Assembly: GCA_963796685.1 (NCBI GenBank)
Contig: CAWCMR010000025.1
Span: 544,001 to 608,000, forward strand
Direction of reading: 5' to 3'
Source of the DNA: an uncultured delta proteobacterium
Lineage (GTDB): Bacteria > Myxococcota_A > Polyangia > Fen-1088
DNA: 64,000 nt
The translations under genes were made by a program, and so were the position numbers. Shown in pieces: positions 1 through 64,000 of the stretch. How positions within the stretch are numbered: the first letter of the stretch is position 1; every line of letters starts with the position of its first letter. Under the pieces are notes generated by a model, which saw only the letters and a list, made by a program, of their open reading frames with translations, was not told where the DNA came from and made no database searches.

Positions 1-693
1 GAGCGCCTGCGACTCGTGCACAGGCCGCGGTCTGTCGTGCCGTCCCACCGCGACCAAGGTCGGGCATCGGATCTCGCCGAGACGCTCGTGGAGCGACGGT
101 CGCGAGAAGATCGCCCTGCCCAAAGCCACGATGCTGGTTAGGCGGTCCTCTCCTATCTCCAGAAGCGAACGGCGAAAGCCATCGACGAGGGTTGGCTTGC
201 CGGTGAGGGTTTCCGGTGCGAAGTAGATCGGCACCACTTGTTCGGCCAGCGGTGGCGGGATCGCACCCACGCGCTCCATGAGGTCCAGCATGCCAAAGTA
301 CAGCGCCTGCGTCGCCGCAGGCTCTTCACTGGCGACCGTATCCATCAGCACCAAAGCCTTTACTCGATCCGGGCAATCGAGGGCCGTTTCAATGCCCCAA
401 ATCCCGCCCACCGAAAGCCCAACGATAGCGAGCTCTGCGAGGCCCAGCGCATCGACCAAGCCTCGCATGTCGCCGGTGAGCTTCGACATGGAATAGGGCA
501 CCTCGGGTATGGCGCCAGATTTCCCGTGCCCCCACAGCTCGGGGACGATGCAACGGTAACGAGTCGAGAGCGTCTCGATCTGCGGCGCCCACATGGCAGC
601 GTCCCACAAATAGCTTCCGCCGAAGAGCACGGGAAAGCCCGCGCCGCGGTCGAGGTAGTGAAGGTCTTGTCCGTGGATGGCGATGTGTGGCAT
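1..693 (-). CDS. alpha/beta fold hydrolase (runs off the window start)
   Basis: Not in the ORF track because there is no stop in the window. Manual translation from ATG 693: MPHIAIHGQDLHYLDRGAGFPVLFGGSYLWDAAMWAPQIETLSTRYRCIVPELWGHGKS...IVGLSVGG (GxSxG elbow)...LVLMDT. Confidence 0.85.
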   Translation of the reverse strand, partial: MPHIAIHGQDLHYLDRGAGFPVLFGGSYLWDAAMWAPQIETLSTRYRCIVPELWGHGKSGAIPEVPYSMSKLTGDMRGLVDALGLAELAIVGLSVGGIWGIETALDCPDRVKALVLMDTVASEEPAATQALYFGMLDLMERVGAIPPPLAEQVVPIYFAPETLTGKPTLVDGFRRSLLEIGEDRLTSIVALGRAIFSRPSLHERLGEIRCPTLVAVGRHDRPRPVHESQAL

Positions 694-826
694 GGCGACC
701 TCGCAGAGAAGCGCAATCGAAGAAGCGCAACAAGGCTAGCCCCCGTCCGGCGGAGCTGCCAGGGAGTCGTTCGGACTGGCGGACTGAGCCCTGGCGACCT
801 TTGCGATGAGCGGCCAGACTCGAGCC

Positions 827-1684
827 ATGGCTGACAGCTCGAACATCGCACCGGACAGTACCGCAGTACGTGTGGCTTTGTGGCGCGCCCTGCACGTCGA
901 GGCCGATCCGCCGCCGCACGTGCTCGAGGACGACATCGCCCTCAAATTGGTGGCGCCCGACGAGGGCTGGCGCAATCGTCCCGACATGAGCGTTTTCACG
1001 CGGCCGTTTCGCGCCAGCATCGTCGCGCGTGCTCGCTTCATCGAAGATCGGGTGGCCGCGGAGGTCAGCCGCGGCGTCGGCCAGTACGTCATTCTCGGCG
1101 CCGGCCTCGACACGTTCGCGCAGCGGCGGCCGGACCTCTGCTCGCGCCTGCTGGTGTTCGAGGTCGACCGGCTGGGGCCGCAGGCGTGGAAGCGCCGACG
1201 TCTCGTCGAGCTCGGCTTTGGGGTCCCCGGGTTTCTGCGACTGGTTCCGGTGGACTTCGAGGCCGGCGATTCGTGGTGGCAACACCTCGCGGATGCCGGC
1301 TTCGAGACCAGCCGGCCTGCGCTGATCGCCTCCACCGGCGTCAGCATGTACCTGACCAAGGAAGCCATCGCGGCCACGCTGCGCCAGGTGGCCGGGCTTG
1401 CGCCGGGCTCGACGCTCGTCATGTCGTTCTTGTTGCCCATCGATAGGGCCGATCCCGAAGTGCGTCCCGGCATCGAGCGAGCCGTCCAAGGCGCGGCAGC
1501 CGCGGGCACGCCCTTCATCAGTTTCTTCACTCCTGCCGAGATGCTCGCCCTGGCCCGCGCCTCTGGCTTTCGCGCCCCCCAGCACGTGTCGGCAGCCGCC
1601 CTCGCAGAGCGCTATTTTGCCGGCCGCAGCGACGGCCTTCGGCCGCCCGACAATTCGGAAGAGCTGCTGGTCGCGACGACGTAG
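827..1684 (+). CDS. class I SAM-dependent methyltransferase (LCM/Rv-type)
   Basis: TAVRVALWRA, QYVILGAGLDTFA, VFEVD, VPVDFE and GVSMYL motifs. Confidence 0.85.
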   Translation: MADSSNIAPDSTAVRVALWRALHVEADPPPHVLEDDIALKLVAPDEGWRNRPDMSVFTRPFRASIVARARFIEDRVAAEVSRGVGQYVILGAGLDTFAQRRPDLCSRLLVFEVDRLGPQAWKRRRLVELGFGVPGFLRLVPVDFEAGDSWWQHLADAGFETSRPALIASTGVSMYLTKEAIAATLRQVAGLAPGSTLVMSFLLPIDRADPEVRPGIERAVQGAAAAGTPFISFFTPAEMLALARASGFRAPQHVSAAALAERYFAGRSDGLRPPDNSEELLVATT

Positions 1685-1776
1685 CCGAGTCTCTGGCGGT
1701 GGCGTGCCGTCGGTCTCCACGGGCACCCACCTGGTTTGGCCAAGTCACCGGTGCCGAGGGCCAGGCCTTGCCAGCT

Positions 1777-2712
1777 TCAGCGCCCGGCCGCGAAAAGGCC
1801 GTCGGGGTCGAAGCGCTGGCGGAGGGCGGCCAGGCGCTCGATGTCGACGCCGGACTGGGCGTTGGCCCGCTCTTCGGCATCGGCATCTGCGGTGAGGAAA
1901 TTGATATAGCCGCCGCCCCGGCAGTGCTGATGCACGCGCTCCCAGGTCTCGCGCACCCAGGCGAGGTTGAGGTCGTCCTCATGGGGGTCGTCCCACGCAC
2001 TCGCCACCACGATGATGAAGCGTGCATCCCGATGCCCGGCAGCATTGGTTTCGCCGGCAACCCGGGCGACCTCACCGCCCAGCTGGAGGATCTTCACGTT
2101 GGCGTGCAGCGATGGCAGCCGCCGCGTGGCCGCGAGCAGGATAGCCAACGTGGCATCGTCCAGGTCACCGATGTACTCGCTCTTCCAGTAGTCGCGACGG
2201 CCCTTGGGTTCTCCGGCGTCGAACATCGCCTGAAAGTCGACGAAGCGCCGCGCTTGGATCAAATCGGCCAAGGGCGCACCACCTTGGCGCAGCTCGGACA
2301 GAGCGTGGGCCGCGTCGGTCTCGGTCCCGCCGTGGCAGACCACCACGATTCCCGCCGGCTTTCCCTGCATCGACTTGGGAAGGAAGGGCGCGGCGGGCGC
2401 GGCACAGAGCTTGAGCATGCACCCCATCTCGTCCGGGGCCAACGCAGCCATGGCCCGGAATTGCTCGGCAACCTCTTGCGTTCGTTCGCTTTCGCGCACC
2501 AGCAACCCAGCAACCACCATCGTGCCCATCGGCCGCAGCCGAAAACGGAAGCGCGTAACGACGCCAAAGCCGCCGCCGCCGCCACGCAGCGCCCACAGCA
2601 GCTCTTGGTGCTGCCGCGCATTGGCAACCAACACCTCGCCGGTGCCGGCGACGACCTCTGCCTCATCCAGGTAGTCGCAGGTCAAACCGAAACGGCGCGA
2701 CAACCAAAGCAT
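1777..2712 (-). pseudogene. FAD-linked oxidase (BBE domain), 5'-truncated
   Basis: WLSRRFGLTCD...LLWALRGGGGGFGVVTRF and C-terminal GGYINF...RLAALRQRFDPDGLF. The N-terminal part of the FAD-binding domain is missing. Confidence 0.7.
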
Positions 2713-2852
2713 TGTTTCGAGACCGGCACTGCGACCAAGAGGCGTCCGGCCTCGGTCGACGAACCGGCAGGAAAGGCACCGGTGTCGGCCGCGTGGCCTC
2801 GTCTGCGCCGAAAAGGGGTGATGGCATCGCCCGGCCTCGGTTCGGGCGGGTC

Positions 2853-3406
2853 CTACATCGTGCAGAATGCCGACACTGCCAAGGACTGGGCAGAGGTCAG
2901 CACAGAGCAGGCTCCCACGCTGCAATTGCCACTGACACAGCGATCGCTTTCCACACAGGATGTGCCAGCGGACAGTCTAGCCACGCAGACCGAGTGACTC
3001 GTCCCATTGGCCGCGCAATAGTCCGCATCGTCGCAGACTACCATATTGTCGCAGTCTTGTCCGACTGAGACACGGGTGGAAGCGCAGACCTCGGGGGTGG
3101 AAGCGCAGGGGAAGCCACAACGGGATTGGCTGTCGCCGGGATCGAGTCGGCAAGGCGCGCCCCAGCTTGCGCAATTCGACGCCGCTTCCTGGCCCCCCAT
3201 GCAGATGATCCACGTGTCTCCCTCGCAGCGCGCGCCAGCGGTGCTGGAATCGCAGGCGGTGGCGCGTTTGGCGTCGACAAGGTGCCGCCATCGGACGCCG
3301 AGAGGGTGCTGCCATCAACGGAGGACGCGTGCTTGTGGCTGTCGCACGAAATGGCCAGCAAGGTCGGGAACAGGAGCATTAGAAGGGCAAGGCGAGTTTG
3401 TGGCAT
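2853..3406 (-). CDS. Cys-rich secreted lipoprotein, frameshifted near 3230
   Basis: AAAGGA RBS, then MPQTRLALLMLLFPTLLAISC (lipobox). Continues in another frame as the Cys-rich ORF 2853..3200. Confidence 0.55.
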
Positions 3407-3431
3407 GGCAAATCCTTTGAACGTCGGGCGA

Positions 3432-5087
3432 TCACTGCTCGAAGGGACCAAGATCCACGGGCGCGCGGCGAACGACGCCAGCGCGGTCGATGGGGACCTC
3501 GGGCAGCAGGTTGCCGAAATCGAGCCACGGCGTGGTGGCGGTAGGGGCGAAGGCCGCGGGGTCGTGGCCAACCGAGGTGGGAAAGGCCGCGAACCAGGTC
3601 GGGTCGAGGCTGGGGACGACACGCTCGCTGGCGGTGGGACTGTAGGCCGGCGAGCTGTCGTCAGAGCCGAAATACCCCGAGACCCAGGCGTTGTGCTCGA
3701 AGGTGGTGGCCTGCACCGTGGTGGCGTCGGTGGCCAGAAGCTGGCCGTTGGCATTGGCGGTGACGGTGGTGCCGCTGATGGTGAGCGCGACGACGACGTT
3801 GTTCCTGAACTGGTTGCCGGTCGAGTCGTTGGTGACGCCGATGGCCTGTCGGTCGTTCACCTGGGTAATGAAGAGATTGTGCGCCACCAGGTTGTTGGAC
3901 GAGCCGAGCTTGGGGTTGTCTGTCTCTTGCCAGAAGCTCGCTCCGTGCTTCGCCGGCAAGGCGAAGATGTTGTTCTTGATGGTGCTGTTTCTGACCGAGG
4001 TGAAGTTGGGCCCTTGCGCCAGGCTGTGGTGGAAGAAATTGCTGTCGATCAACATGAAGTCGGAGGCACCGCGGCCCCCGGTCGGGCCGCTGCCCGCGAC
4101 CGCATCGCACTCGGGATCGTCGTAGGCCACGCCGTCGTCGGAGCAAGTGGATAGGGGATCCGCGTTGATCTGGAAGTCGGACGAGGCGGTGTTGTAGGTC
4201 TCGTTGTAGCGGGCGATGTTCCAGTCGCTGCCGTTGCTCAGGTAAATGCCGTGTCCGTCGCCGCTGCCCGAGTCGTGGCCGATGCAGCTTTCGATCACCA
4301 GCCAATCGGACTCACCGGTGAAGAAAGGATCCTTGTTTTGCCCGTGGCCGATGTCGTTCAGGACAGCCGTGCCTTTCTGGTGCTGGTTCGCGGGATAGCC
4401 CGAGCCGACGGCGCGCACGCCATAGTCGCCGCCGATCAGCTCGAACCCATCCACCGCAACGTAGTCGGAGGCTTCCAGGTTGATGCAGGTCTTGCGACCG
4501 CTGCTGCAACAATTGATGGTCACCGCGGGTGAGCCGTCGGCCTTGCGCTCACCGACGAGCACGATGGGGTTGTCGTAACTGCCGCCGTGATCCGAGTCGA
4601 GCTCGTAACACCCGGAATAGCTGCCAGCGGTGAAGACGACCATGGTGCCGGGAACAACCGCTGCCAAGGCTGTGGCCACGCTTGTGGGGCTCGCACGCGA
4701 GCTGCCGTTGCCGGTGCCGTTCGGACTGACGTACACGGTGCTCGACGGCTGCCAGGCGCAATCCGTGTAGTACCGATTGAATTTCTCGGAGAAGCCGAAG
4801 TATTGCCCGCCTCGCGCGACAGCGGGCTCCGTCCCCGAGGCCGTGCAGCCGCCGTCGATACCGCTTCCGCCGCCCGTGCCAACGCCACCCGTGCCCTGCA
4901 GGCCCCCTAGCCCGCCGCTGCCTGCGCCACCCGCGCTCGGCTGCCCGCCGGCACCGCCGACGCCGCGATCCGGACCCGGGCCATCTTGGCCGGCCGCACC
5001 GTCGCGCACGCCCGTGCTCGAGCTGCAGCTTACCGACAGCAGCAGGCCAAGGATGAGACGCACCGTCCACGTCAGCTTGGCGTTCAT
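3432..5087 (-). CDS. lipoprotein with Gly-rich linker and right-handed beta-helix (pectin lyase-like) domain
   Basis: LLSVSC lipobox; VYVSPNGTGNGS, HGIYLSN and Asn-ladder repeats; ends VDLGPFE. Confidence 0.7.
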   Translation of the reverse strand: MNAKLTWTVRLILGLLLSVSCSSSTGVRDGAAGQDGPGPDRGVGGAGGQPSAGGAGSGGLGGLQGTGGVGTGGGSGIDGGCTASGTEPAVARGGQYFGFSEKFNRYYTDCAWQPSSTVYVSPNGTGNGSSRASPTSVATALAAVVPGTMVVFTAGSYSGCYELDSDHGGSYDNPIVLVGERKADGSPAVTINCCSSGRKTCINLEASDYVAVDGFELIGGDYGVRAVGSGYPANQHQKGTAVLNDIGHGQNKDPFFTGESDWLVIESCIGHDSGSGDGHGIYLSNGSDWNIARYNETYNTASSDFQINADPLSTCSDDGVAYDDPECDAVAGSGPTGGRGASDFMLIDSNFFHHSLAQGPNFTSVRNSTIKNNIFALPAKHGASFWQETDNPKLGSSNNLVAHNLFITQVNDRQAIGVTNDSTGNQFRNNVVVALTISGTTVTANANGQLLATDATTVQATTFEHNAWVSGYFGSDDSSPAYSPTASERVVPSLDPTWFAAFPTSVGHDPAAFAPTATTPWLDFGNLLPEVPIDRAGVVRRAPVDLGPFEQ

Positions 5088-5250
5088 GACCAGCATGGTA
5101 ACGCGCTTTCCGCAGTTAGGGGATCGCTGCGGTGACGGTTCTTTGTAGGCGAATGTCGGGCGATGCGGGTACTGGCGTTGCTGACAACCCGTGCCCGCAC
5201 GCAGCCTCCGTCGGACGGAGGTCCAGGTTTCTCGACACTATGTCGATTTT

Positions 5251-5279
5251 TGACCGGGAACGACCGGACACGCGGTCTA
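5251..5279 (+). promoter_or_regulatory. putative ECF sigma promoter (-35 TGACCG, -10 GGTCTA)
   Basis: Directly upstream of the ECF gene; same motif spacing as 9359-9387. Confidence 0.5.
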
Positions 5280-5303
5280 TTCCAATGAGGACTCGCCGAC
5301 GCT

Positions 5304-5927
5304 ATGCCCACGCTTCCCTCTCACGTTCCCCTGTCCCTGGTCGTGGATCGGGATTGCCGCGCCGCCAGCGACGGTGACGTCGCACGGGCGCTGAGCGCCG
5401 GGGAAGGCTGGGCCGCGGTGGAGACGTGGCGACGGTTCGCCCCCATGGTGTTGACGCTGGCAAGGCGCGCCCTGGGCTCTCAGTCCGAGGCAGAGGATGT
5501 CGGGCAAGAGGTCTTCTCCCGCGTGTACCGCAAAGTGAAAACGCTGCGCGAGCCCGACAGCTTCCGCAACTTCGTCTACGCCAGTGCCCTTCGCGTGCTT
5601 CAGACCGAGCTCCACCGCAAGAAGATGCGCGCGTGGCTTTCCTTCGAGCAGCCTGATTTGCTCGATGGCCAAGGGCGCGAAACGCTGGACGTGGAGTCAC
5701 GCGATCTGTTGCGAAGGTTCTATGATCTGCTCGAACGGCTGGCGCCGCGCGACCGGATCGTGTTCGTCCTGAGGCGCGTCGAGTCGATGACCGTGGAAGA
5801 GATCGCCGCCGCCATGGGGACTTCGGAATCCACGGTGAAGCGATCGCTGGCGCGCGCTTCGAACCGCCTGTCGCGCTGGATGGAGGAAGATACACGCTCG
5901 GCCGACGGGGGGAGATGGCAACCATGA
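5304..5927 (+). CDS. ECF RNA polymerase sigma-70 factor
   Basis: Region 2 EAEDVGQEVF; region 4 LAPRDRIVFVLRRVESMTVEEIAAAMGTSESTVKRSLARA. Confidence 0.9.
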   Translation: MPTLPSHVPLSLVVDRDCRAASDGDVARALSAGEGWAAVETWRRFAPMVLTLARRALGSQSEAEDVGQEVFSRVYRKVKTLREPDSFRNFVYASALRVLQTELHRKKMRAWLSFEQPDLLDGQGRETLDVESRDLLRRFYDLLERLAPRDRIVFVLRRVESMTVEEIAAAMGTSESTVKRSLARASNRLSRWMEEDTRSADGGRWQP

Positions 5928-7213
5928 GGACGACGACCAGTGAAACCAAGGACTGCCCGGCACTCATCGAGATGATCGACCTTTGCCGCAACAAACTGGG
6001 ACCGCCAACCGCGGCGGAGCTCGACCAGGGGCTCGACGGGTTCCTCGCCCGCATTGCGCCGACCGAGCGTCGCCCGCGGAGACTCGTTCGCTGGTCGCTG
6101 GCGGGTATTGCCGTCGCGCTGTGCACCTTGGTTGCTGTGCAGGTCGCTTCGGTTTTTCGGAGGCGCTCGCTTTCTCGTGAGGAACCAGCGCTTACTTACC
6201 GGGTCGATGGCGGCAGTGTCCTTCAGGGCGGATATCTTCGTGAATCCGGCCACGCCGGGATGAGCGTGCTGTTCAACGAGGGAAGCAGACTGACGCTCAC
6301 GCCGGGAGCGCGCAGCCAGCTCCGCGTGGTCGACCGCGACTCGGCCCACGTGAGCATCGAGCGCGGCAAGGCGTCCTTCCAGGTCGTGCACAAAAACAAT
6401 CGACGCTGGTTGGTCGACGCCGGCCCGTTCTTGGTAACGGTCACCGGAACCGTCTTCACGGTGTCGTGGGATCCGCTGAGCGAGGAGCTCGATCTCCGGC
6501 TGCTCCAAGGCAAGGTCGTAGTGAGTGGTCCGGTCTCGTCTGGTGAAATCGCGTTACGGGCTGGCCAGCGCCTGCTGGCCAATCTTACCAAGGCGGAGAT
6601 GGTCATCACCGACGAGCTGCCGGAGCAAACCAGCAGCGCACCTCCCGGCGCTGCCAGGGTGCCAGTGGTGCCCCCGCCCGGGCTACAGCCGTCGCCGCCC
6701 GAGCCATCCCCAACACCGGCGACCTCTGCGGTCGCCAGTCTGGTGCACGACCATCAATGGAGCCGCAAGTTGGCGCGGGGCGAGTGGGACCGTATCCTCC
6801 AGGACGCCAGGCGCATCGGGGTTGAGACGACGCTGGCCCAAGCCTCCAGCGAAGACCTCTTCGCTCTCGCCAACGCGGCTCGCTACCGACACCTCCTCGA
6901 ACTGGCTCGCGCCGCGCTGCTTGCCGAACGGCGACGCTTTCCCGGGTCGCAGCGGGCGCTGGAAGCGATCTACCTGCTTGGTCGCGTGGAGGAATCGCGG
7001 GAAGCCGGAACCGCCGAGGCAATCGCATGGTACGATGAGTATCTTGTCCGCGCGCCGACCGGCCCGCTCGTGGGAGAAGCTTTGGGACGCAAGATGACCC
7101 TCACCGACAAGCTCGAAGGACCAGCCCGGGCGCGCTCCCTGGCCGAAGAGTATCTTCGCCGCTTCCCCAAGGGGAACTATGCTGGATCGGCGCGCGAGCT
7201 CCTCGCACCGTGA
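5924..7213 (+). CDS. FecR-domain anti-sigma factor with Pro-rich linker and TPR-like C-terminus
   Basis: ATGA overlap with the sigma stop; one TM helix; FecR motif DAGPFLVTVTGTVFTVSW; C-terminal YLRRFPKGNYA. Confidence 0.8.
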   Translation: MRTTTSETKDCPALIEMIDLCRNKLGPPTAAELDQGLDGFLARIAPTERRPRRLVRWSLAGIAVALCTLVAVQVASVFRRRSLSREEPALTYRVDGGSVLQGGYLRESGHAGMSVLFNEGSRLTLTPGARSQLRVVDRDSAHVSIERGKASFQVVHKNNRRWLVDAGPFLVTVTGTVFTVSWDPLSEELDLRLLQGKVVVSGPVSSGEIALRAGQRLLANLTKAEMVITDELPEQTSSAPPGAARVPVVPPPGLQPSPPEPSPTPATSAVASLVHDHQWSRKLARGEWDRILQDARRIGVETTLAQASSEDLFALANAARYRHLLELARAALLAERRRFPGSQRALEAIYLLGRVEESREAGTAEAIAWYDEYLVRAPTGPLVGEALGRKMTLTDKLEGPARARSLAEEYLRRFPKGNYAGSARELLAP

Positions 7214-7223
7214 CCAAGGCCCA

Positions 7224-8270
7224 TTGAACCGCCTGCGCCTTGGGCTCAGTCTTGCGACGCTCCTGGGATGGACCGTCTGGACCACGCCAGCGCGGGCGGC
7301 CACGGTAGCCATTCTGTGGCCACCTGCCCCTTGCGCCGATGTGACCCAGGCATTGACTCTCCTGCGTGGAGAGTTGTTGTCGGTGGGCCTTGAGGTCACG
7401 GAGTCCGATCAGGCAGCCGCCCGCGCTCGCGGGGGAGCCGACTCGGTATCGTGGCTGGAAGCCTTTGCAGCACAAGGTGCGGTCGCCGTGGTCGAGACGA
7501 TTGGAACCGGTGCGCTGGAGGGGCTTGACGTGTGGGTGGTGAAGGCGCGCCCACAACGATTCGAGGTCACTCGGGTTGCCATCGAACCCGATGCTCCAAG
7601 GCAGCCGGAAATGCTGGCCCTTCGCGCGGTCGAAGCCTTGCGCGCGGGCCTTCTCCAGAGCGATTGGGCAGCACGAAAGCGACACCAAGAACCCATCGCC
7701 AAGCCACCGACGGTCGCCGCGCCCACGGGCGCGGGACAGCAGGCCGCGAGTCATGACGAGCGCGTTGGCATCGAGGTTGGAGCCGCTGCAATCATGAGCC
7801 TGGACGGACTCGGCCCTGCGGTGTTGTCGACCGCGCGCGTGGGCTGGGCGGTTCGCCCCTGGCTCGTGATGCAAGCTTCGGTGGCGGGAATAGGGAGCTG
7901 GTCCACAGTGACGACCGCGGCGGGCGACGCGCGGGTCGCCCAGCAATACGCCGTCATCGGGGGCATCTGTCGTCTTCGCTCGACCGAGCGGCTGTGGCCT
8001 TTTCTTGGCCTCGCGGCCGGGGCACTGCGCACGTCCGTCGAAGGGCAAACCGGCTGGAGCACAGGAGGCGGGACCCCGGAGCGATGGTCGGGCGTGGTCG
8101 ACGTGAGCTTGGGAGCGGGGATTCGCCTCTACGGCCGATTGTACGTGAGCTTCGCTGCACACGTCCAGGTGGCCGAGCCCTATGTGGCCGTTCACATTGC
8201 CGACACGGTCGGGGCCACCTCCGGGCGCCCCAATCTGCTGTTGACCCTTACCGTGGGTGCTTGGTTATGA
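7224..8270 (+). CDS. secreted protein with probable C-terminal beta-barrel
   Basis: Signal peptide ending ARA; alternating hydrophobic strands ending LTVGAWL. Start codon is uncertain (TTG). Confidence 0.55.
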   Translation: MNRLRLGLSLATLLGWTVWTTPARAATVAILWPPAPCADVTQALTLLRGELLSVGLEVTESDQAAARARGGADSVSWLEAFAAQGAVAVVETIGTGALEGLDVWVVKARPQRFEVTRVAIEPDAPRQPEMLALRAVEALRAGLLQSDWAARKRHQEPIAKPPTVAAPTGAGQQAASHDERVGIEVGAAAIMSLDGLGPAVLSTARVGWAVRPWLVMQASVAGIGSWSTVTTAAGDARVAQQYAVIGGICRLRSTERLWPFLGLAAGALRTSVEGQTGWSTGGGTPERWSGVVDVSLGAGIRLYGRLYVSFAAHVQVAEPYVAVHIADTVGATSGRPNLLLTLTVGAWL

Positions 8271-9342
8271 AGTCGGGAACGCCCGCCGGGCTTCTGTGCG
8301 TTCTTTGCATCCTGGCCAACACCACCGCATGTTGGCGCACCGACGTTTATCTGGTGACGGCCGACAGCGGCATGGGTGCTGGCGGTGCTGCGGATGGTGG
8401 AACGACCGGCGTGGTGCCGAGCGCCGGTTGCGGAAAGGCATCGACCATCGCTTTTGCGGCGGTTCCGAATCAGGACCCGAGTGCGGCGCCAGGGTCGGGG
8501 CACACGCTGGGACATGGTGTCGGCGGCTACGTCACCCTTCAGAGCAGCGGCAAGACAAGGACCTTCACCATGAGGCTTCCCGACGACTACGACCCGAACC
8601 ACCCTTACTGGTTGAGCTTCACCTTTCACCCCGCGGGCGGCAACACCTACGGAATCGACAACGGCGGAAACAATGGGTACGTCATGGCCTACTACGGACT
8701 CCAAAATCTGTCGAACAATGGTGCGTTCTTCGTGGCACCCGACGGATTGAACGGCGGGTGGGCAAACTCCAACGGGGAAGACCTGAAATTCGTCGACGAT
8801 ATGGTCGAGCTGATCGAGGACAACTACTGCATCGACACCACGCACCTCTTCGCGCAAGGGTTCGCCTGGGGTGGCGGCATGACCTACGAAATCGCATGCG
8901 CCCGCGCGAAGGTCTTCCGCGGGGTCGCGATCTACGAAGGCGCAGTCTTCAGCGGGTGTGACAATGGCAATGACCCGATCGCGTACTGGCAGATGGTCGG
9001 GCTTACCGACAGCACGTGCACCATCGACCTGGCAAGGCCGATGCGCGACCAGTTTGCCAAGAACAACGGCTGCACGCTCCCCGCCACCGAGCCACCCGAG
9101 CCACCTCAGCCTCCACCCTACTTGAACCCCGGAGGGCACGCTGTGCACGGACTACGCCGGATGTTCCAGCGGCCACCCCCTGCGCTGGTGCGTGCATCAG
9201 TCAGGTCTCGGCAACGCCATCGTCGACGGGACCTCGGATTCTCTACAACTCGTGCGCGACGGCTCCCAAGACCTGCTCGACCTCGTGTCCTTGCACCTGG
9301 GTTCCGGAAGACGTGTGGTCCTGGATGACGAAGAGCTTCTAG
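8267..9342 (+). CDS. CE1/feruloyl-esterase-like lipoprotein with substituted catalytic residues; frameshifts near 9140 and 9240
   Basis: PSAGCGK, LPDDYDPNHPY, FVAPDGLNGGWAN, CIDTTHLFAQGFAWGGGM, NNGC. The C-terminus continues across frames to WSWMTKSF*. Confidence 0.7.
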
Positions 9343-9358
9343 AGCACCGAACGATTGT

Positions 9359-9387
9359 TGAACCGAAATGCCAGGGGGCCTGGTCTA
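9359..9387 (+). promoter_or_regulatory. putative ECF sigma promoter (-35 TGAACC, -10 GGTCTA)
   Basis: Upstream of the GH29 gene; same spacing as the motif before the sigma gene. Confidence 0.5.
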
Positions 9388-9467
9388 CAAGGGTGGCCCC
9401 TCGGCGTTCTGTTGGCCCGACCAACCAGACCGGGAGGCCGCAGTGTAGTCGCGCATCAAGGAGAATC

Positions 9468-11885
9468 ATGACACGGCAGACAGTAGTCTCTCTGGCTCTT
9501 GGCCTCATGTGCGGCTCGATGGCCTGCAGTGGGAGCACACCCTCCGGTGTGGGTGCAGGTGGTGCCGATGGTGGTGGAACGCACGCCAGCGGGGGCACAG
9601 CGACAGGCGGGAATGCTGCGGGAGGCTCGGCGATCTTGTCGTCGGGTGGCCAAACATCCGGTTCGGGCGGGACCGGCCAAGGACAAGGCGGCGACCAAGG
9701 AGGCAGGGGGGGCACCGCGAGCGGCGGCAGTAGCGATGCGGGTGGCTCCACGACCTCGTCGTCCGGTGGACAAACATCCGGTTCTGGCGGAACCAGTCAA
9801 GGACAAGGCGGTGGGCAAGGAGGCAGGGGGGGCAGCGCCAGCGGTGGCATCGCTGCATCTGGCGGCCGCAGCGCCTCGGGTGGGGCCAGCGGTGCTGCCG
9901 CTGGCGGTACCACCGGCGGTGCTGCTGGCGGAGCTGGGGGGTTGACTGGGACAGGGGGCATACAGGGCTCGGGCGGAACCATCGCGGGCACCGACATCTG
10001 GAACCTGCCGAAGTTCCCCGTGGCCACTGGCCCCTATACCGCCGACTGGAAGGCGCTGGGTCTGGCCTATTCCACGCCCGAGTGGTGGCGTGACGCCAAG
10101 CTCGGCGCCTGGGCACACTGGGACCCACAATCCATGCCCGAGCAAGGCGACTGGTACGCCTACCACATGTATCAAGAGGGCTCCGCGGACTTCAACTACA
10201 ACGTCAGTCACTTCGGTGATCCGTCCGTGTATGGCTACAAGGATATCTGCAAGAACTGGGTCATCGACCTATGGGATCCCAACGCCTTGATGGATTTGTA
10301 TGTGCAAATGGGTGCCAAGTTCTTCATGGCCATGGGCGCACACCATGACAACTTCGACAACTTCGATTCGACCTACCAGCCCTGGAACTCGGTCCGAGTC
10401 GGCGTGCAGAAGGACATGGTCGGCACGTGGGCACCGATCGCGCGGCAAAAGGGGCTACGTTTCGGTATTGGCTTTCACAACACGCCGGCTCGAACCTGGG
10501 GGCAGTGGATGCCGATTCGCTACACCAGCGACGCGAAGGGCCCCTACGATGCGCTGCTAACCACCGCGGACGGCAAAGGCAAATGGTGGGAAGGTATGAA
10601 TCCCGCGGATCTCTACGGGCCCAAGCACAGCACCGACTGCTCGAACAATGCGTGCAACAATTCGGCCTATGGCACCCAGTTCATGTATCGAGTCGACGAC
10701 GCCATCAACAAGTATCATCCCGACGTCGTCTACTTCGACGACCACGCCGGCGATTCCCAGGTGGACCTGGGCGTCCACATGGGACTGGGTTCCATCGCGA
10801 CGACGATCCTGGCGAATTACTACAACAAGTCCCTGACCTGGAATCAGGGCAAGATGGACGTCGTCATGAACATGAAGGGCGTGGGCGGCCAATACGACAG
10901 CTTCCAGAACAGCGCGTCCCTGGAACCCTATGCCGAGCGCGCCCTGGTCAGGAGCACCGAAGCGGCGACCGAAGCACAGATCAGTGCCTATCCTTTCCAG
11001 ACCGAGCTCCACATCCAGGGGGGCAACTGGCACTACATGACCGGAGCGGGATACACGAGTGCATCGTCTCTGGTCACGACTCTCATGCAGAACGTCTCGC
11101 GAAACGGAAGCTTGCTGCTCAACCTCACCCAACACGGCCGGGGGAATCTCGATGCCCAGTGTACGAAGAACGCCCAAGACATCGGCGCCTGGCTCAAGGT
11201 CAACGGCGAGGCCGTGTACGCGTCCCGACCATTCGAAGTGTGGGGCGATAGCACGGTCATCTACACGCGCGCCAATGGCAACGTCTATGCGACGCTTCTC
11301 GGTTGGAACGGTGGCGCGGTCACCCTGTCGGCGCTCAAGTCGGGCGGGGCAACCCTGGGAACCGTATCCAAAGTCGAGCTACTCGGCTCCACGGTGGCGA
11401 TGACATTCTCGCAAAGCGGTCAGGGACTGACGGTGACGCCCGCGGGATCGGTGGCGGCGCTCCCGGGGATCTCCGATTCGCAGCTTGCTTCGAAGATGCG
11501 CGTGCTTCGCATCACCCACGACAAGGGCTGGATCAACGACGACGATCCGGGCTGCGCGTTTCCCGGATGGCTTCGCAAGTCGAACCTCGGCACCGGCGAC
11601 TACAACGACGATCTGACCACCAGCACGACCACCGGGGACACGTGGACCGCCTCATTCACCGGGACGGACGTCGCCATCTACGCTCCGAAGGAATCCGGAG
11701 ATGGAAAGATCGAGATCCAGATTGACGGCCAGACCAGCGCGACGGTGGATTTTTCCACCACGGGCGCCCGCCAGCCCCAGCAACGCGTGTCCGAAGTGGG
11801 CAGCCTGGCCGACGGACAGCACACCATCAGCATCATCAATCGCGGCCCTGGCCCTGTCGCAGTGGATGCCATCGTCGTCAACTAA
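9468..11885 (+). CDS. alpha-L-fucosidase (GH29) lipoprotein with Gly-rich linker
   Basis: AAGGAG RBS; SMAC lipobox; PEWWRDAKLGAWAHW, HHDNF, PDVVYFD, VSRNGSLLLN, WLKVNGEAVY; C-terminal beta-sandwich. Confidence 0.85.
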   Translation: MTRQTVVSLALGLMCGSMACSGSTPSGVGAGGADGGGTHASGGTATGGNAAGGSAILSSGGQTSGSGGTGQGQGGDQGGRGGTASGGSSDAGGSTTSSSGGQTSGSGGTSQGQGGGQGGRGGSASGGIAASGGRSASGGASGAAAGGTTGGAAGGAGGLTGTGGIQGSGGTIAGTDIWNLPKFPVATGPYTADWKALGLAYSTPEWWRDAKLGAWAHWDPQSMPEQGDWYAYHMYQEGSADFNYNVSHFGDPSVYGYKDICKNWVIDLWDPNALMDLYVQMGAKFFMAMGAHHDNFDNFDSTYQPWNSVRVGVQKDMVGTWAPIARQKGLRFGIGFHNTPARTWGQWMPIRYTSDAKGPYDALLTTADGKGKWWEGMNPADLYGPKHSTDCSNNACNNSAYGTQFMYRVDDAINKYHPDVVYFDDHAGDSQVDLGVHMGLGSIATTILANYYNKSLTWNQGKMDVVMNMKGVGGQYDSFQNSASLEPYAERALVRSTEAATEAQISAYPFQTELHIQGGNWHYMTGAGYTSASSLVTTLMQNVSRNGSLLLNLTQHGRGNLDAQCTKNAQDIGAWLKVNGEAVYASRPFEVWGDSTVIYTRANGNVYATLLGWNGGAVTLSALKSGGATLGTVSKVELLGSTVAMTFSQSGQGLTVTPAGSVAALPGISDSQLASKMRVLRITHDKGWINDDDPGCAFPGWLRKSNLGTGDYNDDLTTSTTTGDTWTASFTGTDVAIYAPKESGDGKIEIQIDGQTSATVDFSTTGARQPQQRVSEVGSLADGQHTISIINRGPGPVAVDAIVVN
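9640..9845 (+). repeat. imperfect direct repeat, 120-bp period, in the GH29 linker
   Basis: SSGGQTSGSGGT(G/S)QGQGG(D/G)QGGRGG encoded twice. Confidence 0.7.
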
Positions 11886-11931
11886 GCCGGCGTTGGAAGC
11901 TCAACGTGGCGGGCTCTTGTGGGCGGCCTCC

Positions 11932-12035
11932 CTAGCGGCACGCGCTCAGCAGCACGCCAACCGAGTTGCCGCTCGTTGTGACGATGTCCAGCCTGCCGTC
12001 GCCATTCAAGTCGCCGAGCGCCAGCGATCTGCCCT
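11932..12035 (-). pseudogene. FG-GAP/VCBS repeat protein, C-terminal remnant
   Basis: Manual translation GRSLALGDLNGDGRLDIVTTSGNSVGVLLSACR*; no upstream gene body. Confidence 0.6.
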
Positions 12036-12160
12036 GGTTTCGGGCTCATCGTTGTGGTTCCTGAGCTGGCGTCCGAACCTGCTTAGCCACCCGCGACGCT
12101 TCATGGTACTCTGACGCAAGCTCGCAAAGCCCGTTCTGAGCGCGCTGGTGGAGGTTCTCG

Positions 12161-14140
12161 ATGCGTTCGTCGACTCGCCTTGTAGTTGTCCTTGTTTCGC
12201 TGGCCCTTGTCGCCTGCAGCTCGAACAGCAAGACCTCTGACGGCGGGACTTCAGGCGGTGGAAACGGAGGTACCCAGGTGCCCGGCACCGGTACTGGTGG
12301 CGGGACGGCTTCCGGGGGCGCGATTGGCTCCGGCGGACAAATCATGAGCGCGGACGCGGGGAGTGAATCCGGTACGGCCGACGTCCCGGGAATCGGCAAG
12401 GATGGACCCGGCGGCAGCGACGGTGGTCGCGACTCCGCAAGCGATGGTCCGGCCAACGACGGCGGAGCCAACGACGCCGCCATGGACGGTGGCGGCGTGA
12501 CCCTGGGGCCACGCTGCACGAGCTGCACGCCGCGATGCTGGGACAGCACTCTGGTTCGAGAGGCGCCGCAAGAAACTTGCACGGACCCGTCGCCGCTCGC
12601 GGGCATCGCCTCGCATGTCGATCTGGTCCTGACGATGCCGGACTCGACCAAGCGATACTTGGTCGATTCTCCGTTCGATTCCGGCAGCCAGTTCGATTGG
12701 ACCTGGTCCTTTGACAGCGCCAAGGGGCGGACCTTCAGCCAGGGCCTTCATTGCGGCAAGGTGGAAATGTCGCGCGTCCCTACCGGGGACGACACCGCTT
12801 CCCCGACATCGCAGGCGCGGCTCACGGTGACCATCGATGGCACCGCCTATTCGTCGGCGAACGGGACAGCGTCGGTCAGCCTGCACATGAAGGAACCCCT
12901 GGGTGCGACCATCAACGATCCCGCTACCGGACCGCTCTTCGATATCGAAGCGTCCGGAACCCTGGCCGCGACCACCGGAGCCAGCATCGGCCTCCAGGGT
13001 CGCATGCGCAACATGCACGCAGGTGTGGGCGAGATGGGTCTTGCCCGCCGGGAAGGCTCCATTGCAGGGCAGGGCTCGTTGGCCCCGGGCGCGGCGATCA
13101 GCGGGGGGACCCTGGTTCTGGCGTCCGTCCTGGTGAACAGCTCGCCAGCCGCGCTGCTGCTCGACAGTGCGCTGGGTGCCGACAAGACCATTCCATTGCC
13201 CGAGGTGATGGGGCTTGTCGCCTTTGCCGATGGCACGTTGTTGGCGGGTGGAGTCGACAGCGTCCACATCGCCGCCTATGACGCCTCCGGAACGCAGAAA
13301 TGGACCACGCCGCCCATCGTTCGAACGAGCCTCACGCGCGCGGGCCTGCTGGCCCGCAAGGACGGCTCTGCCTGCTTCTCGGCCGCGGGACCAACCTCGG
13401 CCAGCACGACCTATCCATCGTTGCTGGTCTGCACCGACGACGCCGGGGTGCCCCAGTGGCAGAGCTGCTATCTATCCCGTGGTTTCGCCAGAAGGTCCCA
13501 CCGAGCTGTCCGACGGAACCTTGGTGGTCGCGGATGGGCGCTCGCCCGAAGTTCTCGGCGTAGCACCGGATGGCAAGCAGCGTTTCGAGTCGCGGCCTGT
13601 ACGACGGATCCGACCAATCGGGATCCTCCCTACTACAAGGCGGTCGGTGTGGCCCGGAACGCCGACGGAGGCGGCGTCGTTCAGGTGGGCGACGATGTCA
13701 TCGCGTTCTCGGCCGACGGCGAGCTTCGTTGGCGGTCGCTCGTCCCGAGAGGAAACGGCGAAGCCCTGGTGGCGGCGGACGGAACCATCTACGCCATGAC
13801 CGGTTCACCCGCCACCGTGGTGGCCATGGACGACCAGGGACGTGTGCTGTGGACACGCCTTGTCGGACACGATGGCCAACTGGTTGGCCTTGCCGCCGAT
13901 GGATCCCTCTATGTGTTCAGCTCGGGCTGGAGCGCGAGCAACGCCCTATCGGCCATCCGAGGTGACGGTAGCATCAAGTGGTCCGTGCAGACCGAGGCGC
14001 CATCGTGGATCCTGTCTCCCGATGGCGATCTCTACGGTTGGACCGCGAATTCTGTCGATCGCGTGGGGGGTGGCTCGCCGATGGCCGACTCGCCCTGGCC
14101 TGCACCGCGCGGTAGCGGCCGCCGAGCTGGCACGCGCTAG
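12161..14140 (+). CDS. lipoprotein with PQQ-like beta-propeller C-terminus; compensating frameshifts near 13460-13600
   Basis: LVAC lipobox; DGELRW, ADGTIYA, QGRVLW, DGSIKW repeats. The middle segment reads properly in the alternative frame (LSDGTLVVADG...DGKQRF). Confidence 0.65.
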   Translation: MRSSTRLVVVLVSLALVACSSNSKTSDGGTSGGGNGGTQVPGTGTGGGTASGGAIGSGGQIMSADAGSESGTADVPGIGKDGPGGSDGGRDSASDGPANDGGANDAAMDGGGVTLGPRCTSCTPRCWDSTLVREAPQETCTDPSPLAGIASHVDLVLTMPDSTKRYLVDSPFDSGSQFDWTWSFDSAKGRTFSQGLHCGKVEMSRVPTGDDTASPTSQARLTVTIDGTAYSSANGTASVSLHMKEPLGATINDPATGPLFDIEASGTLAATTGASIGLQGRMRNMHAGVGEMGLARREGSIAGQGSLAPGAAISGGTLVLASVLVNSSPAALLLDSALGADKTIPLPEVMGLVAFADGTLLAGGVDSVHIAAYDASGTQKWTTPPIVRTSLTRAGLLARKDGSACFSAAGPTSASTTYPSLLVCTDDAGVPQWQSCYLSRGFARRSHRAVRRNLGGRGWALARSSRRSTGWQAAFRVAACTTDPTNRDPPYYKAVGVARNADGGGVVQVGDDVIAFSADGELRWRSLVPRGNGEALVAADGTIYAMTGSPATVVAMDDQGRVLWTRLVGHDGQLVGLAADGSLYVFSSGWSASNALSAIRGDGSIKWSVQTEAPSWILSPDGDLYGWTANSVDRVGGGSPMADSPWPAPRGSGRRAGTR

Positions 14141-14227
14141 ACTAGCGGCAGACGTAGCGGCGGCTGAACGCCCCCGTCCGCTCCCGGCGACGCGCAGTGC
14201 TTGTCTTTGCGCCGCATTGGGACGATC

Positions 14228-17110
14228 ATGGACCTGTCCGTGGAGCATCAAGTGTCGACAACGATTCGATTTCATCGGCCGAGCAGCAACCTGCGCGCTC
14301 GTTCCGGCTTTACCGTGGCAGTTGCAGCGCTCGCGCTCGCGGCCTGCATCGGCGTTCCCGATCAGGACTCTCGCTACCCCGCGCCGAAGTATCCGCACCC
14401 TCCGGTGGCGGCCACTCGGTCAACCCGGCCTCGGTACCCGACCATCTCCGTCGCCACCTTGCCGAGCGGGCTGATGGTCGTGCTCGAGCAGGATTTCTAC
14501 GCGAAGACGGTCGGCGTGGTCAGTGTGGTGCGAGGAGGGGCCTCGGCCGATCCGGCCGGGGCCGAAGGGCTGGCTCATCTCGTGGAACACCTGACTTTTC
14601 GAGCCATCGATGCGACGCCCGAAGTGCCGCCGCCCCTGGCCGGCCCTGGAAAGAGCGGTGCACGTGCGCCACGCCGCGAGCGACTGATTCATCACGCTGC
14701 CACCTTGGTGAACGGGCTCACCTCGGCGGACGCGCTCACGTTCTACGAGTTCGCACCGCCCAGCCAGTTGCCTTGGCTGATCGATCTGGAGGCCGCGCGG
14801 CTCAGCGACCCTCTGGCTGGTATCGACGCCTCGCTGGTCGCGCTCGAGCGTCGCTCCATCGCCAGCGAGCACGAGCTTCGCGACGATCCCCGCTCGGGCC
14901 AGTGGGCCAGCCGCCGCATCTTCCCCACGCTGTTCCCCTCTGGCCACCCCTACGCCAGGGCGGTCGATGGCACCAGCAAGAGTCGCAGCCGCCTCAGCTT
15001 GGCCGAGGCGCGGACCTACGCCGCGGAGAGCTTCCGTCCCGAGCGCATGACCCTGCTCGTGTCCGCGCCGAGTGGAATGACCACGCTCGGCGCGATCGTC
15101 GAGCGATTGCCGAAGGCGTTGGTCGGTGACCGAAGTCATCCCGTCGCGCGCACACCGGCCGCCGAGGGAGCCGAGGCCGAGCCGGTGGTCTCGCGGTCGG
15201 TGCAAAAGCTGTCGTCGCCTTTGCCCGTACCGCAGCTCTGGATCGGCTGGACCCTGCCCGGACTGTGGGGGCTTCAGGGCGCGAGCGAAGCCCTGCTGGC
15301 CCGCTGGGTACAGCAGGATCTGGACCTGGACTACCTGCGACAGGAGGATCCGCACATTCGTCAGGTCCGCGCCTCGCTGGTCCCGGGCGTCAAGGCCACC
15401 GCGCTGATGGTGCGTGTGCTGGTCAGCGAAGGCGCGGATCCCGAGCGCATCACGCAAATCGTCGCCGGCCGCGTGGAGAGCCTGTGGACGCGCGAGCCGA
15501 GACAGCATCCCCTGCTGGAGCGGCTCAAGTCGTTGTTCGACGCCGAATTGATTCTCGATGAGCCGCCGCAGCTCGACCGCGCCGTCGCGCAGGCCGAGCT
15601 GATTGCATTCGGCGCGCGGCCGATCCCGTTTGCCGAGCAGATGGCCAAGATCCACGCCATCGCGCCCGCCGACCTGGCCAAGCTCGCGTACAAGCACCTC
15701 ACGCAAAGCCATCACCACGCGGTCTTCTACACACCCGGCGACGTCGCGTCCGACACTGCCCGACCGACCGGCCGAAGCTCGAACGGGGGCGCGGGGCGAA
15801 GCGACAGCCTGTTCGCAGACGCCGCGGGCTGGGACGACATGGAGCTGCCCGACGCTCCGGCGCCGGTGAGCAACGTGGTGGTCAAACAGCTGTCCACCGG
15901 GCTCACCGTCATCGTGGCCAAGCGGGCATCACCGTCCGTGACGGCATGGCTCGCCTTCCGGGGCGGCTACGCCGACTCCGACCCACCTCTTCTGCTCGAG
16001 GTCGCGCTACGCACCCGGCCCGATGCCAACGACGCCGCAAAGCATGGCGTCTTGACCGACCGTGGGGCCACCCGCGACGCCTCCATCGAGATCCTCGAGT
16101 TCCGGCCGAGCGACATGGCGCCTGCCCTGGACCTGCTTTTCAAGAAGGCGACCGCGCCGTTGCAGAAATGGCCGACCCACGACGAGCTCGATCGCATGCT
16201 CGCCTACGTGAACGCCGACAGCGACCTTGCCTCCGAGCAAGCGGCGCAGGCCTTTTACCGCGCGCTGTTTGGCGACCACCCGCTGTCCCGTTTGGTGAAG
16301 AAGGACGACCTCGCGCGAATCACGCGTTCGGATGTCGACTCGTGGGTGGGCCGAGTCCACAACCTGCGCAACGCCGCCCTGGTGGTGGTGGGCGATGTCA
16401 GGCCTGAAGACGTCATCAAAGTCGCGACCGAGCTCTCGGTCAAGCAGGGCGCACCGTCGTGGGTCGAGCCGATTCCCAGCATGGCGCCGCTCGCGCTGAA
16501 ACCGGCCGGAGTCGAGCACGTGGCTGCGGTGGTCACGCCACGGCCGGGCGCGCTGACCGATATTCGTCTCGGCTGTGCGCTGCCGCCGATGAGCCCCCAG
16601 GACCGGACAACGTACGAGCTGCTGAGGCTCGCCATCCAGGAGCGCCTGAGCACGGCCATGCGTTTCGAGCGCGGAGAGGGCTATGGGGTCAACGTGGGCC
16701 TCGAAACCCTGCGCGGCGGAATCGCCTTCCTGAGCCTCTCGACCTACGTGAACGCGAATGAGCTTGCCGACGCGCTGGCGACCTTGCACACGCATTGGCA
16801 GCGCTGGGGCCAAGGCGGCTTCGATGCCGGCGAGGTGAAGGTCGCCCGCTGGCTCTTCGCCGGACAGCGCGCGCTCATGCCTTCTATGGGTAACGCCATC
16901 GCGTACCGGCTGTTCAGCGACTGGAACCAGGACGCAGCCGGTTTGCTTTCGGGTGCTGCGAACGCCTTCAGCGGGGACGTGACCACGGTCGACGCCAACC
17001 GACTGAACCAGCTCTTCGCCTCGTGCAAGGCCAACGCCGTCCTCGGCCTCACCGGCCACGAGGCGACCATCCGGCAGGCGCTGCGGCGGTCGTGGCCTCA
17101 GTCGAATTGA
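14228..17110 (+). CDS. M16 (insulinase-family) zinc peptidase, lipoprotein
   Basis: LPSGLMV, GLAHLVEHL (HxxEH), second half LSTGLTV; LAAC lipobox. Confidence 0.85.
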   Translation: MDLSVEHQVSTTIRFHRPSSNLRARSGFTVAVAALALAACIGVPDQDSRYPAPKYPHPPVAATRSTRPRYPTISVATLPSGLMVVLEQDFYAKTVGVVSVVRGGASADPAGAEGLAHLVEHLTFRAIDATPEVPPPLAGPGKSGARAPRRERLIHHAATLVNGLTSADALTFYEFAPPSQLPWLIDLEAARLSDPLAGIDASLVALERRSIASEHELRDDPRSGQWASRRIFPTLFPSGHPYARAVDGTSKSRSRLSLAEARTYAAESFRPERMTLLVSAPSGMTTLGAIVERLPKALVGDRSHPVARTPAAEGAEAEPVVSRSVQKLSSPLPVPQLWIGWTLPGLWGLQGASEALLARWVQQDLDLDYLRQEDPHIRQVRASLVPGVKATALMVRVLVSEGADPERITQIVAGRVESLWTREPRQHPLLERLKSLFDAELILDEPPQLDRAVAQAELIAFGARPIPFAEQMAKIHAIAPADLAKLAYKHLTQSHHHAVFYTPGDVASDTARPTGRSSNGGAGRSDSLFADAAGWDDMELPDAPAPVSNVVVKQLSTGLTVIVAKRASPSVTAWLAFRGGYADSDPPLLLEVALRTRPDANDAAKHGVLTDRGATRDASIEILEFRPSDMAPALDLLFKKATAPLQKWPTHDELDRMLAYVNADSDLASEQAAQAFYRALFGDHPLSRLVKKDDLARITRSDVDSWVGRVHNLRNAALVVVGDVRPEDVIKVATELSVKQGAPSWVEPIPSMAPLALKPAGVEHVAAVVTPRPGALTDIRLGCALPPMSPQDRTTYELLRLAIQERLSTAMRFERGEGYGVNVGLETLRGGIAFLSLSTYVNANELADALATLHTHWQRWGQGGFDAGEVKVARWLFAGQRALMPSMGNAIAYRLFSDWNQDAAGLLSGAANAFSGDVTTVDANRLNQLFASCKANAVLGLTGHEATIRQALRRSWPQSN

Positions 17111-17194
17111 GACCTACTTCCACGGCGGCGCCTTGCTGGGAAAGTCGATGATGATGTCCCTGGCGCTGCCGGGAAACACGCCTACCGCCCCCAG

Positions 17195-17464
17195 TCAGGT
17201 CTCGTAGACTTCCTTGCGGTGGCCAATCTTGACGATGAGCACTACGTCTGGTGGCTCGATCGTGTAGACCACGCGCCAATCCTCCACGCGCAGCCGGCGT
17301 GCACCCTTGAGGCTGTACCGCAGGGGCTTGCCAAACTCGACGGGATGAGAGGCGAGCTTCTGTTCAATGGCCTTGCGGATTCGGTTACGAACATCCTTCG
17401 ATAGCCCTGGGATGTCTTCTCGAACGACACTTTCCAAATATTCGATTCGATAGCTCAAGCCCAA
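17195..17464 (-). CDS. RelE/ParE family toxin
   Basis: GKPLRYSLKGARRLRVEDWRVVY...IGHRKEVY. Confidence 0.85.
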   Translation of the reverse strand: MGLSYRIEYLESVVREDIPGLSKDVRNRIRKAIEQKLASHPVEFGKPLRYSLKGARRLRVEDWRVVYTIEPPDVVLIVKIGHRKEVYET

Positions 17465-17676
17465 ACCTTCCCATGAGGGATCCGCTTCTGTTTCTTGCCC
17501 AGCCGCTCATCGGCAACGTGCGAAAAATACAGATCCTCTTGATACTCCAGCGCCTGCTCGATCAGGCTGAGCCCCACACCCGAGACCGACTGGGATCTCT
17601 CGCTCGATAGCCGCTGCATGGCTTCGTAGATTTTGTCGTCGACTGTAATGTTGATCCGCTTCTTGGCTGTTGGCAT
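17455..17676 (-). CDS. ribbon-helix-helix antitoxin
   Basis: MPTAKKRINITVD; overlaps the toxin start. Confidence 0.8.
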   Translation of the reverse strand: MPTAKKRINITVDDKIYEAMQRLSSERSQSVSGVGLSLIEQALEYQEDLYFSHVADERLGKKQKRIPHGKVWA

Positions 17677-17696
17677 CTCTTCTGTCTCCAGCGCAA

Positions 17697-17717
17697 GTGT
17701 AACACCGGTGCCACACC
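17697..17717. promoter_or_regulatory. possible TA operator (GTGTAACAC and GGTGCCACACC)
   Basis: Two near-palindromes just upstream of the antitoxin start. Confidence 0.35.
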
Positions 17718-17808
17718 GGAACCAGGTATGGTGTCAGGCACCTCCCTAGCGCACCGAACGGGTTGAATGCTGTGCAGAATCGAGAGCTTGCGAGGTACTC
17801 GGAAGATT

Positions 17809-17910
17809 CACCTCGCCCCGCGAAGCGGGGAGAGGTCGACGCGCGAAGCGCGTCGGGTGAGGGGTTCGGCCATGCGAGAGAGTGCGCTGGCCCCTCACCC
17901 TAGCCCTCTC
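17809..17910. repeat. REP-like palindromic element
   Basis: Hairpins CCCCGCGAAGCGGGG and GACGCGCGAAGCGCGTC, with GGGTGAGGGG...CCCCTCACCCTAGCCCTCTC arms. Confidence 0.65.
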
Positions 17911-18044
17911 TTGGCCGGCCTTGCGGTTCACCAGATCTCGGAGATTCGAGAGATCGTCTGGTGTCGGCTTCCACGCATTCAGGTGATGGAGGCGACGTTT
18001 CGTTTTGAGTGAAGCCATCAGCTCACCTCGCCCCGGCCCCGGCG

Positions 18045-18245
18045 CGGTTTCATGGCAACCGCCACCCCGAGGAGATCGGAGGCGGCGAGGTCGGTGCCTC
18101 CCTCTGCCACCTTGCCATCGAGAAGAGGGTCAGCTCGTCGACGCAGAACCACTGCTGGAAGACGGCTACGACATCCGAGCGGCCCGCCCGACCGGCCATA
18201 GCGAGGGAAGAAATGGGTGACCCTTTGGAGGGGCTCAAGCTGTGA
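18045..18245 (+). pseudogene. intI: integron integrase remnant, internally deleted
   Basis: N-terminal signature RFHGNRHPEEIGGGEVGASLCHLAIEKRVSSSTQN joined directly (shifted frame, 18152) to the C-terminal box LLEDGYDIR...GHS. Confidence 0.7.
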
Positions 18246-18249
18246 GGCC

Positions 18250-18320
18250 GCCGAACAAGGCGTTGAACCCGACGTGCGGCCGCGGACGGCCGCTCGCAGC
18301 TTAACGGCAAACCGTTCGGC
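18250..18320 (+). mobile_element. attC-like integron recombination site (71 bp)
   Basis: GCCGAAC-AAGGC-GTTGAACCCGAC...GCTTAAC-GGCAAACC-GTTCGGC: complementary R''/R' and L''/L' boxes with a central GCGGCCG/CGGCCGC stem. Confidence 0.7.
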
Positions 18321-18455
18321 GTAACAAGGTGGGGAAGGCCGTGGGTCGTCTGGACAAGGGCACCATGGTGCGAGTCAACCGGGCCATTGGGCTTTGGTTT
18401 GGATTTGCGGCGTAGTGCTGGATATCGAGTGGACGCCTTCTGAGTTGCCCCAGCT

Positions 18456-18850
18456 CTAGCCGCCCGCTCCGGCACCCGCTCCGCCTCCAGGCCCCGCACC
18501 GGCACCAGCGCCCGCACCGCCTCCACGACCCGCGCCCGCACCGGCACCAGCACCTGCGCCCGCGCCCGCCCCTGCCCCAGCACCCGCACCGGCGCCACGC
18601 CCGCCACCCGGGCCTGCACCCGTTCCTCCTCCGGCACCTGGACCTGCCCCACCGCCGAACGTGAAGCCACCGTCTATGCCAGGAATGGCGAATACGAATC
18701 CGCCGTCCCCTCCTGGGAGCGTAAAGACAAATCCAGCATCCCCGCCGTTTGGAATTTGAATCGTTCGCGCATCAGGCGTAACCACGCCACTGTCGCCTAT
18801 CCCAACGGGGCCACGCCCTCCGGCATCAGGAGTCCCAACAGTGGGGTGAA
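18456..18850 (-). CDS. low-complexity Gly/Ala-rich protein or fragment; start unclear
   Basis: (F/I)xxPGxDGGF repeats followed by a (GA)n tract. Confidence 0.4.
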
Positions 18851-19053
18851 ACCTCCGACTGCGTCGGCGCCGCCCTAACACCGGTGCGCTGTCGGGCCCG
18901 GGCGAGGTCGAAATCTTCGACAGGTGGAAGCCGCGTCCTCGACGCCGGTGGGCGGGAGGAACCGGACAAACCCGAGCAGGACAGCGAAGCGGACGAGGAC
19001 CCGAATGCACTACCAGCCCTGAGCCCCGGCAAGACACCCCGCGGGTATGGAGC

Positions 19054-20042
19054 TCACGGACCGAAGGTCCTCGAGTCTTGCAGCATCTGCCAGAGGCGCG
19101 CAGTGACGAAGGTGCAATCGGAACCGGTGACGAGTGTGAGCCGGCCCCGCGCATCGGGGACGAGGTTGGGGCCCGTGGTCGAGTCGAAGCTGCTGCTTGG
19201 ATCCTGCGAGACGTTCTCGATCGCGGTTACGAACTTGGGTAGCCCGACTGCGATGATACCGATCTGATCGGAGGCGGTCATGAGATTGATGATCTTGGAC
19301 TGCTGGTCGGCGATGAGACTGCCCAAGGGGTTCTGAGGAAGCTCGGAAACCTGCGACGATGTGACGTCAGTCGTTTGGTCGTAGTAGGTGCTGACTTGAA
19401 TGTACCTGAACCGCTGGGCCACGATCCAATCCGCCCAGGGATCCATCGTGCCGTTGGGTGATCCCATGCTTCCCCCCTTGGCCGAGGCCGAACCGAGCGT
19501 CGAGACGACCACGACCCGCTCTGTCACCGTCCTGTCGATGAGGTAGGCATCCGCGACGTCTGTAAGGGGCCCACCGGTCGCCACCACGAGCGGCCGGTTC
19601 GGCAAACCGAGCCGAGCAGACGTCTCCACGATCAGAAGGGCACCTGCGGATCGGTTGGGCGCGGTGGCGTCGAGATTTCCGTCATTCGGCCTCACGAGTG
19701 GCGAACCTCCGCTGGCGACAGGATCTGGAATGCCGGCCAGGCCACTCGCTCGGGCGGCGGTCACCAGCTTTTGCCAATCCGCGACGTTGGTGTTGAGATC
19801 AGGCCAGAATTTGGTCGTGTTGACGATAATGCCGGCGAGAGCAGGGCCTCCCGAATTGGCAAACAAGACGGCATACACGCCCTGCCAGTTGTCGCTTTGG
19901 TTGTCGTTGCAGATGATGACCGCGTTTCGCTCGTCGACCGGGAGGAGGCCATGCGGGGAATCGGAGCCGGCATCGAGTGCCTGCCTGCTGCACGCGAGCG
20001 GCAGCAGCAACAACATTTGTTGGACGCCCGATTTCGGGACAT
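19054..20042 (-). CDS. lipoprotein with nucleoside-hydrolase-like fold; in-frame start 20016, or 20042 with a frameshift
   Basis: LPLAC lipobox; VIICND near the N-terminus; LVVATGGPLTDVADAYLID motif. Confidence 0.55.
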
Positions 20043-20049
20043 GGCCATC

Positions 20050-20610
20050 CTGCTCTGGTAGCGTCCCGGGCACTGGCGGCAGCTCGAGCACCGGTGGCCG
20101 TAGCGGCACCGGCGGAAGCACCTCGACAGTATCGGGCACCGATGGCCGTAGCGGCACTGGCGGAAACACCTCGACAGTATCGGGCACCGGTGGCCGTAGC
20201 GGCACCGGCGGAAGCACCTCGACAGTATCGGACAGCAAAGACGCCGGCCTCGGGGGAGCGATGGCAGGCGGCGGGAACGCCGGCGGCGCAGGAGCAACGG
20301 CGGTCGGAGGAGCAAGCAGCGGAGATGCCGGCGGCGGGGGAGCGACGTCTTTCGGAGGAATGAGCGGCACCGCTGGAATCTCGGGCTCGGGCGGCCTGCA
20401 AGGTGTCGGCGACGCCCACGACTCTGGAGGTGCGCCTTCTGGTTTTGGCGGCTCGTCATCAACAGGGGGAGCCTTGGCCGCGACAGAAGGCAGGGCGGGT
20501 GGACGCGTTGGGCCACTCGGCGGATCCCCTATGGGCGGCGCGGTTGCTGGGAATGACACGAGCAACGGCTGTAGCTGCACCGTAGGCAAGGGACAAGGGG
20601 CTGACAGCCG
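20050..20610 (+). pseudogene. orphan Gly/Ser/Thr linker with MYXO-CTERM-like end
   Basis: GTGG-rich linker ending NGCSCTVG; no start or catalytic domain upstream and no TM tail. Confidence 0.5.
20088..20231 (+). repeat. three 48-bp tandem repeats
   Basis: GCACCGGTGGCCGTAGCGGCACCGGCGGAAGCACCTCGACAGTATCGG x3 with few mismatches. Confidence 0.8.
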
Positions 20611-20719
20611 CGCGGCACGGAGGGCGGAATCGCACTTCTGCTTGGACTCTTGGCGCTCGGGTTCATTCGGCGGCGGCCGTAGCTCAGACATCTCGATCGC
20701 CTCATCGCACATGGCGGCA

Positions 20720-20831
20720 TCCCAGTTGCGCCCAACCGTGCTGCAGCCTCAGACGCCAACGCATGACCGCCGGTCACCAATTCGACGAGTTGTGACCTCT
20801 GCTCACTCGTGTGCCGTCTACGCATGCGCGC
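20720..20831 (-). mobile_element. IS accessory/transposase HTH remnant (IS66 TnpA-like)
   Basis: MRRRHTSEQRSQLVELVTGGHALASEAAARLG, then degenerates. Confidence 0.5.
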
Positions 20832-20849
20832 ATCGTGCCCCTCGTGGTG

Positions 20850-21073
20850 GGAACATGCCATATGGGGTCCGTGCAGCGGTTACAGAACAACCACTTCACC
20901 AACCAGGGCGAGCCCACCGACCTCGGCAAGCAGGCCGGCACGGGCTCGATCCAGGAGGCGACCAGCAACCTCTTCGAGAGCTGCACCGGCAACCGAAGGG
21001 CAGCGGCACGGCCTTCGCGCCGCCCTACGAGTACAAGTCGTCCTTGGTGCAGGGCGCTGGTCCAGACAGGTAG
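20850..21073 (+). pseudogene. pectate lyase (PL1-like) C-terminal remnant
   Basis: LQNNHF...NLFESCTGN / GSGTAFAPPYEY...LVQGAGP split across frames. Confidence 0.45.
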
Positions 21074-21256
21074 GCGGAACAAGCGCCATTCCCCTCCGCC
21101 GACAAAATCTTCGACATAAGGATGTTGCGTAACCTACGTGTCCCCTATACCCACGCATCATTCATAGACAGGGAGGAGGGCGTCACGCCCGGAGGAGGGC
21201 GTCTCTCGGCGGTCGTGATACAACTACTCGATCTCGCCGCCGAGGACGAACCGCTC

Positions 21257-22129
21257 ATGACCGACCGCCAAGCCAGCCCGCGACTCCGACGGGAGGACCA
21301 CGCTGCCGAGTGCGTGATGCTGGAAGAGCGTGTCTTCTCGGTGAAAAGGCGCTTCTTGGCCATGTACAAGAAGGCCCACGCCGGGCACATCGGCAGCTCG
21401 CTGTCTTGTGCCGAGATTCTGGTCTTTCTGAAGTTCGCGTGGATGCGGGATGACGACAGCTTCGTCCTCTCGAAGGGGCATGCGGTGGCCGCGCTCTATG
21501 CCTTGCTGGCCGAGGTCGATGCCCTCACCCCTGACCAGATCGAGTCGTTCTATGGGGAGGGCACGCAGCTTCCCGCCCTGCCCCCCTGCAACGCTTTCAA
21601 GGAGATCCCCTTTGCCACCGGTAGCCTGGGGCATGGGCTCTCCCTGTGTGCTGGCATGGCCTTGGGTGCCGCCCTCAACCGTAACCCGCGGCGCGCGTTC
21701 TGCCTTACCTCCGATGGCGAGCTCGACGAAGGCAGCGTCTGGGAGGCGGCGCTCTTCATCGCCCATCGCAAGCTCTGCAACCTGGTCTGGTTGATCGATC
21801 GCAACCGTATCCAAGGGATCGGCCGGACCGAGGACGTGCTGGCGCTCGAGCCGCTCGACGCCAAGTTGCGCGCCTTCGGCTTCCATGTCGTGGTTGCCGA
21901 CGGACATGATTTCTCCTCTCTGCAGACAGCGCGAGAGGCTTGCGCCCAGGTTCCCCAGCAGCCGGTCGTCATCATCGCCAACACCGTCAAAGGCCACGGC
22001 ATCGCCTGCATGCAGGACACGGTGGATTCGCACTATCTGCCCATGGACGATGCCCAATACGCGCAGGCCCTCCAGGAAACCACGCAAGCCCATGCGGCCG
22101 CGCTCGAGAAGTATCGCGATGCGGGCTGA
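21257..22129 (+). CDS. transketolase N-terminal subunit (TPP binding)
   Basis: GHIGSSLS, LSKGHA, TGSLGHG, SDGELDEG, IANTVKGHG. Confidence 0.9.
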   Translation: MTDRQASPRLRREDHAAECVMLEERVFSVKRRFLAMYKKAHAGHIGSSLSCAEILVFLKFAWMRDDDSFVLSKGHAVAALYALLAEVDALTPDQIESFYGEGTQLPALPPCNAFKEIPFATGSLGHGLSLCAGMALGAALNRNPRRAFCLTSDGELDEGSVWEAALFIAHRKLCNLVWLIDRNRIQGIGRTEDVLALEPLDAKLRAFGFHVVVADGHDFSSLQTAREACAQVPQQPVVIIANTVKGHGIACMQDTVDSHYLPMDDAQYAQALQETTQAHAAALEKYRDAG

Positions 22130-23027
22130 ATTCGCAGACGCGATGATCGCGCTTTACCGGAGGCGCCACGATCTCGTGTTCATCACGGGCGACGTTGGCT
22201 ACATGGCCCTGGAAGGCGTGGCACAAACCTACGGCGAGCGTTTCATCAACGCTGGCATCGCGGAACAGAACGCTGTCTCGCTCGCGGCGGGTCTGGTGCA
22301 CGAAGGCCACCAGCCCTGGGTGTACAGCACCGCCCCCTTCGTGGCGCTACGCCCCTACGAGCAGATTCGCAACGATCTGTGCCTGCACAGGCTACCCGTC
22401 AAACTGGTGGGCAATGGCGGCGGCTACGGTTTCGGCATCATGGGGGCGACCCATCATGCCCTGGAAGACGTGGGGGCCATGCGGGTGCTGCCCAACATGA
22501 AAATCTATCTGCCCTTGGTCGAGACGGACATGCATCAGGTGGTCGGCATGATGGCGGAAGATCCACGGCCCAATTACCTGCGCCTGAACACGGCCGCCAA
22601 GATCCCGGCTGGAATCCCTGTCTTTGCTCCCTGGCGCAGGCTGAAGCGCGGCCAGCGGGCGGTGCTCATCGGGATGGGTCCCGTTTTGGGCAATGTCTAT
22701 GACCTGGGGAATCAGTCCCTGCTCGATGACTTGGAGATCTGGAACGTGGGGACCCTGCCCCTCGAGGATATTCCCGCGGATCTGGTCGAGAGCATCCAAG
22801 AGAAGCGGATGGTGGTGACCATCGAGGAGCACTACGGTGCTTGCGGGCTGGGGGAAGCGCTCAGCCACCTGTTCATGACCCGCGGGCTTTGGCCGCGGTC
22901 CTTCACCAGCCTGCATGCTGCCGGCTATCCCTCGGGGCGCTATGGCAGCCAACGCTGGCACCAGCAAGAGAGCGGGCTGGCAGGTCCGTCCCTGTCCTCG
23001 CGTCTGGAGGCAGTTATCCGTGGCTGA
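22119..23027 (+). CDS. transketolase C-terminal subunit
   Basis: RFINAGIAEQN, RPYEQIRND, GATHHALED, TIEEH. Confidence 0.9.
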   Translation: MRAEFADAMIALYRRRHDLVFITGDVGYMALEGVAQTYGERFINAGIAEQNAVSLAAGLVHEGHQPWVYSTAPFVALRPYEQIRNDLCLHRLPVKLVGNGGGYGFGIMGATHHALEDVGAMRVLPNMKIYLPLVETDMHQVVGMMAEDPRPNYLRLNTAAKIPAGIPVFAPWRRLKRGQRAVLIGMGPVLGNVYDLGNQSLLDDLEIWNVGTLPLEDIPADLVESIQEKRMVVTIEEHYGACGLGEALSHLFMTRGLWPRSFTSLHAAGYPSGRYGSQRWHQQESGLAGPSLSSRLEAVIRG

Positions 23028-24024
23028 GGTGAAGCTGTCCGCGGTCATCGCCTGCTACCAGGACGCGCGGGCGATTCCGCTGATGCACAAACGGTTGACC
23101 GAGGTGTTCACGTCCTTGGCCGTGGACTACGAGATCATCTTCGTCAACGACGGCAGCCCCGACGACAGCGATGGCGTCCTGCAAGGCCTGACCGCGATCG
23201 ACGCCCACGTGCTGACCATCGAGCATTCGAGGAATTTCGGCTCACAGAACGCCTTCCTAAGCGGCATGCAGATGGCCACCGGGAACGCCGTCATCCTTCT
23301 CGACGGTGACCTTCAGGATCCGCCCGAAGTCATCCCCGCGTTCGTCGAAAAGTGGCGAGAGGGACACGACGTGGTTTACGGCCGGCGCGGCAAACGCGAG
23401 GGTTCGAGGCTGTTGGCCTTGGCCTGCCGGGGCTTCTACCGGGTTTTCCATCGGCTTTCCGAGGTCCCCATGCCGCTCGACGCGGGCGACTTCGCGCTCA
23501 TGGATCGCAGCGTGGTGGACCACCTGCTCGCGCTTCCCGAGACCGACCAATTCCTGCGCGGGCTGCGCACCTGGGTCGGCTTCAAGCAGACGGGGGTGGA
23601 CTATCTTCGCCCGCAACGCGCCTTTGGGCGCTCGACCCATAGCTGGCTGAAGAACGTGTGGTGGGCCAAGAAAGCCATCTTCTCGTTCAGCTCGTTCCCC
23701 ATCGAGCTGCTGGGCTATGCCGCGGCCGTCATGACCACGCTCTCCCTCCTGGGTGTCCTCTACGAGTTGGTCGACCGGCTGCGCCGGCCGGAGAGCCCCC
23801 ACGGCATCTCCACCGTCATTGTCCTCATCTTGTTCTTCGGCAGTCTGAACCTTCTCGCGATTTCGCTGATCGGCGAATACGTGATCAAGACCGTCGAGGA
23901 GTCCAAGCGTCGACCCAAGTTCATCAGGAAGGCGGTCCGGCACGGGGGCAAGCTGTTCGGAACCGCCGCGGAGATTGAAGGCTTCTTGCGGGAGCGACAA
24001 ACGCTTCATGGCAGCGAACGGTAA
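23020..24024 (+). CDS. GT2 glycosyltransferase (GtrB/ArnC-like polyprenyl-phosphate glycosyltransferase)
   Basis: FVNDGSPD, SRNFG, DGDLQDPPE, two C-terminal TM helices, IGEY. Confidence 0.9.
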   Translation: MAEVKLSAVIACYQDARAIPLMHKRLTEVFTSLAVDYEIIFVNDGSPDDSDGVLQGLTAIDAHVLTIEHSRNFGSQNAFLSGMQMATGNAVILLDGDLQDPPEVIPAFVEKWREGHDVVYGRRGKREGSRLLALACRGFYRVFHRLSEVPMPLDAGDFALMDRSVVDHLLALPETDQFLRGLRTWVGFKQTGVDYLRPQRAFGRSTHSWLKNVWWAKKAIFSFSSFPIELLGYAAAVMTTLSLLGVLYELVDRLRRPESPHGISTVIVLILFFGSLNLLAISLIGEYVIKTVEESKRRPKFIRKAVRHGGKLFGTAAEIEGFLRERQTLHGSER

Positions 24025-24796
24025 CAGCGTTCTCATCACCGGGACGACCTCGGGCGTGGGTCGCGCGCTCCTCGATTATTACGCGCAAAGCGGGGCCACG
24101 GTGGTTTCGGTCAACCGTCGCCACGTCCCCGAGCTCGAAACCCGCTATCCCTCCGTCCGTTTCGAGCACATCGACGTGCGTTGTGCCGAGGACGTGGAGC
24201 ATCTGGTTCGTGGGCTGGCGGCGACCGGGCAACTGCCCAACGTCTTTATCCTGAATGCAGGAATCAACCGGGTGGACAACGATGAGGCGTTTCTCTTGTC
24301 CGCCTACAAGGAAGTCGTCGATACCAACCTGTTTGGCGTGTTGAATTTCGTGGCACCTCTGACTCAAGTCCCCGTGTCCCGCCACCCGCTGCACGTGATC
24401 GCCATCGGCTCCGTGGCCAGTTATGTGGGAAACCCCTACGGTCTTGGCTATCACACCAGCAAGCAGGCACTGACCGCCTGTCTCGAAACCTGGGCAAGGA
24501 TGTACACGGGCACGGACCTGGTCTTCCAGCAGGTCGTGCTGGGGCCTGTGCACACCGAGATCTATACGATGGAGGACAGGCTTCCGGCCTGGATGGTCAG
24601 GATCAAGCACCTCTTCTCCGCATCGCTCTCGGGCACGGTGCAGGCCATTTCACGCCTTGCCCTGACCCGAAGAAGAAAGCTCTTCTATCCTGCGCGCGCC
24701 TTGCCCTTGGTCCTGGCCATGGGACTCGGCCAGCGTCTTGGCCTCTACCAAGGGCGCAAGACGCTGGGCGGGAAGGCGCGGCGCCGGACCGGGTGA
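24008..24796 (+). CDS. SDR family NAD(P)-dependent oxidoreductase
   Basis: ITGTTSGVG, LNAG, YHTSK. Confidence 0.85.
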   Translation: MAANGNSVLITGTTSGVGRALLDYYAQSGATVVSVNRRHVPELETRYPSVRFEHIDVRCAEDVEHLVRGLAATGQLPNVFILNAGINRVDNDEAFLLSAYKEVVDTNLFGVLNFVAPLTQVPVSRHPLHVIAIGSVASYVGNPYGLGYHTSKQALTACLETWARMYTGTDLVFQQVVLGPVHTEIYTMEDRLPAWMVRIKHLFSASLSGTVQAISRLALTRRRKLFYPARALPLVLAMGLGQRLGLYQGRKTLGGKARRRTG

Positions 24797-24833
24797 GCCC
24801 GGCAGGGACTCGAGCTAGAGGATACGCTCCCTA

Positions 24834-26135
24834 TTAGATGATCCCTTTGGCCCGCAACCTCGTCAGCTGGGCGCGCACGGCATCGAGCCCGCCGCTGGTG
24901 TAAAGGAGATAGAGGCGCTGCGCGCTCAGGTACGACAGCGCGGGGTTGCGGTAGTGCAGGTTGTAGCGGCCGGTGTCGCTGGGATCGTAGCCGAAGGAGG
25001 CGGCTAGATTGGCCAGGAGGACTTGCGCCACGGCGACCGCGGGGCCGGACTGGGTGTAGTCGGCGTCGGAGAGATTGTGGAGCTGGTACTCCACCGGCGC
25101 GTTCACCTGCCCGGCAGCGTTCAAGTCCACGTCGCCCAGGCGCTGCACGGCCGGCAGACGGAGATGGCCCGAGCTGTCGACACGCAGGTAGCCCTTGGCC
25201 ACTGGATCGATGCCCGCGATGATGGCGCCAGCATGCAGCCAATTCACCACCTTGTACTCGTTGCCCGAGGTCGGGTTGGAATGAGCCGATGCCTGGGTGA
25301 TGACGAACTTGGGCGAAAGCCCGCGCGCCATGGATTCCGCGATGCCGATGATGTGGTGGCCGCCGGTGCGGGAGTCGCCGGCCGCACCGTAGTTGTCGGT
25401 GGTGCCATTGCCGCCGAAATTGAGCTCGGCGAACTCGCTGCCGTCGGCATTCCATTGGAACACGAGGGGCTTGGCCCAATCGTGCAGCAAGGGCGCTGCA
25501 AAGGTGATGTCTTGATCGATGTCTACGTCGGCTCGGCCCGTGCCCTGTCCATCGTCGTCTGGATCCCCGACCATGGGCAGGCCATCATGCCCGGTGTGCC
25601 CATACATGCGTCGGTAGTTATCGGCAAAGCTCGCATTGCTGAGGTCGTTGAAGCTCTCGTGAACGGCCAGCCCGCCCGGATACGAGTGGTGCCCCCCGAA
25701 CACGCTGCCCGGTGCCGAGTAGAACGGCTGCGGGAGGTGAGGACAGGCGCTGCCTGGGTCGAGCACGGGCGGCAGAGCGCCGGCCATGGCACCGCCCGGG
25801 AAGCTGGCGGCGTCACCCGGCGCGTACAGCCCCTCGGCGGCAAGTTTGTCGATGATGGCCTGTTTGGTGGCCGCGGTCTCGCCGGCCCGGTGACGGACGC
25901 ACACCGAGCGATCCTCGACCAGGTCGTGAACATTGCGCGCGAGCGTGCGATCGTTGATTTGCGAGATGCGTTGGGCGATGAGTCGCCGGGCTGATTGGAC
26001 CAGGGGCGACGAACCGGCGAGCTGCACGGCCTGGTCGTTGCCGGCGCCGGGAATGGTCTGATCGACGGCGTGCGCGCTGGATGAATGCGTTGCGATGGCC
26101 AACACGAGCGCCGATGAGGTGACGAGCTTGTTCAT
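24834..26135 (-). CDS. secreted HD-domain-like protein
   Basis: AAGGAGG RBS; signal peptide ending AHA; HHSYPGGLAVHE...LLHDWAK...HH...AH. Confidence 0.6.
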   Translation of the reverse strand: MNKLVTSSALVLAIATHSSSAHAVDQTIPGAGNDQAVQLAGSSPLVQSARRLIAQRISQINDRTLARNVHDLVEDRSVCVRHRAGETAATKQAIIDKLAAEGLYAPGDAASFPGGAMAGALPPVLDPGSACPHLPQPFYSAPGSVFGGHHSYPGGLAVHESFNDLSNASFADNYRRMYGHTGHDGLPMVGDPDDDGQGTGRADVDIDQDITFAAPLLHDWAKPLVFQWNADGSEFAELNFGGNGTTDNYGAAGDSRTGGHHIIGIAESMARGLSPKFVITQASAHSNPTSGNEYKVVNWLHAGAIIAGIDPVAKGYLRVDSSGHLRLPAVQRLGDVDLNAAGQVNAPVEYQLHNLSDADYTQSGPAVAVAQVLLANLAASFGYDPSDTGRYNLHYRNPALSYLSAQRLYLLYTSGGLDAVRAQLTRLRAKGII

Positions 26136-26469
26136 GATGAACCTCCTTTGACGGTCACAGGCGCGGGACACCCTGTCGCCGCGTCCGTGCCGCAGGTCCT
26201 AGCGCCCGCGAAAGCGCGTGCCGCCACAACCCGGCGACAAATGCGCAACAGTCTTCCGCACCCGGACACCGCATTACTACCTGGCCAGGAAATGGCAGAG
26301 CGGTGGTTGCGGCCCGGTCACGAGAGTCATTTTACCAGAATCAGCACGGCCCGTTGCTTTCTCCGAAGGTCACCGAGGCACCGTTGCGCACCCAAATGCA
26401 GGACGCCTTCCCCCGAAGACCCCACAAGATGCGAAGACACGGGTGGCCGCCGTCCGCAGAGTATGCGGC

Positions 26470-27687
26470 ATGTACCGAGCTGTGTTTCGTCAGGTGATGC
26501 TCTTCTCGTCGATCTGCCTCGCCATCGGCGGGTCGGGTTGCAGTCCGGGCCTTGGGTGGGCCGACGGGACCGGGGGAGAATTCAGCACCGGCGGCGGCAC
26601 GGGGACCGGCGGCACGACCAGCGGCGCCACGGGCGGCAGCACGACCGCGGGTTCCGGAGGCGACGCCACCGGCGGCATTGCATCGACCGGCGGCGGCGCC
26701 GGTGACGGGTCGGGGGGCGCCGCGGGCAGCGGTGGCTCGGGTGGCCGTGTCAGCGCCACGGGCGGCAACACCGCAACGGGTGGAGTCGCTGGGGGCACGA
26801 CCGTGCAGAGCGGAGCCGGCGGCGCGGCGAGTGGAGGCAGCACGGGCAGCAGTGCGACGGGCGGCGCAGGCGGTAGCGCCCCGACCAGCGGGACCGGCAG
26901 CAGCGCTACCGGAGGCAGCGGCTCGGGCGGAACGGCAGGCGGAACCGGCGGCACCGCGGGGAATGCGACCGGCGGCGCAAGCGGTCCCTTCACCTTGGCG
27001 TGGCAGGACGACTTCAACGCGCTCGACACGTCGGCCTGGCAGGCCCAGAGCTTCACCTGGGACGGCAACCAAGCACAATTCACGCCGCAGAACGTGTCGG
27101 TGAGCGGCGGCAAGCTGAACCTGTCGCTCACCAATGCTCCCAGCGGCTCGGCCAAGCCCTATCTGGGCGTCGAGCTGCGTTCGACCAAGACGCTCACCTA
27201 CGGCAAGGTGTCGGCCAGCATGCGCTTTGCCAAAGGCTCGGGCGTGGTCTCGGGGCTCGTTCTCTTCTACACGCCCTACCCCAATTGCGACTGGAACGAG
27301 ATCGACATCGAGCACCTCGGCAATTCCAGCCAGACCTCGCAGCTCAATTGCATGATCTATACAGGCACGCCGGTGCCCAACTGTACGACCTCGGTCACGC
27401 CCACCCAGGATCCGCAGGTCGTCAGCCTGGGCGTAGACGCCGAAGCCGCGTTCCACCAGTACGACATCGAGTGGACGCCGGCGGGCGTGAAGTTCTTCGT
27501 CGACGGCACCTTGCTGCGCACCTGGACCGCCAACATCTCGCTACTCAAGCTGCCGATGAACATCCTGCTCACCATCTGGGCCTCGAACAGCGCTTCCTGG
27601 GCGGGCGCGCTCGATGCTTCGTCGGCGCCGACCAGCGCCGAGGTCGATTGGATCAAGGTGTATAGCTGGTTTACCCGGTCTGTCTAG
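26470..27687 (+). CDS. GH16 glycoside hydrolase lipoprotein with Gly-rich linker
   Basis: WQDDF, WNEIDIE catalytic motif, FHQYDIEW, VDWIKVY. Confidence 0.9.
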   Translation: MYRAVFRQVMLFSSICLAIGGSGCSPGLGWADGTGGEFSTGGGTGTGGTTSGATGGSTTAGSGGDATGGIASTGGGAGDGSGGAAGSGGSGGRVSATGGNTATGGVAGGTTVQSGAGGAASGGSTGSSATGGAGGSAPTSGTGSSATGGSGSGGTAGGTGGTAGNATGGASGPFTLAWQDDFNALDTSAWQAQSFTWDGNQAQFTPQNVSVSGGKLNLSLTNAPSGSAKPYLGVELRSTKTLTYGKVSASMRFAKGSGVVSGLVLFYTPYPNCDWNEIDIEHLGNSSQTSQLNCMIYTGTPVPNCTTSVTPTQDPQVVSLGVDAEAAFHQYDIEWTPAGVKFFVDGTLLRTWTANISLLKLPMNILLTIWASNSASWAGALDASSAPTSAEVDWIKVYSWFTRSV

Positions 27688-27697
27688 CCGGTCTCCT

Positions 27698-28764
<1,067 letters not shown>

Positions 28765-28768
<4 letters not shown>

Positions 28769-29910
28769 GGCCGGGCCTCGCGCAAGAGCTTCACCGTCTG
28801 CACGAGCAGGTTCAGCGCGCGGTCAATCTCCTCGTCGGAGGTATCGCGGCCGAACGAGAAGCGCACCGAGGAACGCGCTTCGGCCGCGCTCTGTCCCATG
28901 GCGACGAGCACGTGGGACGACGTCTTGTCCGCCGAGGCGCACGCGGCCCCCGTGGACACCGCCACGCCCAGCATGTCGAGGTTGATGGTGACGGCCTCGC
29001 CGTCCAGGCCGGCGAAGGCGATGTTCGAGGTGTTGGGCAGGCGCTCGCTACCGCCGTTGATGCGCGTGCCGGGAATGCGCATCAGGACCTGCTTCTCGAA
29101 ATGGTCGCGCAGCTCGCCCACGCGGCGGGCGTCGGCGTCGAGGCGAGCGCGCGCCAGGTCGCAGGCCTTGCCGAATCCGACGATGGCCGGCACGTTCTCC
29201 GTCCCCGGTCGCAGGGTACGCTCTTGCCGGCCGCCGTGTGCCAGCGGCGCCAGGCGGACCCCGTGCCTGACGAAGAGGGCGCCCGCGCCCTTGGGTCCAT
29301 GGATCTTGTGCGACGAAAACGAAAGCAGGGACACGCCCAGCTGCTTGACGTCGATGGCCAGCTTGCCCGCGGCCTGCACGGCATCGCTGTGTACCAAGGC
29401 GCCACACGCCTTCGCAACACGCACGATCTCGGCGATCGGCTGGATGGTGCCGGTATCGTTGTTGGCCAGCATCACGGAGAACAGCGCGACGTCGGCCTTG
29501 GCCGCGGCCTCAGCGGCGACCGTCCGGACGCGTCCGTCGCCATCCACGGGCAAGAAAGCCACGTCGCGTCCCTGCTCTTTCAAATGCGTGCAGGGATCGA
29601 GCACGGCCTTGTGCTCGACCGCGCTCGTGACGAGACCCCGGCGCTCCTCCGCGGCCGCCCCGGCCACGCCCAGCACGGCCAGGTTGTCGGCCTCGGTGCC
29701 GCCGCTGGTGAAGACGATTTCGTCGGGGGTCGCACCGATCAGTGCGGCTACCTGCGCCCGCGCCCTGTCCACCAGCCGCCGGGCCGCCTGTCCCGCCTGG
29801 TGAATGCTGGAGGGATTGCCGAAGGAGACATCCAGCGCCTCGTTCATCGCGGCGCGCACCTCGGGGTCGACGGGTGTGGTCGCGTTGTAGTCGGCATAGA
29901 TCATGTTCAC
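28765..29910 (-). CDS. cysteine desulfurase (IscS/NifS family)
   Basis: YADYNATTP, GNPSS, FTSGGTEA, SSHKIHGPKG, STGAAC; overlaps the mnmA start. Confidence 0.92.
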
Positions 29911-30027
29911 GGCGTCATCCGAGAGAGGTTGCTCTAGCGCGGACGGAGCCGGTTAACCACCCGTATTGCAGCAACTTCACACGGTCCCAAGACTTGCTGC
30001 GCTAAGGGCGGACTTCTGGTTGCCGGC

Positions 30028-30047
30028 GTGGTCACATGTGGTTACAC
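30028..30047. promoter_or_regulatory. possible TA operator GTGGTCAC-AT-GTGGTTAC
   Basis: Tandem near-palindromes 8 bp before the antitoxin ATG. Confidence 0.4.
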
Positions 30048-30054
30048 TGGAGCC

Positions 30055-30288
30055 ATGATCGCGAGCGTACGCACGGCCAAGGCCAAATTGTCCGAGCTTC
30101 TTGCACGCGCCGCAACCGGTGAGGAGATCGTCATCACCTCGGATGGCCGCCCCAAAGCCAAGTTGGTGGGTATTCCCGCCATCCGCGCGCGCTATCGCGT
30201 GAACCGCCGCCTCTTGACTGCAACGACACGCAAGCCCAGCACGCCTGCCGAAGAGCTGATCCGGTTGGACCGCGACGGTCGCGACTGA
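30055..30288 (+). CDS. Phd/YefM family antitoxin
   Basis: AKAKLSELLARAATGEEIVITSDGRPKAKL. Confidence 0.88.
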   Translation: MIASVRTAKAKLSELLARAATGEEIVITSDGRPKAKLVGIPAIRARYRVNRRLLTATTRKPSTPAEELIRLDRDGRD

Positions 30289-30289
30289 C

Positions 30290-30724
30290 ATGTACCTCGA
30301 TAGCGCCATCCTGGTGAAGCTCGTGGCGCGCGAATCCGATAGCCTCTTCTACGCGGACATGGTCGAGGGTCAAATTGCTTGGTCGGCCGAGCTGGCTTTG
30401 TCCGAGTGCTTCTCGGCCCTCCTGCGCAAGGAGCGTGAAGGGGCCATCACCGCCCGGCATCGCAATGCGGCCTGGAAACAGCTGGAAGATGACGTCAACC
30501 ATCACCGCCTGAACCTCGTGGGGGTTACCCGCGCACTTCTTGAGCAGGCTAATGCCATCATGGCCACGTGCCACCCTGCTGTCCCGCTACGCTCCTTGGA
30601 CGCCATCCACTTGGCCGCCGCCGCTCAGTGCACCTCGTGGCCCTTGTGCACCAGCGACGCTCGAATGCGTACGGCGGCAGCCATCCTGGGTTTCCCGCTG
30701 TCACCGCTGCCGAGAGCGCGGTGA
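30290..30724 (+). CDS. VapC/PIN toxin
   Basis: MYLDSAILVK...LRSLDAIHLAAA...TSD. Confidence 0.88.
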   Translation: MYLDSAILVKLVARESDSLFYADMVEGQIAWSAELALSECFSALLRKEREGAITARHRNAAWKQLEDDVNHHRLNLVGVTRALLEQANAIMATCHPAVPLRSLDAIHLAAAAQCTSWPLCTSDARMRTAAAILGFPLSPLPRAR

Positions 30725-30743
30725 GTACCCTCGCCTTGCGCTT

Positions 30744-33540
30744 CTATTGCACGGTGATCGTCGCCAACCTCAGACGGTCGTGGCCGTCGCTGGCGCTGGC
30801 GGGCGTAACGGGCGCGCGCGCATTGCCCTTGAAAAGGCCGACGTAGACCGTGTAGAGGCCGGGGGGCATGGCCTGGGTGAAGGTGATGTGCAGGCGATCG
30901 CGGATGCGCTGCCCTGGGTGCCAGCGCTCCATGGGATAGGCGCCCTCGACGGGAACGTGGTCGAGGTTGCGGAAGCCGCCCGGGCCTTCCATGTGGAAGA
31001 AGAGCTTCCAGCCCGGCTCCATGCGGCCGCGCAACTCGAAATAGGTGACCAGCTGCGCGCTGTCGCCGCGGCGAACGGGCTGGGGCGAGAAATCGTAGCC
31101 CGCGACGTGCAAGCTGGGACCGATGGTGGCATCCAACGGCCGGCTGGGCGCGGGCATGGGCGAGCCGGCGGTCGCGACCCCGAAGGCGATCTTGTCGGCG
31201 TACCCCGGCGGCAGCGACAGCAGGGCCACGCGATTGCGCAGCTCTTCCTTGAGCTGCGAGCACGCGGGCTCGCCGGCGGGCGTCCCCCACAGATCCTTCA
31301 GCTCGCCGGGATCGTGGGCAATGTCGTAGCACTCGGTGGTGTTGTCGGGCGTCCAGTTCCAGATCAGGTGATGTGTGGCCGTGACCAGGGCGCGGCGCTT
31401 GACGTTGCCCTCGTAGCTGACCTCCTGAAAGACCGGCCCGGGCGGCGGCTCGGCCGGCTTGCCGGCCAGCAAATCGACCAGCGAGCGGCCGAGGAAAGAT
31501 GGCTCGTGCGGTCCGCGCGCCAGGTTGACGATGGTGGGGGCCAAGTCCACGTGACCGACCGGCGTGGTCAACCGCTGCGCGGGTAGGCCGGGCACGCGGA
31601 TGATGAACGGCACCTTGGTGTGCGGCATGTACAGGTGATAGCCGTGGGCCACGATGCCGTGCTCGCCCAACGATTCGCCATGATCGCCGACCACGATGAT
31701 GGCGGTCTTGTCCCAAAGCCCAAGCGTCCGCAACTCGTCGAGCACGCGGCCGAATTGCTGATCGGTGAACCAGAATCTCGCCATCGTAGAGGTCGGCCTG
31801 GGTATTGCCGAAATTCGGCGCCTCGGGGTGGCGTTGGTAGTCGAGGTGCGGGTCGTAAAAGTGCATCCACAGGAAGAACTTCTCTTGCCCATGGGCCTGC
31901 AAGAACGCGATGCCCTTGTCCGCCATCTGCCGCGCGGAGCTGCCCACGGATTCGGCCGGGCCGTTGACGTTGGTGTGCAGGGCCGCGCAGCTATCGTCGT
32001 AGTAATCGACGCCGCGCTCGTACCCGCGCTGGTCGGCGCGGTTGAAATAGCTGTAGGCGTAGAAAGCCGCCGTGGTGTAACCCAGGCCCTTCATGACCTG
32101 GGCGATCATCGGCTGGGTGGGCGCGATACGCGGCCACCAAATCGACTCGTCCCAGTCGATGGCCGAAGGCCAGCGGCCCGTGGCGATGGCCGGCATCGAA
32201 TAGCGCGTGGAGGGCGCGTGGGCCCAGCCGTTGACGAACAACGTGGACTCGGCGGCCAGGCGATCGATATTCGGCGAGGTCGGCCGCGCGTAGCCGTAGC
32301 AGCCCAGGTGATCGGCGCGCAGGGTGTCGATGGTGACGAGCAAGAACTTCAGATCCTTCGGCACGGCGTCGGGAACCGGCTGAAACGGCGGCGAGCGCAG
32401 GGCCTCGGCCGTGGCGTCCTTGCCGTCGCAGTCCTGATCGATGCCGTCGTCGGGCCAGTCGCGCGCGCCAGGATTACGCTCCGGATCGCTGTCGTCGCAG
32501 TCGCCGCCGCCGAAGAAGCGCGCGTAGCCGTCGTGGTCGAAATCGGTCAGACGCTGCCCGAGGGCCAGCAGTTGGCCGCCCAGGCCGGCGTGCGCCGAAG
32601 CCGCCTTGCGGGCGGGCTCGTATTCCGAGGCCGTGAAGACCGACACCAGCGCAAGAAGCGGCAAACCGATTACCAGCGCGAGATTCCAGCGTCGGGCCAG
32701 AGCACGCCCGCGCAAGAGCAGCGTGAGGGCCGTTCCCGCGACGATGACTCCGACGATCACCGCCACCAAGGTCCAGGGCAGGAATTGAAAATCCTTGACC
32801 CAACGCAATCGAATCAGAGCGACCACGGGCACTCCGAACAGCACGGCGGCGACGATCGCGGCCTGCCACCCGCGCACCCGCGCAAGGCGCGCGCTCGACC
32901 ACGCCAGCGCGAACGGAAGCAGGCCCGACAGGCAAGCTGCCCAGGTCGCGCGTGAAGAAAGAATGTCTTTGCGCAAGGGCGCGCGCGTGCGCCACACGAG
33001 CATGAACACGCAGGCTTCGAGGACCAGGCCGAGAAGAGGCGCGAGCACGAGCACGCCGGCCGGGCTGACCGCTGGCGCAACTCCCGGCGCGGCTGACTTG
33101 GCGCGAAAACCGGGCAACGAACCGAGCACCCGGCGCAATGCCGGGCCGACAAAGGACGCCGCGAAGCCCGCCGCGAAGGTGGCCAGCACCACGACCCCGG
33201 CGGCGAGAAAGCGATTGTTGCGCTGGGCTGTACCCGTGACAGCGGCGACGGCTGCGCCCGCGGAGGCCGCCCCGGCCAAGAGCCAGCCCAGGCCACCCGC
33301 AAGCCAGCCGGACTTTCGGCCGCGCCCCCAACTTGCCACGACCAAGAGCAGCGCCAGGGCGGCACCGGCCGCCGCGGCCGCCAGTACGTCGAAGCCGAGG
33401 GTCAAGACCACGCACGCGAGCAAACCCGCGAGCTGAACATGCCCCAGAACCGCGGCCCGGAGACCGTCCGCGACGCCAACCAGCACGCCCGCCAGCACGG
33501 CGGCGCGGAGCACGACAGCGGGTAGCTTCGGAGAGGACAT
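30744..33540 (-). CDS. membrane-anchored sulfatase-like hydrolase/transferase; frameshift near 31775
   Basis: Multi-TM N-terminus; DCDDSDP...DGIDQDCDG motif; [29 protein letters not shown]. Confidence 0.8.
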
Positions 33541-33714
33541 CGACTTTACTGCTAGCAGGGATTGCCCCCAGGTCAAAGCAGGTTAGGAGCAGAAGACGAC
33601 GAAGAGGAGACCGGAGAGCCAACCGCGTCGGTGTGGTTGGCGAGGGAGACGTTCGATGACTCGTGGACAAGCTGTGGGTAGCGCGGAATCTGCCCTCCTT
33701 GCTACTATTTCTCC

Positions 33715-34167
33715 GTGACGATCTTCGAGGAACTACGCGCGGTGTTAGCTGCGCTCGACCAGGCCGGGGTGGAATATGCGCTGGTTGGCGGATTGGCCGT
33801 CGCAGTCTGGGGGGCACCGCGGGCCACGAAGGACATCGACTTGCTCGTCCAACCGGCCGATCTATCGAGAGCCATGGCCTCCGTGCGCACGCGCGGATTC
33901 ACCCTCGAAGCCTTGCCCTTCGAGTTCAAGGACGGCACGACCCTCCATCGGGTGAGCAAGGTGGACGAGCAAGGCAACCTCATGACCCTGGATTTCATTC
34001 TCGTCGACCACAACCTCGCCCCCGCATGGGCGAGCCGGTCATCGCTTCCACTTGGGACCGAACACGTCGTCGTCATCTCACGCGAGGCCCTGATCGCGAT
34101 GAAGGCTCTCGCGGCCAGACCCCAGGACCTCGCGGACATCCAAAATCTCAAGGATGGCGATCGATGA
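33715..34167 (+). CDS. nucleotidyltransferase-family protein
   Basis: YALVGGLAV...RATKDIDLL...MKALAARPQDLADI. Confidence 0.8.
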   Translation: MTIFEELRAVLAALDQAGVEYALVGGLAVAVWGAPRATKDIDLLVQPADLSRAMASVRTRGFTLEALPFEFKDGTTLHRVSKVDEQGNLMTLDFILVDHNLAPAWASRSSLPLGTEHVVVISREALIAMKALAARPQDLADIQNLKDGDR

Positions 34168-34370
34168 GCATCGACATGTCGGGGCAAGCCATCGAAGCGC
34201 GATTGCGTAAGGCCAGTCGGATGGTCGGCTCGCTACGACCGGAGTCGCGTCTGGACACGAAGCTGGACCTGAGCGGCGCCGCGGTTGCCGCCCGCCTCAA
34301 GGAGGCGTCCGACCTGCTCGACCTGTGCCGGTCGTTGGCGCGCGCTCAGCAAGTTACCGGCCCAGCCTGA
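34164..34370 (+). CDS. small partner protein of the nucleotidyltransferase
   Basis: ATGA overlap; MSIDMSGQAIEARL...DLSGAAVAARLKEASDLLDLCRSL. Confidence 0.6.
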   Translation: MSIDMSGQAIEARLRKASRMVGSLRPESRLDTKLDLSGAAVAARLKEASDLLDLCRSLARAQQVTGPA

Positions 34371-34439
34371 GCTTCGCCGCCAGCCATCCACGGCACACAC
34401 GCTCTGCCGCGCATCCCGCCCGATAACCTGCCAGGTGAG

Positions 34440-35698
34440 GCCGAGCACGACGACCGGTTCGACGCCGACCTGGAGACGCTCGTGCGCTCGTTGCGGCATG
34501 CAACTCGCGCAAGGCTGCCGTTGCCGCCACGTGAAAAGAGCCGCCTGACCGCAGTACGACAGCCGCCGCCCTGGGAGCGGTTGTTGGATCAGGCGAGGCA
34601 ACAGGCTGGCCCAGAACCGGTGGTGGCCCGCCCGGTGGCGCGCGTGCTCCTGTACGTCGTCGACGCGGTACGGAGCAGCGGTGGCGATCTCGTGCTTTTG
34701 GTGATGGAGCGGTCGCAGCGCAAGGATGGCAAGTGGGGCAAGGAGAAACGCGCGCGCGTGCCTATCGCCGAGCTGCCGCTGCTGGCCGACGAGCACGACC
34801 GCGAGATCCTCCCGTTGCTCCAAACCGCCAGCGGTCCCAGCAGTAGCTATTACTACGGGTACACGGCACCCACCTTTGTCAGCGAGGTTCGCGTGCCTGC
34901 GGACATGGTCGCCATGCTGATGCCGCGACTTTCAGCGACCGGGCGGCTGCACATGCGCACCGGCCCGGACGAGATGAAGCCCGCGAGCTACGACGGCGAG
35001 CGCGCCTGGGAGCTTGCGCTGGTGGTCGAGCGCGACGCCGCTCGACCTTACACGGACGTGGTGGGCCAGCTCCGACGGGGCGACGAATGCGTGGATCTCG
35101 CCGTTCCTCTGGTGCTGGCCCGGGCGGGCTGGCTCTTGTTTCCGGATTGCGTCTCCCGGTTCGAGCATTTCCACGCCTTCGGCATGGTGGCCACCCTGTG
35201 CGAGCACCAGCGCATCCGGGTACCGCGCGGCCAGGAAGATAAGCTGCTCGCCAAGCTCCTGGCACTGCCCGGCTTGCCGCGCCTCGTGCTGCCCGCCGAG
35301 CTCGCGCTGCGCGAGATCGCGGTGCCACCGCAACCGGTCCTCAAGATCGGTCCCCCCGACCAGCGCTCGCGCTGGCGCACCTCGGACGATCGGCCGGTGG
35401 CCGAGCTGCTCTTCGACTACCAGGGGGCGTGGGCCTGAATCTCACCGCCGCCGACTACGTCTTCATCCTCGACCCCTGGTGGAACCCCGCCGTCGAAGCG
35501 CAGGCCGTGGATCGCGCCCACCGCATCGGACAGGGCAAGCGCGTGTTCGTCTATCGCCTGCTGGCCAATGAAACCGTCGAGGAGAAGGTCGCGGCGCTCC
35601 AGGAATCGAAGCGCGGGCTCGCGGAATCGATCATCACCGGCGACAACAGCCTGCTACGCGAGCTCGACCGCGAGACCCTGGAGGCGCTGCTGGGCTAG
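34440..35698 (+). pseudogene. SNF2-family helicase remnant with a large internal deletion
   Basis: N-terminal region runs out of frame at 35423-35428 into [36 protein letters not shown]; motifs I-IV are absent. Confidence 0.75.
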
Positions 35699-35732
35699 CG
35701 GATACAAACGAGGGCGACTTGCCCCCTTACGC

Positions 35733-37670
35733 TCATTCGATCGGCCCTTGATTCTTCTTGGGCTTGACGAATCGGGGTGGCGCCTTGACCGGCCCGAGCG
35801 GCGAGCGATGGAGCAGCACCGGCAGGACCTTGCCGCTGGTGACGATCTCCATGTGTCCCAAGTCGGACGCGATTTCGAGCACAGGCGTCTTGCGCTCGGC
35901 TGGGGTCAGATCGCGGTAGGTTTCGGGCAGGCTCGCCCGCCGCGTGGCAGCGGAAACTTTTTCGAGAAACGACGCCACGCGGTTGGCGGTGTCCTTGGAG
36001 ACCAAGGTCATGCGCGGCTCTTCGCCGCTCGGCTGGCGCGCGAGCCAAGCCTGGAACTTGTCGTCCATCCCGTAGAGCGCATCGAGGAGGATGAAGTCGT
36101 CGACCTTTGCGCCATCCTTGTCTTGCTCTTGCGCCCAACTTCCGAGGGTGCGCCACGCGCCGCTGTGCCCGACCGCGACGATGGGTCCGCGCGCCTTGAT
36201 GCCGGCAAGCTGCCGCTCGACCTCTTTGAGCAGCTCGGAAAGCACGGGCCAGAACACCTCTTCGTTGCCGCCGCTCGGAGCCTCGGGAACGATGAACAGC
36301 GCGTTCAGCTTGCTGGCCGCGAACTGTTCGGCCAGGGCGTGCTGCACCCAGGCCCCGTCCACGTTGGTGTAGTAGCCGTGCACGTAGAGCACGGTGCCGG
36401 CGCTGGTGGGGTCGTAGCCGCGCGGCCGCCACACATGAATGGGCCCCTTGTCGGTTTGCAGGCGCCAGTGGGCGCCGCCCGACACCTGATCCGTCGCCGG
36501 CTCCGAGGTCTCGGTCGCCGCGGCCTTGCCGGTCCGCCTGGTCACCATCATGTGTCCGTGTCCATCGATGTCGGGATAGCCGAAATAGAAGGGCAGCATG
36601 CGTTTGGGGCTGGCCTGCCACAGGGTCAGAAACTCGCTCTTGATATGGGAATGCTTGGCCAGGAACGGCCCGTGAAACTGGCCGTAGCACTCCTGCTCGA
36701 AGCCGGCCGCGCGCGCCAGCGACGGCTGGATACCGGTCGAGTCGGAGATCATCCACGCCGCGTGGTCGAGCAAATAGGAACGGATGTGCGAGAAGGTGTC
36801 GAACCAAAGCAGGTAGCTGGCGGCCTTGATCAGCACCGATACGTTACCTTTGGCGGTCAGATACAAAGCGAGCGGGCGGTTGGCCAGGAAATGCGCGTCG
36901 TCCAAGTTCGCAGCGATGTGTCGGTACACGCGCAGCGGCGCCTTGGCATCTTGGCGCGGCCGGAAGGTGATCTCCACATTGGCAAAGGGGTTGGGGGCAT
37001 CCTTTGCCCGCGGCACACCGACCGCCGGCAACTCGCTCGCCGAGAGGTAGGTCAACTTTCCCTGCTCACCCAGACGGAAATAGCGCAGCGACACCGGCAC
37101 GTAGTCGAAGACCGAGAAGGCCACCAGGGCAAAGGCGATTTCGCCGGGCAGCGAGGAATGCGAGCCGGCCTTGAGGTTGGTCGTCTTGGAGTGGCTGACC
37201 GCAAAGAGGCAACGCAGGTGCTCGAGGGTGGAATCCAAGCTGGTCTTGAGCTGCCTACCCGTGAGCGATTCCAGCCCGCGCACATCGCCGGCGGCCTCCA
37301 GGGAAATGGTGGTGAATTCGTCGGCATTGGGGAAGGTTGCCAGCGCGGTCACCAAGTCGCCGCCGCCAAAGGGATAGACCACGGACTTGGGCAAGTCGGC
37401 CGGAACGACGCGTGAAAGAAATGGCCGCGTGCGCTCGATCCAATGTGCATGGTATTTGGCGGTCTGCTCGCGCAGCATCGCGCAGTGGTGCTCGAGCAAC
37501 GGAGCAGGCCAGCCCGCCGGCATCTCCGCGTCACCCGCGCAGGCGACCAGATGGTAAAGCAGTCGCGCCTCGACGATGAAATCGGTGCCATCCTGGCCGG
37601 CGACTTCGGGCTTGGTGGGCTCGGCGTGCCCGGCCGAAGCCGGTCCCAGGCAGCCCAGCAACACAAGCAT
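35733..37670 (-). CDS. secreted two-domain hypothetical protein with C-terminal alpha/beta-hydrolase-like domain
   Basis: Signal peptide; YPFGGGD, KAASYLL, SDSTGI; C-terminal YVHGY, GHSGA, LLDALYG, GHMEIV. The start may be 37711 with a frameshift. Confidence 0.55.
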   Translation of the reverse strand: MLVLLGCLGPASAGHAEPTKPEVAGQDGTDFIVEARLLYHLVACAGDAEMPAGWPAPLLEHHCAMLREQTAKYHAHWIERTRPFLSRVVPADLPKSVVYPFGGGDLVTALATFPNADEFTTISLEAAGDVRGLESLTGRQLKTSLDSTLEHLRCLFAVSHSKTTNLKAGSHSSLPGEIAFALVAFSVFDYVPVSLRYFRLGEQGKLTYLSASELPAVGVPRAKDAPNPFANVEITFRPRQDAKAPLRVYRHIAANLDDAHFLANRPLALYLTAKGNVSVLIKAASYLLWFDTFSHIRSYLLDHAAWMISDSTGIQPSLARAAGFEQECYGQFHGPFLAKHSHIKSEFLTLWQASPKRMLPFYFGYPDIDGHGHMMVTRRTGKAAATETSEPATDQVSGGAHWRLQTDKGPIHVWRPRGYDPTSAGTVLYVHGYYTNVDGAWVQHALAEQFAASKLNALFIVPEAPSGGNEEVFWPVLSELLKEVERQLAGIKARGPIVAVGHSGAWRTLGSWAQEQDKDGAKVDDFILLDALYGMDDKFQAWLARQPSGEEPRMTLVSKDTANRVASFLEKVSAATRRASLPETYRDLTPAERKTPVLEIASDLGHMEIVTSGKVLPVLLHRSPLGPVKAPPRFVKPKKNQGPIE

Positions 37671-37862
37671 CAGGCGAAAGTGACGCGGACACCTCGCGCG
37701 ATGTTTCCCATCGTGTTTCCGATCGCATTTCCGACGAAGCACGCGGCGCAATCTACCCCACATGGTTCGAGGCGACCATAATCCCACGATAGCCGCAGAA
37801 GGTCGTGGCCGTGGTCGCGGTCGTGGTCTTGGATCGTCGGTACCATGGGGTAGACTCCAACC

Positions 37863-38420
37863 ATGCGGCCTGCCAGCTACGAGGACATCCTTCGGCTGCC
37901 AGACAACGTGGTCGGCGAAATCGTCTACGGCGAGCTGGTTGTCTCGCCTCGACCTGGACCAAGGCATGCACTCGCGAGCTCGACTCTCGGTATTGAAATC
38001 GGTGGTCCGTTCAGCCGTGGGCATGGCGGGCCTGGCGGCTGGATCATCCTCGACGAACCCGAGCTTCACCTCGGCCCGCAGGTTCTGGTCCCTGACTTGG
38101 CCGGCTGGCGGCGCGAGCGCATGCCGGCCCTTCCTGACGCCGCATGGTTCACCCTCGTGCCCGACTGGGTGTGTGAAGTTCTCTCGCCCTCTACGGCCAT
38201 TGTCGATCGCACCGGGAAGCAGGACATCTATCGCGAGCAGGGAGCTCCCTGGCTGTGGTTCGTGGACCCGGCCGCCCACACCATCGAAGCTCTCAGCCGC
38301 GCCGAGGCGCACTGGATCCTCGCCGGCTCGTTCGGTGGCAGCGGCGAAAGGCGCATTCCGCCTTTCGATGCCGTTCCTATTGACGTCGGTGCCCTCTGGG
38401 ACAACCCTGGGGCGCCCTAG
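37863..38420 (+). CDS. Uma2 family (PD-(D/E)XK) endonuclease
   Basis: EPELHL, VPDLAGWR, PDWVCEVLSPST, DRTGK. Confidence 0.9.
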   Translation: MRPASYEDILRLPDNVVGEIVYGELVVSPRPGPRHALASSTLGIEIGGPFSRGHGGPGGWIILDEPELHLGPQVLVPDLAGWRRERMPALPDAAWFTLVPDWVCEVLSPSTAIVDRTGKQDIYREQGAPWLWFVDPAAHTIEALSRAEAHWILAGSFGGSGERRIPPFDAVPIDVGALWDNPGAP

Positions 38421-38491
38421 CACAGACGTCGCCCGCAACCCAAGGCTTCCGGCTCCAGGCTTCGGGTTTTCTGGTCGAGAGTAGCGCTCCT

Positions 38492-38561
38492 CGGCCAGGC
38501 TCGGACCGGTGGTACGCGCCCTGCCACACCTTGGAAACCGTGAGCGCGCGTTGTCTGCCTC
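38492..38561 (+). repeat. imperfect direct repeat, copy 1 (copy 2 at 40518-40586)
   Basis: Shared CGGCCAGGC...TGGTAC...GCCACACCTTGGAAACC(G/A)TGAGC...TCTGCCTC. Confidence 0.7.
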
Positions 38562-38741
38562 TTGTGCTGGGAGCTCGGCCAGATAACGGAATCGCGACGC
38601 TCGCGCCACTGCACGAACAATGGAGCTTCTCTGCCGAGTAGTCATGAACAGGTTTGGTGCGTCAACCTCGGAGTTGGCGTTCGACGAGGAGTGCACAGAG
38701 CGCTCCATGCAGAACACGATGGCTTCAGCTTGGAGGTTTTC

Positions 38742-40184
38742 ATGCGCCTAGCACGATTCAATAGGGTCGCTCTCTCACTCTTCCTTGGGTTCCTCGGGTG
38801 TTCCTCAGGAACCGGAGGTACTGCCGGCCAAGGAGGTGCTAGCACCAATGGCGGCACCTCGGGCAAGGGCGGTGCGACCGGCTCGGGCGGTGCGACCAGC
38901 TCGGGCGGTGTGACCGGCTCGGGCGGTGCGACCAGCTCGGGCGGTGCGACCGGCTCGGGCGGCGTGACTGGGAGTGGTGGCCACGGCTCGGGCGGCGCGA
39001 CCGTTGCGGGCGGCGCGAGCGGTTCGGGTGGCACGACCAGCTCAGGTGGCACGACCAGCCTGGGTGGTGCGACTGGCGGTGGCGGTGCGACAGGCTCGGG
39101 CGGCGCGACTGGTTCGAGTGGCGCGACAGGCTCGGGCGGCGCGACCGGCTTGGGCGGCGCGACCGGCTTGGGCGGCGCGACCGGCTTGGGCGGCGCGACT
39201 GGCTTGGGTGGCGCGACTGGCTTGGGCGGCGCGACCGGCTTGGGCGGCACTACCGGAGGCCTCTCCGCCGCGGTTCCGAGCAAGGGATGTGGCAAGACCG
39301 ATGGTGCGAAAACGGTGACGACCGGCGGCTCGTCGATTTCAGGCGGTCTTTCCACGTCGACCCGACTCAAGATCACGAGCGGCGGAGCGAGTCACGAATA
39401 CATCATCGACATTCCGGCGGATTACGATCCGACGCACCCGTATCGCCTGATCTTTTCCTGGTACCAGGCGTATGGTTCGGACACCGGCAATGCGACCGGC
39501 CTACATCCCGCCAATGATGGTCCCAACTTCAACGCAACCGACTATGCCTATTACGGCCTCCAGCGCGAAGCGACCGCGGCGAAACAGCCAGCCATCTTCA
39601 TAGCGCCCGCAGGGAGCGGCAACACGCCCTGGGATTTCACGCGAGACAGTGTCCTCTTCGACGACATTCTCGCCTTCGTCGACGCGAACCTGTGCATCGA
39701 CGACAGCAGGGTTTTTTCCACGGGCTTCAGCTTCGGAGCGATGATGACCTATGCCCTGTCGATCACGCGTCAGACGAAGCTTCGCGCGGTGGTTGCCATG
39801 GCGGCGGCCAACTACAACCTTCCCGGTGAGCCGACGGATTCCAATGCGGCGCCCATCGCGTACATGGGTACGGTCGGCATGAGTGATGGAACCTGTCCTT
39901 ACGTCAACTCGGATTCGAGCAAGACGGGCGGAAAATGGTGCGCGATTACCCACGCCCAGGACAATGGCTGCACGATTCCTACGACCATCCCAACCACAAC
40001 GGTCGGCAGCAAGAAATATCTCTGCTACGATTTCGAAGGGTGCAAGGCGGGTTATCCCGTCAAGATGTGCACGTTCGATGGCCCACACACCCCATCGGTC
40101 GTGGATGACGGGTCCAACACCGGGGATGACGGCCTGAAGGCCTTCATTCCACCGCTGGCCTGGCAGTTCATCACGCAGTTCTAA
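38742..40184 (+). CDS. CE1/feruloyl-esterase-like lipoprotein with Gly-rich linker
   Basis: GGAGG RBS; FLGC lipobox; PSKGCGK, CIDDSRVFSTGFSFGAMM, DGTC, FDGPH. Confidence 0.8.
   Translation: MRLARFNRVALSLFLGFLGCSSGTGGTAGQGGASTNGGTSGKGGATGSGGATSSGGVTGSGGATSSGGATGSGGVTGSGGHGSGGATVAGGASGSGGTTSSGGTTSLGGATGGGGATGSGGATGSSGATGSGGATGLGGATGLGGATGLGGATGLGGATGLGGATGLGGTTGGLSAAVPSKGCGKTDGAKTVTTGGSSISGGLSTSTRLKITSGGASHEYIIDIPADYDPTHPYRLIFSWYQAYGSDTGNATGLHPANDGPNFNATDYAYYGLQREATAAKQPAIFIAPAGSGNTPWDFTRDSVLFDDILAFVDANLCIDDSRVFSTGFSFGAMMTYALSITRQTKLRAVVAMAAANYNLPGEPTDSNAAPIAYMGTVGMSDGTCPYVNSDSSKTGGKWCAITHAQDNGCTIPTTIPTTTVGSKKYLCYDFEGCKAGYPVKMCTFDGPHTPSVVDDGSNTGDDGLKAFIPPLAWQFITQF
38865..39250 (+). repeat. 18-bp tandem repeats encoding GG(A/V)T(G/S)(S/L)
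   Basis: GGCGGCGCGACCGGCTTG-like unit about six times at 39135-39245, with related units upstream. Confidence 0.8.
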
Positions 40185-40517
40185 TCTCGCGCCAGTTCCG
40201 CGGCTACACCTATCCACGACTCGCCGATATCCCGGGTTTCGAGCGGACCCTGTACCACGACCAGCTCATGCTCCCCAAGGGACCTGAACTCCGGGGAGAA
40301 CTACACGGATGCCGTCGCACACGACCTGTGGCCCGCCGGCCCCGCTCTCGTGCTGGGGCCGCCCGCCAGGGGACTTCCACCGCCCATGACGTGAGCTCGC
40401 GGGATTCGCCCTCGCCCGCCTGGTCGGTGCCTCCTGCTTCGGCGTTCGCCGCATCTGGCGTGGGCGGCGCTGGGGGGGTCGGCACCACCTTGGCGCGATC
40501 CTTGGCCGTGGTCGTCG

Positions 40518-40586
40518 CGGCCAGGCCCGGCCTGGTACACTCCCGGCCACACCTTGGAAACCATGAGCACGCGCATTCTCTGCCTC
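40518..40586 (+). repeat. imperfect direct repeat, copy 2, spanning the maturation protease start
   Basis: Matches 38492-38561. Confidence 0.7.
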
Positions 40587-41105
40587 GGCAACGAGCTCGT
40601 CCGGGACGATGGGGTCGGCATACGCATCGGGCAAATCCTGATGAAGCTGCGCTTGCCTGCCGACGTGCGCGTCGAGCTGGCTCCCCAGTTGGGCTTCGAT
40701 CTGCTCGAGGTCGTCGCCGGGGCCGAGCGCGTGGTGCTGGTGGATGCCATGGCCACGGGACGCGCGCCCGGAACCTGCGTCACCCTCGACGGCCGAGCCA
40801 TCGAGCATTACAGCGCCGGCGCCTCGGCCTCGCACAGCATCGGCATCGCCGAGCTGATGGATCTGGCGCACCGCCTGGCGCCGGCCCGCGCGGCTGCTTC
40901 CCTGCATTTCGTGGGCGTGGAAGGCATCGCGTTCGGCGAATACGGGACCGACCTGAGCCCCGAGGTCGAAGCGGCCATCCCCGAGGCGGTGGAAGCCGTT
41001 CTTCGGCTGGTTGGCGCGAACGCCGCGCTCCTGGCGGCCGGGAAAGCCGCCGCTCTGAGCAGCGAGGCGCTGCGACCCGGCATCCTCGGCGAGCCCGTTC
41101 CGTAG
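40563..41105 (+). CDS. hydrogenase maturation protease (HycI/HyaD family)
   Basis: LCLGNELVRDDGVG, VLVDA, SHSIG, GTDLSPEV. Confidence 0.9.
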   Translation: MSTRILCLGNELVRDDGVGIRIGQILMKLRLPADVRVELAPQLGFDLLEVVAGAERVVLVDAMATGRAPGTCVTLDGRAIEHYSAGASASHSIGIAELMDLAHRLAPARAAASLHFVGVEGIAFGEYGTDLSPEVEAAIPEAVEAVLRLVGANAALLAAGKAAALSSEALRPGILGEPVP

Positions 41106-41221
41106 ATTCGGCGAGGGGCTCCGCTCCCCTGCGTGCGACCGAGCGGTGGCGGTTTGCATCCAAGAGACGCGGGACGAAAAGCGCGCTCACCATTCAACGA
41201 CGTCACGCGGAAGCTCCCGCC

Positions 41222-42157
41222 ATGGATGTACTTCGTTCGGACATACCCTTGCCGACTCGCAGCAGGTTGAAAACCTTTCTGCGCGTGGCCGGCTGCCTCG
41301 TCGTCGGCGCGAGCGCCTATCTGTTCGTCCGACACATCGACGGTCACGCCCTGCTGCACGCCCTCGGCCAGGCCCACCTCTCGCTGCTTGCCGTCGCCGG
41401 TCTGCTCTCACTCGGGCAGCTCGCCTGCCGGGCCAGCGTGTTTCGCACCCTGCTCTTCCCGGTGATCGCCCTTCCCTGGTGGCACGTCCAGCGCTTCATG
41501 CTCGCCACGATGGCGACCACCGCGGTGGTGCCGGGCCGTGCTGGCGAGTTCGTGCGCGCCTATCTGCTCAAACGCGACGACAAGGTGGCGGTGGCTTCGA
41601 CGGCAGCGGTGGCCGCGGTCGAGAAGGGGCTGGAGGTCCTGACGCTTTTTCTCGTCATTGCACCCGTGCCGTTCCTGTTGCAGCATTTCCCCGCATGGGT
41701 CGGTAAGGCAATCCTATGCGCGGCGGGCATCGCGGCCGGCCTGCTGTCGGTGATCGTGCTGCTCGCCACCCGAACCCGACCACCACGCTGGCTGGCTTCG
41801 TTCAGCGCCGGTCTCGAGATCGTTAGGCGCCCGTTGCTCTTCGGCAAGGCCCTGTTGATGGAGCTCGGCAGTTGGCTGCTCGATTTCGCGTGTATCCTGT
41901 TGGTGATGCGAGCTGTCGGGGTCTCCGCGCCCGCCGCTTCTGGCCTGCTCGTCCTGCTTGCCGTGAACCTGGCCATCGCGGTTCCCGTGGTACCGGGCAA
42001 CCTCGGCACGTTCGAGTTGGGCGCGCTCGCCGGGCTTCAGTCCTTTGGTGTGTCCCCCGCGCTCGGCCTCGCCGTCGGGTTGCTCTATCACATGGCGCAA
42101 GTGCTTCCCATCGCGACCCTGGCCCTCCTCGACAGCCGATTCGTCGTCAGAAAATGA
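41222..42157 (+). CDS. lysylphosphatidylglycerol synthase TM-domain / flippase-like membrane protein
   Basis: PGRAGEFVRAY, VEK, PVVPGNLGTFE, multiple TM helices. Confidence 0.85.
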   Translation: MDVLRSDIPLPTRSRLKTFLRVAGCLVVGASAYLFVRHIDGHALLHALGQAHLSLLAVAGLLSLGQLACRASVFRTLLFPVIALPWWHVQRFMLATMATTAVVPGRAGEFVRAYLLKRDDKVAVASTAAVAAVEKGLEVLTLFLVIAPVPFLLQHFPAWVGKAILCAAGIAAGLLSVIVLLATRTRPPRWLASFSAGLEIVRRPLLFGKALLMELGSWLLDFACILLVMRAVGVSAPAASGLLVLLAVNLAIAVPVVPGNLGTFELGALAGLQSFGVSPALGLAVGLLYHMAQVLPIATLALLDSRFVVRK

Positions 42158-42208
42158 CGCGGCGTGGTTTGCAAGTGTTCACGCCACTCTCGCGAAAGTC
42201 CAGTTCTC

Positions 42209-43340
42209 CTACGGACAGGAACCGAACAGGGTGAACAGCGCGTCCGCGTCGGGCTTCATCGCCACCACGTCCAGCAGACCATCGCCATTCAAGTCGCCAA
42301 GCGCGACTCCCGCTATCCCTAGCGTGTAGACCTTCGGCGCCCCGAAGGTCCCGTCGCCTCTTCCGAACCACGCGGAGAGCGTGTCGGGGTCTCTCGACGT
42401 CACAACGTCCAGCGTGCCGTCACCGTCGACATCGCCGAGAACGATCTGATTCCTAACCCACGGCGCGGGTTTCACCGGTGCATCGAAGGTTCCGTCACCG
42501 TGCCCCAGGGCGGAGGTGTCCACCGTCATGATGTCCAGCTTGCCATCACCGTTGAGATCGGCGAGCGCGATCCAGTTGGGGCTCTCCCCCGATGGGGAGC
42601 TCTTCGGCGGCGCCGAAGCTTCCGTCGCCTTTCCCGAGTAGGACACTGAGCGACCAAGCGCCATCCAGTCCCGAGTTGGCCACCGCGAGGTCGAGCTTAC
42701 CGTCGCCATTCACGTCCCCCACCGCCACCCCATCCGGCATCACGCCTGCCTCGAAGTCGGTCTTGGCGCCGAAGCTTCCATCTCCGTTTCCAAGTCGTAC
42801 GCTCACCGTGCCTATTCCGCCATTCGTGGTTGTTTCCACATAGTTCGCCGTTACGACATCCAGCTTGCCATCGCCGTTGAAGTCACCGAGCGCCGACCAA
42901 TCGGTGCCGATGCCCGTGCCGTCGTCAGGCTTGACCGTGAACGTTCCGTCGCCTTTGCCGAACAGCACGGCCACATTGGTCACGATGTCCAGGTTGCCAT
43001 CGCCATTCAGGTCGCCGAGCAGCAAGACCCGCGGCGCCCCACCGACCGGGTAGTCGGTTTTTGCGCCGAAGCTGCCGCCTCCACGCCCGAGCAGCACGCT
43101 CAGCGAGGCGGCGTTTGCCGTGACCACATCCAGTTTGCCGTCGCCGTTCAGATCACCCAGCACGACGGATGTGGCACCGGCGCCGGTTGGGTATTGGGGC
43201 AGGCTGGGACCGAAGCTTCCGTCGGCTGCCTGCAACAGCACGCTCACGTCGTCCGAATCCATGTCGTAGTAGCGCGCCATCGCGACGTCCGGCCTGCCGT
43301 CACGGTTCAGGTCGGCGATCGCCAGCACAGCCGCGGATTC
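42209..43340 (-). pseudogene. FG-GAP/VCBS repeat protein, 5'-truncated and frameshifted near 42590
   Basis: About seven GD(L/F/V)NGDGKLD-type repeats across two frames; no credible start or signal peptide. Confidence 0.7.
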
Positions 43341-43456
43341 TGAAAAAGTCCCCCCCTCTTCTGCGAGCCGTCGGAGTGCGGAAAGTTTCGCCCCCGAGCA
43401 CCATCCCCGCGAGCACGGGGAGACCGTGAAACCTCTCCGGCATCGCCACATTTTTG

Positions 43457-43484
43457 TTGCGCACGCAGGGCTCGAGTTGGGTTT
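43457..43484 (+). promoter_or_regulatory. putative ECF promoter TTGCGCAC-N14-GGGTTT
   Basis: Identical boxes and spacing at 46396-46423. Confidence 0.55.
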
Positions 43485-43507
43485 ATCTGGGTAGCCATGC
43501 GGGAATC

Positions 43508-43997
43508 ATGAACCCGGAACGCCTGACTCATCTCTATCGACGCTATGGGCCGGCCATCTATGCGCGCTGCCGCCTGCTGCTCATGGATGACGGGGCAGAC
43601 TGAGGACGCCACGCAGGAGACTTTTCTCCGCGTATGGCGCCACCTCGACCGGGTTCCCGATGCCCGCGAGGCGCTCTATTGGATCTACCGGGTGGCGACC
43701 AACTACTGTCTCAACGAGATCCGGGACCGCCGCAGCCGGGATGTCCCGACCGGAAAATTGCCGGAGGTCCGTGAGGCGGCTCGGGCTGCGGAAGCGCGCA
43801 TCGCGGATCGGGACCTGGCCCGCCACCTCATCGAGGGCGCGCGAGCCAACCAACGCGTGGTGGCCTGGCTGTACCACGTCGACGGTTTCGAGCAGGAGGA
43901 TGTCGCAAGAGTGGTCGGGATTTCGCGGCGGACGGTGGTCACCCGCCTGGCCGCCTTCCGCGCGGGCGCGCAGAAACTCAGGAGGAGCGTAGGATGA
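43508..43997 (+). CDS. ECF sigma factor, frameshift near 43585
   Basis: MNPERLTHLYRRYGPAIYARCRLLL / EDATQETF...WIYRVATNYCLN...VGISRRTV. Confidence 0.8.
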
Positions 43998-44782
43998 AAA
44001 ACGAATCTCACGTCACTCTCTTGGACCTCGACTTGGTGGTCCTGGACCAAGCTACCCCGGAGCACCTCGCAAGCATCGAGGCGCACTGCATGTCCTGCAC
44101 CGGGTGCGCCGCACGCCGAGTTGAGCACGGCGAGCACGTGCAGAACTTCCGCGGCATGGTGTTTCCCCGTACCGTCGACAACCTGGTGCTTCGGCGACGT
44201 CCGGCGGCCAGGTGGCCCTGGATGTTCGGGCTCGCGCTACCGCTCGCGGCGTGTCTGCTGATGCTCGTGCGAAGCCACCCGAGCGGCAAGAAGTCCGCCC
44301 CTGCCTTCGATCCGCCACACGACCCCGGAACAATCGGGATCAAGGGCTCGCCCGTGGTACGGGTATTCGCACGACGGAACCGGCCCGACGCCGACGTGAT
44401 CAAGGTCAAGGACGGCGATCGCCTGGCGGCAGGGGACGCCCTGCGCTTCGTACTGTCGCCGACGGGCTTGCCCTATGTTCTCATCGCCTCCGTCGACGGC
44501 GCCGGGCAGGCGAGTGTATATTACCCGTTCCATGGCGAGGCCAGCGTCGAGGTGGATCCAAGGGGCACGGTTTCGGTTCCGGGCAGTATCGTCCTCGACA
44601 AGGCCCTCGGCCCCGAGCGCATCTTCGTCATCTACAGCGAGAAACCCATCCAGGCCGAGACCGTGCGCGAAGTGCTGACAAAGCTCGGCGCGGGTGGCGC
44701 AGGCACGATCCGGGGGGCGCAGCACCTGCCCATCGCGGAAACCGTCCAGTCCTCGCTGTTGTTCGAGAAGGAGGAGCCTTGA
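43994..44782 (+). CDS. zinc-finger anti-sigma factor with TM helix and DUF4384-like C-domain
   Basis: HCMSCTGC (HxxxCxxC), TM helix, IKG, LAAGDALRF, GSIVLD...GPERIF. Confidence 0.7.
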   Translation: MKNESHVTLLDLDLVVLDQATPEHLASIEAHCMSCTGCAARRVEHGEHVQNFRGMVFPRTVDNLVLRRRPAARWPWMFGLALPLAACLLMLVRSHPSGKKSAPAFDPPHDPGTIGIKGSPVVRVFARRNRPDADVIKVKDGDRLAAGDALRFVLSPTGLPYVLIASVDGAGQASVYYPFHGEASVEVDPRGTVSVPGSIVLDKALGPERIFVIYSEKPIQAETVREVLTKLGAGGAGTIRGAQHLPIAETVQSSLLFEKEEP

Positions 44783-46389
44783 TGGGGAAGCGCCTCGGAG
44801 TCTCGGACCTGGAGACCAGGTTTTCCATCGCAGCGCGGTTGGGGTTGACTGCCCTGGCCCTGATCGCCGGGGCAAGCCAAGCGCACGCGGAGACCCGTCG
44901 CATTGCCGTCGTCGTCGGGAGCAATCGCGGCGCCCCCTCGCACGCGCCGCTTCGCTTCGCCGAGCAGGACGCATCCAAGTTCGCCGCAGTTCTCGCCGAG
45001 CTGGGTGGCCTCGCCCAAGCTGATGTCCTGCTGCTGCATGGGCCGACGCCGGCCGAGGTGCGCGCAGCCCTGGACGAGGCCACGCGGCGCACGGCCGGTT
45101 GGCACGCGCAACACCGCGGGCAGGTCGTGCTCATGTTCTATTTCTCCGGGCACTCCGACGGGACCATGTTGGAGATGGGAAATCAGGGTCTGCCCTTCGC
45201 GGAGGTGCGCAGACGCGTGGACGAGGTCGGCGCCGACGTGCGCCTGGTTATCTTGGACAGCTGCCGCAGTGGCGCCCTGCTCGCCCTCAAGGGCGGTACG
45301 CTGGGAGAATCCTTCGACATCCGCATGACCGACGACCTGGCCAGCACCGGAGAAGCGATGATCACCTCCAGCGCAGCCGACGAGGCTGCCCTGGAATCCG
45401 CGGAGATAGGTGGTTCGTTCTTTTCGCACCACCTGATTTCGGGCCTGCGCGGTGCCGCAGATCTCTCCGGCGACGGCATGGTGACCCTGGCGGAGGCCTA
45501 TCAATACGCCTTCGTGCGAACCCTGCGCTCCACTTCGGATACGACGGTGGGCCCCCAGCACCCGGCCTACGACTACCGTCTGAGCGGCCAAGGCGAGCTC
45601 GTGCTAACCCAGCTGAGGAAACCGTCTGCGGTTCTGGAGCTTCCCGTAGGATTCGATCGCCTTCTGCTTGTGGCCGTGCCGAGAGAACAGGTATTGGCCG
45701 AGCTCGGTCCGCGTTCGGGGCACAGAATTGCGGTGCCGTCCGGAATGTACAAGCTGCGGGCCTGGAAGGGAACACAGACCTTCGCTGCCCGGGTGGCGGT
45801 GGCCTGGGGACAGACGTTGCAAGTGGCTGCGGCCGAGCTGATTCCCGTGCACGCCGGGCTCGCCGTCAGCAAGGGCGGCACCGATGTCGATGTGACCGCA
45901 GTGGGTGCGGCTGCCGCCAGCCAAGAACAAGAGCAACGTCCGTGGTCGCTCACGGTCGGGCTGGGCCTCATGGACGGGGTGGCCAAAGATGCCGTGCTCG
46001 AAGGCGTCGACCTCGGAGTGCAGCGACGGTTCGGAGCGAGGCGCGTGGACGTGGTCCTTCGTGCCGGCTCTGGGCGGGCCCCGGGTATGCGCGAGAACCG
46101 AGTGACGGGAGAGGTGATACCTTCCCTATGGGCAAGCCTGGGCCGGCTCAGCGCCGGCCTCGGCGTCGGCCTGGGTGCGGGGACGGCCATCGAGCAGGTC
46201 GACGGCCACCAAATCCATTGGTCTGGCCTGGCCTTTGCCAGTCCTACGGGTTCGGTTGGGTTCCGTCTGAATCGTGATTTTGCCTTGCAGGCAAGCGCCG
46301 ACATTCCCATCACACTGCTTCGCCGGAACGACCGCATGACCATCACGGCTGTCGGGGCGTTGTGGCTCGGTCTGTCGCGAGAGCTCTGA
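44782..46389 (+). CDS. secreted caspase-family (peptidase C14) protein with beta-strand-rich C-terminus
   Basis: Signal peptide AHA; YFSGHSDG and LDSCRSG dyad; GLRGAAD, QHP. Confidence 0.85.
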   Translation: MGKRLGVSDLETRFSIAARLGLTALALIAGASQAHAETRRIAVVVGSNRGAPSHAPLRFAEQDASKFAAVLAELGGLAQADVLLLHGPTPAEVRAALDEATRRTAGWHAQHRGQVVLMFYFSGHSDGTMLEMGNQGLPFAEVRRRVDEVGADVRLVILDSCRSGALLALKGGTLGESFDIRMTDDLASTGEAMITSSAADEAALESAEIGGSFFSHHLISGLRGAADLSGDGMVTLAEAYQYAFVRTLRSTSDTTVGPQHPAYDYRLSGQGELVLTQLRKPSAVLELPVGFDRLLLVAVPREQVLAELGPRSGHRIAVPSGMYKLRAWKGTQTFAARVAVAWGQTLQVAAAELIPVHAGLAVSKGGTDVDVTAVGAAAASQEQEQRPWSLTVGLGLMDGVAKDAVLEGVDLGVQRRFGARRVDVVLRAGSGRAPGMRENRVTGEVIPSLWASLGRLSAGLGVGLGAGTAIEQVDGHQIHWSGLAFASPTGSVGFRLNRDFALQASADIPITLLRRNDRMTITAVGALWLGLSREL

Positions 46390-46395
46390 GAAAGA

Positions 46396-46423
46396 TTGCG
46401 CACAAGCGGCGGCGCTCGGGTTT
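46396..46423 (+). promoter_or_regulatory. putative ECF promoter TTGCGCAC-N14-GGGTTT, probably leaderless transcript
   Basis: Ends 7 nt before ATG 46431, with no RBS. Confidence 0.55.
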
Positions 46424-46430
46424 CTCAAGC

Positions 46431-47186
46431 ATGACGAAGACATCACCTACGACGCCGATCTCGACCAGAAACTGTCCTTTTCTGCCTGCGCTCGTGTCGG
46501 CGGCCATCGGCATATGGGGAGCCGGCTGCGGAAGCGGCGTCCTCAGCCAGGTGGACGATGACGATGCTGCACTGGGCGTTGATGGCGGCGCCATGGGCGG
46601 CAGCGGCGGTGTGGTCGGGACGGTCGACGCGGACAGCGTCGGCGGTGCCGGCGGCAGTGTTGGTGGTTCCTATGGTGGACCGAATTGCCCGTGCTCGCGG
46701 CGTCCCGGCGAGAACAACGCCTTCATGTGCCCACCTGGGACCGGCCAGGCCAGCACGACAGCCCTTGGTACCGACGGCGGAAACGCCAGTCTCGACGGCA
46801 CCCCTTCCACCGCTAGCGTCCCCGTCAGGCTCACCCTCTTGCCCACCGCTCTTGGACAGTCAGTTTCCGTCACCATCACCGAGACGACCACGCCACCGCC
46901 CGCGGGCTATGTGGACGAGTCGCCGATCTATTCCATTGCGATGCTGCCAGGGCTCACGCTTTCGACCCCCGCGAGGCTTGTCCTGCCCTACCAAAGTAAT
47001 CTCAGTCTCATCTCTAGCCAACTCGCCATCTATTTCTCTACCGACGGGACGACCTACACGCGCGTTCAAGACTCGTACGTCAATGCAGGCTTCTTACAGG
47101 GCTCCTTGACGAAATCCGGGTTCGTGTTCGCGGGCTACCCAAAAACCGCGGCCGACCTCGCCGCGTGTGGGGTGAGTGCGGAGTAG
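46431..47186 (+). CDS. lipoprotein with ZU5-like C-terminal domain
   Basis: GAGC lipobox; LGTDGG...LTLLPTAL...SPIY...TPARLVLPY pattern. Confidence 0.5.
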   Translation: MTKTSPTTPISTRNCPFLPALVSAAIGIWGAGCGSGVLSQVDDDDAALGVDGGAMGGSGGVVGTVDADSVGGAGGSVGGSYGGPNCPCSRRPGENNAFMCPPGTGQASTTALGTDGGNASLDGTPSTASVPVRLTLLPTALGQSVSVTITETTTPPPAGYVDESPIYSIAMLPGLTLSTPARLVLPYQSNLSLISSQLAIYFSTDGTTYTRVQDSYVNAGFLQGSLTKSGFVFAGYPKTAADLAACGVSAE

Positions 47187-47229
47187 TGTTCCCCCCCCCC
47201 GACGTTTGCCTTCCGCCACCAATCCGCGT

Positions 47230-47827
47230 CTAGGAGGCTGGTCTCTTCAAGAGGGCGAGCAGCTTCCGACCCTCGCAGCGGGGGTGTGCGGTTCGGACCA
47301 GTCCGGCCTGCTCGGCTGCGGCGATTTCGGTTTGGAACAGCTCGCGCGAGCAATGACCCGACGGCTCGATGAGCAGGAGTTGACCTCCCGGCTTCAAGCA
47401 CCGGGACAGCGTGGTCACGGTTGCCGCGGGGAATACCGTCTCGTGCACGACATGAATGGCCAACACGAGATCGCAACTTTCCCGCTGGTCATGAAGCCCC
47501 AAATCCTGATGGGTGCTCAGGCGCAGCTCGGCGCGATCGCGCAAACCGCGCTTTTCGAGACGTTTGTCCAGGCTTGCGAGCATCGACTTTTGCACCTCCA
47601 CGCACACGACCTTGCCAGTGGCACCGACGGCCTTCGCGACCGGCAGGGTAAAGAAGCCCAGGGCAGGCCCGAGCTTCGAGCACACGGTCGCCGGGTTTCA
47701 CCAGAGGCAAAACCAGCTTGTTTGGGCTCTCCGCGAGGCGCCGCACCGGACTGGCCAGAAGCAGCCCAATCCAATAAGGACAGGTGTGCGCGGGATGGGG
47801 CTCGCTCGAATTCGTTTGCTCGTTCAT
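47230..47827 (-). CDS. class I SAM-dependent methyltransferase, frameshift near 47680
   Basis: HTCPYWIG...VKPGDRVLE / LGPALGFFT...LKPGGQLLLIEP. Confidence 0.75.
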
Positions 47828-47913
47828 GGTCCCTCCTCGTTGCCCGATGGTTTGGCTCGGGCACAGCTGCTACTATGCCGGGAGCGGCTCGTTTCGACGA
47901 CTCGCCTTTCACC

Positions 47914-48615
47914 ATGAACGATTTTTCCCTGCATTTGCCGACGAAGTCGCGGCGCCAGGGCGCAGACGAGCGCTCCCGTGCTCGCGTTTCCAAGGCCACC
48001 TTGCGGCTGAAGGCACGCCGAAATCCGAGGCAAGAACGCTCCCGGCAGACCGTGGAAGCCATCGTGGAAGCCGCGGGACGGCTTCTGGTGGAACACGGTC
48101 GGGCTGCGGTCACCACCAACGCGGTCGCGCAGCGGGCGTGGGTCTCGATTGGCTCCGTCTATCAGTACTTCCCCAACAAGGACTCGATCTTCTCGGCGCT
48201 GCAGGAGCGCCACCGCGGTCAAGTGATGCCGCTCATTCGCCTTGCCTTGGCACGGCTCGAGGATCCCGCCGAGGATCTCGTCCTCGGAATCGTGTCGCTG
48301 ATGAAAGCCATGGCGGAATTGAACCGGGATGATCCAGGACGGATGCGTGCCTTGGACGAAGATCTACTCGAGCGGTCGTCGGCCACCGACATTCAGGCAT
48401 TCGCCGATGCCATCGCAGGCCTCCTGGCCGCGCGCACGGGCTGCTCCGAGGACAGCCTGCGCCCTACGGCTTGGCTCGCGTCCCTGACCCTCACTCACGT
48501 GGGACGAACCCTGGTCCATCACCCGCCGCCACTCCCCATGCAACCGATCCTCGATTCGCTGACCTCGATGTTGCGTGGTCTATTTTCCCCCGATCCCCTC
48601 CCGGCTGGCCGCTGA
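47914..48615 (+). CDS. TetR/AcrR family regulator
   Basis: PRQERSRQTVEAI...TTNAVAQRAWVSIGSVYQYFPNK; divergent from the methyltransferase. Confidence 0.85.
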   Translation: MNDFSLHLPTKSRRQGADERSRARVSKATLRLKARRNPRQERSRQTVEAIVEAAGRLLVEHGRAAVTTNAVAQRAWVSIGSVYQYFPNKDSIFSALQERHRGQVMPLIRLALARLEDPAEDLVLGIVSLMKAMAELNRDDPGRMRALDEDLLERSSATDIQAFADAIAGLLAARTGCSEDSLRPTAWLASLTLTHVGRTLVHHPPPLPMQPILDSLTSMLRGLFSPDPLPAGR

Positions 48616-48699
48616 ATTCAAGCTGAGAAGCGTGTTTGGCATCACGGCCTCGGGTCGGGCAGAAGATTTGTGTGGGTTCTGACGCCGGGGTGCGCACTG

Positions 48700-49060
48700 A
48701 CCTGGTTCATCCAGTACGGCACGGGCGCGGCCACGCCTGCGGGCAGCACGCGGCCCCACTCGCGGCCGTAGGGATAGGCATACGTCGTGCCGAGTGGGTG
48801 TTTGATGGATGGCCAGCCCCTCGTGCTCGATGCGCTCGCGGAACGATGGTGGCAATGACTCGAACGTCAGCAGGTCCACTTCGAGCCCGAGCGCCGTGCA
48901 CAAGGCGACCTCGATCGATGTCGAGGTCTGCCCGTCCACATTGACGAGCACGATGTCGACGTCGCTGCGCACCCCGAATACCCCCAGGCCAGCGAGCCGA
49001 TGAGCCATGCCCGACCTCCGGCGGGAAGTTGTCCACGCACCAGCGCCACGGCCAGGCCAT
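48700..49060 (-). pseudogene. minimal nucleotidyltransferase (MNT) remnant, possibly followed by a decayed partner
   Basis: AWLIGSLAWG / FGVRSDVDI...EVDLL...FRERIEHEG split across frames. Confidence 0.6.
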
Positions 49061-49130
49061 CGACTCGCGGTGCAAGACCCACTAAACTAGGACTCTCGGT
49101 TGCGTTCTCACAGCGCCCACGACAAATCAT

Positions 49131-49168
49131 CCATGAATTTTCTGCATGCCATGTCGTGTTTTCATGGT
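49131..49168. promoter_or_regulatory. inverted repeat CCATGAA...TTCATGG before the ATPase gene
   Basis: Seen directly; AT-richer patch. Confidence 0.3.
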
Positions 49169-49174
49169 ACATGA

Positions 49175-50341
49175 ATGGTCATGCTCGATCGAGCCGGGCA
49201 TCTTGGCGCCATCAAGAAACTGTTCCAGTCCCATTCCGTCGTGGCCATCCTCGGCCCGCGCCAGGTGGGCAAGACCACCTTGGCCAGGCGCTATGCCGAA
49301 ACCCTCCGATCCCGCGCGCACCACTTCGATCTGGAAGACGCAGACGATCTCGCCAGGCTTAGCGATGCCAAGCTGACCCTCGGACGGCTCCGTGGCTTGG
49401 TCGTCATCGATGAAATCCAGCGGCGGCCCGAGCTTTTCCCCACCTTGCGGGTGCTGGTGGACACCCCCAAAGCATCTTTGCGGTTTCTCGTGCTCGGCAG
49501 CGCTTCACCCGAGCTCCTCAAGCAATCCTCCGAAACCCTCGCCGGGCGCGTCGCCTACCACGAGCTTACCGGCTTTTCCCTCGAAGAGGTCGATCCTCGG
49601 CGCATGGATCGGCTCTGGCTGCGTGGTGGATTTCCCCGCTCCTTCTTGGCCAAATCCGATCCGGCCAGCCAGGACTGGCGCGCAGGCTTCGTCCGCACCT
49701 TCCTTGAACAAGACCTGCCCCAGCTTGGCCTGAATTTGCCGGCCCCTCAGCTGCGACGCTTTTGGACCATGGTCGCCCACTACCACGGCCAGATCTGGAA
49801 CGCCTCCGAGATTGCCGCATCCATGGGGATTTCCGATACGACGGCCCGTCGCTATTTGGATCTGCTTGCGTCCACGTTCATGGTGCGCCCGCTCCCTCCC
49901 TGGGCCGAAAACCTCGGCAAGCGCCAAGTAAAATCCCCGAAGATTTACTTCGCCGATAGCGGAATCCTGCACACCTTGCTTGGCTTGCGCACCATGGGCG
50001 ACCTAGAAACCAATCCCAAGCTCGGTGCCTCCTGGGAGGGTTTCCTCCTTGGCGAGGTCGTCTCGCGACTCGATGTCGACAAGGAGGAATGCTATTTCTG
50101 GGCAACCCACCAAGGCGCCGAGCTGGATCTACTGGTCGTGCGCGGACACCGACGCCTTGGCTTTGAATTCAAGCGGACCTCGTCGCCCACGATCACCAAG
50201 TCGATGCATATCGCCATGCAAGACCTGAAGCTGGATCAGCTGACGGTGATTCACGCGGGCGAGCACAGCTTCCCTCTCTCCAACGAAATCCGAGGCGTTT
50301 CTGCCCATCACCTGCTTACCGAGATCCGCCCCCTGCGCTGA
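49175..50341 (+). CDS. AAA+ ATPase with DUF4143 domain
   Basis: GPRQVGKTT, IDEIQ, LAGR, KSPKIYFADSG, ELDL...FEFK. Confidence 0.9.
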   Translation: MVMLDRAGHLGAIKKLFQSHSVVAILGPRQVGKTTLARRYAETLRSRAHHFDLEDADDLARLSDAKLTLGRLRGLVVIDEIQRRPELFPTLRVLVDTPKASLRFLVLGSASPELLKQSSETLAGRVAYHELTGFSLEEVDPRRMDRLWLRGGFPRSFLAKSDPASQDWRAGFVRTFLEQDLPQLGLNLPAPQLRRFWTMVAHYHGQIWNASEIAASMGISDTTARRYLDLLASTFMVRPLPPWAENLGKRQVKSPKIYFADSGILHTLLGLRTMGDLETNPKLGASWEGFLLGEVVSRLDVDKEECYFWATHQGAELDLLVVRGHRRLGFEFKRTSSPTITKSMHIAMQDLKLDQLTVIHAGEHSFPLSNEIRGVSAHHLLTEIRPLR

Positions 50342-50421
50342 GGTGGACGGGCAGGCTCGCGCACGTCCGCTTTGGAGAGTGCACCACGCGGTAGGGCCGC
50401 GACCGAGGCCAACGTTCCTCG

Positions 50422-52008
50422 CTACGGCGTGATCTGCGTGAAGTCCACCAGGTTACCGGTCATCATCAGCAGCGACAGCGCCGTCCATGATTTCTGGTAG
50501 TAGATGGTTCCGGCGTTGAGGTTCAAGGTGGCCACGGCGGCGTAGGCGGCGTCGAGGAATGCCTGGTACTTGGCATCGCTCATGGCGCCCACGCCCGCGG
50601 GACCGACGAACGAGGCCGCCTGGGTGCCGTTCACGGCACGATCGGGTTTCGGGGTTCCATTCAACTCGTAGCCATCAACGATGTTGGCCACGCCGACGCC
50701 AACGTAGAAGGACGTGATCTTGGCCAGGTAGCTCTTGGCGCGCGGCTCGCCGAAGAAGCAGTCGTCCTCGCCCACGCGGAAGGGCGTGCGCGTGGAGTCG
50801 TTCTGAAAATACATGGGCGCACCCGAGTACGGGGAGACGGGTGTGCCGGAGGAATCGCACCAGGCGGGCACGAGGCCGTTGTCGGCGTTGCCGCTCTGGG
50901 TGTTGAGGCTGCGCTCGAGGATGTCGTAGTTGCCCGCGATGACCTTGTTCCAATCGTCGACCTTGCCCGTCACCTGGCCGAAGACACGATAGTAGGCCGG
51001 CGCGAAGTACGACGGGTTGGTGACGTCGACGTTGCCCCACTGGTCGCCCGGCTTGAGCATGTCGTTGCGGGTCTGGTCGACCTCGAGGCTCCAGATGAGG
51101 CCAATGAGCTTCTTGGCATGGTTGAGATAGGTGTCGGACAGCGCCCCCTTCCCACCCCACTGCTTGTCGGCCATGACCAAGGCCCAGGCCATGTCCTCGT
51201 CGCCGTCGGTGGCGGCGCCCGTGCCGCCCGAGGTGACCTTGCCGTCGGGGCCGATCTCCCAGTTCATGAGGCCATTGCCGTCGAGATAGAGCTGCTCGTA
51301 GTTCCACAGGTCGTCGAACAACTTCTGGTCGTTCATGTACACGGCCAGGATCATCCCGTAGCCGATCCCCTCGGACACGGTCGAGCCGATGACCGTCCCC
51401 GAGTCGGGCTTCTTCACGCGCTCGAAGCCGCTGGCGCCGTCGGAGGTGACGGTCGCGTCCTTCCAAGCCTGGTAGGCCGCCTTCACCTTGTCGTTGTCGT
51501 AGGCCGTGGGATAGGTGCAGTACTGCCCCTTGTAGTTCTGCGGGAAGGGATAGGCGACGCCGGGTGAGCTGGTCGCGCCGCCGCTGCCCGTGGCCCCGCC
51601 CGTCGCGGTGAAGCTGCCGCCGGTCGCGGCATTGCCCCCGCTGCTCGTGGTTCCGCCGGTCATCAGGGCGCCGCCAGTGCCTGGGATCCCACCGGTCGTC
51701 ATGACGCCGCCGCTGCTGGTCGCGCCGCCAGCGGCCTTCGTTCCGCCCGTGCTCGGCACACCGCCCGATCCTATCGCCCCGCCGCTGCCCACGACGCCGC
51801 CCGAGGCGCTGCCACCACTACCCACCATGCCGCCGCTGCTCGCGATGCCGCCCGTGGCCGACGCCCCGCCATGACCGGTTGCCCCACCGGTGGCCACCGT
51901 CCCGCCGCTGCCCGAGGATTGGGTCGAACCTTTGGTCGTGCAGGCCGCGCCCACCTGGCATGCGAGCACGAGGGCAAGGACGAGAGATCCGCTGCTTGAA
52001 CGGGTCAT
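50422..52008 (-). CDS. GH8 glycoside hydrolase lipoprotein
   Basis: TVSEGIGYGM, AATDGDEDMAWAL, NPSYFAP, GLVPAWC; Gly-rich linker. Confidence 0.9.
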   Translation of the reverse strand: MTRSSSGSLVLALVLACQVGAACTTKGSTQSSGSGGTVATGGATGHGGASATGGIASSGGMVGSGGSASGGVVGSGGAIGSGGVPSTGGTKAAGGATSSGGVMTTGGIPGTGGALMTGGTTSSGGNAATGGSFTATGGATGSGGATSSPGVAYPFPQNYKGQYCTYPTAYDNDKVKAAYQAWKDATVTSDGASGFERVKKPDSGTVIGSTVSEGIGYGMILAVYMNDQKLFDDLWNYEQLYLDGNGLMNWEIGPDGKVTSGGTGAATDGDEDMAWALVMADKQWGGKGALSDTYLNHAKKLIGLIWSLEVDQTRNDMLKPGDQWGNVDVTNPSYFAPAYYRVFGQVTGKVDDWNKVIAGNYDILERSLNTQSGNADNGLVPAWCDSSGTPVSPYSGAPMYFQNDSTRTPFRVGEDDCFFGEPRAKSYLAKITSFYVGVGVANIVDGYELNGTPKPDRAVNGTQAASFVGPAGVGAMSDAKYQAFLDAAYAAVATLNLNAGTIYYQKSWTALSLLMMTGNLVDFTQITP

Positions 52009-52020
52009 CCTGAAAGTCTA

Positions 52021-53838
52021 TCACTCGCGCCGGTCGCCCGAGTCGTCTACTTCCGCGCCCGAGACGATGGCTGCCAGCTCGGCGATGGCGCGCGCGGCAG
52101 GGGCGGTCTCGGGCTCGCCCGGTCCCAAGGTGGCCATGCCCAACCCTTCGCCAGCGCTGTCGAACAGGCGACAAGTCAGCACCATGCTGTTGCGGTCGGT
52201 GACCCGTACCGAATCCACCTCGGCCAGCGGCAGCAGCATACGCGCCCGCGAAACCATCTCGCCGGCCACCGCCGCGAACGCAGCCAAGCCTTCCTGCACC
52301 GCGGACTCGCCCGCGCCGGCGATGAGGAAGCCCTGAGCGTCGGCCAGTACGGCCGTGCGCGGACCGCCTGGACCCACCAGCGAGTGCAGGTTGGTCTCCA
52401 TGTCCGACACCGGGTTTTGCGCCAGCAGCTCGCCGCTGACGACCGGCATCTCGCGGCTGGCGTACAAGCCGCTGGCATAGAGCTGCGCCTCCAGATCCTT
52501 TTCCCGGCGGCGCAAGTACGCGACTTCCTCGACCAGCGACGCGGCCTCCGCGGCCTGCGCGCGCAAGGAGACCAGCTCGTTGCGATCCTGCAGCAGCTCT
52601 TGCAGCCGACGCGCCATCAGCTCGGCGTCCAGACGCAGCTGCTTGTGCGCGATGGTCAAACGCTCGAGCTCGCCGCTCGCTTCCTGGTGCTGGCGCAGCT
52701 CGGCCGCCTCATCGCGCAACCTGCGATTTTCCTCGAGCACATCGCCAAGCTCCACCAGCTTGGCTTGCGCCGCCGCGAGCTCGACCTTGACATCTTTGAC
52801 CTCCCTGGCCTCGTCCCCACGCCCCGCCTGCCACTCGGCCTCGCGCACGAGCTCCGCTTGTTGCGCGCGCAGCCCGGCGTTTTCCTGCACCAGGCGATCC
52901 AGGGTGGCCAGCCGGGTTTCGGCCGCGCGCAGCGCCTCGTCCGCAATCCTGCCCTGTTCGCGTTCGTGCGCGACGGCCTCCTCCAGTGCGCGCAGGCGTA
53001 TTGCAAGCTCCGACTTCTCGGCCAGCCCGTCCTGCCCCGCCGCCTCGACACGCTCGAGCTGCTCGACGAGCCGTTGCTTCTCGGCCTGCGCGCTTGCCTG
53101 CGTCGACCGCAACGCCTCGTCGGCCGCGACCACCCTTCCCTGCCACGAAGCCTCGACCTCCGCGATACGGCGAAGCGCCTCGCGCTCGCGCCCCTCGGCC
53201 GCCAAGAGCGCCTGCTGCAGGCCATCGCGTTCCGCCTCCCATAGCACGTGCTCCTCGACGAGACGCGCCTGCTCGGCCGCCAACCTTTCGGACTCGGCGC
53301 GCCGCTGCTCCAACTCCTCGACCAGGCGTGCTCGCTCGGCCTCGTGTCGGCCGACCTCGGCGCGTAGCTGCCCGAGCTCCTCGCGCTGGACCTGGTCCTG
53401 GCGCTTCTGCTCGGTCTGGGTGGCTTGCAGCTGCGCGCCCCAGGCCTCGGCCTGCTTCTCCTCGCGCTCGAACGCCTCGCGATTCCGATCCTCGGCGATG
53501 CGCAGGCGCTCGGCCAGGGTCCGCTCCCTGGCGGACAGTCGTTCGATCTCGGCGCGCGCGCCGTCACGCTCGCGCTCGGCCAGCGCGCACTTCTCTTCCT
53601 CCAGCTTTCGTGTGCCGGCCTCGGCCTTGTGCTCGGCCGTGGCGTCGGCAAGCGCGACCTCGCTACTCTTCTGTTCCAGGCGCAGGCGTTCGAGCTCGCC
53701 TTCCAGGTCCTCGTGCCGACGGACCTCCTTGCCGAGATCGACATCGCCGCCACGCGGCCGGCGCAGCAGGAACCCGGCCAGGAAGAAGGCCAGCGCGGCG
53801 ACCAGGCTTGCGGCGATGAGGTAGACGAGAAGCGACAT
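52021..53838 (-). CDS. N-terminal TM, long coiled coil and C-terminal roadblock/LC7-like domain
   Basis: TM MSLLVYLIAASLVAALAFFLAGF; E/R/A/Q-rich heptads; RTAVLADAQGFLIA...LAAFAA. Confidence 0.7.
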   Translation of the reverse strand: MSLLVYLIAASLVAALAFFLAGFLLRRPRGGDVDLGKEVRRHEDLEGELERLRLEQKSSEVALADATAEHKAEAGTRKLEEEKCALAERERDGARAEIERLSARERTLAERLRIAEDRNREAFEREEKQAEAWGAQLQATQTEQKRQDQVQREELGQLRAEVGRHEAERARLVEELEQRRAESERLAAEQARLVEEHVLWEAERDGLQQALLAAEGREREALRRIAEVEASWQGRVVAADEALRSTQASAQAEKQRLVEQLERVEAAGQDGLAEKSELAIRLRALEEAVAHEREQGRIADEALRAAETRLATLDRLVQENAGLRAQQAELVREAEWQAGRGDEAREVKDVKVELAAAQAKLVELGDVLEENRRLRDEAAELRQHQEASGELERLTIAHKQLRLDAELMARRLQELLQDRNELVSLRAQAAEAASLVEEVAYLRRREKDLEAQLYASGLYASREMPVVSGELLAQNPVSDMETNLHSLVGPGGPRTAVLADAQGFLIAGAGESAVQEGLAAFAAVAGEMVSRARMLLPLAEVDSVRVTDRNSMVLTCRLFDSAGEGLGMATLGPGEPETAPAARAIAELAAIVSGAEVDDSGDRRE

Positions 53839-53846
53839 GAAGAACC

Positions 53847-54561
53847 TCAGTGAATCGCGATCTCGACCCTTCGGTTGTGCGCCTGGGCCGCTATCGAATC
53901 AGCCGAGCGGTCACCCGCGAGCGGCCGCGTCGAGCCGAATCCTTGGATGTCCATGCGCGCGGGATCGACCCCGTGCCCTTCAAGCCAGCGAGCACACCTG
54001 CGCGCGCGTTCCAGCGACAGCGCGCGATTCGAGCTCTTCCGGTCCGACGCTGTCGCTGTGCCCGCTTATCACGACCCGCCGGCTGGGTTGCTCGGCGAGG
54101 GTCGCGGCAACCTGGGCAAGGACCTCGCGTGCCGGTGACGACAACCAACTCGTGTTTCGCGCAAAGAGCAGGTTGGGAAACCCTGGGGGGGTGGGCTCGG
54201 CCGACGGCGAGGATTCGCCGGTTGGCGACACCGCCTCGGCGAGTGGCGGCGCGGTCTTGGCGGGCGGTGGTGCGACTGGCGCGAGAACCCTCGCCGCCGC
54301 AGGTACGGGCTCAGCCGTCCGCGGCGGCGCGGGCGGCAACCCCGGGCTCGGCCTTTCCGCCGAGACCGGTACGCGCAAGGCCGGTCTCGAGCGCGTGGCA
54401 CCGCTCAAATAGCGGGGCAGCAGCACGAGGTCGATGGCGGCGAGGTCGCCCACCCCGAGCAGCAGCAGTCCCGCCGCCAGCGCGTGGCGCACGAACGTCG
54501 ACGACTGGGCTGTCGCACCACCGGCGCCCTCGGACCGATGCGCGTACCCCTGCGCTGTCAT
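53847..54561 (-). CDS. OmpA/MotB-like peptidoglycan-binding membrane protein; extra base near 54030
   Basis: TM, Pro-rich linker, LLFARN, ISGHSD. After correction: NRALSLERA...QGFGSTRP...HNRRVEIAIH*. Confidence 0.8.
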
Positions 54562-54569
54562 GATCGCCT

Positions 54570-54950
54570 CTAGGCGGAGGCGGCGATGGCCTTGCCCAGC
54601 TCCACGCAGCGACGCTTGACCTCGATGAACACCAGGCCCAGCTTCGCGTCCTTGCTGGTCAGCACCACCAGCACCGAATCGGCGCCGACCGCGTTGAGGA
54701 CCACATAGCCCTTCTCGCTGCGCACGTAGACCTGCTCCATGGTCGAGGCCATGAGCTCGGAGGAGATGCGCTCGCCGACGCCCAGCATGGCCGCCGCCAT
54801 GCCCGAGACCAGCTCCTCGTCGACCTCGGCGGGCAAGACCGAGGCCACGATGAAACCATCGATGCTTACCACCGCGGCGCCGATGATGTCAGGCGAGGCC
54901 CCACGAAGGCCGCGCAAGATGTCCTGCATTTTTTCCGTACGAGAAGCCAT
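54570..54950 (-). CDS. roadblock/LC7 (MglB-like) protein
   Basis: PDIIGAAVVSIDGFIVAS...VSGMAAAML...KLGLVF. Confidence 0.88.
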   Translation of the reverse strand: MASRTEKMQDILRGLRGASPDIIGAAVVSIDGFIVASVLPAEVDEELVSGMAAAMLGVGERISSELMASTMEQVYVRSEKGYVVLNAVGADSVLVVLTSKDAKLGLVFIEVKRRCVELGKAIAASA

Positions 54951-54973
54951 GGTCCATTCCTCCTAGGTTGCGA

Positions 54974-55693
54974 TTAGTTGCGAATTTGGAATTTCATGGT
55001 GCATTGGCCGACCGTGCCGAGCGTGGCGACGGTGTAGCTCTTGCCCGAAAAGGCGCTCATGAGCCCGGCGAAGTACTCATGAAACAGCTCGCACAAATTG
55101 GCGCTGCCGGCAATCTCTCCTTGCGCTGCGACCACTTTGTGCAGGGCGCAGCTTGGAAAGGTCAGGGACACGGTGGTCCCGTCCGCCTCGATCTTGGCGT
55201 CGAAGTCGAAGGCGTGAACGAAACGGCGGCGCAGGCCCGCCAGCAGGTCCTCCATGCGCGAGGACTCGTACATCTCGGGCATGTGGGCGGCGGCCAGGTT
55301 GCCCGCCGAGCGCCCCACGGCCCGTTGTCCGCGCCCCATGATCTCTTTGAGCGCGTCGGCCAAGGCCTTGAGCCGCACGTGCGTGTCCTTGAGCGCCTCG
55401 TCGTAGTCGGCCTGGCCGAGTTGCTCGGTCGCGGGGATCTGCTGCAGAAAGCGCGACACCAGCGCGGCATGGGTTTCCATGCGGTGAAACGGCCGCTGCA
55501 ACTTCGCGTCGGTCACGGTCAGACAGCGCGACGGGCACAGGTACACGCAAGACGTGCAGCCGATGCAGTCCTCTTGGCGGACGACCTTGGCCAGCTTCTT
55601 CGACGTTTCCTCCTCGAACACCTTGGTCGGGCAGATTTCCACGCACAGGCCGCAGTCGCGGCAGCCGGATTCTTCGATGTGAACCGTGGGCAC
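54974..55693 (-). CDS. 2x[4Fe-4S] ferredoxin fused to a V4R/MetOD1-like domain
   Basis: CRDCGLCVEICP and CIGCTSCVYLCP; C-terminal FPSC...NLC..FHEYFAG...QC. Confidence 0.75.
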   Translation of the reverse strand: MPTVHIEESGCRDCGLCVEICPTKVFEEETSKKLAKVVRQEDCIGCTSCVYLCPSRCLTVTDAKLQRPFHRMETHAALVSRFLQQIPATEQLGQADYDEALKDTHVRLKALADALKEIMGRGQRAVGRSAGNLAAAHMPEMYESSRMEDLLAGLRRRFVHAFDFDAKIEADGTTVSLTFPSCALHKVVAAQGEIAGSANLCELFHEYFAGLMSAFSGKSYTVATLGTVGQCTMKFQIRN

Positions 55694-55696
55694 AGG

Positions 55697-57100
55697 TCAC
55701 CTCCTTGCCGTGCGAATGGTTTGCCCGCCCTGCCACAGGTTGATTTCCATGGGCATTTGCCCCACGCGATGGGTGGAGCAAGACAGGCACGGGTCGTAAC
55801 AGCGAATCGCGAATTCCACGCCGTCCAGCAAATCGCTGTCGCTCTTGTCGAGCAATTGCGTGGCCGCGTTCTTGATGGTGGTGTTGATGCTGGCGATATT
55901 GTGCTGGGTCGCCACCACGAAATTGGCCGCTTCGATGATGGCGTTTGCGTCCACGTGGTAGTCGTGGATCAGCACCCCGCGCGGAGCCTCGACGTGGGCC
56001 ACGGCGTGGCGGTTGATGGCGCCGGGGGCGGTGCGCACCTCGGGCGAGCGAATGGCCTCGTCGGAGAGCATGGCCACGGCCTTTTCCGCGCAGTGGAGAA
56101 TTTCCACCAGGCGCGCCCAATGCCCGGCCACGATCTGGCTCGACGGGTCGCCGCACGTCGCTTTGAATTCCGCCAGGGCGGCATCGGCCAACGGCGTGCC
56201 CGTGGCCTCGGCGCAATTGAGCCGGGCCAGCGGGCCGACGCGGTAGGGGTGCGTGGCCCCGCTTGCGTCCTTGAGCAAGACCTGCTTGCCGTAGCTGTGC
56301 GGCAGCGCCTCCTCGACGAGATGGGTGGCGTAGTCGGCGCCTACGAAATCCAGGGCCACGCTGCCGTCGGGACGGCGCACGCGCAGCTTGCCGTCGTACA
56401 GATCCAGGTTCTTGCCCTGCAGCGTTCCCATGTCGCTGGTCGCGAGCGGCAAGCGGGTCAGGAGCTTCGGATCCTTGAGCAGGGCCTTCTTGCCGGCATC
56501 GAGGACCACCTTGGCCAGCTCCAGCGCCTCGGCGGCCAGCAGCTTCAAGGTGTCATGATTTTGCGACGTGAGCGCGAAGGACATACCACCTGCCACCGCG
56601 GTCACCGGATGCGTGCCCCGGCCGCCGACGATCTCCACCATGGTCTGGCCGATGCTGCGCAGGCGCAGGGCCTTCTTGGCGAGCTCGGGCGCGGCCTCGA
56701 GCAGACCCACGAGATTGCGTTTTTGCACCGGGCTCGACTGCCCGAGAAACAGATCGGGACCGGCCAGGGCGAAGAAATGGATGGCGTGCGAGTGGATCAT
56801 GCTGCCGCAGTTGAGCAGTTGGCGCAGCAGCAAGGCGGCCCTGGGGGGCGGCGCCGAGAACATGACGTCCAAGCACTTGGCGGACACCAGGTGGTGGGCA
56901 TGCGGGCAGGTGCCGCAGATGCGCGTGGTCAGGGTGGGCATGAGCTCGGCCTGCATGCCCTGCACGAAGCGCTCGAAGCCGCGAAACTCGAGCACGTGCA
57001 GCGTGGCCGCGCCGACCTTGCCGTCGTCGCCGATTTCGATGTGCACCTTGGCGTGACCCTCGATGCGCGTGACGGGATTGATGGTGAGTTGGCGGCTCAT
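55697..57100 (-). CDS. [NiFe]-hydrogenase large subunit (group 3, MvhA/HoxH-like)
   Basis: VTRIEGH, RGFE, L1 RICGTC, EAPRG, L2 YDPCLSCSTH and a 23-aa C-terminal extension. Confidence 0.95.
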   Translation of the reverse strand: MSRQLTINPVTRIEGHAKVHIEIGDDGKVGAATLHVLEFRGFERFVQGMQAELMPTLTTRICGTCPHAHHLVSAKCLDVMFSAPPPRAALLLRQLLNCGSMIHSHAIHFFALAGPDLFLGQSSPVQKRNLVGLLEAAPELAKKALRLRSIGQTMVEIVGGRGTHPVTAVAGGMSFALTSQNHDTLKLLAAEALELAKVVLDAGKKALLKDPKLLTRLPLATSDMGTLQGKNLDLYDGKLRVRRPDGSVALDFVGADYATHLVEEALPHSYGKQVLLKDASGATHPYRVGPLARLNCAEATGTPLADAALAEFKATCGDPSSQIVAGHWARLVEILHCAEKAVAMLSDEAIRSPEVRTAPGAINRHAVAHVEAPRGVLIHDYHVDANAIIEAANFVVATQHNIASINTTIKNAATQLLDKSDSDLLDGVEFAIRCYDPCLSCSTHRVGQMPMEINLWQGGQTIRTARR

Positions 57101-58032
57101 CGGGCGGCTCCTTGCTGCGCGATCCAGCGCCGCAGAAGAAAGGTCGGCTTCTGACGAAACACCGGCGAGGCCATGGCGTAGGCGTAATAGGTCTTGGCCT
57201 GCTTCTCGATCTCGGCGGTGATGGCGGGCTTGGGAATCTTGGTCATCATGGACATGCGCGTGGCGATCTCGGTGCGGATGTCGCGATTCGGCTCGAGCAC
57301 GATGGCCTCCGACGGCCCCGTGCAGCCCGAGCACGGCATGCCACGGGTCGGGCAGGCGCCGCGGCAGCGATCGAGCGTGGCGCTGCCCATGCACAGGATC
57401 CCCTGCGAGAGAAAGCACGTGTCCTGCTCTATCGGGCCCTCGTGCACCCGGCGCAGGGCCGACACCTCGGTGTGTTTCATGTGGCGGTCGCAATGGAAGC
57501 ACACGTTGTGCTCGCCGAACTCGGGTGGCTTGCCGTGCAGCACCGATTTGAGCGCCTCGAAGACGTAGAAGGCGTGCGGTGGACAACCTGGCAGATAGAG
57601 ATCCACCGGAATCACGGCGTCCACCGGCAACACGCCTTCCGCGAGCAGCTTGGGCACCCCCTGGTCGGGCACGAAATGGGTCGAGGTGGTCGGGTTCTTC
57701 ACGAAGGCCGACTCGGCCAGCTCGCTTTGCGCGTGGGCGTAGCCCGAGCCCTGCGGTCCGCCGTAGACGCCGCACGTGCCGTAGGCCAGGATGGCGGCGC
57801 AGCTTGCCCGCATCTTCTTCGCGCACTCCACGTCGTGGTCGGTGCGCAGGGCTCCGGTGATGATGCCGAGCGCGGCCTTGGGGTAGTCCTTCACGTCCAT
57901 CAAGATGGGCAGGCGAACGATGTCGATCTCTTCCAGCACGGCCAGCAGGCGCTCGTGCAGATCGACGATGGAAAGCTCGCAACCCGAGCAACCGGAAAGC
58001 CATTCGAACGAAACCGTGACCTTGGCCATCAT
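57097..58032 (-). CDS. [NiFe]-hydrogenase small subunit (MvhG-like, three FeS clusters, no Tat signal)
   Basis: WLSGCSGCE, GTC, PGCPP, VCFHC, CFL...CMG, CRGACP...CSGCTG. Confidence 0.92.
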   Translation of the reverse strand: MMAKVTVSFEWLSGCSGCELSIVDLHERLLAVLEEIDIVRLPILMDVKDYPKAALGIITGALRTDHDVECAKKMRASCAAILAYGTCGVYGGPQGSGYAHAQSELAESAFVKNPTTSTHFVPDQGVPKLLAEGVLPVDAVIPVDLYLPGCPPHAFYVFEALKSVLHGKPPEFGEHNVCFHCDRHMKHTEVSALRRVHEGPIEQDTCFLSQGILCMGSATLDRCRGACPTRGMPCSGCTGPSEAIVLEPNRDIRTEIATRMSMMTKIPKPAITAEIEKQAKTYYAYAMASPVFRQKPTFLLRRWIAQQGAAR

Positions 58033-58049
58033 TCCCCTCCTGGTTTCTC

Positions 58050-58535
58050 CTAGCCCTGCAACATGAGCTCTTTGAGACAGGCGTTCTCCCCGGCGTGCAG
58101 GATTTCCAGCTCGGCGCGCTTGCCGGTGATCTTCTGCACGTACCCGCAGAACAGGCCGTGGTTCATCATGCACAGCGATTGCTTCTGCTCGTGGCCATAG
58201 CGGAACAGGGCGCAGCGAACCATGCAGTTCCGGAATACCAGCTTGACCGCCTGCTTGCCATCTTTCTCGTAGAGGAAGCTCTTTTCTGCGGCCGGCTTCC
58301 ACGCTTCGAAGGGCCACTCGATGCCGTTGGCCCTGAGCGCCTCGCCCACCTTGCCGAGAGCGACCAGGATGTCGCTTTCCTTTTCGGCGATGCTGCTCTT
58401 GAGACCCACGGTCTTGCCCGACCGAAACGTCACGGTCTCGGCCCCGCGGCCGAGAACCTGTTCTAGACCATGCGACAGCGAGGCCATGACCACGAGCAGG
58501 CCTTGCAGTTCATCCCTTGTTTCAGACGGACCCAT
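58050..58535 (-). CDS. V4R/MetOD1-like small-ligand or metal-binding protein
   Basis: FRNCMVR...SLCMMNHGLFCG...AGENAC Cys pattern. Confidence 0.6.
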   Translation of the reverse strand: MGPSETRDELQGLLVVMASLSHGLEQVLGRGAETVTFRSGKTVGLKSSIAEKESDILVALGKVGEALRANGIEWPFEAWKPAAEKSFLYEKDGKQAVKLVFRNCMVRCALFRYGHEQKQSLCMMNHGLFCGYVQKITGKRAELEILHAGENACLKELMLQG

Positions 58536-58599
58536 ACTGTCCTCCGATCTAGGTAACGCGCCAGACGACACCCGAGAAGACACGCCCAAGCGTGCCGAT

Positions 58600-59604
58600 C
58601 TAGCGCGTCGACTTGCTCTCTAGTTTTTTCAGGTTGAGATCCAGGGAACGGTTATCGGGATCGAGCTCTTTGGCGGCGAGCCAGCACTGGCGCGCCTCCT
58701 CCACCTTGCCGGCCCGCAGAGCCGCGAAGCCCTTGTCCACCAGCGACGCCGCCGCGCCGACCGGCCGAGGGGCCTTGCGAGACTCGGAGGGAACCAACGC
58801 ATTCATCGCCCGGCGCTCGCTGGGCGCGCCGTCGCCACCGGGCGAGGAGATCTTCTCGAATACGGAATTCTCGACGCGAATGGCGGGAAAGGATCCGGTC
58901 TGGCGCGGCGAGGAATTGGCGCGCTCGTCGAGCGTCCGCACGGCCTCCATCAAGGCGAACTGCCAATTGCCGTGAATGTTCGGCTCGACGTCGTTGGGTA
59001 GGGGCGTGGTGCGAAAGACGCCGTCCTGGGCGTCCAGAATGGAGCACAGCGCTTCGTGCCCCACGAGCGGGCCCCACGAGGCGTGGAAGAGCTTGCCCTC
59101 CTTCACCATGACCGAGCCGGCCTCGCCGTGAGCGGTGATACGAAGCGCTGCGGTCCTTTGGGCTAGACAAAGCATTTGAATGAGGTCTGCTGCGGAAAGG
59201 GCCGAGAAGCACCCGGACAAGCGATGTATGCAATCGAGCGCTTCGTTGACGATCTTTAACACTTCTTTTGGCTCACATGGCTTTGGCAGAAGACGCAAGC
59301 AGCCAAGACCAGAGACGCGTTGCTGTAGCTGACGGACGTCGTCGTTGGTTTGCACCACGAACAAGGTCTCGGGAAACTCGATAGCGCCCCAGCAGACCAG
59401 ATCCACACCACCGGCGCTGGGCAGATCGGCATCCGTGATCAGGACATCGATCCCGACATCGCGCATGACATTACGTGCCACATCGGCCGAGGCGGCGAGC
59501 ATGACGTCGAAATTCTCGCCGCCCTCATAAAGAACGCGGTGGAGCGCAAGGGATGCCTCCTTGTCTCCGTCGACGATCAAGACCTTCGGGCGACGTCTCC
59601 CCAT
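58600..59604 (-). CDS. response regulator with DUF4388/PATAN domain and C-terminal TPR-like helix pair
   Basis: KVLIVD, LITD, LPKP; LSAADLIQML...RTAALRI...EGKLFHA...GHEAL; ARQCW...LDPDN. Confidence 0.85.
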   Translation of the reverse strand: MGRRRPKVLIVDGDKEASLALHRVLYEGGENFDVMLAASADVARNVMRDVGIDVLITDADLPSAGGVDLVCWGAIEFPETLFVVQTNDDVRQLQQRVSGLGCLRLLPKPCEPKEVLKIVNEALDCIHRLSGCFSALSAADLIQMLCLAQRTAALRITAHGEAGSVMVKEGKLFHASWGPLVGHEALCSILDAQDGVFRTTPLPNDVEPNIHGNWQFALMEAVRTLDERANSSPRQTGSFPAIRVENSVFEKISSPGGDGAPSERRAMNALVPSESRKAPRPVGAAASLVDKGFAALRAGKVEEARQCWLAAKELDPDNRSLDLNLKKLESKSTR

Positions 59605-59833
59605 CTGCCTCCGGCTATATCGATCTTCTGGGCCGCAAACTGTACTTCTAGGGCCGCAAACAGCGCTTCGCTTGCGGCTTTTCAGAACGGCGGCTCCGAT
59701 ATTACAGCCACCTTGCTACCTTCGCTGGCCCGGTCTCCGAACATCAACGAATACGGAAGAACGATGCCAGACCGGACGAGGCGTCATTTTGCGCCCAAGG
59801 CCCGCCCGGGATCCAGCAAATTCGCGCCGGGAT

Positions 59834-61436
59834 CTACATCGGCGAGATCGACGTGTAGTCGAGGTAATTGGCCGTCATCATGAGCAGCGAAAGCACCATC
59901 CACGAATCGTCGTAGTAGGTGCCGCCCACCAGCGCCTTGCCTGTCACGAGCACCCCGTAGGCGTCGTTGACGAAGGTCTGGTAGCTGGAGTTGCTCATGG
60001 CGCCGACGCCGGCAGGACCGACGAACGCCGAGGACTGAATCTGCGCGTTTGCACCAGTCTGGTACTGGGCGTGGGCCGTCCCGTTCAGGTCGTAGCCGTC
60101 GACGATCTTGGTGGCGCCGCCAACCGACGTCCCGCTGAAGAAGCTGCTGGTCTTGGCCACGTAGGCCTGCGCCCGCGAGTCGCCGGTCCAGCAGTAGTCG
60201 AGCCCGATGCGGAACGGGGTTCTGCACGAGTCGTACTGGTAGTTCGTCGGCGACGCCCCGCCCGTGGCTCCGAAGGCCCCGCCATTCGGCGCGCCGTTGG
60301 TGTCGCACCAGGCCGGCACAAGCCCATTGTTGGCGTTGCCGCTCGACGAGTTTAGCGATTTGGCCAGAACGTCGTACATGGCGTCCGTGAGCGCCTTCCA
60401 GCCGCTCGCGTTCGCGGTGTCGACCTTGGCGAAGAGCTTGTAGTAGGCGGGAGCGAAGTACGAGAGATTGATGGGGGGCACAGACGTGGTCGGCCAGGGG
60501 GACAGGTACTTGCCCGAATTGACCTCTTTGTTCCAGAATCTTGCCGATGGTCTCTTGGGCCCAATCGATATAGGTCCTGGTCGAGGAGCCTTTGCCGCCC
60601 CATTGCTTGTCGGCCATGACCATGGCGAAGGCCATATCCTCGTCGGCGTCCGAGGCCGGCCCCGCGCCTGACGGATTCGAGCCCACGTCCGAGCCGTCGG
60701 CCTTGATGTACCAGTTCATGAGGTAGGTCTGGGTATCGAGATGCGCCTGCTCGTACTTCCACAGATCGTCGAAGAGAGACTGATCATCCATGTACACCGC
60801 CAGGATCATCCCGTAGCCGATGCCCTCGGACACCGTCGAGTTCGGCTCCAGGCCGGGCTCGTTTGGCCGCTTCACGCGGCGGAAGCCATTGGCCCCGTCC
60901 GAGGTCACGGTGTCGTTCTTCCACTGCGCGTACATCGCCTGCACGTCCTCGTTGCGGTAGAGCGCGGGGTAGATGCAGTTGCTGTTCTCCCGGTTCTGAG
61001 GAAAGGGGAAATTGGTGGTGCTCGTATGCACGGTGGGACCGCGCGATGGCGCCGGGGGAGGCGCATCGGCGGTGTCGACAGCCGCGTCGGGGATCGTGCT
61101 GGTTCCGCCCGCGCCACCCGCACCGCCAAAGGCCGTCGCTCCCCCGGTACCCGCGGAGCCGCCACCGCCGCCCTCCGACTTGGTTCCACCCGTTCCCCCG
61201 CTTCCCCCCGAGGCGGTGGCTCCACCCCCGCCCGCGCTTCCGCCCGCGGCCGAGCTTCCACCCGTCGACGCGTTTCCACCCGCTCCGCCCTGCCCACCCG
61301 CGCTCGATCCGCCGGAGCCACCGGTGCCGGGCGGGGTCCGTGGGCTCTCCGTGGGCCTACATGCCGCGATTCCGCAAAACGTGACGAGAGCTGCTGTCCA
61401 GACTGGAGCCTGCAGGATTCGACGAGGAAACATCAT
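59834..61436 (-). CDS. GH8 glycoside hydrolase lipoprotein; frameshifts near 60480-60535
   Basis: IAAC lipobox; TVSEGIGYGM, SDADEDMAFA, NLSYFAP, GLVPAWC; paralog of 50422..52008. Confidence 0.85.
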
Positions 61437-61556
61437 GTCGTTCAATCCCAAGTGCAATCCCGAGTGGGGTGGGTCATTTCCTGGTTGTAAGAACACCTAA
61501 CCCTGCCTGATCGCGCATGGAAAATCTAGAGGGGCAACGCCCGTGGCCCGGGACCT

Positions 61557-61665
61557 GACCTCTAAGGAAGCCAGGAAAGCAGGAAGAAAGAGTTGAAATC
61601 AAGCGCGTCATGGTCTCCCCAAGGCCACACTACCCCTTCCTGGCTTCCTCGCTTCCTTAGAGGTC
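61557..61665. repeat. intergenic inverted-repeat (REP-like) element
   Basis: GACCTCTAAGGAAGCCAGGAAAGCAGGAAG ... CTTCCTGGCTTCCTCGCTTCCTTAGAGGTC. Confidence 0.7.
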
Positions 61666-61698
61666 TCCTTACGCGCGCAATCGCGTAGGCTTGCGCGC

Positions 61699-64000
61699 AT
61701 GGCTGCGCAGGCGCTCGAACGGTTCCACCCACTGGTTCGCCGGTGGTTCGAAAGCCGCTTCGCCGCGCCCACGGATGCGCAGGCGCAGGCCTGGCCCGTC
61801 ATCGCGCGGGGCGAGCACGTGCTGGTCAGCGCCCCCACCGGCAGCGGCAAGACCCTCACCGCGTTCCTGTCCGCCATCGACAACCTGGTGACCGAGCGGT
61901 GGACATGTGGGGGCGTTCGGGCGCTCTATCTGTCGCCGCTCAAGGCGTTGAACAGCGACGTGCGCCTCAATCTGCTCGCACCGCTGACCGAGCTGCGGGC
62001 CCTTTTCGAGCAGGAGCATTGCGCGTTTCCACCCATCCGCGTGATGACCCGCTCGGGCGACACCCCCGACGACGAACGCCGCGCGATGCTGCGCCACCCG
62101 CCCGAGATCCTCATCACCACCCCCGAGAGCTTGAACCTCATGCTCACGAGCAAACAGAGCCGGCAGCTCTTCGGTGGGCTCGCGACGGTGATCCTCGACG
62201 AGATCCACGCCTTGGCCGGCAGCAAGCGCGGCATTTACATGATGACCGCGGTCGAGCGGTTGACTCTATCCTGCCCGCCATTCCAGCGCATCGCCCTGTC
62301 GGCCACGGTGCGACCGGCAGAGACCGTCGCGGCGTGGATGGCCGGGTACGAGATCGTCGAGCCCGGCCCGGATACGCGCTACCGGCCGCGTCCGGTGCAT
62401 GTCGTGCACGCGACGGATCGGCGTTCGATTGCGCTGACCCTGCGCGCGCCGGAGGTGGAGAGGGTGAGGGGCCCGGACTCCGCGGATCTGTGGTGGCAAG
62501 CCCTGGCTGGCGATCTCAAGAAGATCGTCGAGAAGAATCGCTCCACCCTGATCTTCGCCAACAGCCGGCGCACGGTAGAGAAGCTCGCGCGCCTGCTCAA
62601 CAGCGGCGAGAACGAGCCCGTCGCCTATTCGCACCACGGCTCGCTGTCGCGCGAAATCCGCCTGGACGTGGAAGAGCGCATGAAGCAGGGTCGTCTGCGT
62701 GCCGTCGTGGCCACCGGATCGCTGGAGCTCGGCATCGATATCGGCTCCGTCGACGAGGTGATCCTGGTCGGCACGCCACCCTCGGTGGCGCAGTCGCTCC
62801 AGCGCATCGGCCGCGCCGACCACCGCGTGGGCGGCACGAGCAAGGCGAGCCTCTTCGTGCTGCACGGTCTCGACGGTGCGCAAGCGGCGTCCATGGAGGC
62901 CATGGTCGGGCGCGCGGACGTGGAAGCGATCCAGCCTATCCGCAACGCCCTCGACGTGCTGGCCCAAGTGCTGCTGTCCATGGGTTGCAACACCGTCTGG
63001 GATCTCGACCGGCTCTTCGCCTTCGTGCGCACCATCGCCGCCTACCACGAGCTGCCCCGCCATCACTTCGATCTGGTCGTCGCCATGCTGGCTGGCCGCT
63101 ACGCCGACGCACCCATTCGCGAGCTACGCCAGCGGGCGCTCGTGGACAGCGCCAAGAACACCTTCACCACGCGCGCGGGGACCGAATTCGTGCTCTACCA
63201 GTCGGGCGGCACCATCCCCGATCGCGGCTACTACCACCTGCGCCTCGCCGACAGCAAGGCCGTGATCGGCGAGCTGGACGAGGAGTTCGTGTGGGAACGC
63301 CGGCTGGGCGATCAGTTCAGCCTGGGCACGCAGGCCTGGCGCATCTTGAACGTCACCCACAACGACGTCGAGGTCGGACCCGCGGATGCGCGCGGCCCCA
63401 TGATCCCGTTCTGGAAGGCCGAGGAGCAAAATCGCTCTACCCAGGCCTCGTTCGCGCTGCTCGACTTCTTCGACGCTTGCGAGCCGCGGCTCGGCGAGCC
63501 CGATTTCGCCGACCAGCTCGGCAGGGAGCACGGCATGGACGCGGCCAGCGCGCGCGGCCTGGCGAGCTTCCTCGTCCGCCAGCACGAGATCTCGCGGGCA
63601 CCCCTGCCCGGCCGCCAGCGCGTGCTCGTCGAGTGCGGCAAGGATCCCTCGGCGCCGACGGAAAATCAACAGGTGGTGCTGCACACCTTCTGGGGCGGCA
63701 AGATCAACCGTCCCCTGGCCATCGCGCTGGCGGAGGCGTGGCAGCGCGCACGCGGCAGCCCGCTCGACGCCTTTGCCAGCAACGACCACATTCTGCTCAC
63801 GCTGCCCGAGGGCATCGACCCGGTGGGGGTGTTCGAGCTGGTTCCCGCGCGAGCGCTCGACGAGCTCTTGCGCGCGGGTCTGGAGAGGACCGCGCTCTTC
63901 GGCGCGCGCTTCCGCGAGAACGCCAGCCGGGCGCTCCTGCTCCCGCGCGGGGACGCCAGGAGACGCTACCCGCTGTGGCTCAACCGCCTGCGCTCGAAGA
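61699..64000 (+). CDS. lhr: Lhr-family DEAD/DEAH-box helicase (runs off the window end)
   Basis: Manual translation: FHPLVRRWF...APTGSGKT...SPLKAL...TTPESL...DEIH...LSAT...HHGSLS...LELGIDIG...QRIGRA...GTIPDRG. Confidence 0.9.
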   Translation, partial: MAAQALERFHPLVRRWFESRFAAPTDAQAQAWPVIARGEHVLVSAPTGSGKTLTAFLSAIDNLVTERWTCGGVRALYLSPLKALNSDVRLNLLAPLTELRALFEQEHCAFPPIRVMTRSGDTPDDERRAMLRHPPEILITTPESLNLMLTSKQSRQLFGGLATVILDEIHALAGSKRGIYMMTAVERLTLSCPPFQRIALSATVRPAETVAAWMAGYEIVEPGPDTRYRPRPVHVVHATDRRSIALTLRAPEVERVRGPDSADLWWQALAGDLKKIVEKNRSTLIFANSRRTVEKLARLLNSGENEPVAYSHHGSLSREIRLDVEERMKQGRLRAVVATGSLELGIDIGSVDEVILVGTPPSVAQSLQRIGRADHRVGGTSKASLFVLHGLDGAQAASMEAMVGRADVEAIQPIRNALDVLAQVLLSMGCNTVWDLDRLFAFVRTIAAYHELPRHHFDLVVAMLAGRYADAPIRELRQRALVDSAKNTFTTRAGTEFVLYQSGGTIPDRGYYHLRLADSKAVIGELDEEFVWERRLGDQFSLGTQAWRILNVTHNDVEVGPADARGPMIPFWKAEEQNRSTQASFALLDFFDACEPRLGEPDFADQLGREHGMDAASARGLASFLVRQHEISRAPLPGRQRVLVECGKDPSAPTENQQVVLHTFWGGKINRPLAIALAEAWQRARGSPLDAFASNDHILLTLPEGIDPVGVFELVPARALDELLRAGLERTALFGARFRENASRALLLPRGDARRRYPLWLNRLRSK

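Follow-up and report, generated by a model that had tools for sequence, protein, structure and literature searches.

What does a [NiFe]-hydrogenase do among genes for signalling proteins, with no gene for a redox partner beside it? The question is raised by an operon of an uncultured delta proteobacterium (GTDB Bacteria; Myxococcota_A; Polyangia; Fen-1088), which lies in a stretch of 64,000 nt (the window) at positions 544,001 to 608,000 of the forward strand of contig CAWCMR010000025.1, assembly GCA_963796685.1. No description of such a hydrogenase-V4R-signalling arrangement was found in the literature searched. We propose, with a probability of roughly 0.55, that the operon encodes an undescribed sensory hydrogenase derived from group 3, with signalling outputs that are specific to each lineage.

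Operon layout and the hydrogenase

Reading of the window sequence confirmed the eight co-oriented genes of the original prediction at 52021-59604 (Table 1). The gaps between them, from p1 to p8 in order, are about 64, 17, 11, 3, 23, 8 and 8 nt. Those of about 64 and 23 nt are as predicted; a predicted 4-bp overlap is absent from the genes as called and would need a HydL start five codons earlier, as 467-aa homologues suggest.

Table 1. Genes of the hydrogenase operon and the maturation protease gene, with positions in the window
Gene	Position	Strand	Product and features
p1	58600..59604	-	Response regulator: REC + DUF4388 (PATAN) + C-terminal TPR-like tail
p2	58050..58535	-	Small V4R/Bet3-fold protein, motif C-x17-C-x3-H-x26-C
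HydS	57097..58032	-	[NiFe] hydrogenase small subunit, MvhG-like, ligands for three Fe-S clusters
HydL	55697..57085	-	[NiFe] hydrogenase large subunit, group 3, nearest 3c, 23-residue C-terminal tail
p5	54974..55693	-	2x[4Fe-4S] ferredoxin domain fused to V4R/Bet3-fold domain (C182, C201, H205, C231)
p6	54570..54950	-	Roadblock/LC7 (MglB-like) protein
p7	53847..54561	-	TM helix + Pro-rich linker + OmpA-like peptidoglycan-binding domain, frameshifted near 54028-54030
p8	52021..53838	-	N-terminal TM helix + ~450-residue coiled coil + C-terminal MglB-like roadblock domain
HycI	40554..41105	+	HycI-type maturation protease (PF01750, 48.8 bits)

The operon proteins were searched with Pfam profiles, using the curated cut-offs as thresholds. 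HydS matched Oxidored_q6 (83.6 bits) and HydL matched NiFeSe_Hases (98.3 bits); the RICGTCPH and DPCLSCSTH motifs of HydL were invariant in the 10 homologues compared. The best PDB matches were to the group 3c enzyme MvhAGD, with 352 bits for HydL against MvhA (5odc_F) and 217 bits for HydS against MvhG (5odc_E), in which all the MvhG cluster cysteines were aligned. VhuA (332.6 bits) and VhuG (190 bits) were the top NCBIfam families of HydL and HydS, below their cut-offs of 800 and 450. Judged from these matches, the hydrogenase genes are intact and closest to MvhAG, which together with the tree placement supports the predicted descent from group 3.

Like MvhAGD, the enzyme is cytoplasmic by prediction, its small subunit has three cysteine sets of the [4Fe-4S] type, and it has a C-terminal tail matched by a protease. 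Unlike MvhAGD, it falls into a clade of its own: the bacterial V4R-linked HydL rows formed one group of 35 (SH-aLRT 100), separate from the MvhD- and HoxFU-linked rows, and at least 95% of them have Met at HydL position 44, where all 21 comparator rows have Arg. A single clade uniting the bacterial and archaeal V4R-linked rows was not rejected (AU p 0.139). The enzyme also differs from MvhAGD in having two V4R-fold subunits instead of MvhD. FlpD, Hdr and HoxFU were not found by Pfam in the window, nor were MvhD/Hdr or HoxFU found by tblastn with chosen queries in 39 V4R-linked loci. Such genes were carried only by outgroup loci with at most 46% identity, the nearest of which (40-46%) have FlpD-Fer4/HdrA-like fusions (L044, L047, L051 and L058) or HoxFU (L052). 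The predicted lack of a redox partner holds for the window; elsewhere in the genome, FlpD/MvhD domains occur at 5 sites, none of them on the operon's contig.

HycI is 77% identical to the protease encoded directly after p8 in congeners, relative to which an insertion of about 11 kb parts the two genes here, and HycI and the operon are co-directional in L035 and L040. It appears from these comparisons to belong to the operon's hydrogenase. The hyp genes lie away from the operon, with HypD at C15 adjoining a HoxFU-type enzyme. The region around the operon is rearranged, with paralogous GH8 genes on both sides.

V4R and roadblock proteins

Pfam gave no match at E<=0.01 for p2 and p8, and for p5, apart from several Fer4 dicluster families, only a weak match to ATC_hydrolase (21 bits, cut-off 28.1); therefore the V4R and roadblock assignments of p2, p5 and p8 needed other tests. 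Profile comparison by hhalign found p2 to be homologous to the C-terminal domain of p5 (probability 89%, E 2e-6). The AlphaFold model of p5 (pLDDT 76.9) gave 43 Foldseek matches at E<=1e-3, including Bet3/TRAPPC3, Trs33, the V4R sensor domains of PoxR/MopR, and H-NOX. The four metal-site residues of p5 (Table 1) are invariant, and two of the Cys residues of p2 are invariant and the third nearly so among 37 family members. Weak V4R matches were obtained for 5 of 10 p2 relatives; a relative is called 'predicted hydrocarbon binding protein' in one source, and the neighbours that a language model gave for a p2 relative included clusters with RdxA_C, a rubredoxin-associated domain present in 23-24% of members. 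In Desulfobacterota-type loci the p5 counterpart is split into two genes (Fd and V4R), and the second V4R protein aligned with the p5 C-terminal domain (hhalign 99%), with p2 (97%) and with an archaeal protein of 124 aa (95%). Two homologous V4R/Bet3-fold proteins, already suspected in the original prediction, are thus the constant companions of the hydrogenase. According to passages of PMC10933270, V4R/TRAPPC3 folds have a Cys-based structural Zn site and dimerise, and the cavities of known V4R members bind small hydrophobic molecules.

The roadblock protein p6 is a clear Robl_LC7 member (50.9 bits, cut-off 23). It shares 80-98% identity across Polyangia-type loci whose HydL identity is 58-87%, and no other operon protein, the hydrogenase included, is as conserved. 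In p8, the N-terminus is hydrophobic and the middle rich in E, R, A and L. The model of its last 140 aa (pLDDT 88.5, pTM 0.80) matched MglB (3t1s, E 1.5e-6), a Thorarchaeota roadblock (TM 0.75) and other roadblock structures, bearing out the roadblock domain predicted there; among 16 p8 orthologues, 10 also matched Robl_LC7 at E<=1, each below the cut-off.

Response_reg (37.4 bits, cut-off 30.2) and DUF4388 (59.5, cut-off 25) were found in p1, and TPR_2 (22.4) fell under its cut-off of 27. For p7, the OmpA match in the first frame only was 27.2 bits, equal to the cut-off. The remainder of the domain (NRALSLERA...NRRVEIAIH) is encoded in a different frame, and intact orthologues of 214-234 aa aligned in frame -2 and then in frame -3; p7 is therefore frameshifted, which corrects the original prediction of an OmpA/MotB-like gene. 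Closer relatives alone have this gene, and p1 and p7, each found in only part of the clade, are accessories rather than core components.

Conservation and relatives of the operon

Among Polyangia-type loci with enough flank, p2 was found in 34/35, p5 in 35/35, p6 in 34/35 and the p8 C-terminus in 24/25. The order V4R, HydS, HydL, Fd-V4R, Roadblock is maintained, and even where HydL identity falls to 55%, adjacency and order persist (34-35 of 35 loci), so the predicted gene order is far from peculiar to one genome. The Roadblock gene is placed after the structural genes and before the protease gene. The upstream position (33 loci with an upstream ORF) is taken by REC-DUF4388 in 14 and by a Ser/Thr kinase in 14 others, and 6 of these 14 kinases share the C-terminal tail of p1. 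The conserved neighbours did not include a gene for an MglA-type GTPase.

Other lineages carry the V4R-hydrogenase core with different partners. Three of 351 Desulfobacterota-type genomes have the order CheW-V4R-HydS-HydL-Fd-V4R-HycI-MCP, and in one of these loci (L104) the genes are 0-3 nt apart; the MCP is soluble, with HAMP_2 and MCPsignal domains only. In metagenome loci of the core, HydL was found in 46/46, Fd and V4R in 41/41, HycI in 40/40, MCP in 25/39 and CheW in 31/68. Of the 14 loci lacking an MCP, 10 gave no Roadblock match in 8-kb flanks that were searched only with our own queries for CheW, MCP, Roadblock, p1, p8C and the kinase; in L168, one of these 10, the neighbours are HSP90 and YaaA. 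L162 and L176 encode, near the core, fusions of REC, DUF4388 and Robl_LC7 in which each of the three domains exceeds its cut-off; L171 and L172 gave the same pair of tblastn matches, and in L182 and L183 Robl is directly upstream of p2. The V4R protein was also found in 4 of 96 Archaeoglobi genomes, in all of which V4R-V4R-HydS-HydL adjoins a Roadblock gene, in two different arrangements. This is the sole Robl_LC7 gene in the two Archaeoglobi genomes examined, and a MinD-type ATPase gene adjoins Roadblock in two archaeal loci.

Function of the V4R-linked hydrogenase

Since V4R and signalling partners replace the electron acceptors, and relatives lie between chemotaxis genes, the enzyme is probably an undescribed kind of H2 sensor. 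It most likely senses H2, or an H2-poised redox state, in the cytoplasm. The intact Ni-Fe site would split H2, and electrons would travel via the three HydS clusters to the two [4Fe-4S] clusters of the p5 ferredoxin domain. We propose that the redox state of these clusters would follow the H2 level because no metabolic acceptor is encoded. That state may alter the p2/p5 pair, probably a Zn-stabilised heterodimer with ligand cavities, and the change could be passed by contact to a signalling partner that differs per lineage. In Polyangia the partners would be the MglB-like roadblock pair p6 and p8, with p8 anchored in the membrane and its roadblock domain held out on the long coiled coil, together with the regulator p1 and the peptidoglycan-binding anchor p7; in Geobacter-type members they would be CheW and a soluble chemoreceptor. 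The output in this genome is probably control of surface-motility polarity. The original prediction is partly supported: a sensory role, whether for H2 or for redox state in general, gains independent support from the CheW/soluble MCP flanks, the REC-DUF4388-Roadblock fusions and the Archaeoglobi linkage, whereas the OmpA-like and REC-DUF4388 genes do not belong to the core.

According to passages of PMC5037454, HydDB recognises as sensory the [NiFe] groups 2b, linked to histidine kinases, and 2c (putative), linked to diguanylate cyclases, and these passages name no sensory class in group 3. The principle proposed here is that of 2b (HoxBC with the kinase HoxJ) and 2c: an intact Ni-Fe enzyme lacks a metabolic acceptor, and a signalling partner reads the cluster redox state. 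Group 2b enzymes end right at the DPCxxCxxH histidine and are not known to have a protease gene in the locus. The archaeal branch of V4R-linked HydL resembles them in both respects, whereas bacterial members retain the tail and the protease. They differ further from 2b/2c in lineage, as matches to structures of groups 1 and 2 are confined to the first ~110 residues of HydL, in having a V4R pair as transducer versus PAS/kinase, and in their outputs, which are MCP/CheW, roadblock/PATAN or Ser/Thr kinase. A tie to MCPs read as H2 sensing is also known from [FeFe] group C2, 'chemotactic (putative)' in passages of PMC5037454, and the Geobacter-type members lie between CheW and MCP. The [FeFe] enzymes, however, belong to an unrelated superfamily, and group C has a fused PAS domain (passages of PMC11216029) where the V4R sensor-fold parts here are separate.

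On the output side, p6, p1 and the p8 C-terminal domain, which superposes on MglB, resemble MglA/MglB and PATAN regulators, and the REC-DUF4388-Roadblock fusions echo such systems; the absence of an MglA-type gene from the conserved neighbours sets the operon apart from them. PATAN response regulators reportedly interact with the type IV pilus motor, as a preprint title has it. A roadblock on a membrane-anchored coiled coil, or one linked to a hydrogenase, was not described in the literature searched. Bet3 and roadblock/longin folds also occur together in TRAPP/Ragulator-type platforms: the p5 model matches Thorarchaeota TRAPPC3 besides the eukaryotic proteins, and the p8 domain matches Lokiarchaeota as well as Thorarchaeota roadblocks and Ragulator subunits. 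This likeness is one of folds only, with remote sequence similarity and no GTPase identified here.

Several observations count against a sensor. Bacterial members keep the tail, the dedicated protease and the full three-cluster relay of catalytic enzymes, with an intact active site; one of the five FlpD/MvhD domains elsewhere in the genome could act in trans; many clade members lack p1 and p7, and the p7 gene here has a frameshift. The main alternative, distinctly less probable, is that the enzyme is catalytic and represents a new subtype of cytoplasmic hydrogenase, with the ferredoxin domain as electron exit, that is, a novel output module. The V4R pair would then either hold the acceptor, which might be a quinone or a small hydrophobic or aromatic compound, or dock another enzyme; p6 and p8 would only position the hydrogenase at the membrane, and the signalling genes would regulate it or loosely take redox input from it. 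As V4R cavities bind hydrophobic molecules, the pair could be a substrate site and not a transducer; V4R-fold relatives bind phenols or palmitate according to structure titles and passages of PMC10933270, and the RdxA_C-bearing clusters fit this too. The compact operon V4R-HydS-HydL-Fd-V4R-HycI moreover stands without recognised signalling neighbours in the 10 MCP-less loci above. A catalytic role is nevertheless at odds with the lack of a flavin, NAD(P) or Hdr acceptor-reducing module in any locus examined, and with a roadblock protein better conserved than the hydrogenase. Nor does it readily explain the tight placement between CheW and a sensor-less soluble MCP, or the recurrence of three forms of signalling partner in two domains of life.

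It is improbable that the V4R and roadblock proteins are instead hydrogenase assembly or maturation factors, serving to deliver metal or to regulate a maturation NTPase, and not partners of the mature enzyme. Their genes do separate the protease gene from the structural genes, the V4R proteins have a Cys3His metal site, and roadblock proteins regulate NTPases (PDB titles 'MglA in complex with its GAP MglB'), as the archaeal ATPase next to Roadblock might recall. That ATPase, however, is a true archaeal MinD (TIGR01969, 373 bits versus a cut-off of 201.75) and not of the HypB type; the Cys site fits the structural Zn site of V4R/TRAPPC3 folds (passages of PMC10933270); the HypD beside the HoxFU-type enzyme would serve both hydrogenases; and in Desulfobacterota-type loci CheW/MCP, which play no part in maturation, take the place of the roadblock. 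That hydrogenase and signalling genes are functionally unlinked and adjacent by chance or local rearrangement, as the insertion before HycI, the flanking GH8 paralogues, the p7 frameshift and the patchy occurrence of p1 and p7 might suggest, is close to refuted by the conserved adjacency, the Roadblock gene set before the protease gene and the independent linkage in Archaeoglobi and Desulfopila-type loci. A V4R-like gene followed directly by a roadblock gene also occurs apart from a hydrogenase, in L087.

Gene content of the operon and class of the hydrogenase

All eight genes that the original prediction had placed between 52021 and 59604 were found on the minus strand, with gaps, in operon order, of about 64, 17, 11, 3, 23, 8 and 8 nt. 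A promoter and terminator scan returned no promoter-like site and seven terminator-like sites (4.9 expected), none of which was intergenic on the coding strand. The domain calls of the prediction all held, those for p2, p5 and p8 at the level of the fold and not by Pfam membership.

Features of the hydrogenase operon, in operon order, and of the cognate maturation protease gene
Gene	Product	Position	Strand	Match
p1	PATAN-type response regulator	58600-59604	minus	Response_reg 37.4 bits (30.2), DUF4388 59.5 (25)
p2	Predicted V4R/Bet3-fold protein	58050-58535	minus	no Pfam match
HydS	Hydrogenase small subunit	57097-58032	minus	Oxidored_q6 (Pfam)
HydL	[NiFe] large subunit	55697-57085	minus	NiFeSe_Hases PF00374, 98.3 bits, cut-off 25.8 (Pfam)
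p5	Predicted ferredoxin-V4R fusion	54974-55693	minus	N-terminal 4Fe-4S dicluster domain (Pfam)
p6	Roadblock protein	54570-54950	minus	Robl_LC7 (PF03259), 50.9 bits, cut-off 23
p7	OmpA-like protein, frameshifted	gene stop at 53847	minus	OmpA, partial (Pfam)
p8	Hydrophobic N-terminus, long E/R/A/L-rich middle, predicted C-terminal roadblock-fold domain	52021-53838	minus	no Pfam match
HycI	Cognate maturation protease	40554-41105	plus	48.8 bits

Both nickel-binding motifs, the N-terminal RICGTCPHAH (RxCGxCxxxH) and the C-terminal DPCLSCSTH (DPCxxCxxH), were read in HydL and are unchanged across 10 homologues with 59-77% identity; judged by its sequence, HydL is a [NiFe]-hydrogenase large subunit. 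Its top PDB match was MvhA (5odc_F, 352 bits), followed by the bifurcating NiFe-HydABCSL enzyme and HoxH, and structures of groups 1 and 2 covered residues ~2-111 only. HydS aligned with MvhG at 217 bits, with the cysteines for all three clusters matched. The top NCBIfam models were VhuA for HydL (332.6 bits, cut-off 800) and VhuG for HydS (190.1 bits, cut-off 450). These best matches agree with the predicted derivation of the enzyme from group 3. HydL residue 44 (window positions 56954-56956) is Met, as it is for 95% or more of the 35 bacterial rows in the V4R-linked clade; with five long-branch rows excluded, this position is Arg in 21/21 comparator rows linked to MvhD or HoxFU and in all four archaeal rows.

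The operon differs from those of the known groups. Unlike group 3c (Mvh), it has no link to MvhD (FlpD)/HdrABC, its subunits score below the VhuA and VhuG cut-offs, and its large subunit falls in a separate clade. In contrast to groups 3d (HoxFUYH) and 3b, it has no HoxFU diaphorase or HydBG-type partner, and no gene of either type was found in the window by Pfam. Regulatory hydrogenases of group 2b are not known to carry a C-terminal extension on the large subunit, whereas HydL, which is of another sequence type, keeps a tail of 23 residues after the final His; the histidine-kinase partner of group 2b is also absent, as no histidine kinase was found in the operon by Pfam.

The search for redox partners was extended to the 39 V4R-linked loci of the comparison set, namely hydrogenase loci with p2/p5-type proteins. 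Four FlpD queries gave no match within 6 kb of HydL at any of the 39, and the same search was positive in 10 comparator loci. HoxF and HoxU queries likewise matched no V4R-linked locus but were positive in 10 comparator loci and at the second hydrogenase of the source genome, on contig 15. At the loci of the next-closest large subunits, with 40-46% identity, the small subunit directly follows an FlpD-Fer4 or HdrA-like fusion (loci L044, L047, L051 and L058, FlpD verified with Pfam), and L052, of the same group, has HoxF and HoxU instead. By these queries, FlpD and HoxFU partners are missing from the V4R-linked loci and present at comparators, in line with the prediction, which had seen no such partner in the operon. 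FlpD was found neither in the window by Pfam nor on its contig; FlpD/MvhD domains are encoded at five places elsewhere in the source genome, all on other contigs.

In the congener loci L017, L023, L029 and L053 the gene immediately after p8 is HycI, so the source genome has an insertion of about 11 kb between the two genes. The intervening stretch (41100-52020) carries genes for an FG-GAP repeat protein, a caspase-domain protein (Peptidase_C14), a TetR-domain protein, an AAA_14/DUF4143 ATPase and a GH8 protein. The operon lies between two GH8 genes (50422-52008 and 59784-61496), the former of which is ~65% identical by blastn to the copies of the latter in the loci of two relatives. HypD is present in a single copy in the source genome assembly (7.3 Mb, 26 contigs), on contig 15 beside the second hydrogenase, which is of the HoxFU type.

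V4R/Bet3-fold, roadblock and accessory proteins

The p2 protein is homologous to the C-terminal half of p5 (hhalign 89%, E 2e-6), and the two have in common a motif C-x17/18-C-x3-H-x25/26-C, in which two Cys are invariant and the third nearly so among 37 diverse members of the p2 family. Neither p2 nor the C-terminal domain of p5 matched the Pfam V4R model (PF02830) even at E<=5; 5/10 family relatives did so at E 1e-4 to 1e-2, all under the cut-off of 31, and p5 gave an ATC_hydrolase match of 21-22 bits, under the cut-off of 28.1. Foldseek with the AlphaFold model of p5 (pLDDT 76.9) found 43 matches at E<=1e-3, including Bet3, TRAPPC3, Trs33 (TM 0.63 normalised to the target), a Thorarchaeota TRAPPC3, the phenol-sensor domains of PoxR and MopR, H-NOX and BcsD. 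The available part of a published description gives the V4R/Bet3 fold as dimeric and two-layer alpha/beta; it has a cavity for a ligand, and its sheet is tethered to a helix by a Cys-based Zn site (PMC10933270). The model of p5 and the shared Cys/His motif of p2 and p5 thus fit a V4R/Bet3 fold, although both proteins fall outside the Pfam model. The Cys3His sites were also considered as extra Fe-S clusters; a putative structural Zn site is preferred because such a site is described for the fold in the same part of that source (PMC10933270).

The p2 family is small: a search of 1.84 billion proteins gave 101 representatives at E<=1e-3. Its members include a Fer4 fusion resembling p5, and one source annotates a relative as 'predicted hydrocarbon binding protein'. 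In P0143 (722 aa) a p2-type V4R domain at the C-terminus (567-720) is joined to a kinase-like region (TCAD9 37.6 bits, cut-off 40; weak APH), and this protein may be a fused form of the kinase and V4R gene pair of Polyangiaceae-type loci. At positions 1501-2307 of locus L087 a Roadblock gene comes immediately after a distant V4R-like gene, and a hydrogenase was not detected within this 2.4-kb locus, which suggests that V4R-roadblock pairs also occur independently of hydrogenase.

The C-terminus of p8 scored 15.5 bits against Robl_LC7, below the cut-off, and 10/16 orthologues matched at E<=1. Its model (pLDDT 88.5, pTM 0.80) has the alpha-beta-beta-alpha-beta-beta-beta(-alpha) topology of roadblock proteins and matched MglB (3t1s, E 1.5e-6) and archaeal roadblocks; the hhalign probability against p6 was weak, at 6%. 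Because of the fold and the sub-threshold Pfam matches, the C-terminus of p8 is assigned as a putative Roadblock/LC7 domain, beside p6, which is assigned by Pfam. MglB acts as the GAP of the GTPase MglA; of the neighbouring genes shared by 5 or more of 16 loci, none was found to encode a GTPase.

The REC motifs VLIVDGD, LITD and LLPKP were read in p1. With both Pfam domains, the REC Asp and the K-P motif, p1 is by sequence a PATAN-type response regulator; no cognate kinase was identified.

The first frame of p7 covers OmpA profile positions 1-58 of 98 and scores exactly at the cut-off (27.2 bits), and the rest of the domain (NRALSLERA...NRRVEIAIH) lies in another frame, down to the stop. Intact orthologues (214-234 aa) align in frame -2 and then, from ~54029, in frame -3, which places a single-base frameshift near 54028-54030; it may be a sequencing error or mark a pseudogene. 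The single TM helix of p7 (54400-54480) and those of the orthologues in L014, L017 and L023 keep an acidic residue (GDLAAID, GDLTAIA, LDLAAID), which is reminiscent of the Asp conserved in stator proteins of the MotB type. No MotA-like partner for p7 was seen.

Distribution and phylogeny of the V4R-linked loci

A scan of species-representative genomes yielded 65 loci. The large subunits closest to HydL are labelled Polyangia by their sources. Orthologous HydL (77-97% identity) was found in 11/12 congeners; outside the genus, 6/28 other relatives searched had a HydL match of any kind, the best at ~40% identity. For the Polyangia-type counts, loci with HydL of at least 50% identity and enough flank were used. 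The gene order on which the original prediction depended recurs in these genomes, its core being kept in 34-35 of the 35 loci: p5 was present in all 35, p2 in 34 (absent in L077, a contig-end fragment from a Bacteroidales bin), p6 in 34 (absent in L043) and the roadblock domain of p8 in 24/25 (absent in L032), with the four genes colinear throughout. The most conserved product is p6, with 80-98% identity at loci where HydL has 58-87%. Since HycI follows p8 on the same strand in Polyangiaceae-type loci, the hydrogenase operon there encloses both Roadblock and p8. Upstream of p2 the gene varies: of 33 loci, 14 have one for a REC-DUF4388 protein and 14 others one for a Ser/Thr kinase, and the C-terminal TPR-like tail of p1 is also carried by six of these kinases and by two truncated ORFs. 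A full Polyangia-type cluster with several apparent frameshifts was present in L045, from a bin titled 'uncultured Actinomycetota bacterium'; this contig is probably mis-binned or error-rich.

In the phylum of the Desulfobacterota-type (Geobacter-type) loci, a p2-family profile matched 3/351 genomes, each time with two matches 3.1 kb apart. The order there is CheW, V4R, HydS, HydL, ferredoxin (84 aa, as its own gene), V4R, HycI and MCP, in a compact operon of about 6 kb. In L104 the genes are 0-3 nt apart, and in L105 no CheW was found. The chemoreceptor (MCP) consists of HAMP_2 and MCPsignal domains alone and has no N-terminal membrane segment.

A metagenome scan was made with a profile from a closer subset of the p2-family alignment. 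It gave 300 relatives, of which the best 80 loci were examined; contexts were scored with chosen query proteins and a few Pfam checks, and counted only where the flank sufficed. Among these best 80, HydL lay downstream in 46/46 loci, ferredoxin and a second V4R gene were present in 41/41 and HycI in 40/40; an MCP lay downstream in 25/39 and CheW upstream in 31/68. Four of the 14 MCP-less loci among the 80 had a roadblock match, and the other 10 had none of the query proteins within 8 kb; one of these 10, L168, has HSP90 and YaaA as neighbours. L162 (2836-4059) and L176 (12790-14076) encode single proteins in which REC, DUF4388 (PATAN) and Robl_LC7 domains all score over the Pfam cut-off, and L171 and L172 gave the same pair of matches. 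The fusion gene of L162 adjoins an NtrC-type regulator and a PAS/GAF histidine kinase. One member of this REC-DUF4388-Robl_LC7 protein cluster is named 'response regulator [Desulfopila sp.]'. In L182 and L183 the roadblock gene is immediately 5' of p2.

A p2 relative was also found in 4/96 genomes of the Archaeoglobi class. In all four loci (L071, L072, L082 and L083) the p2 relative, HydS and HydL are colinear with a protein of 124 aa, which matched the second V4R of the Desulfobacterota type (hhalign 95%). The large subunits (390-405 aa) have no residue beyond the His of DPCxxCxxH, and a HycI-like gene was not found within the loci. A Roadblock gene is adjacent in 4/4. Two genomes carry it 3.4 kb downstream and co-oriented, with archaeal MinD (TIGR01969, above cut-off) on one side and, on the other, a DUF2226 protein whose DUF4388 match is sub-threshold; in the other two it is divergent, about 0.5 kb upstream. 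It is the sole Robl_LC7 gene in the two archaeal genomes checked. The operon of L071 and L072 continues with 4-5 small proteins without a known family, a TM/coiled-coil protein, MinD, Roadblock and the DUF2226 protein. Two candidate assignments were rejected here: the 173-aa TM protein of L072 as a roadblock relative (hhalign ~1% probability), and the MinD-type ATPase as an ATPase-type HypB, since it scores as archaeal MinD over the cut-off.

In the large-subunit tree (a quick IQ-TREE search of 65 rows, without reference sets) the 35 bacterial V4R-linked rows formed one clade (SH-aLRT 100), within which the three Desulfobacterota rows were sister to the remainder. MvhD-linked and HoxFU-linked rows fell elsewhere. 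The four archaeal rows also formed a clade, and the tree settled neither their placement nor the sister of the bacterial clade. Forcing all 39 V4R-linked rows together cost 7.3 log-likelihood units and was not rejected (AU p 0.139), in a test that is only permissive, for a group defined after the contexts had been seen.

Sensing of H2 or redox state as the favoured role

Across the loci, HydS and HydL are constantly accompanied by two V4R proteins, usually with a ferredoxin, there is no metabolic acceptor module, and the signalling neighbours depend on the lineage. A role as a sensor of H2 or redox state is therefore favoured, at a probability of roughly 0.55. A sensor whose outputs can be exchanged would be expected to show just this: a core that stays constant while it is set among genes for chemotaxis, roadblock/PATAN proteins, a kinase or MinD. 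Electrons would enter the ferredoxin domain of p5, p2 and p5 would form a V4R heterodimer, and this pair would contact the roadblock pair. The output might further be motility polarity, as hinted by the MglB-like folds, the REC-PATAN protein and the title of a preprint in which PATAN response regulators reportedly interact with the type IV pilus motor.

The main rival to the sensor is an enzyme with a catalytic role, whose output module would be new and which the roadblock proteins would position. The bacterial enzymes do look fully catalytic in their tail, protease and relay, the V4R cavities could hold a substrate, MvhD-domain proteins are encoded elsewhere in the source genome, and recognised signalling neighbours are missing at many loci. 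Against these points stands the constant core without an acceptor module, and we regard such an enzyme as rather unlikely. Were this rival true, the family would still define a subtype of hydrogenase, one whose electron-output module is new.

If V4R-linked hydrogenases are sensors, they would add a class to the functions of hydrogenases, that of a sensor derived from group 3 whose transducers have the V4R fold; to our knowledge, the characterised H2 sensors are all [NiFe] group 2b. They would also be a molecular candidate for H2-directed movement of sediment and soil anaerobes, whose communities are structured by interspecies H2 transfer, and a first concrete input for roadblock/PATAN modules and free-standing prokaryotic V4R proteins, most of whose ligands and roles are, as far as we know, not known.

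More speculatively, V4R-linked group-3 hydrogenases could be true H2 sensors that steer cells toward or away from H2 (hydrogenotaxis), one core of HydSL and a Bet3-fold V4R pair being plugged into the motility control of each lineage; we hold this doubtful. Flagellated bacteria of the Geobacter type would use CheW/MCP as the output, gliding Polyangia a polarity control by roadblock/PATAN/Ser-Thr-kinase proteins, and Archaeoglobi roadblock/MinD. Eukaryotic TRAPP and Ragulator platforms pair a dimer of the Bet3 fold with one of roadblock proteins, and this pairing would then gain a prokaryotic forerunner that acts in H2 signalling.

In the literature searched, no description was found of a [NiFe] group 3 hydrogenase linked to roadblock, V4R, DUF4388 or CheW/MCP, in keeping with the original remark that the arrangement had no known description; the supplementary trees of the HydDB paper or of a 2024 paper in Cell could hold the clade unlabelled. 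The available part of the HydDB paper gives sensory roles to [NiFe] 2b and 2c and [FeFe] C2, with 2c and [FeFe] group C as putative, and presents group 3 as purely cofactor-coupled, with nothing sensory listed there (PMC5037454). The context pattern of the V4R-linked core mirrors the proposals made in that part for [FeFe] C2 and [NiFe] 2b/2c (PMC5037454). Two other additions to group 3 differ from the V4R-linked family, as far as the accessible text of their sources goes: group 3e, proposed for Anaerolineae and without regular partners, and groups 3f and 3g, which are hybrids with [FeFe] enzymes (PMC11216029).
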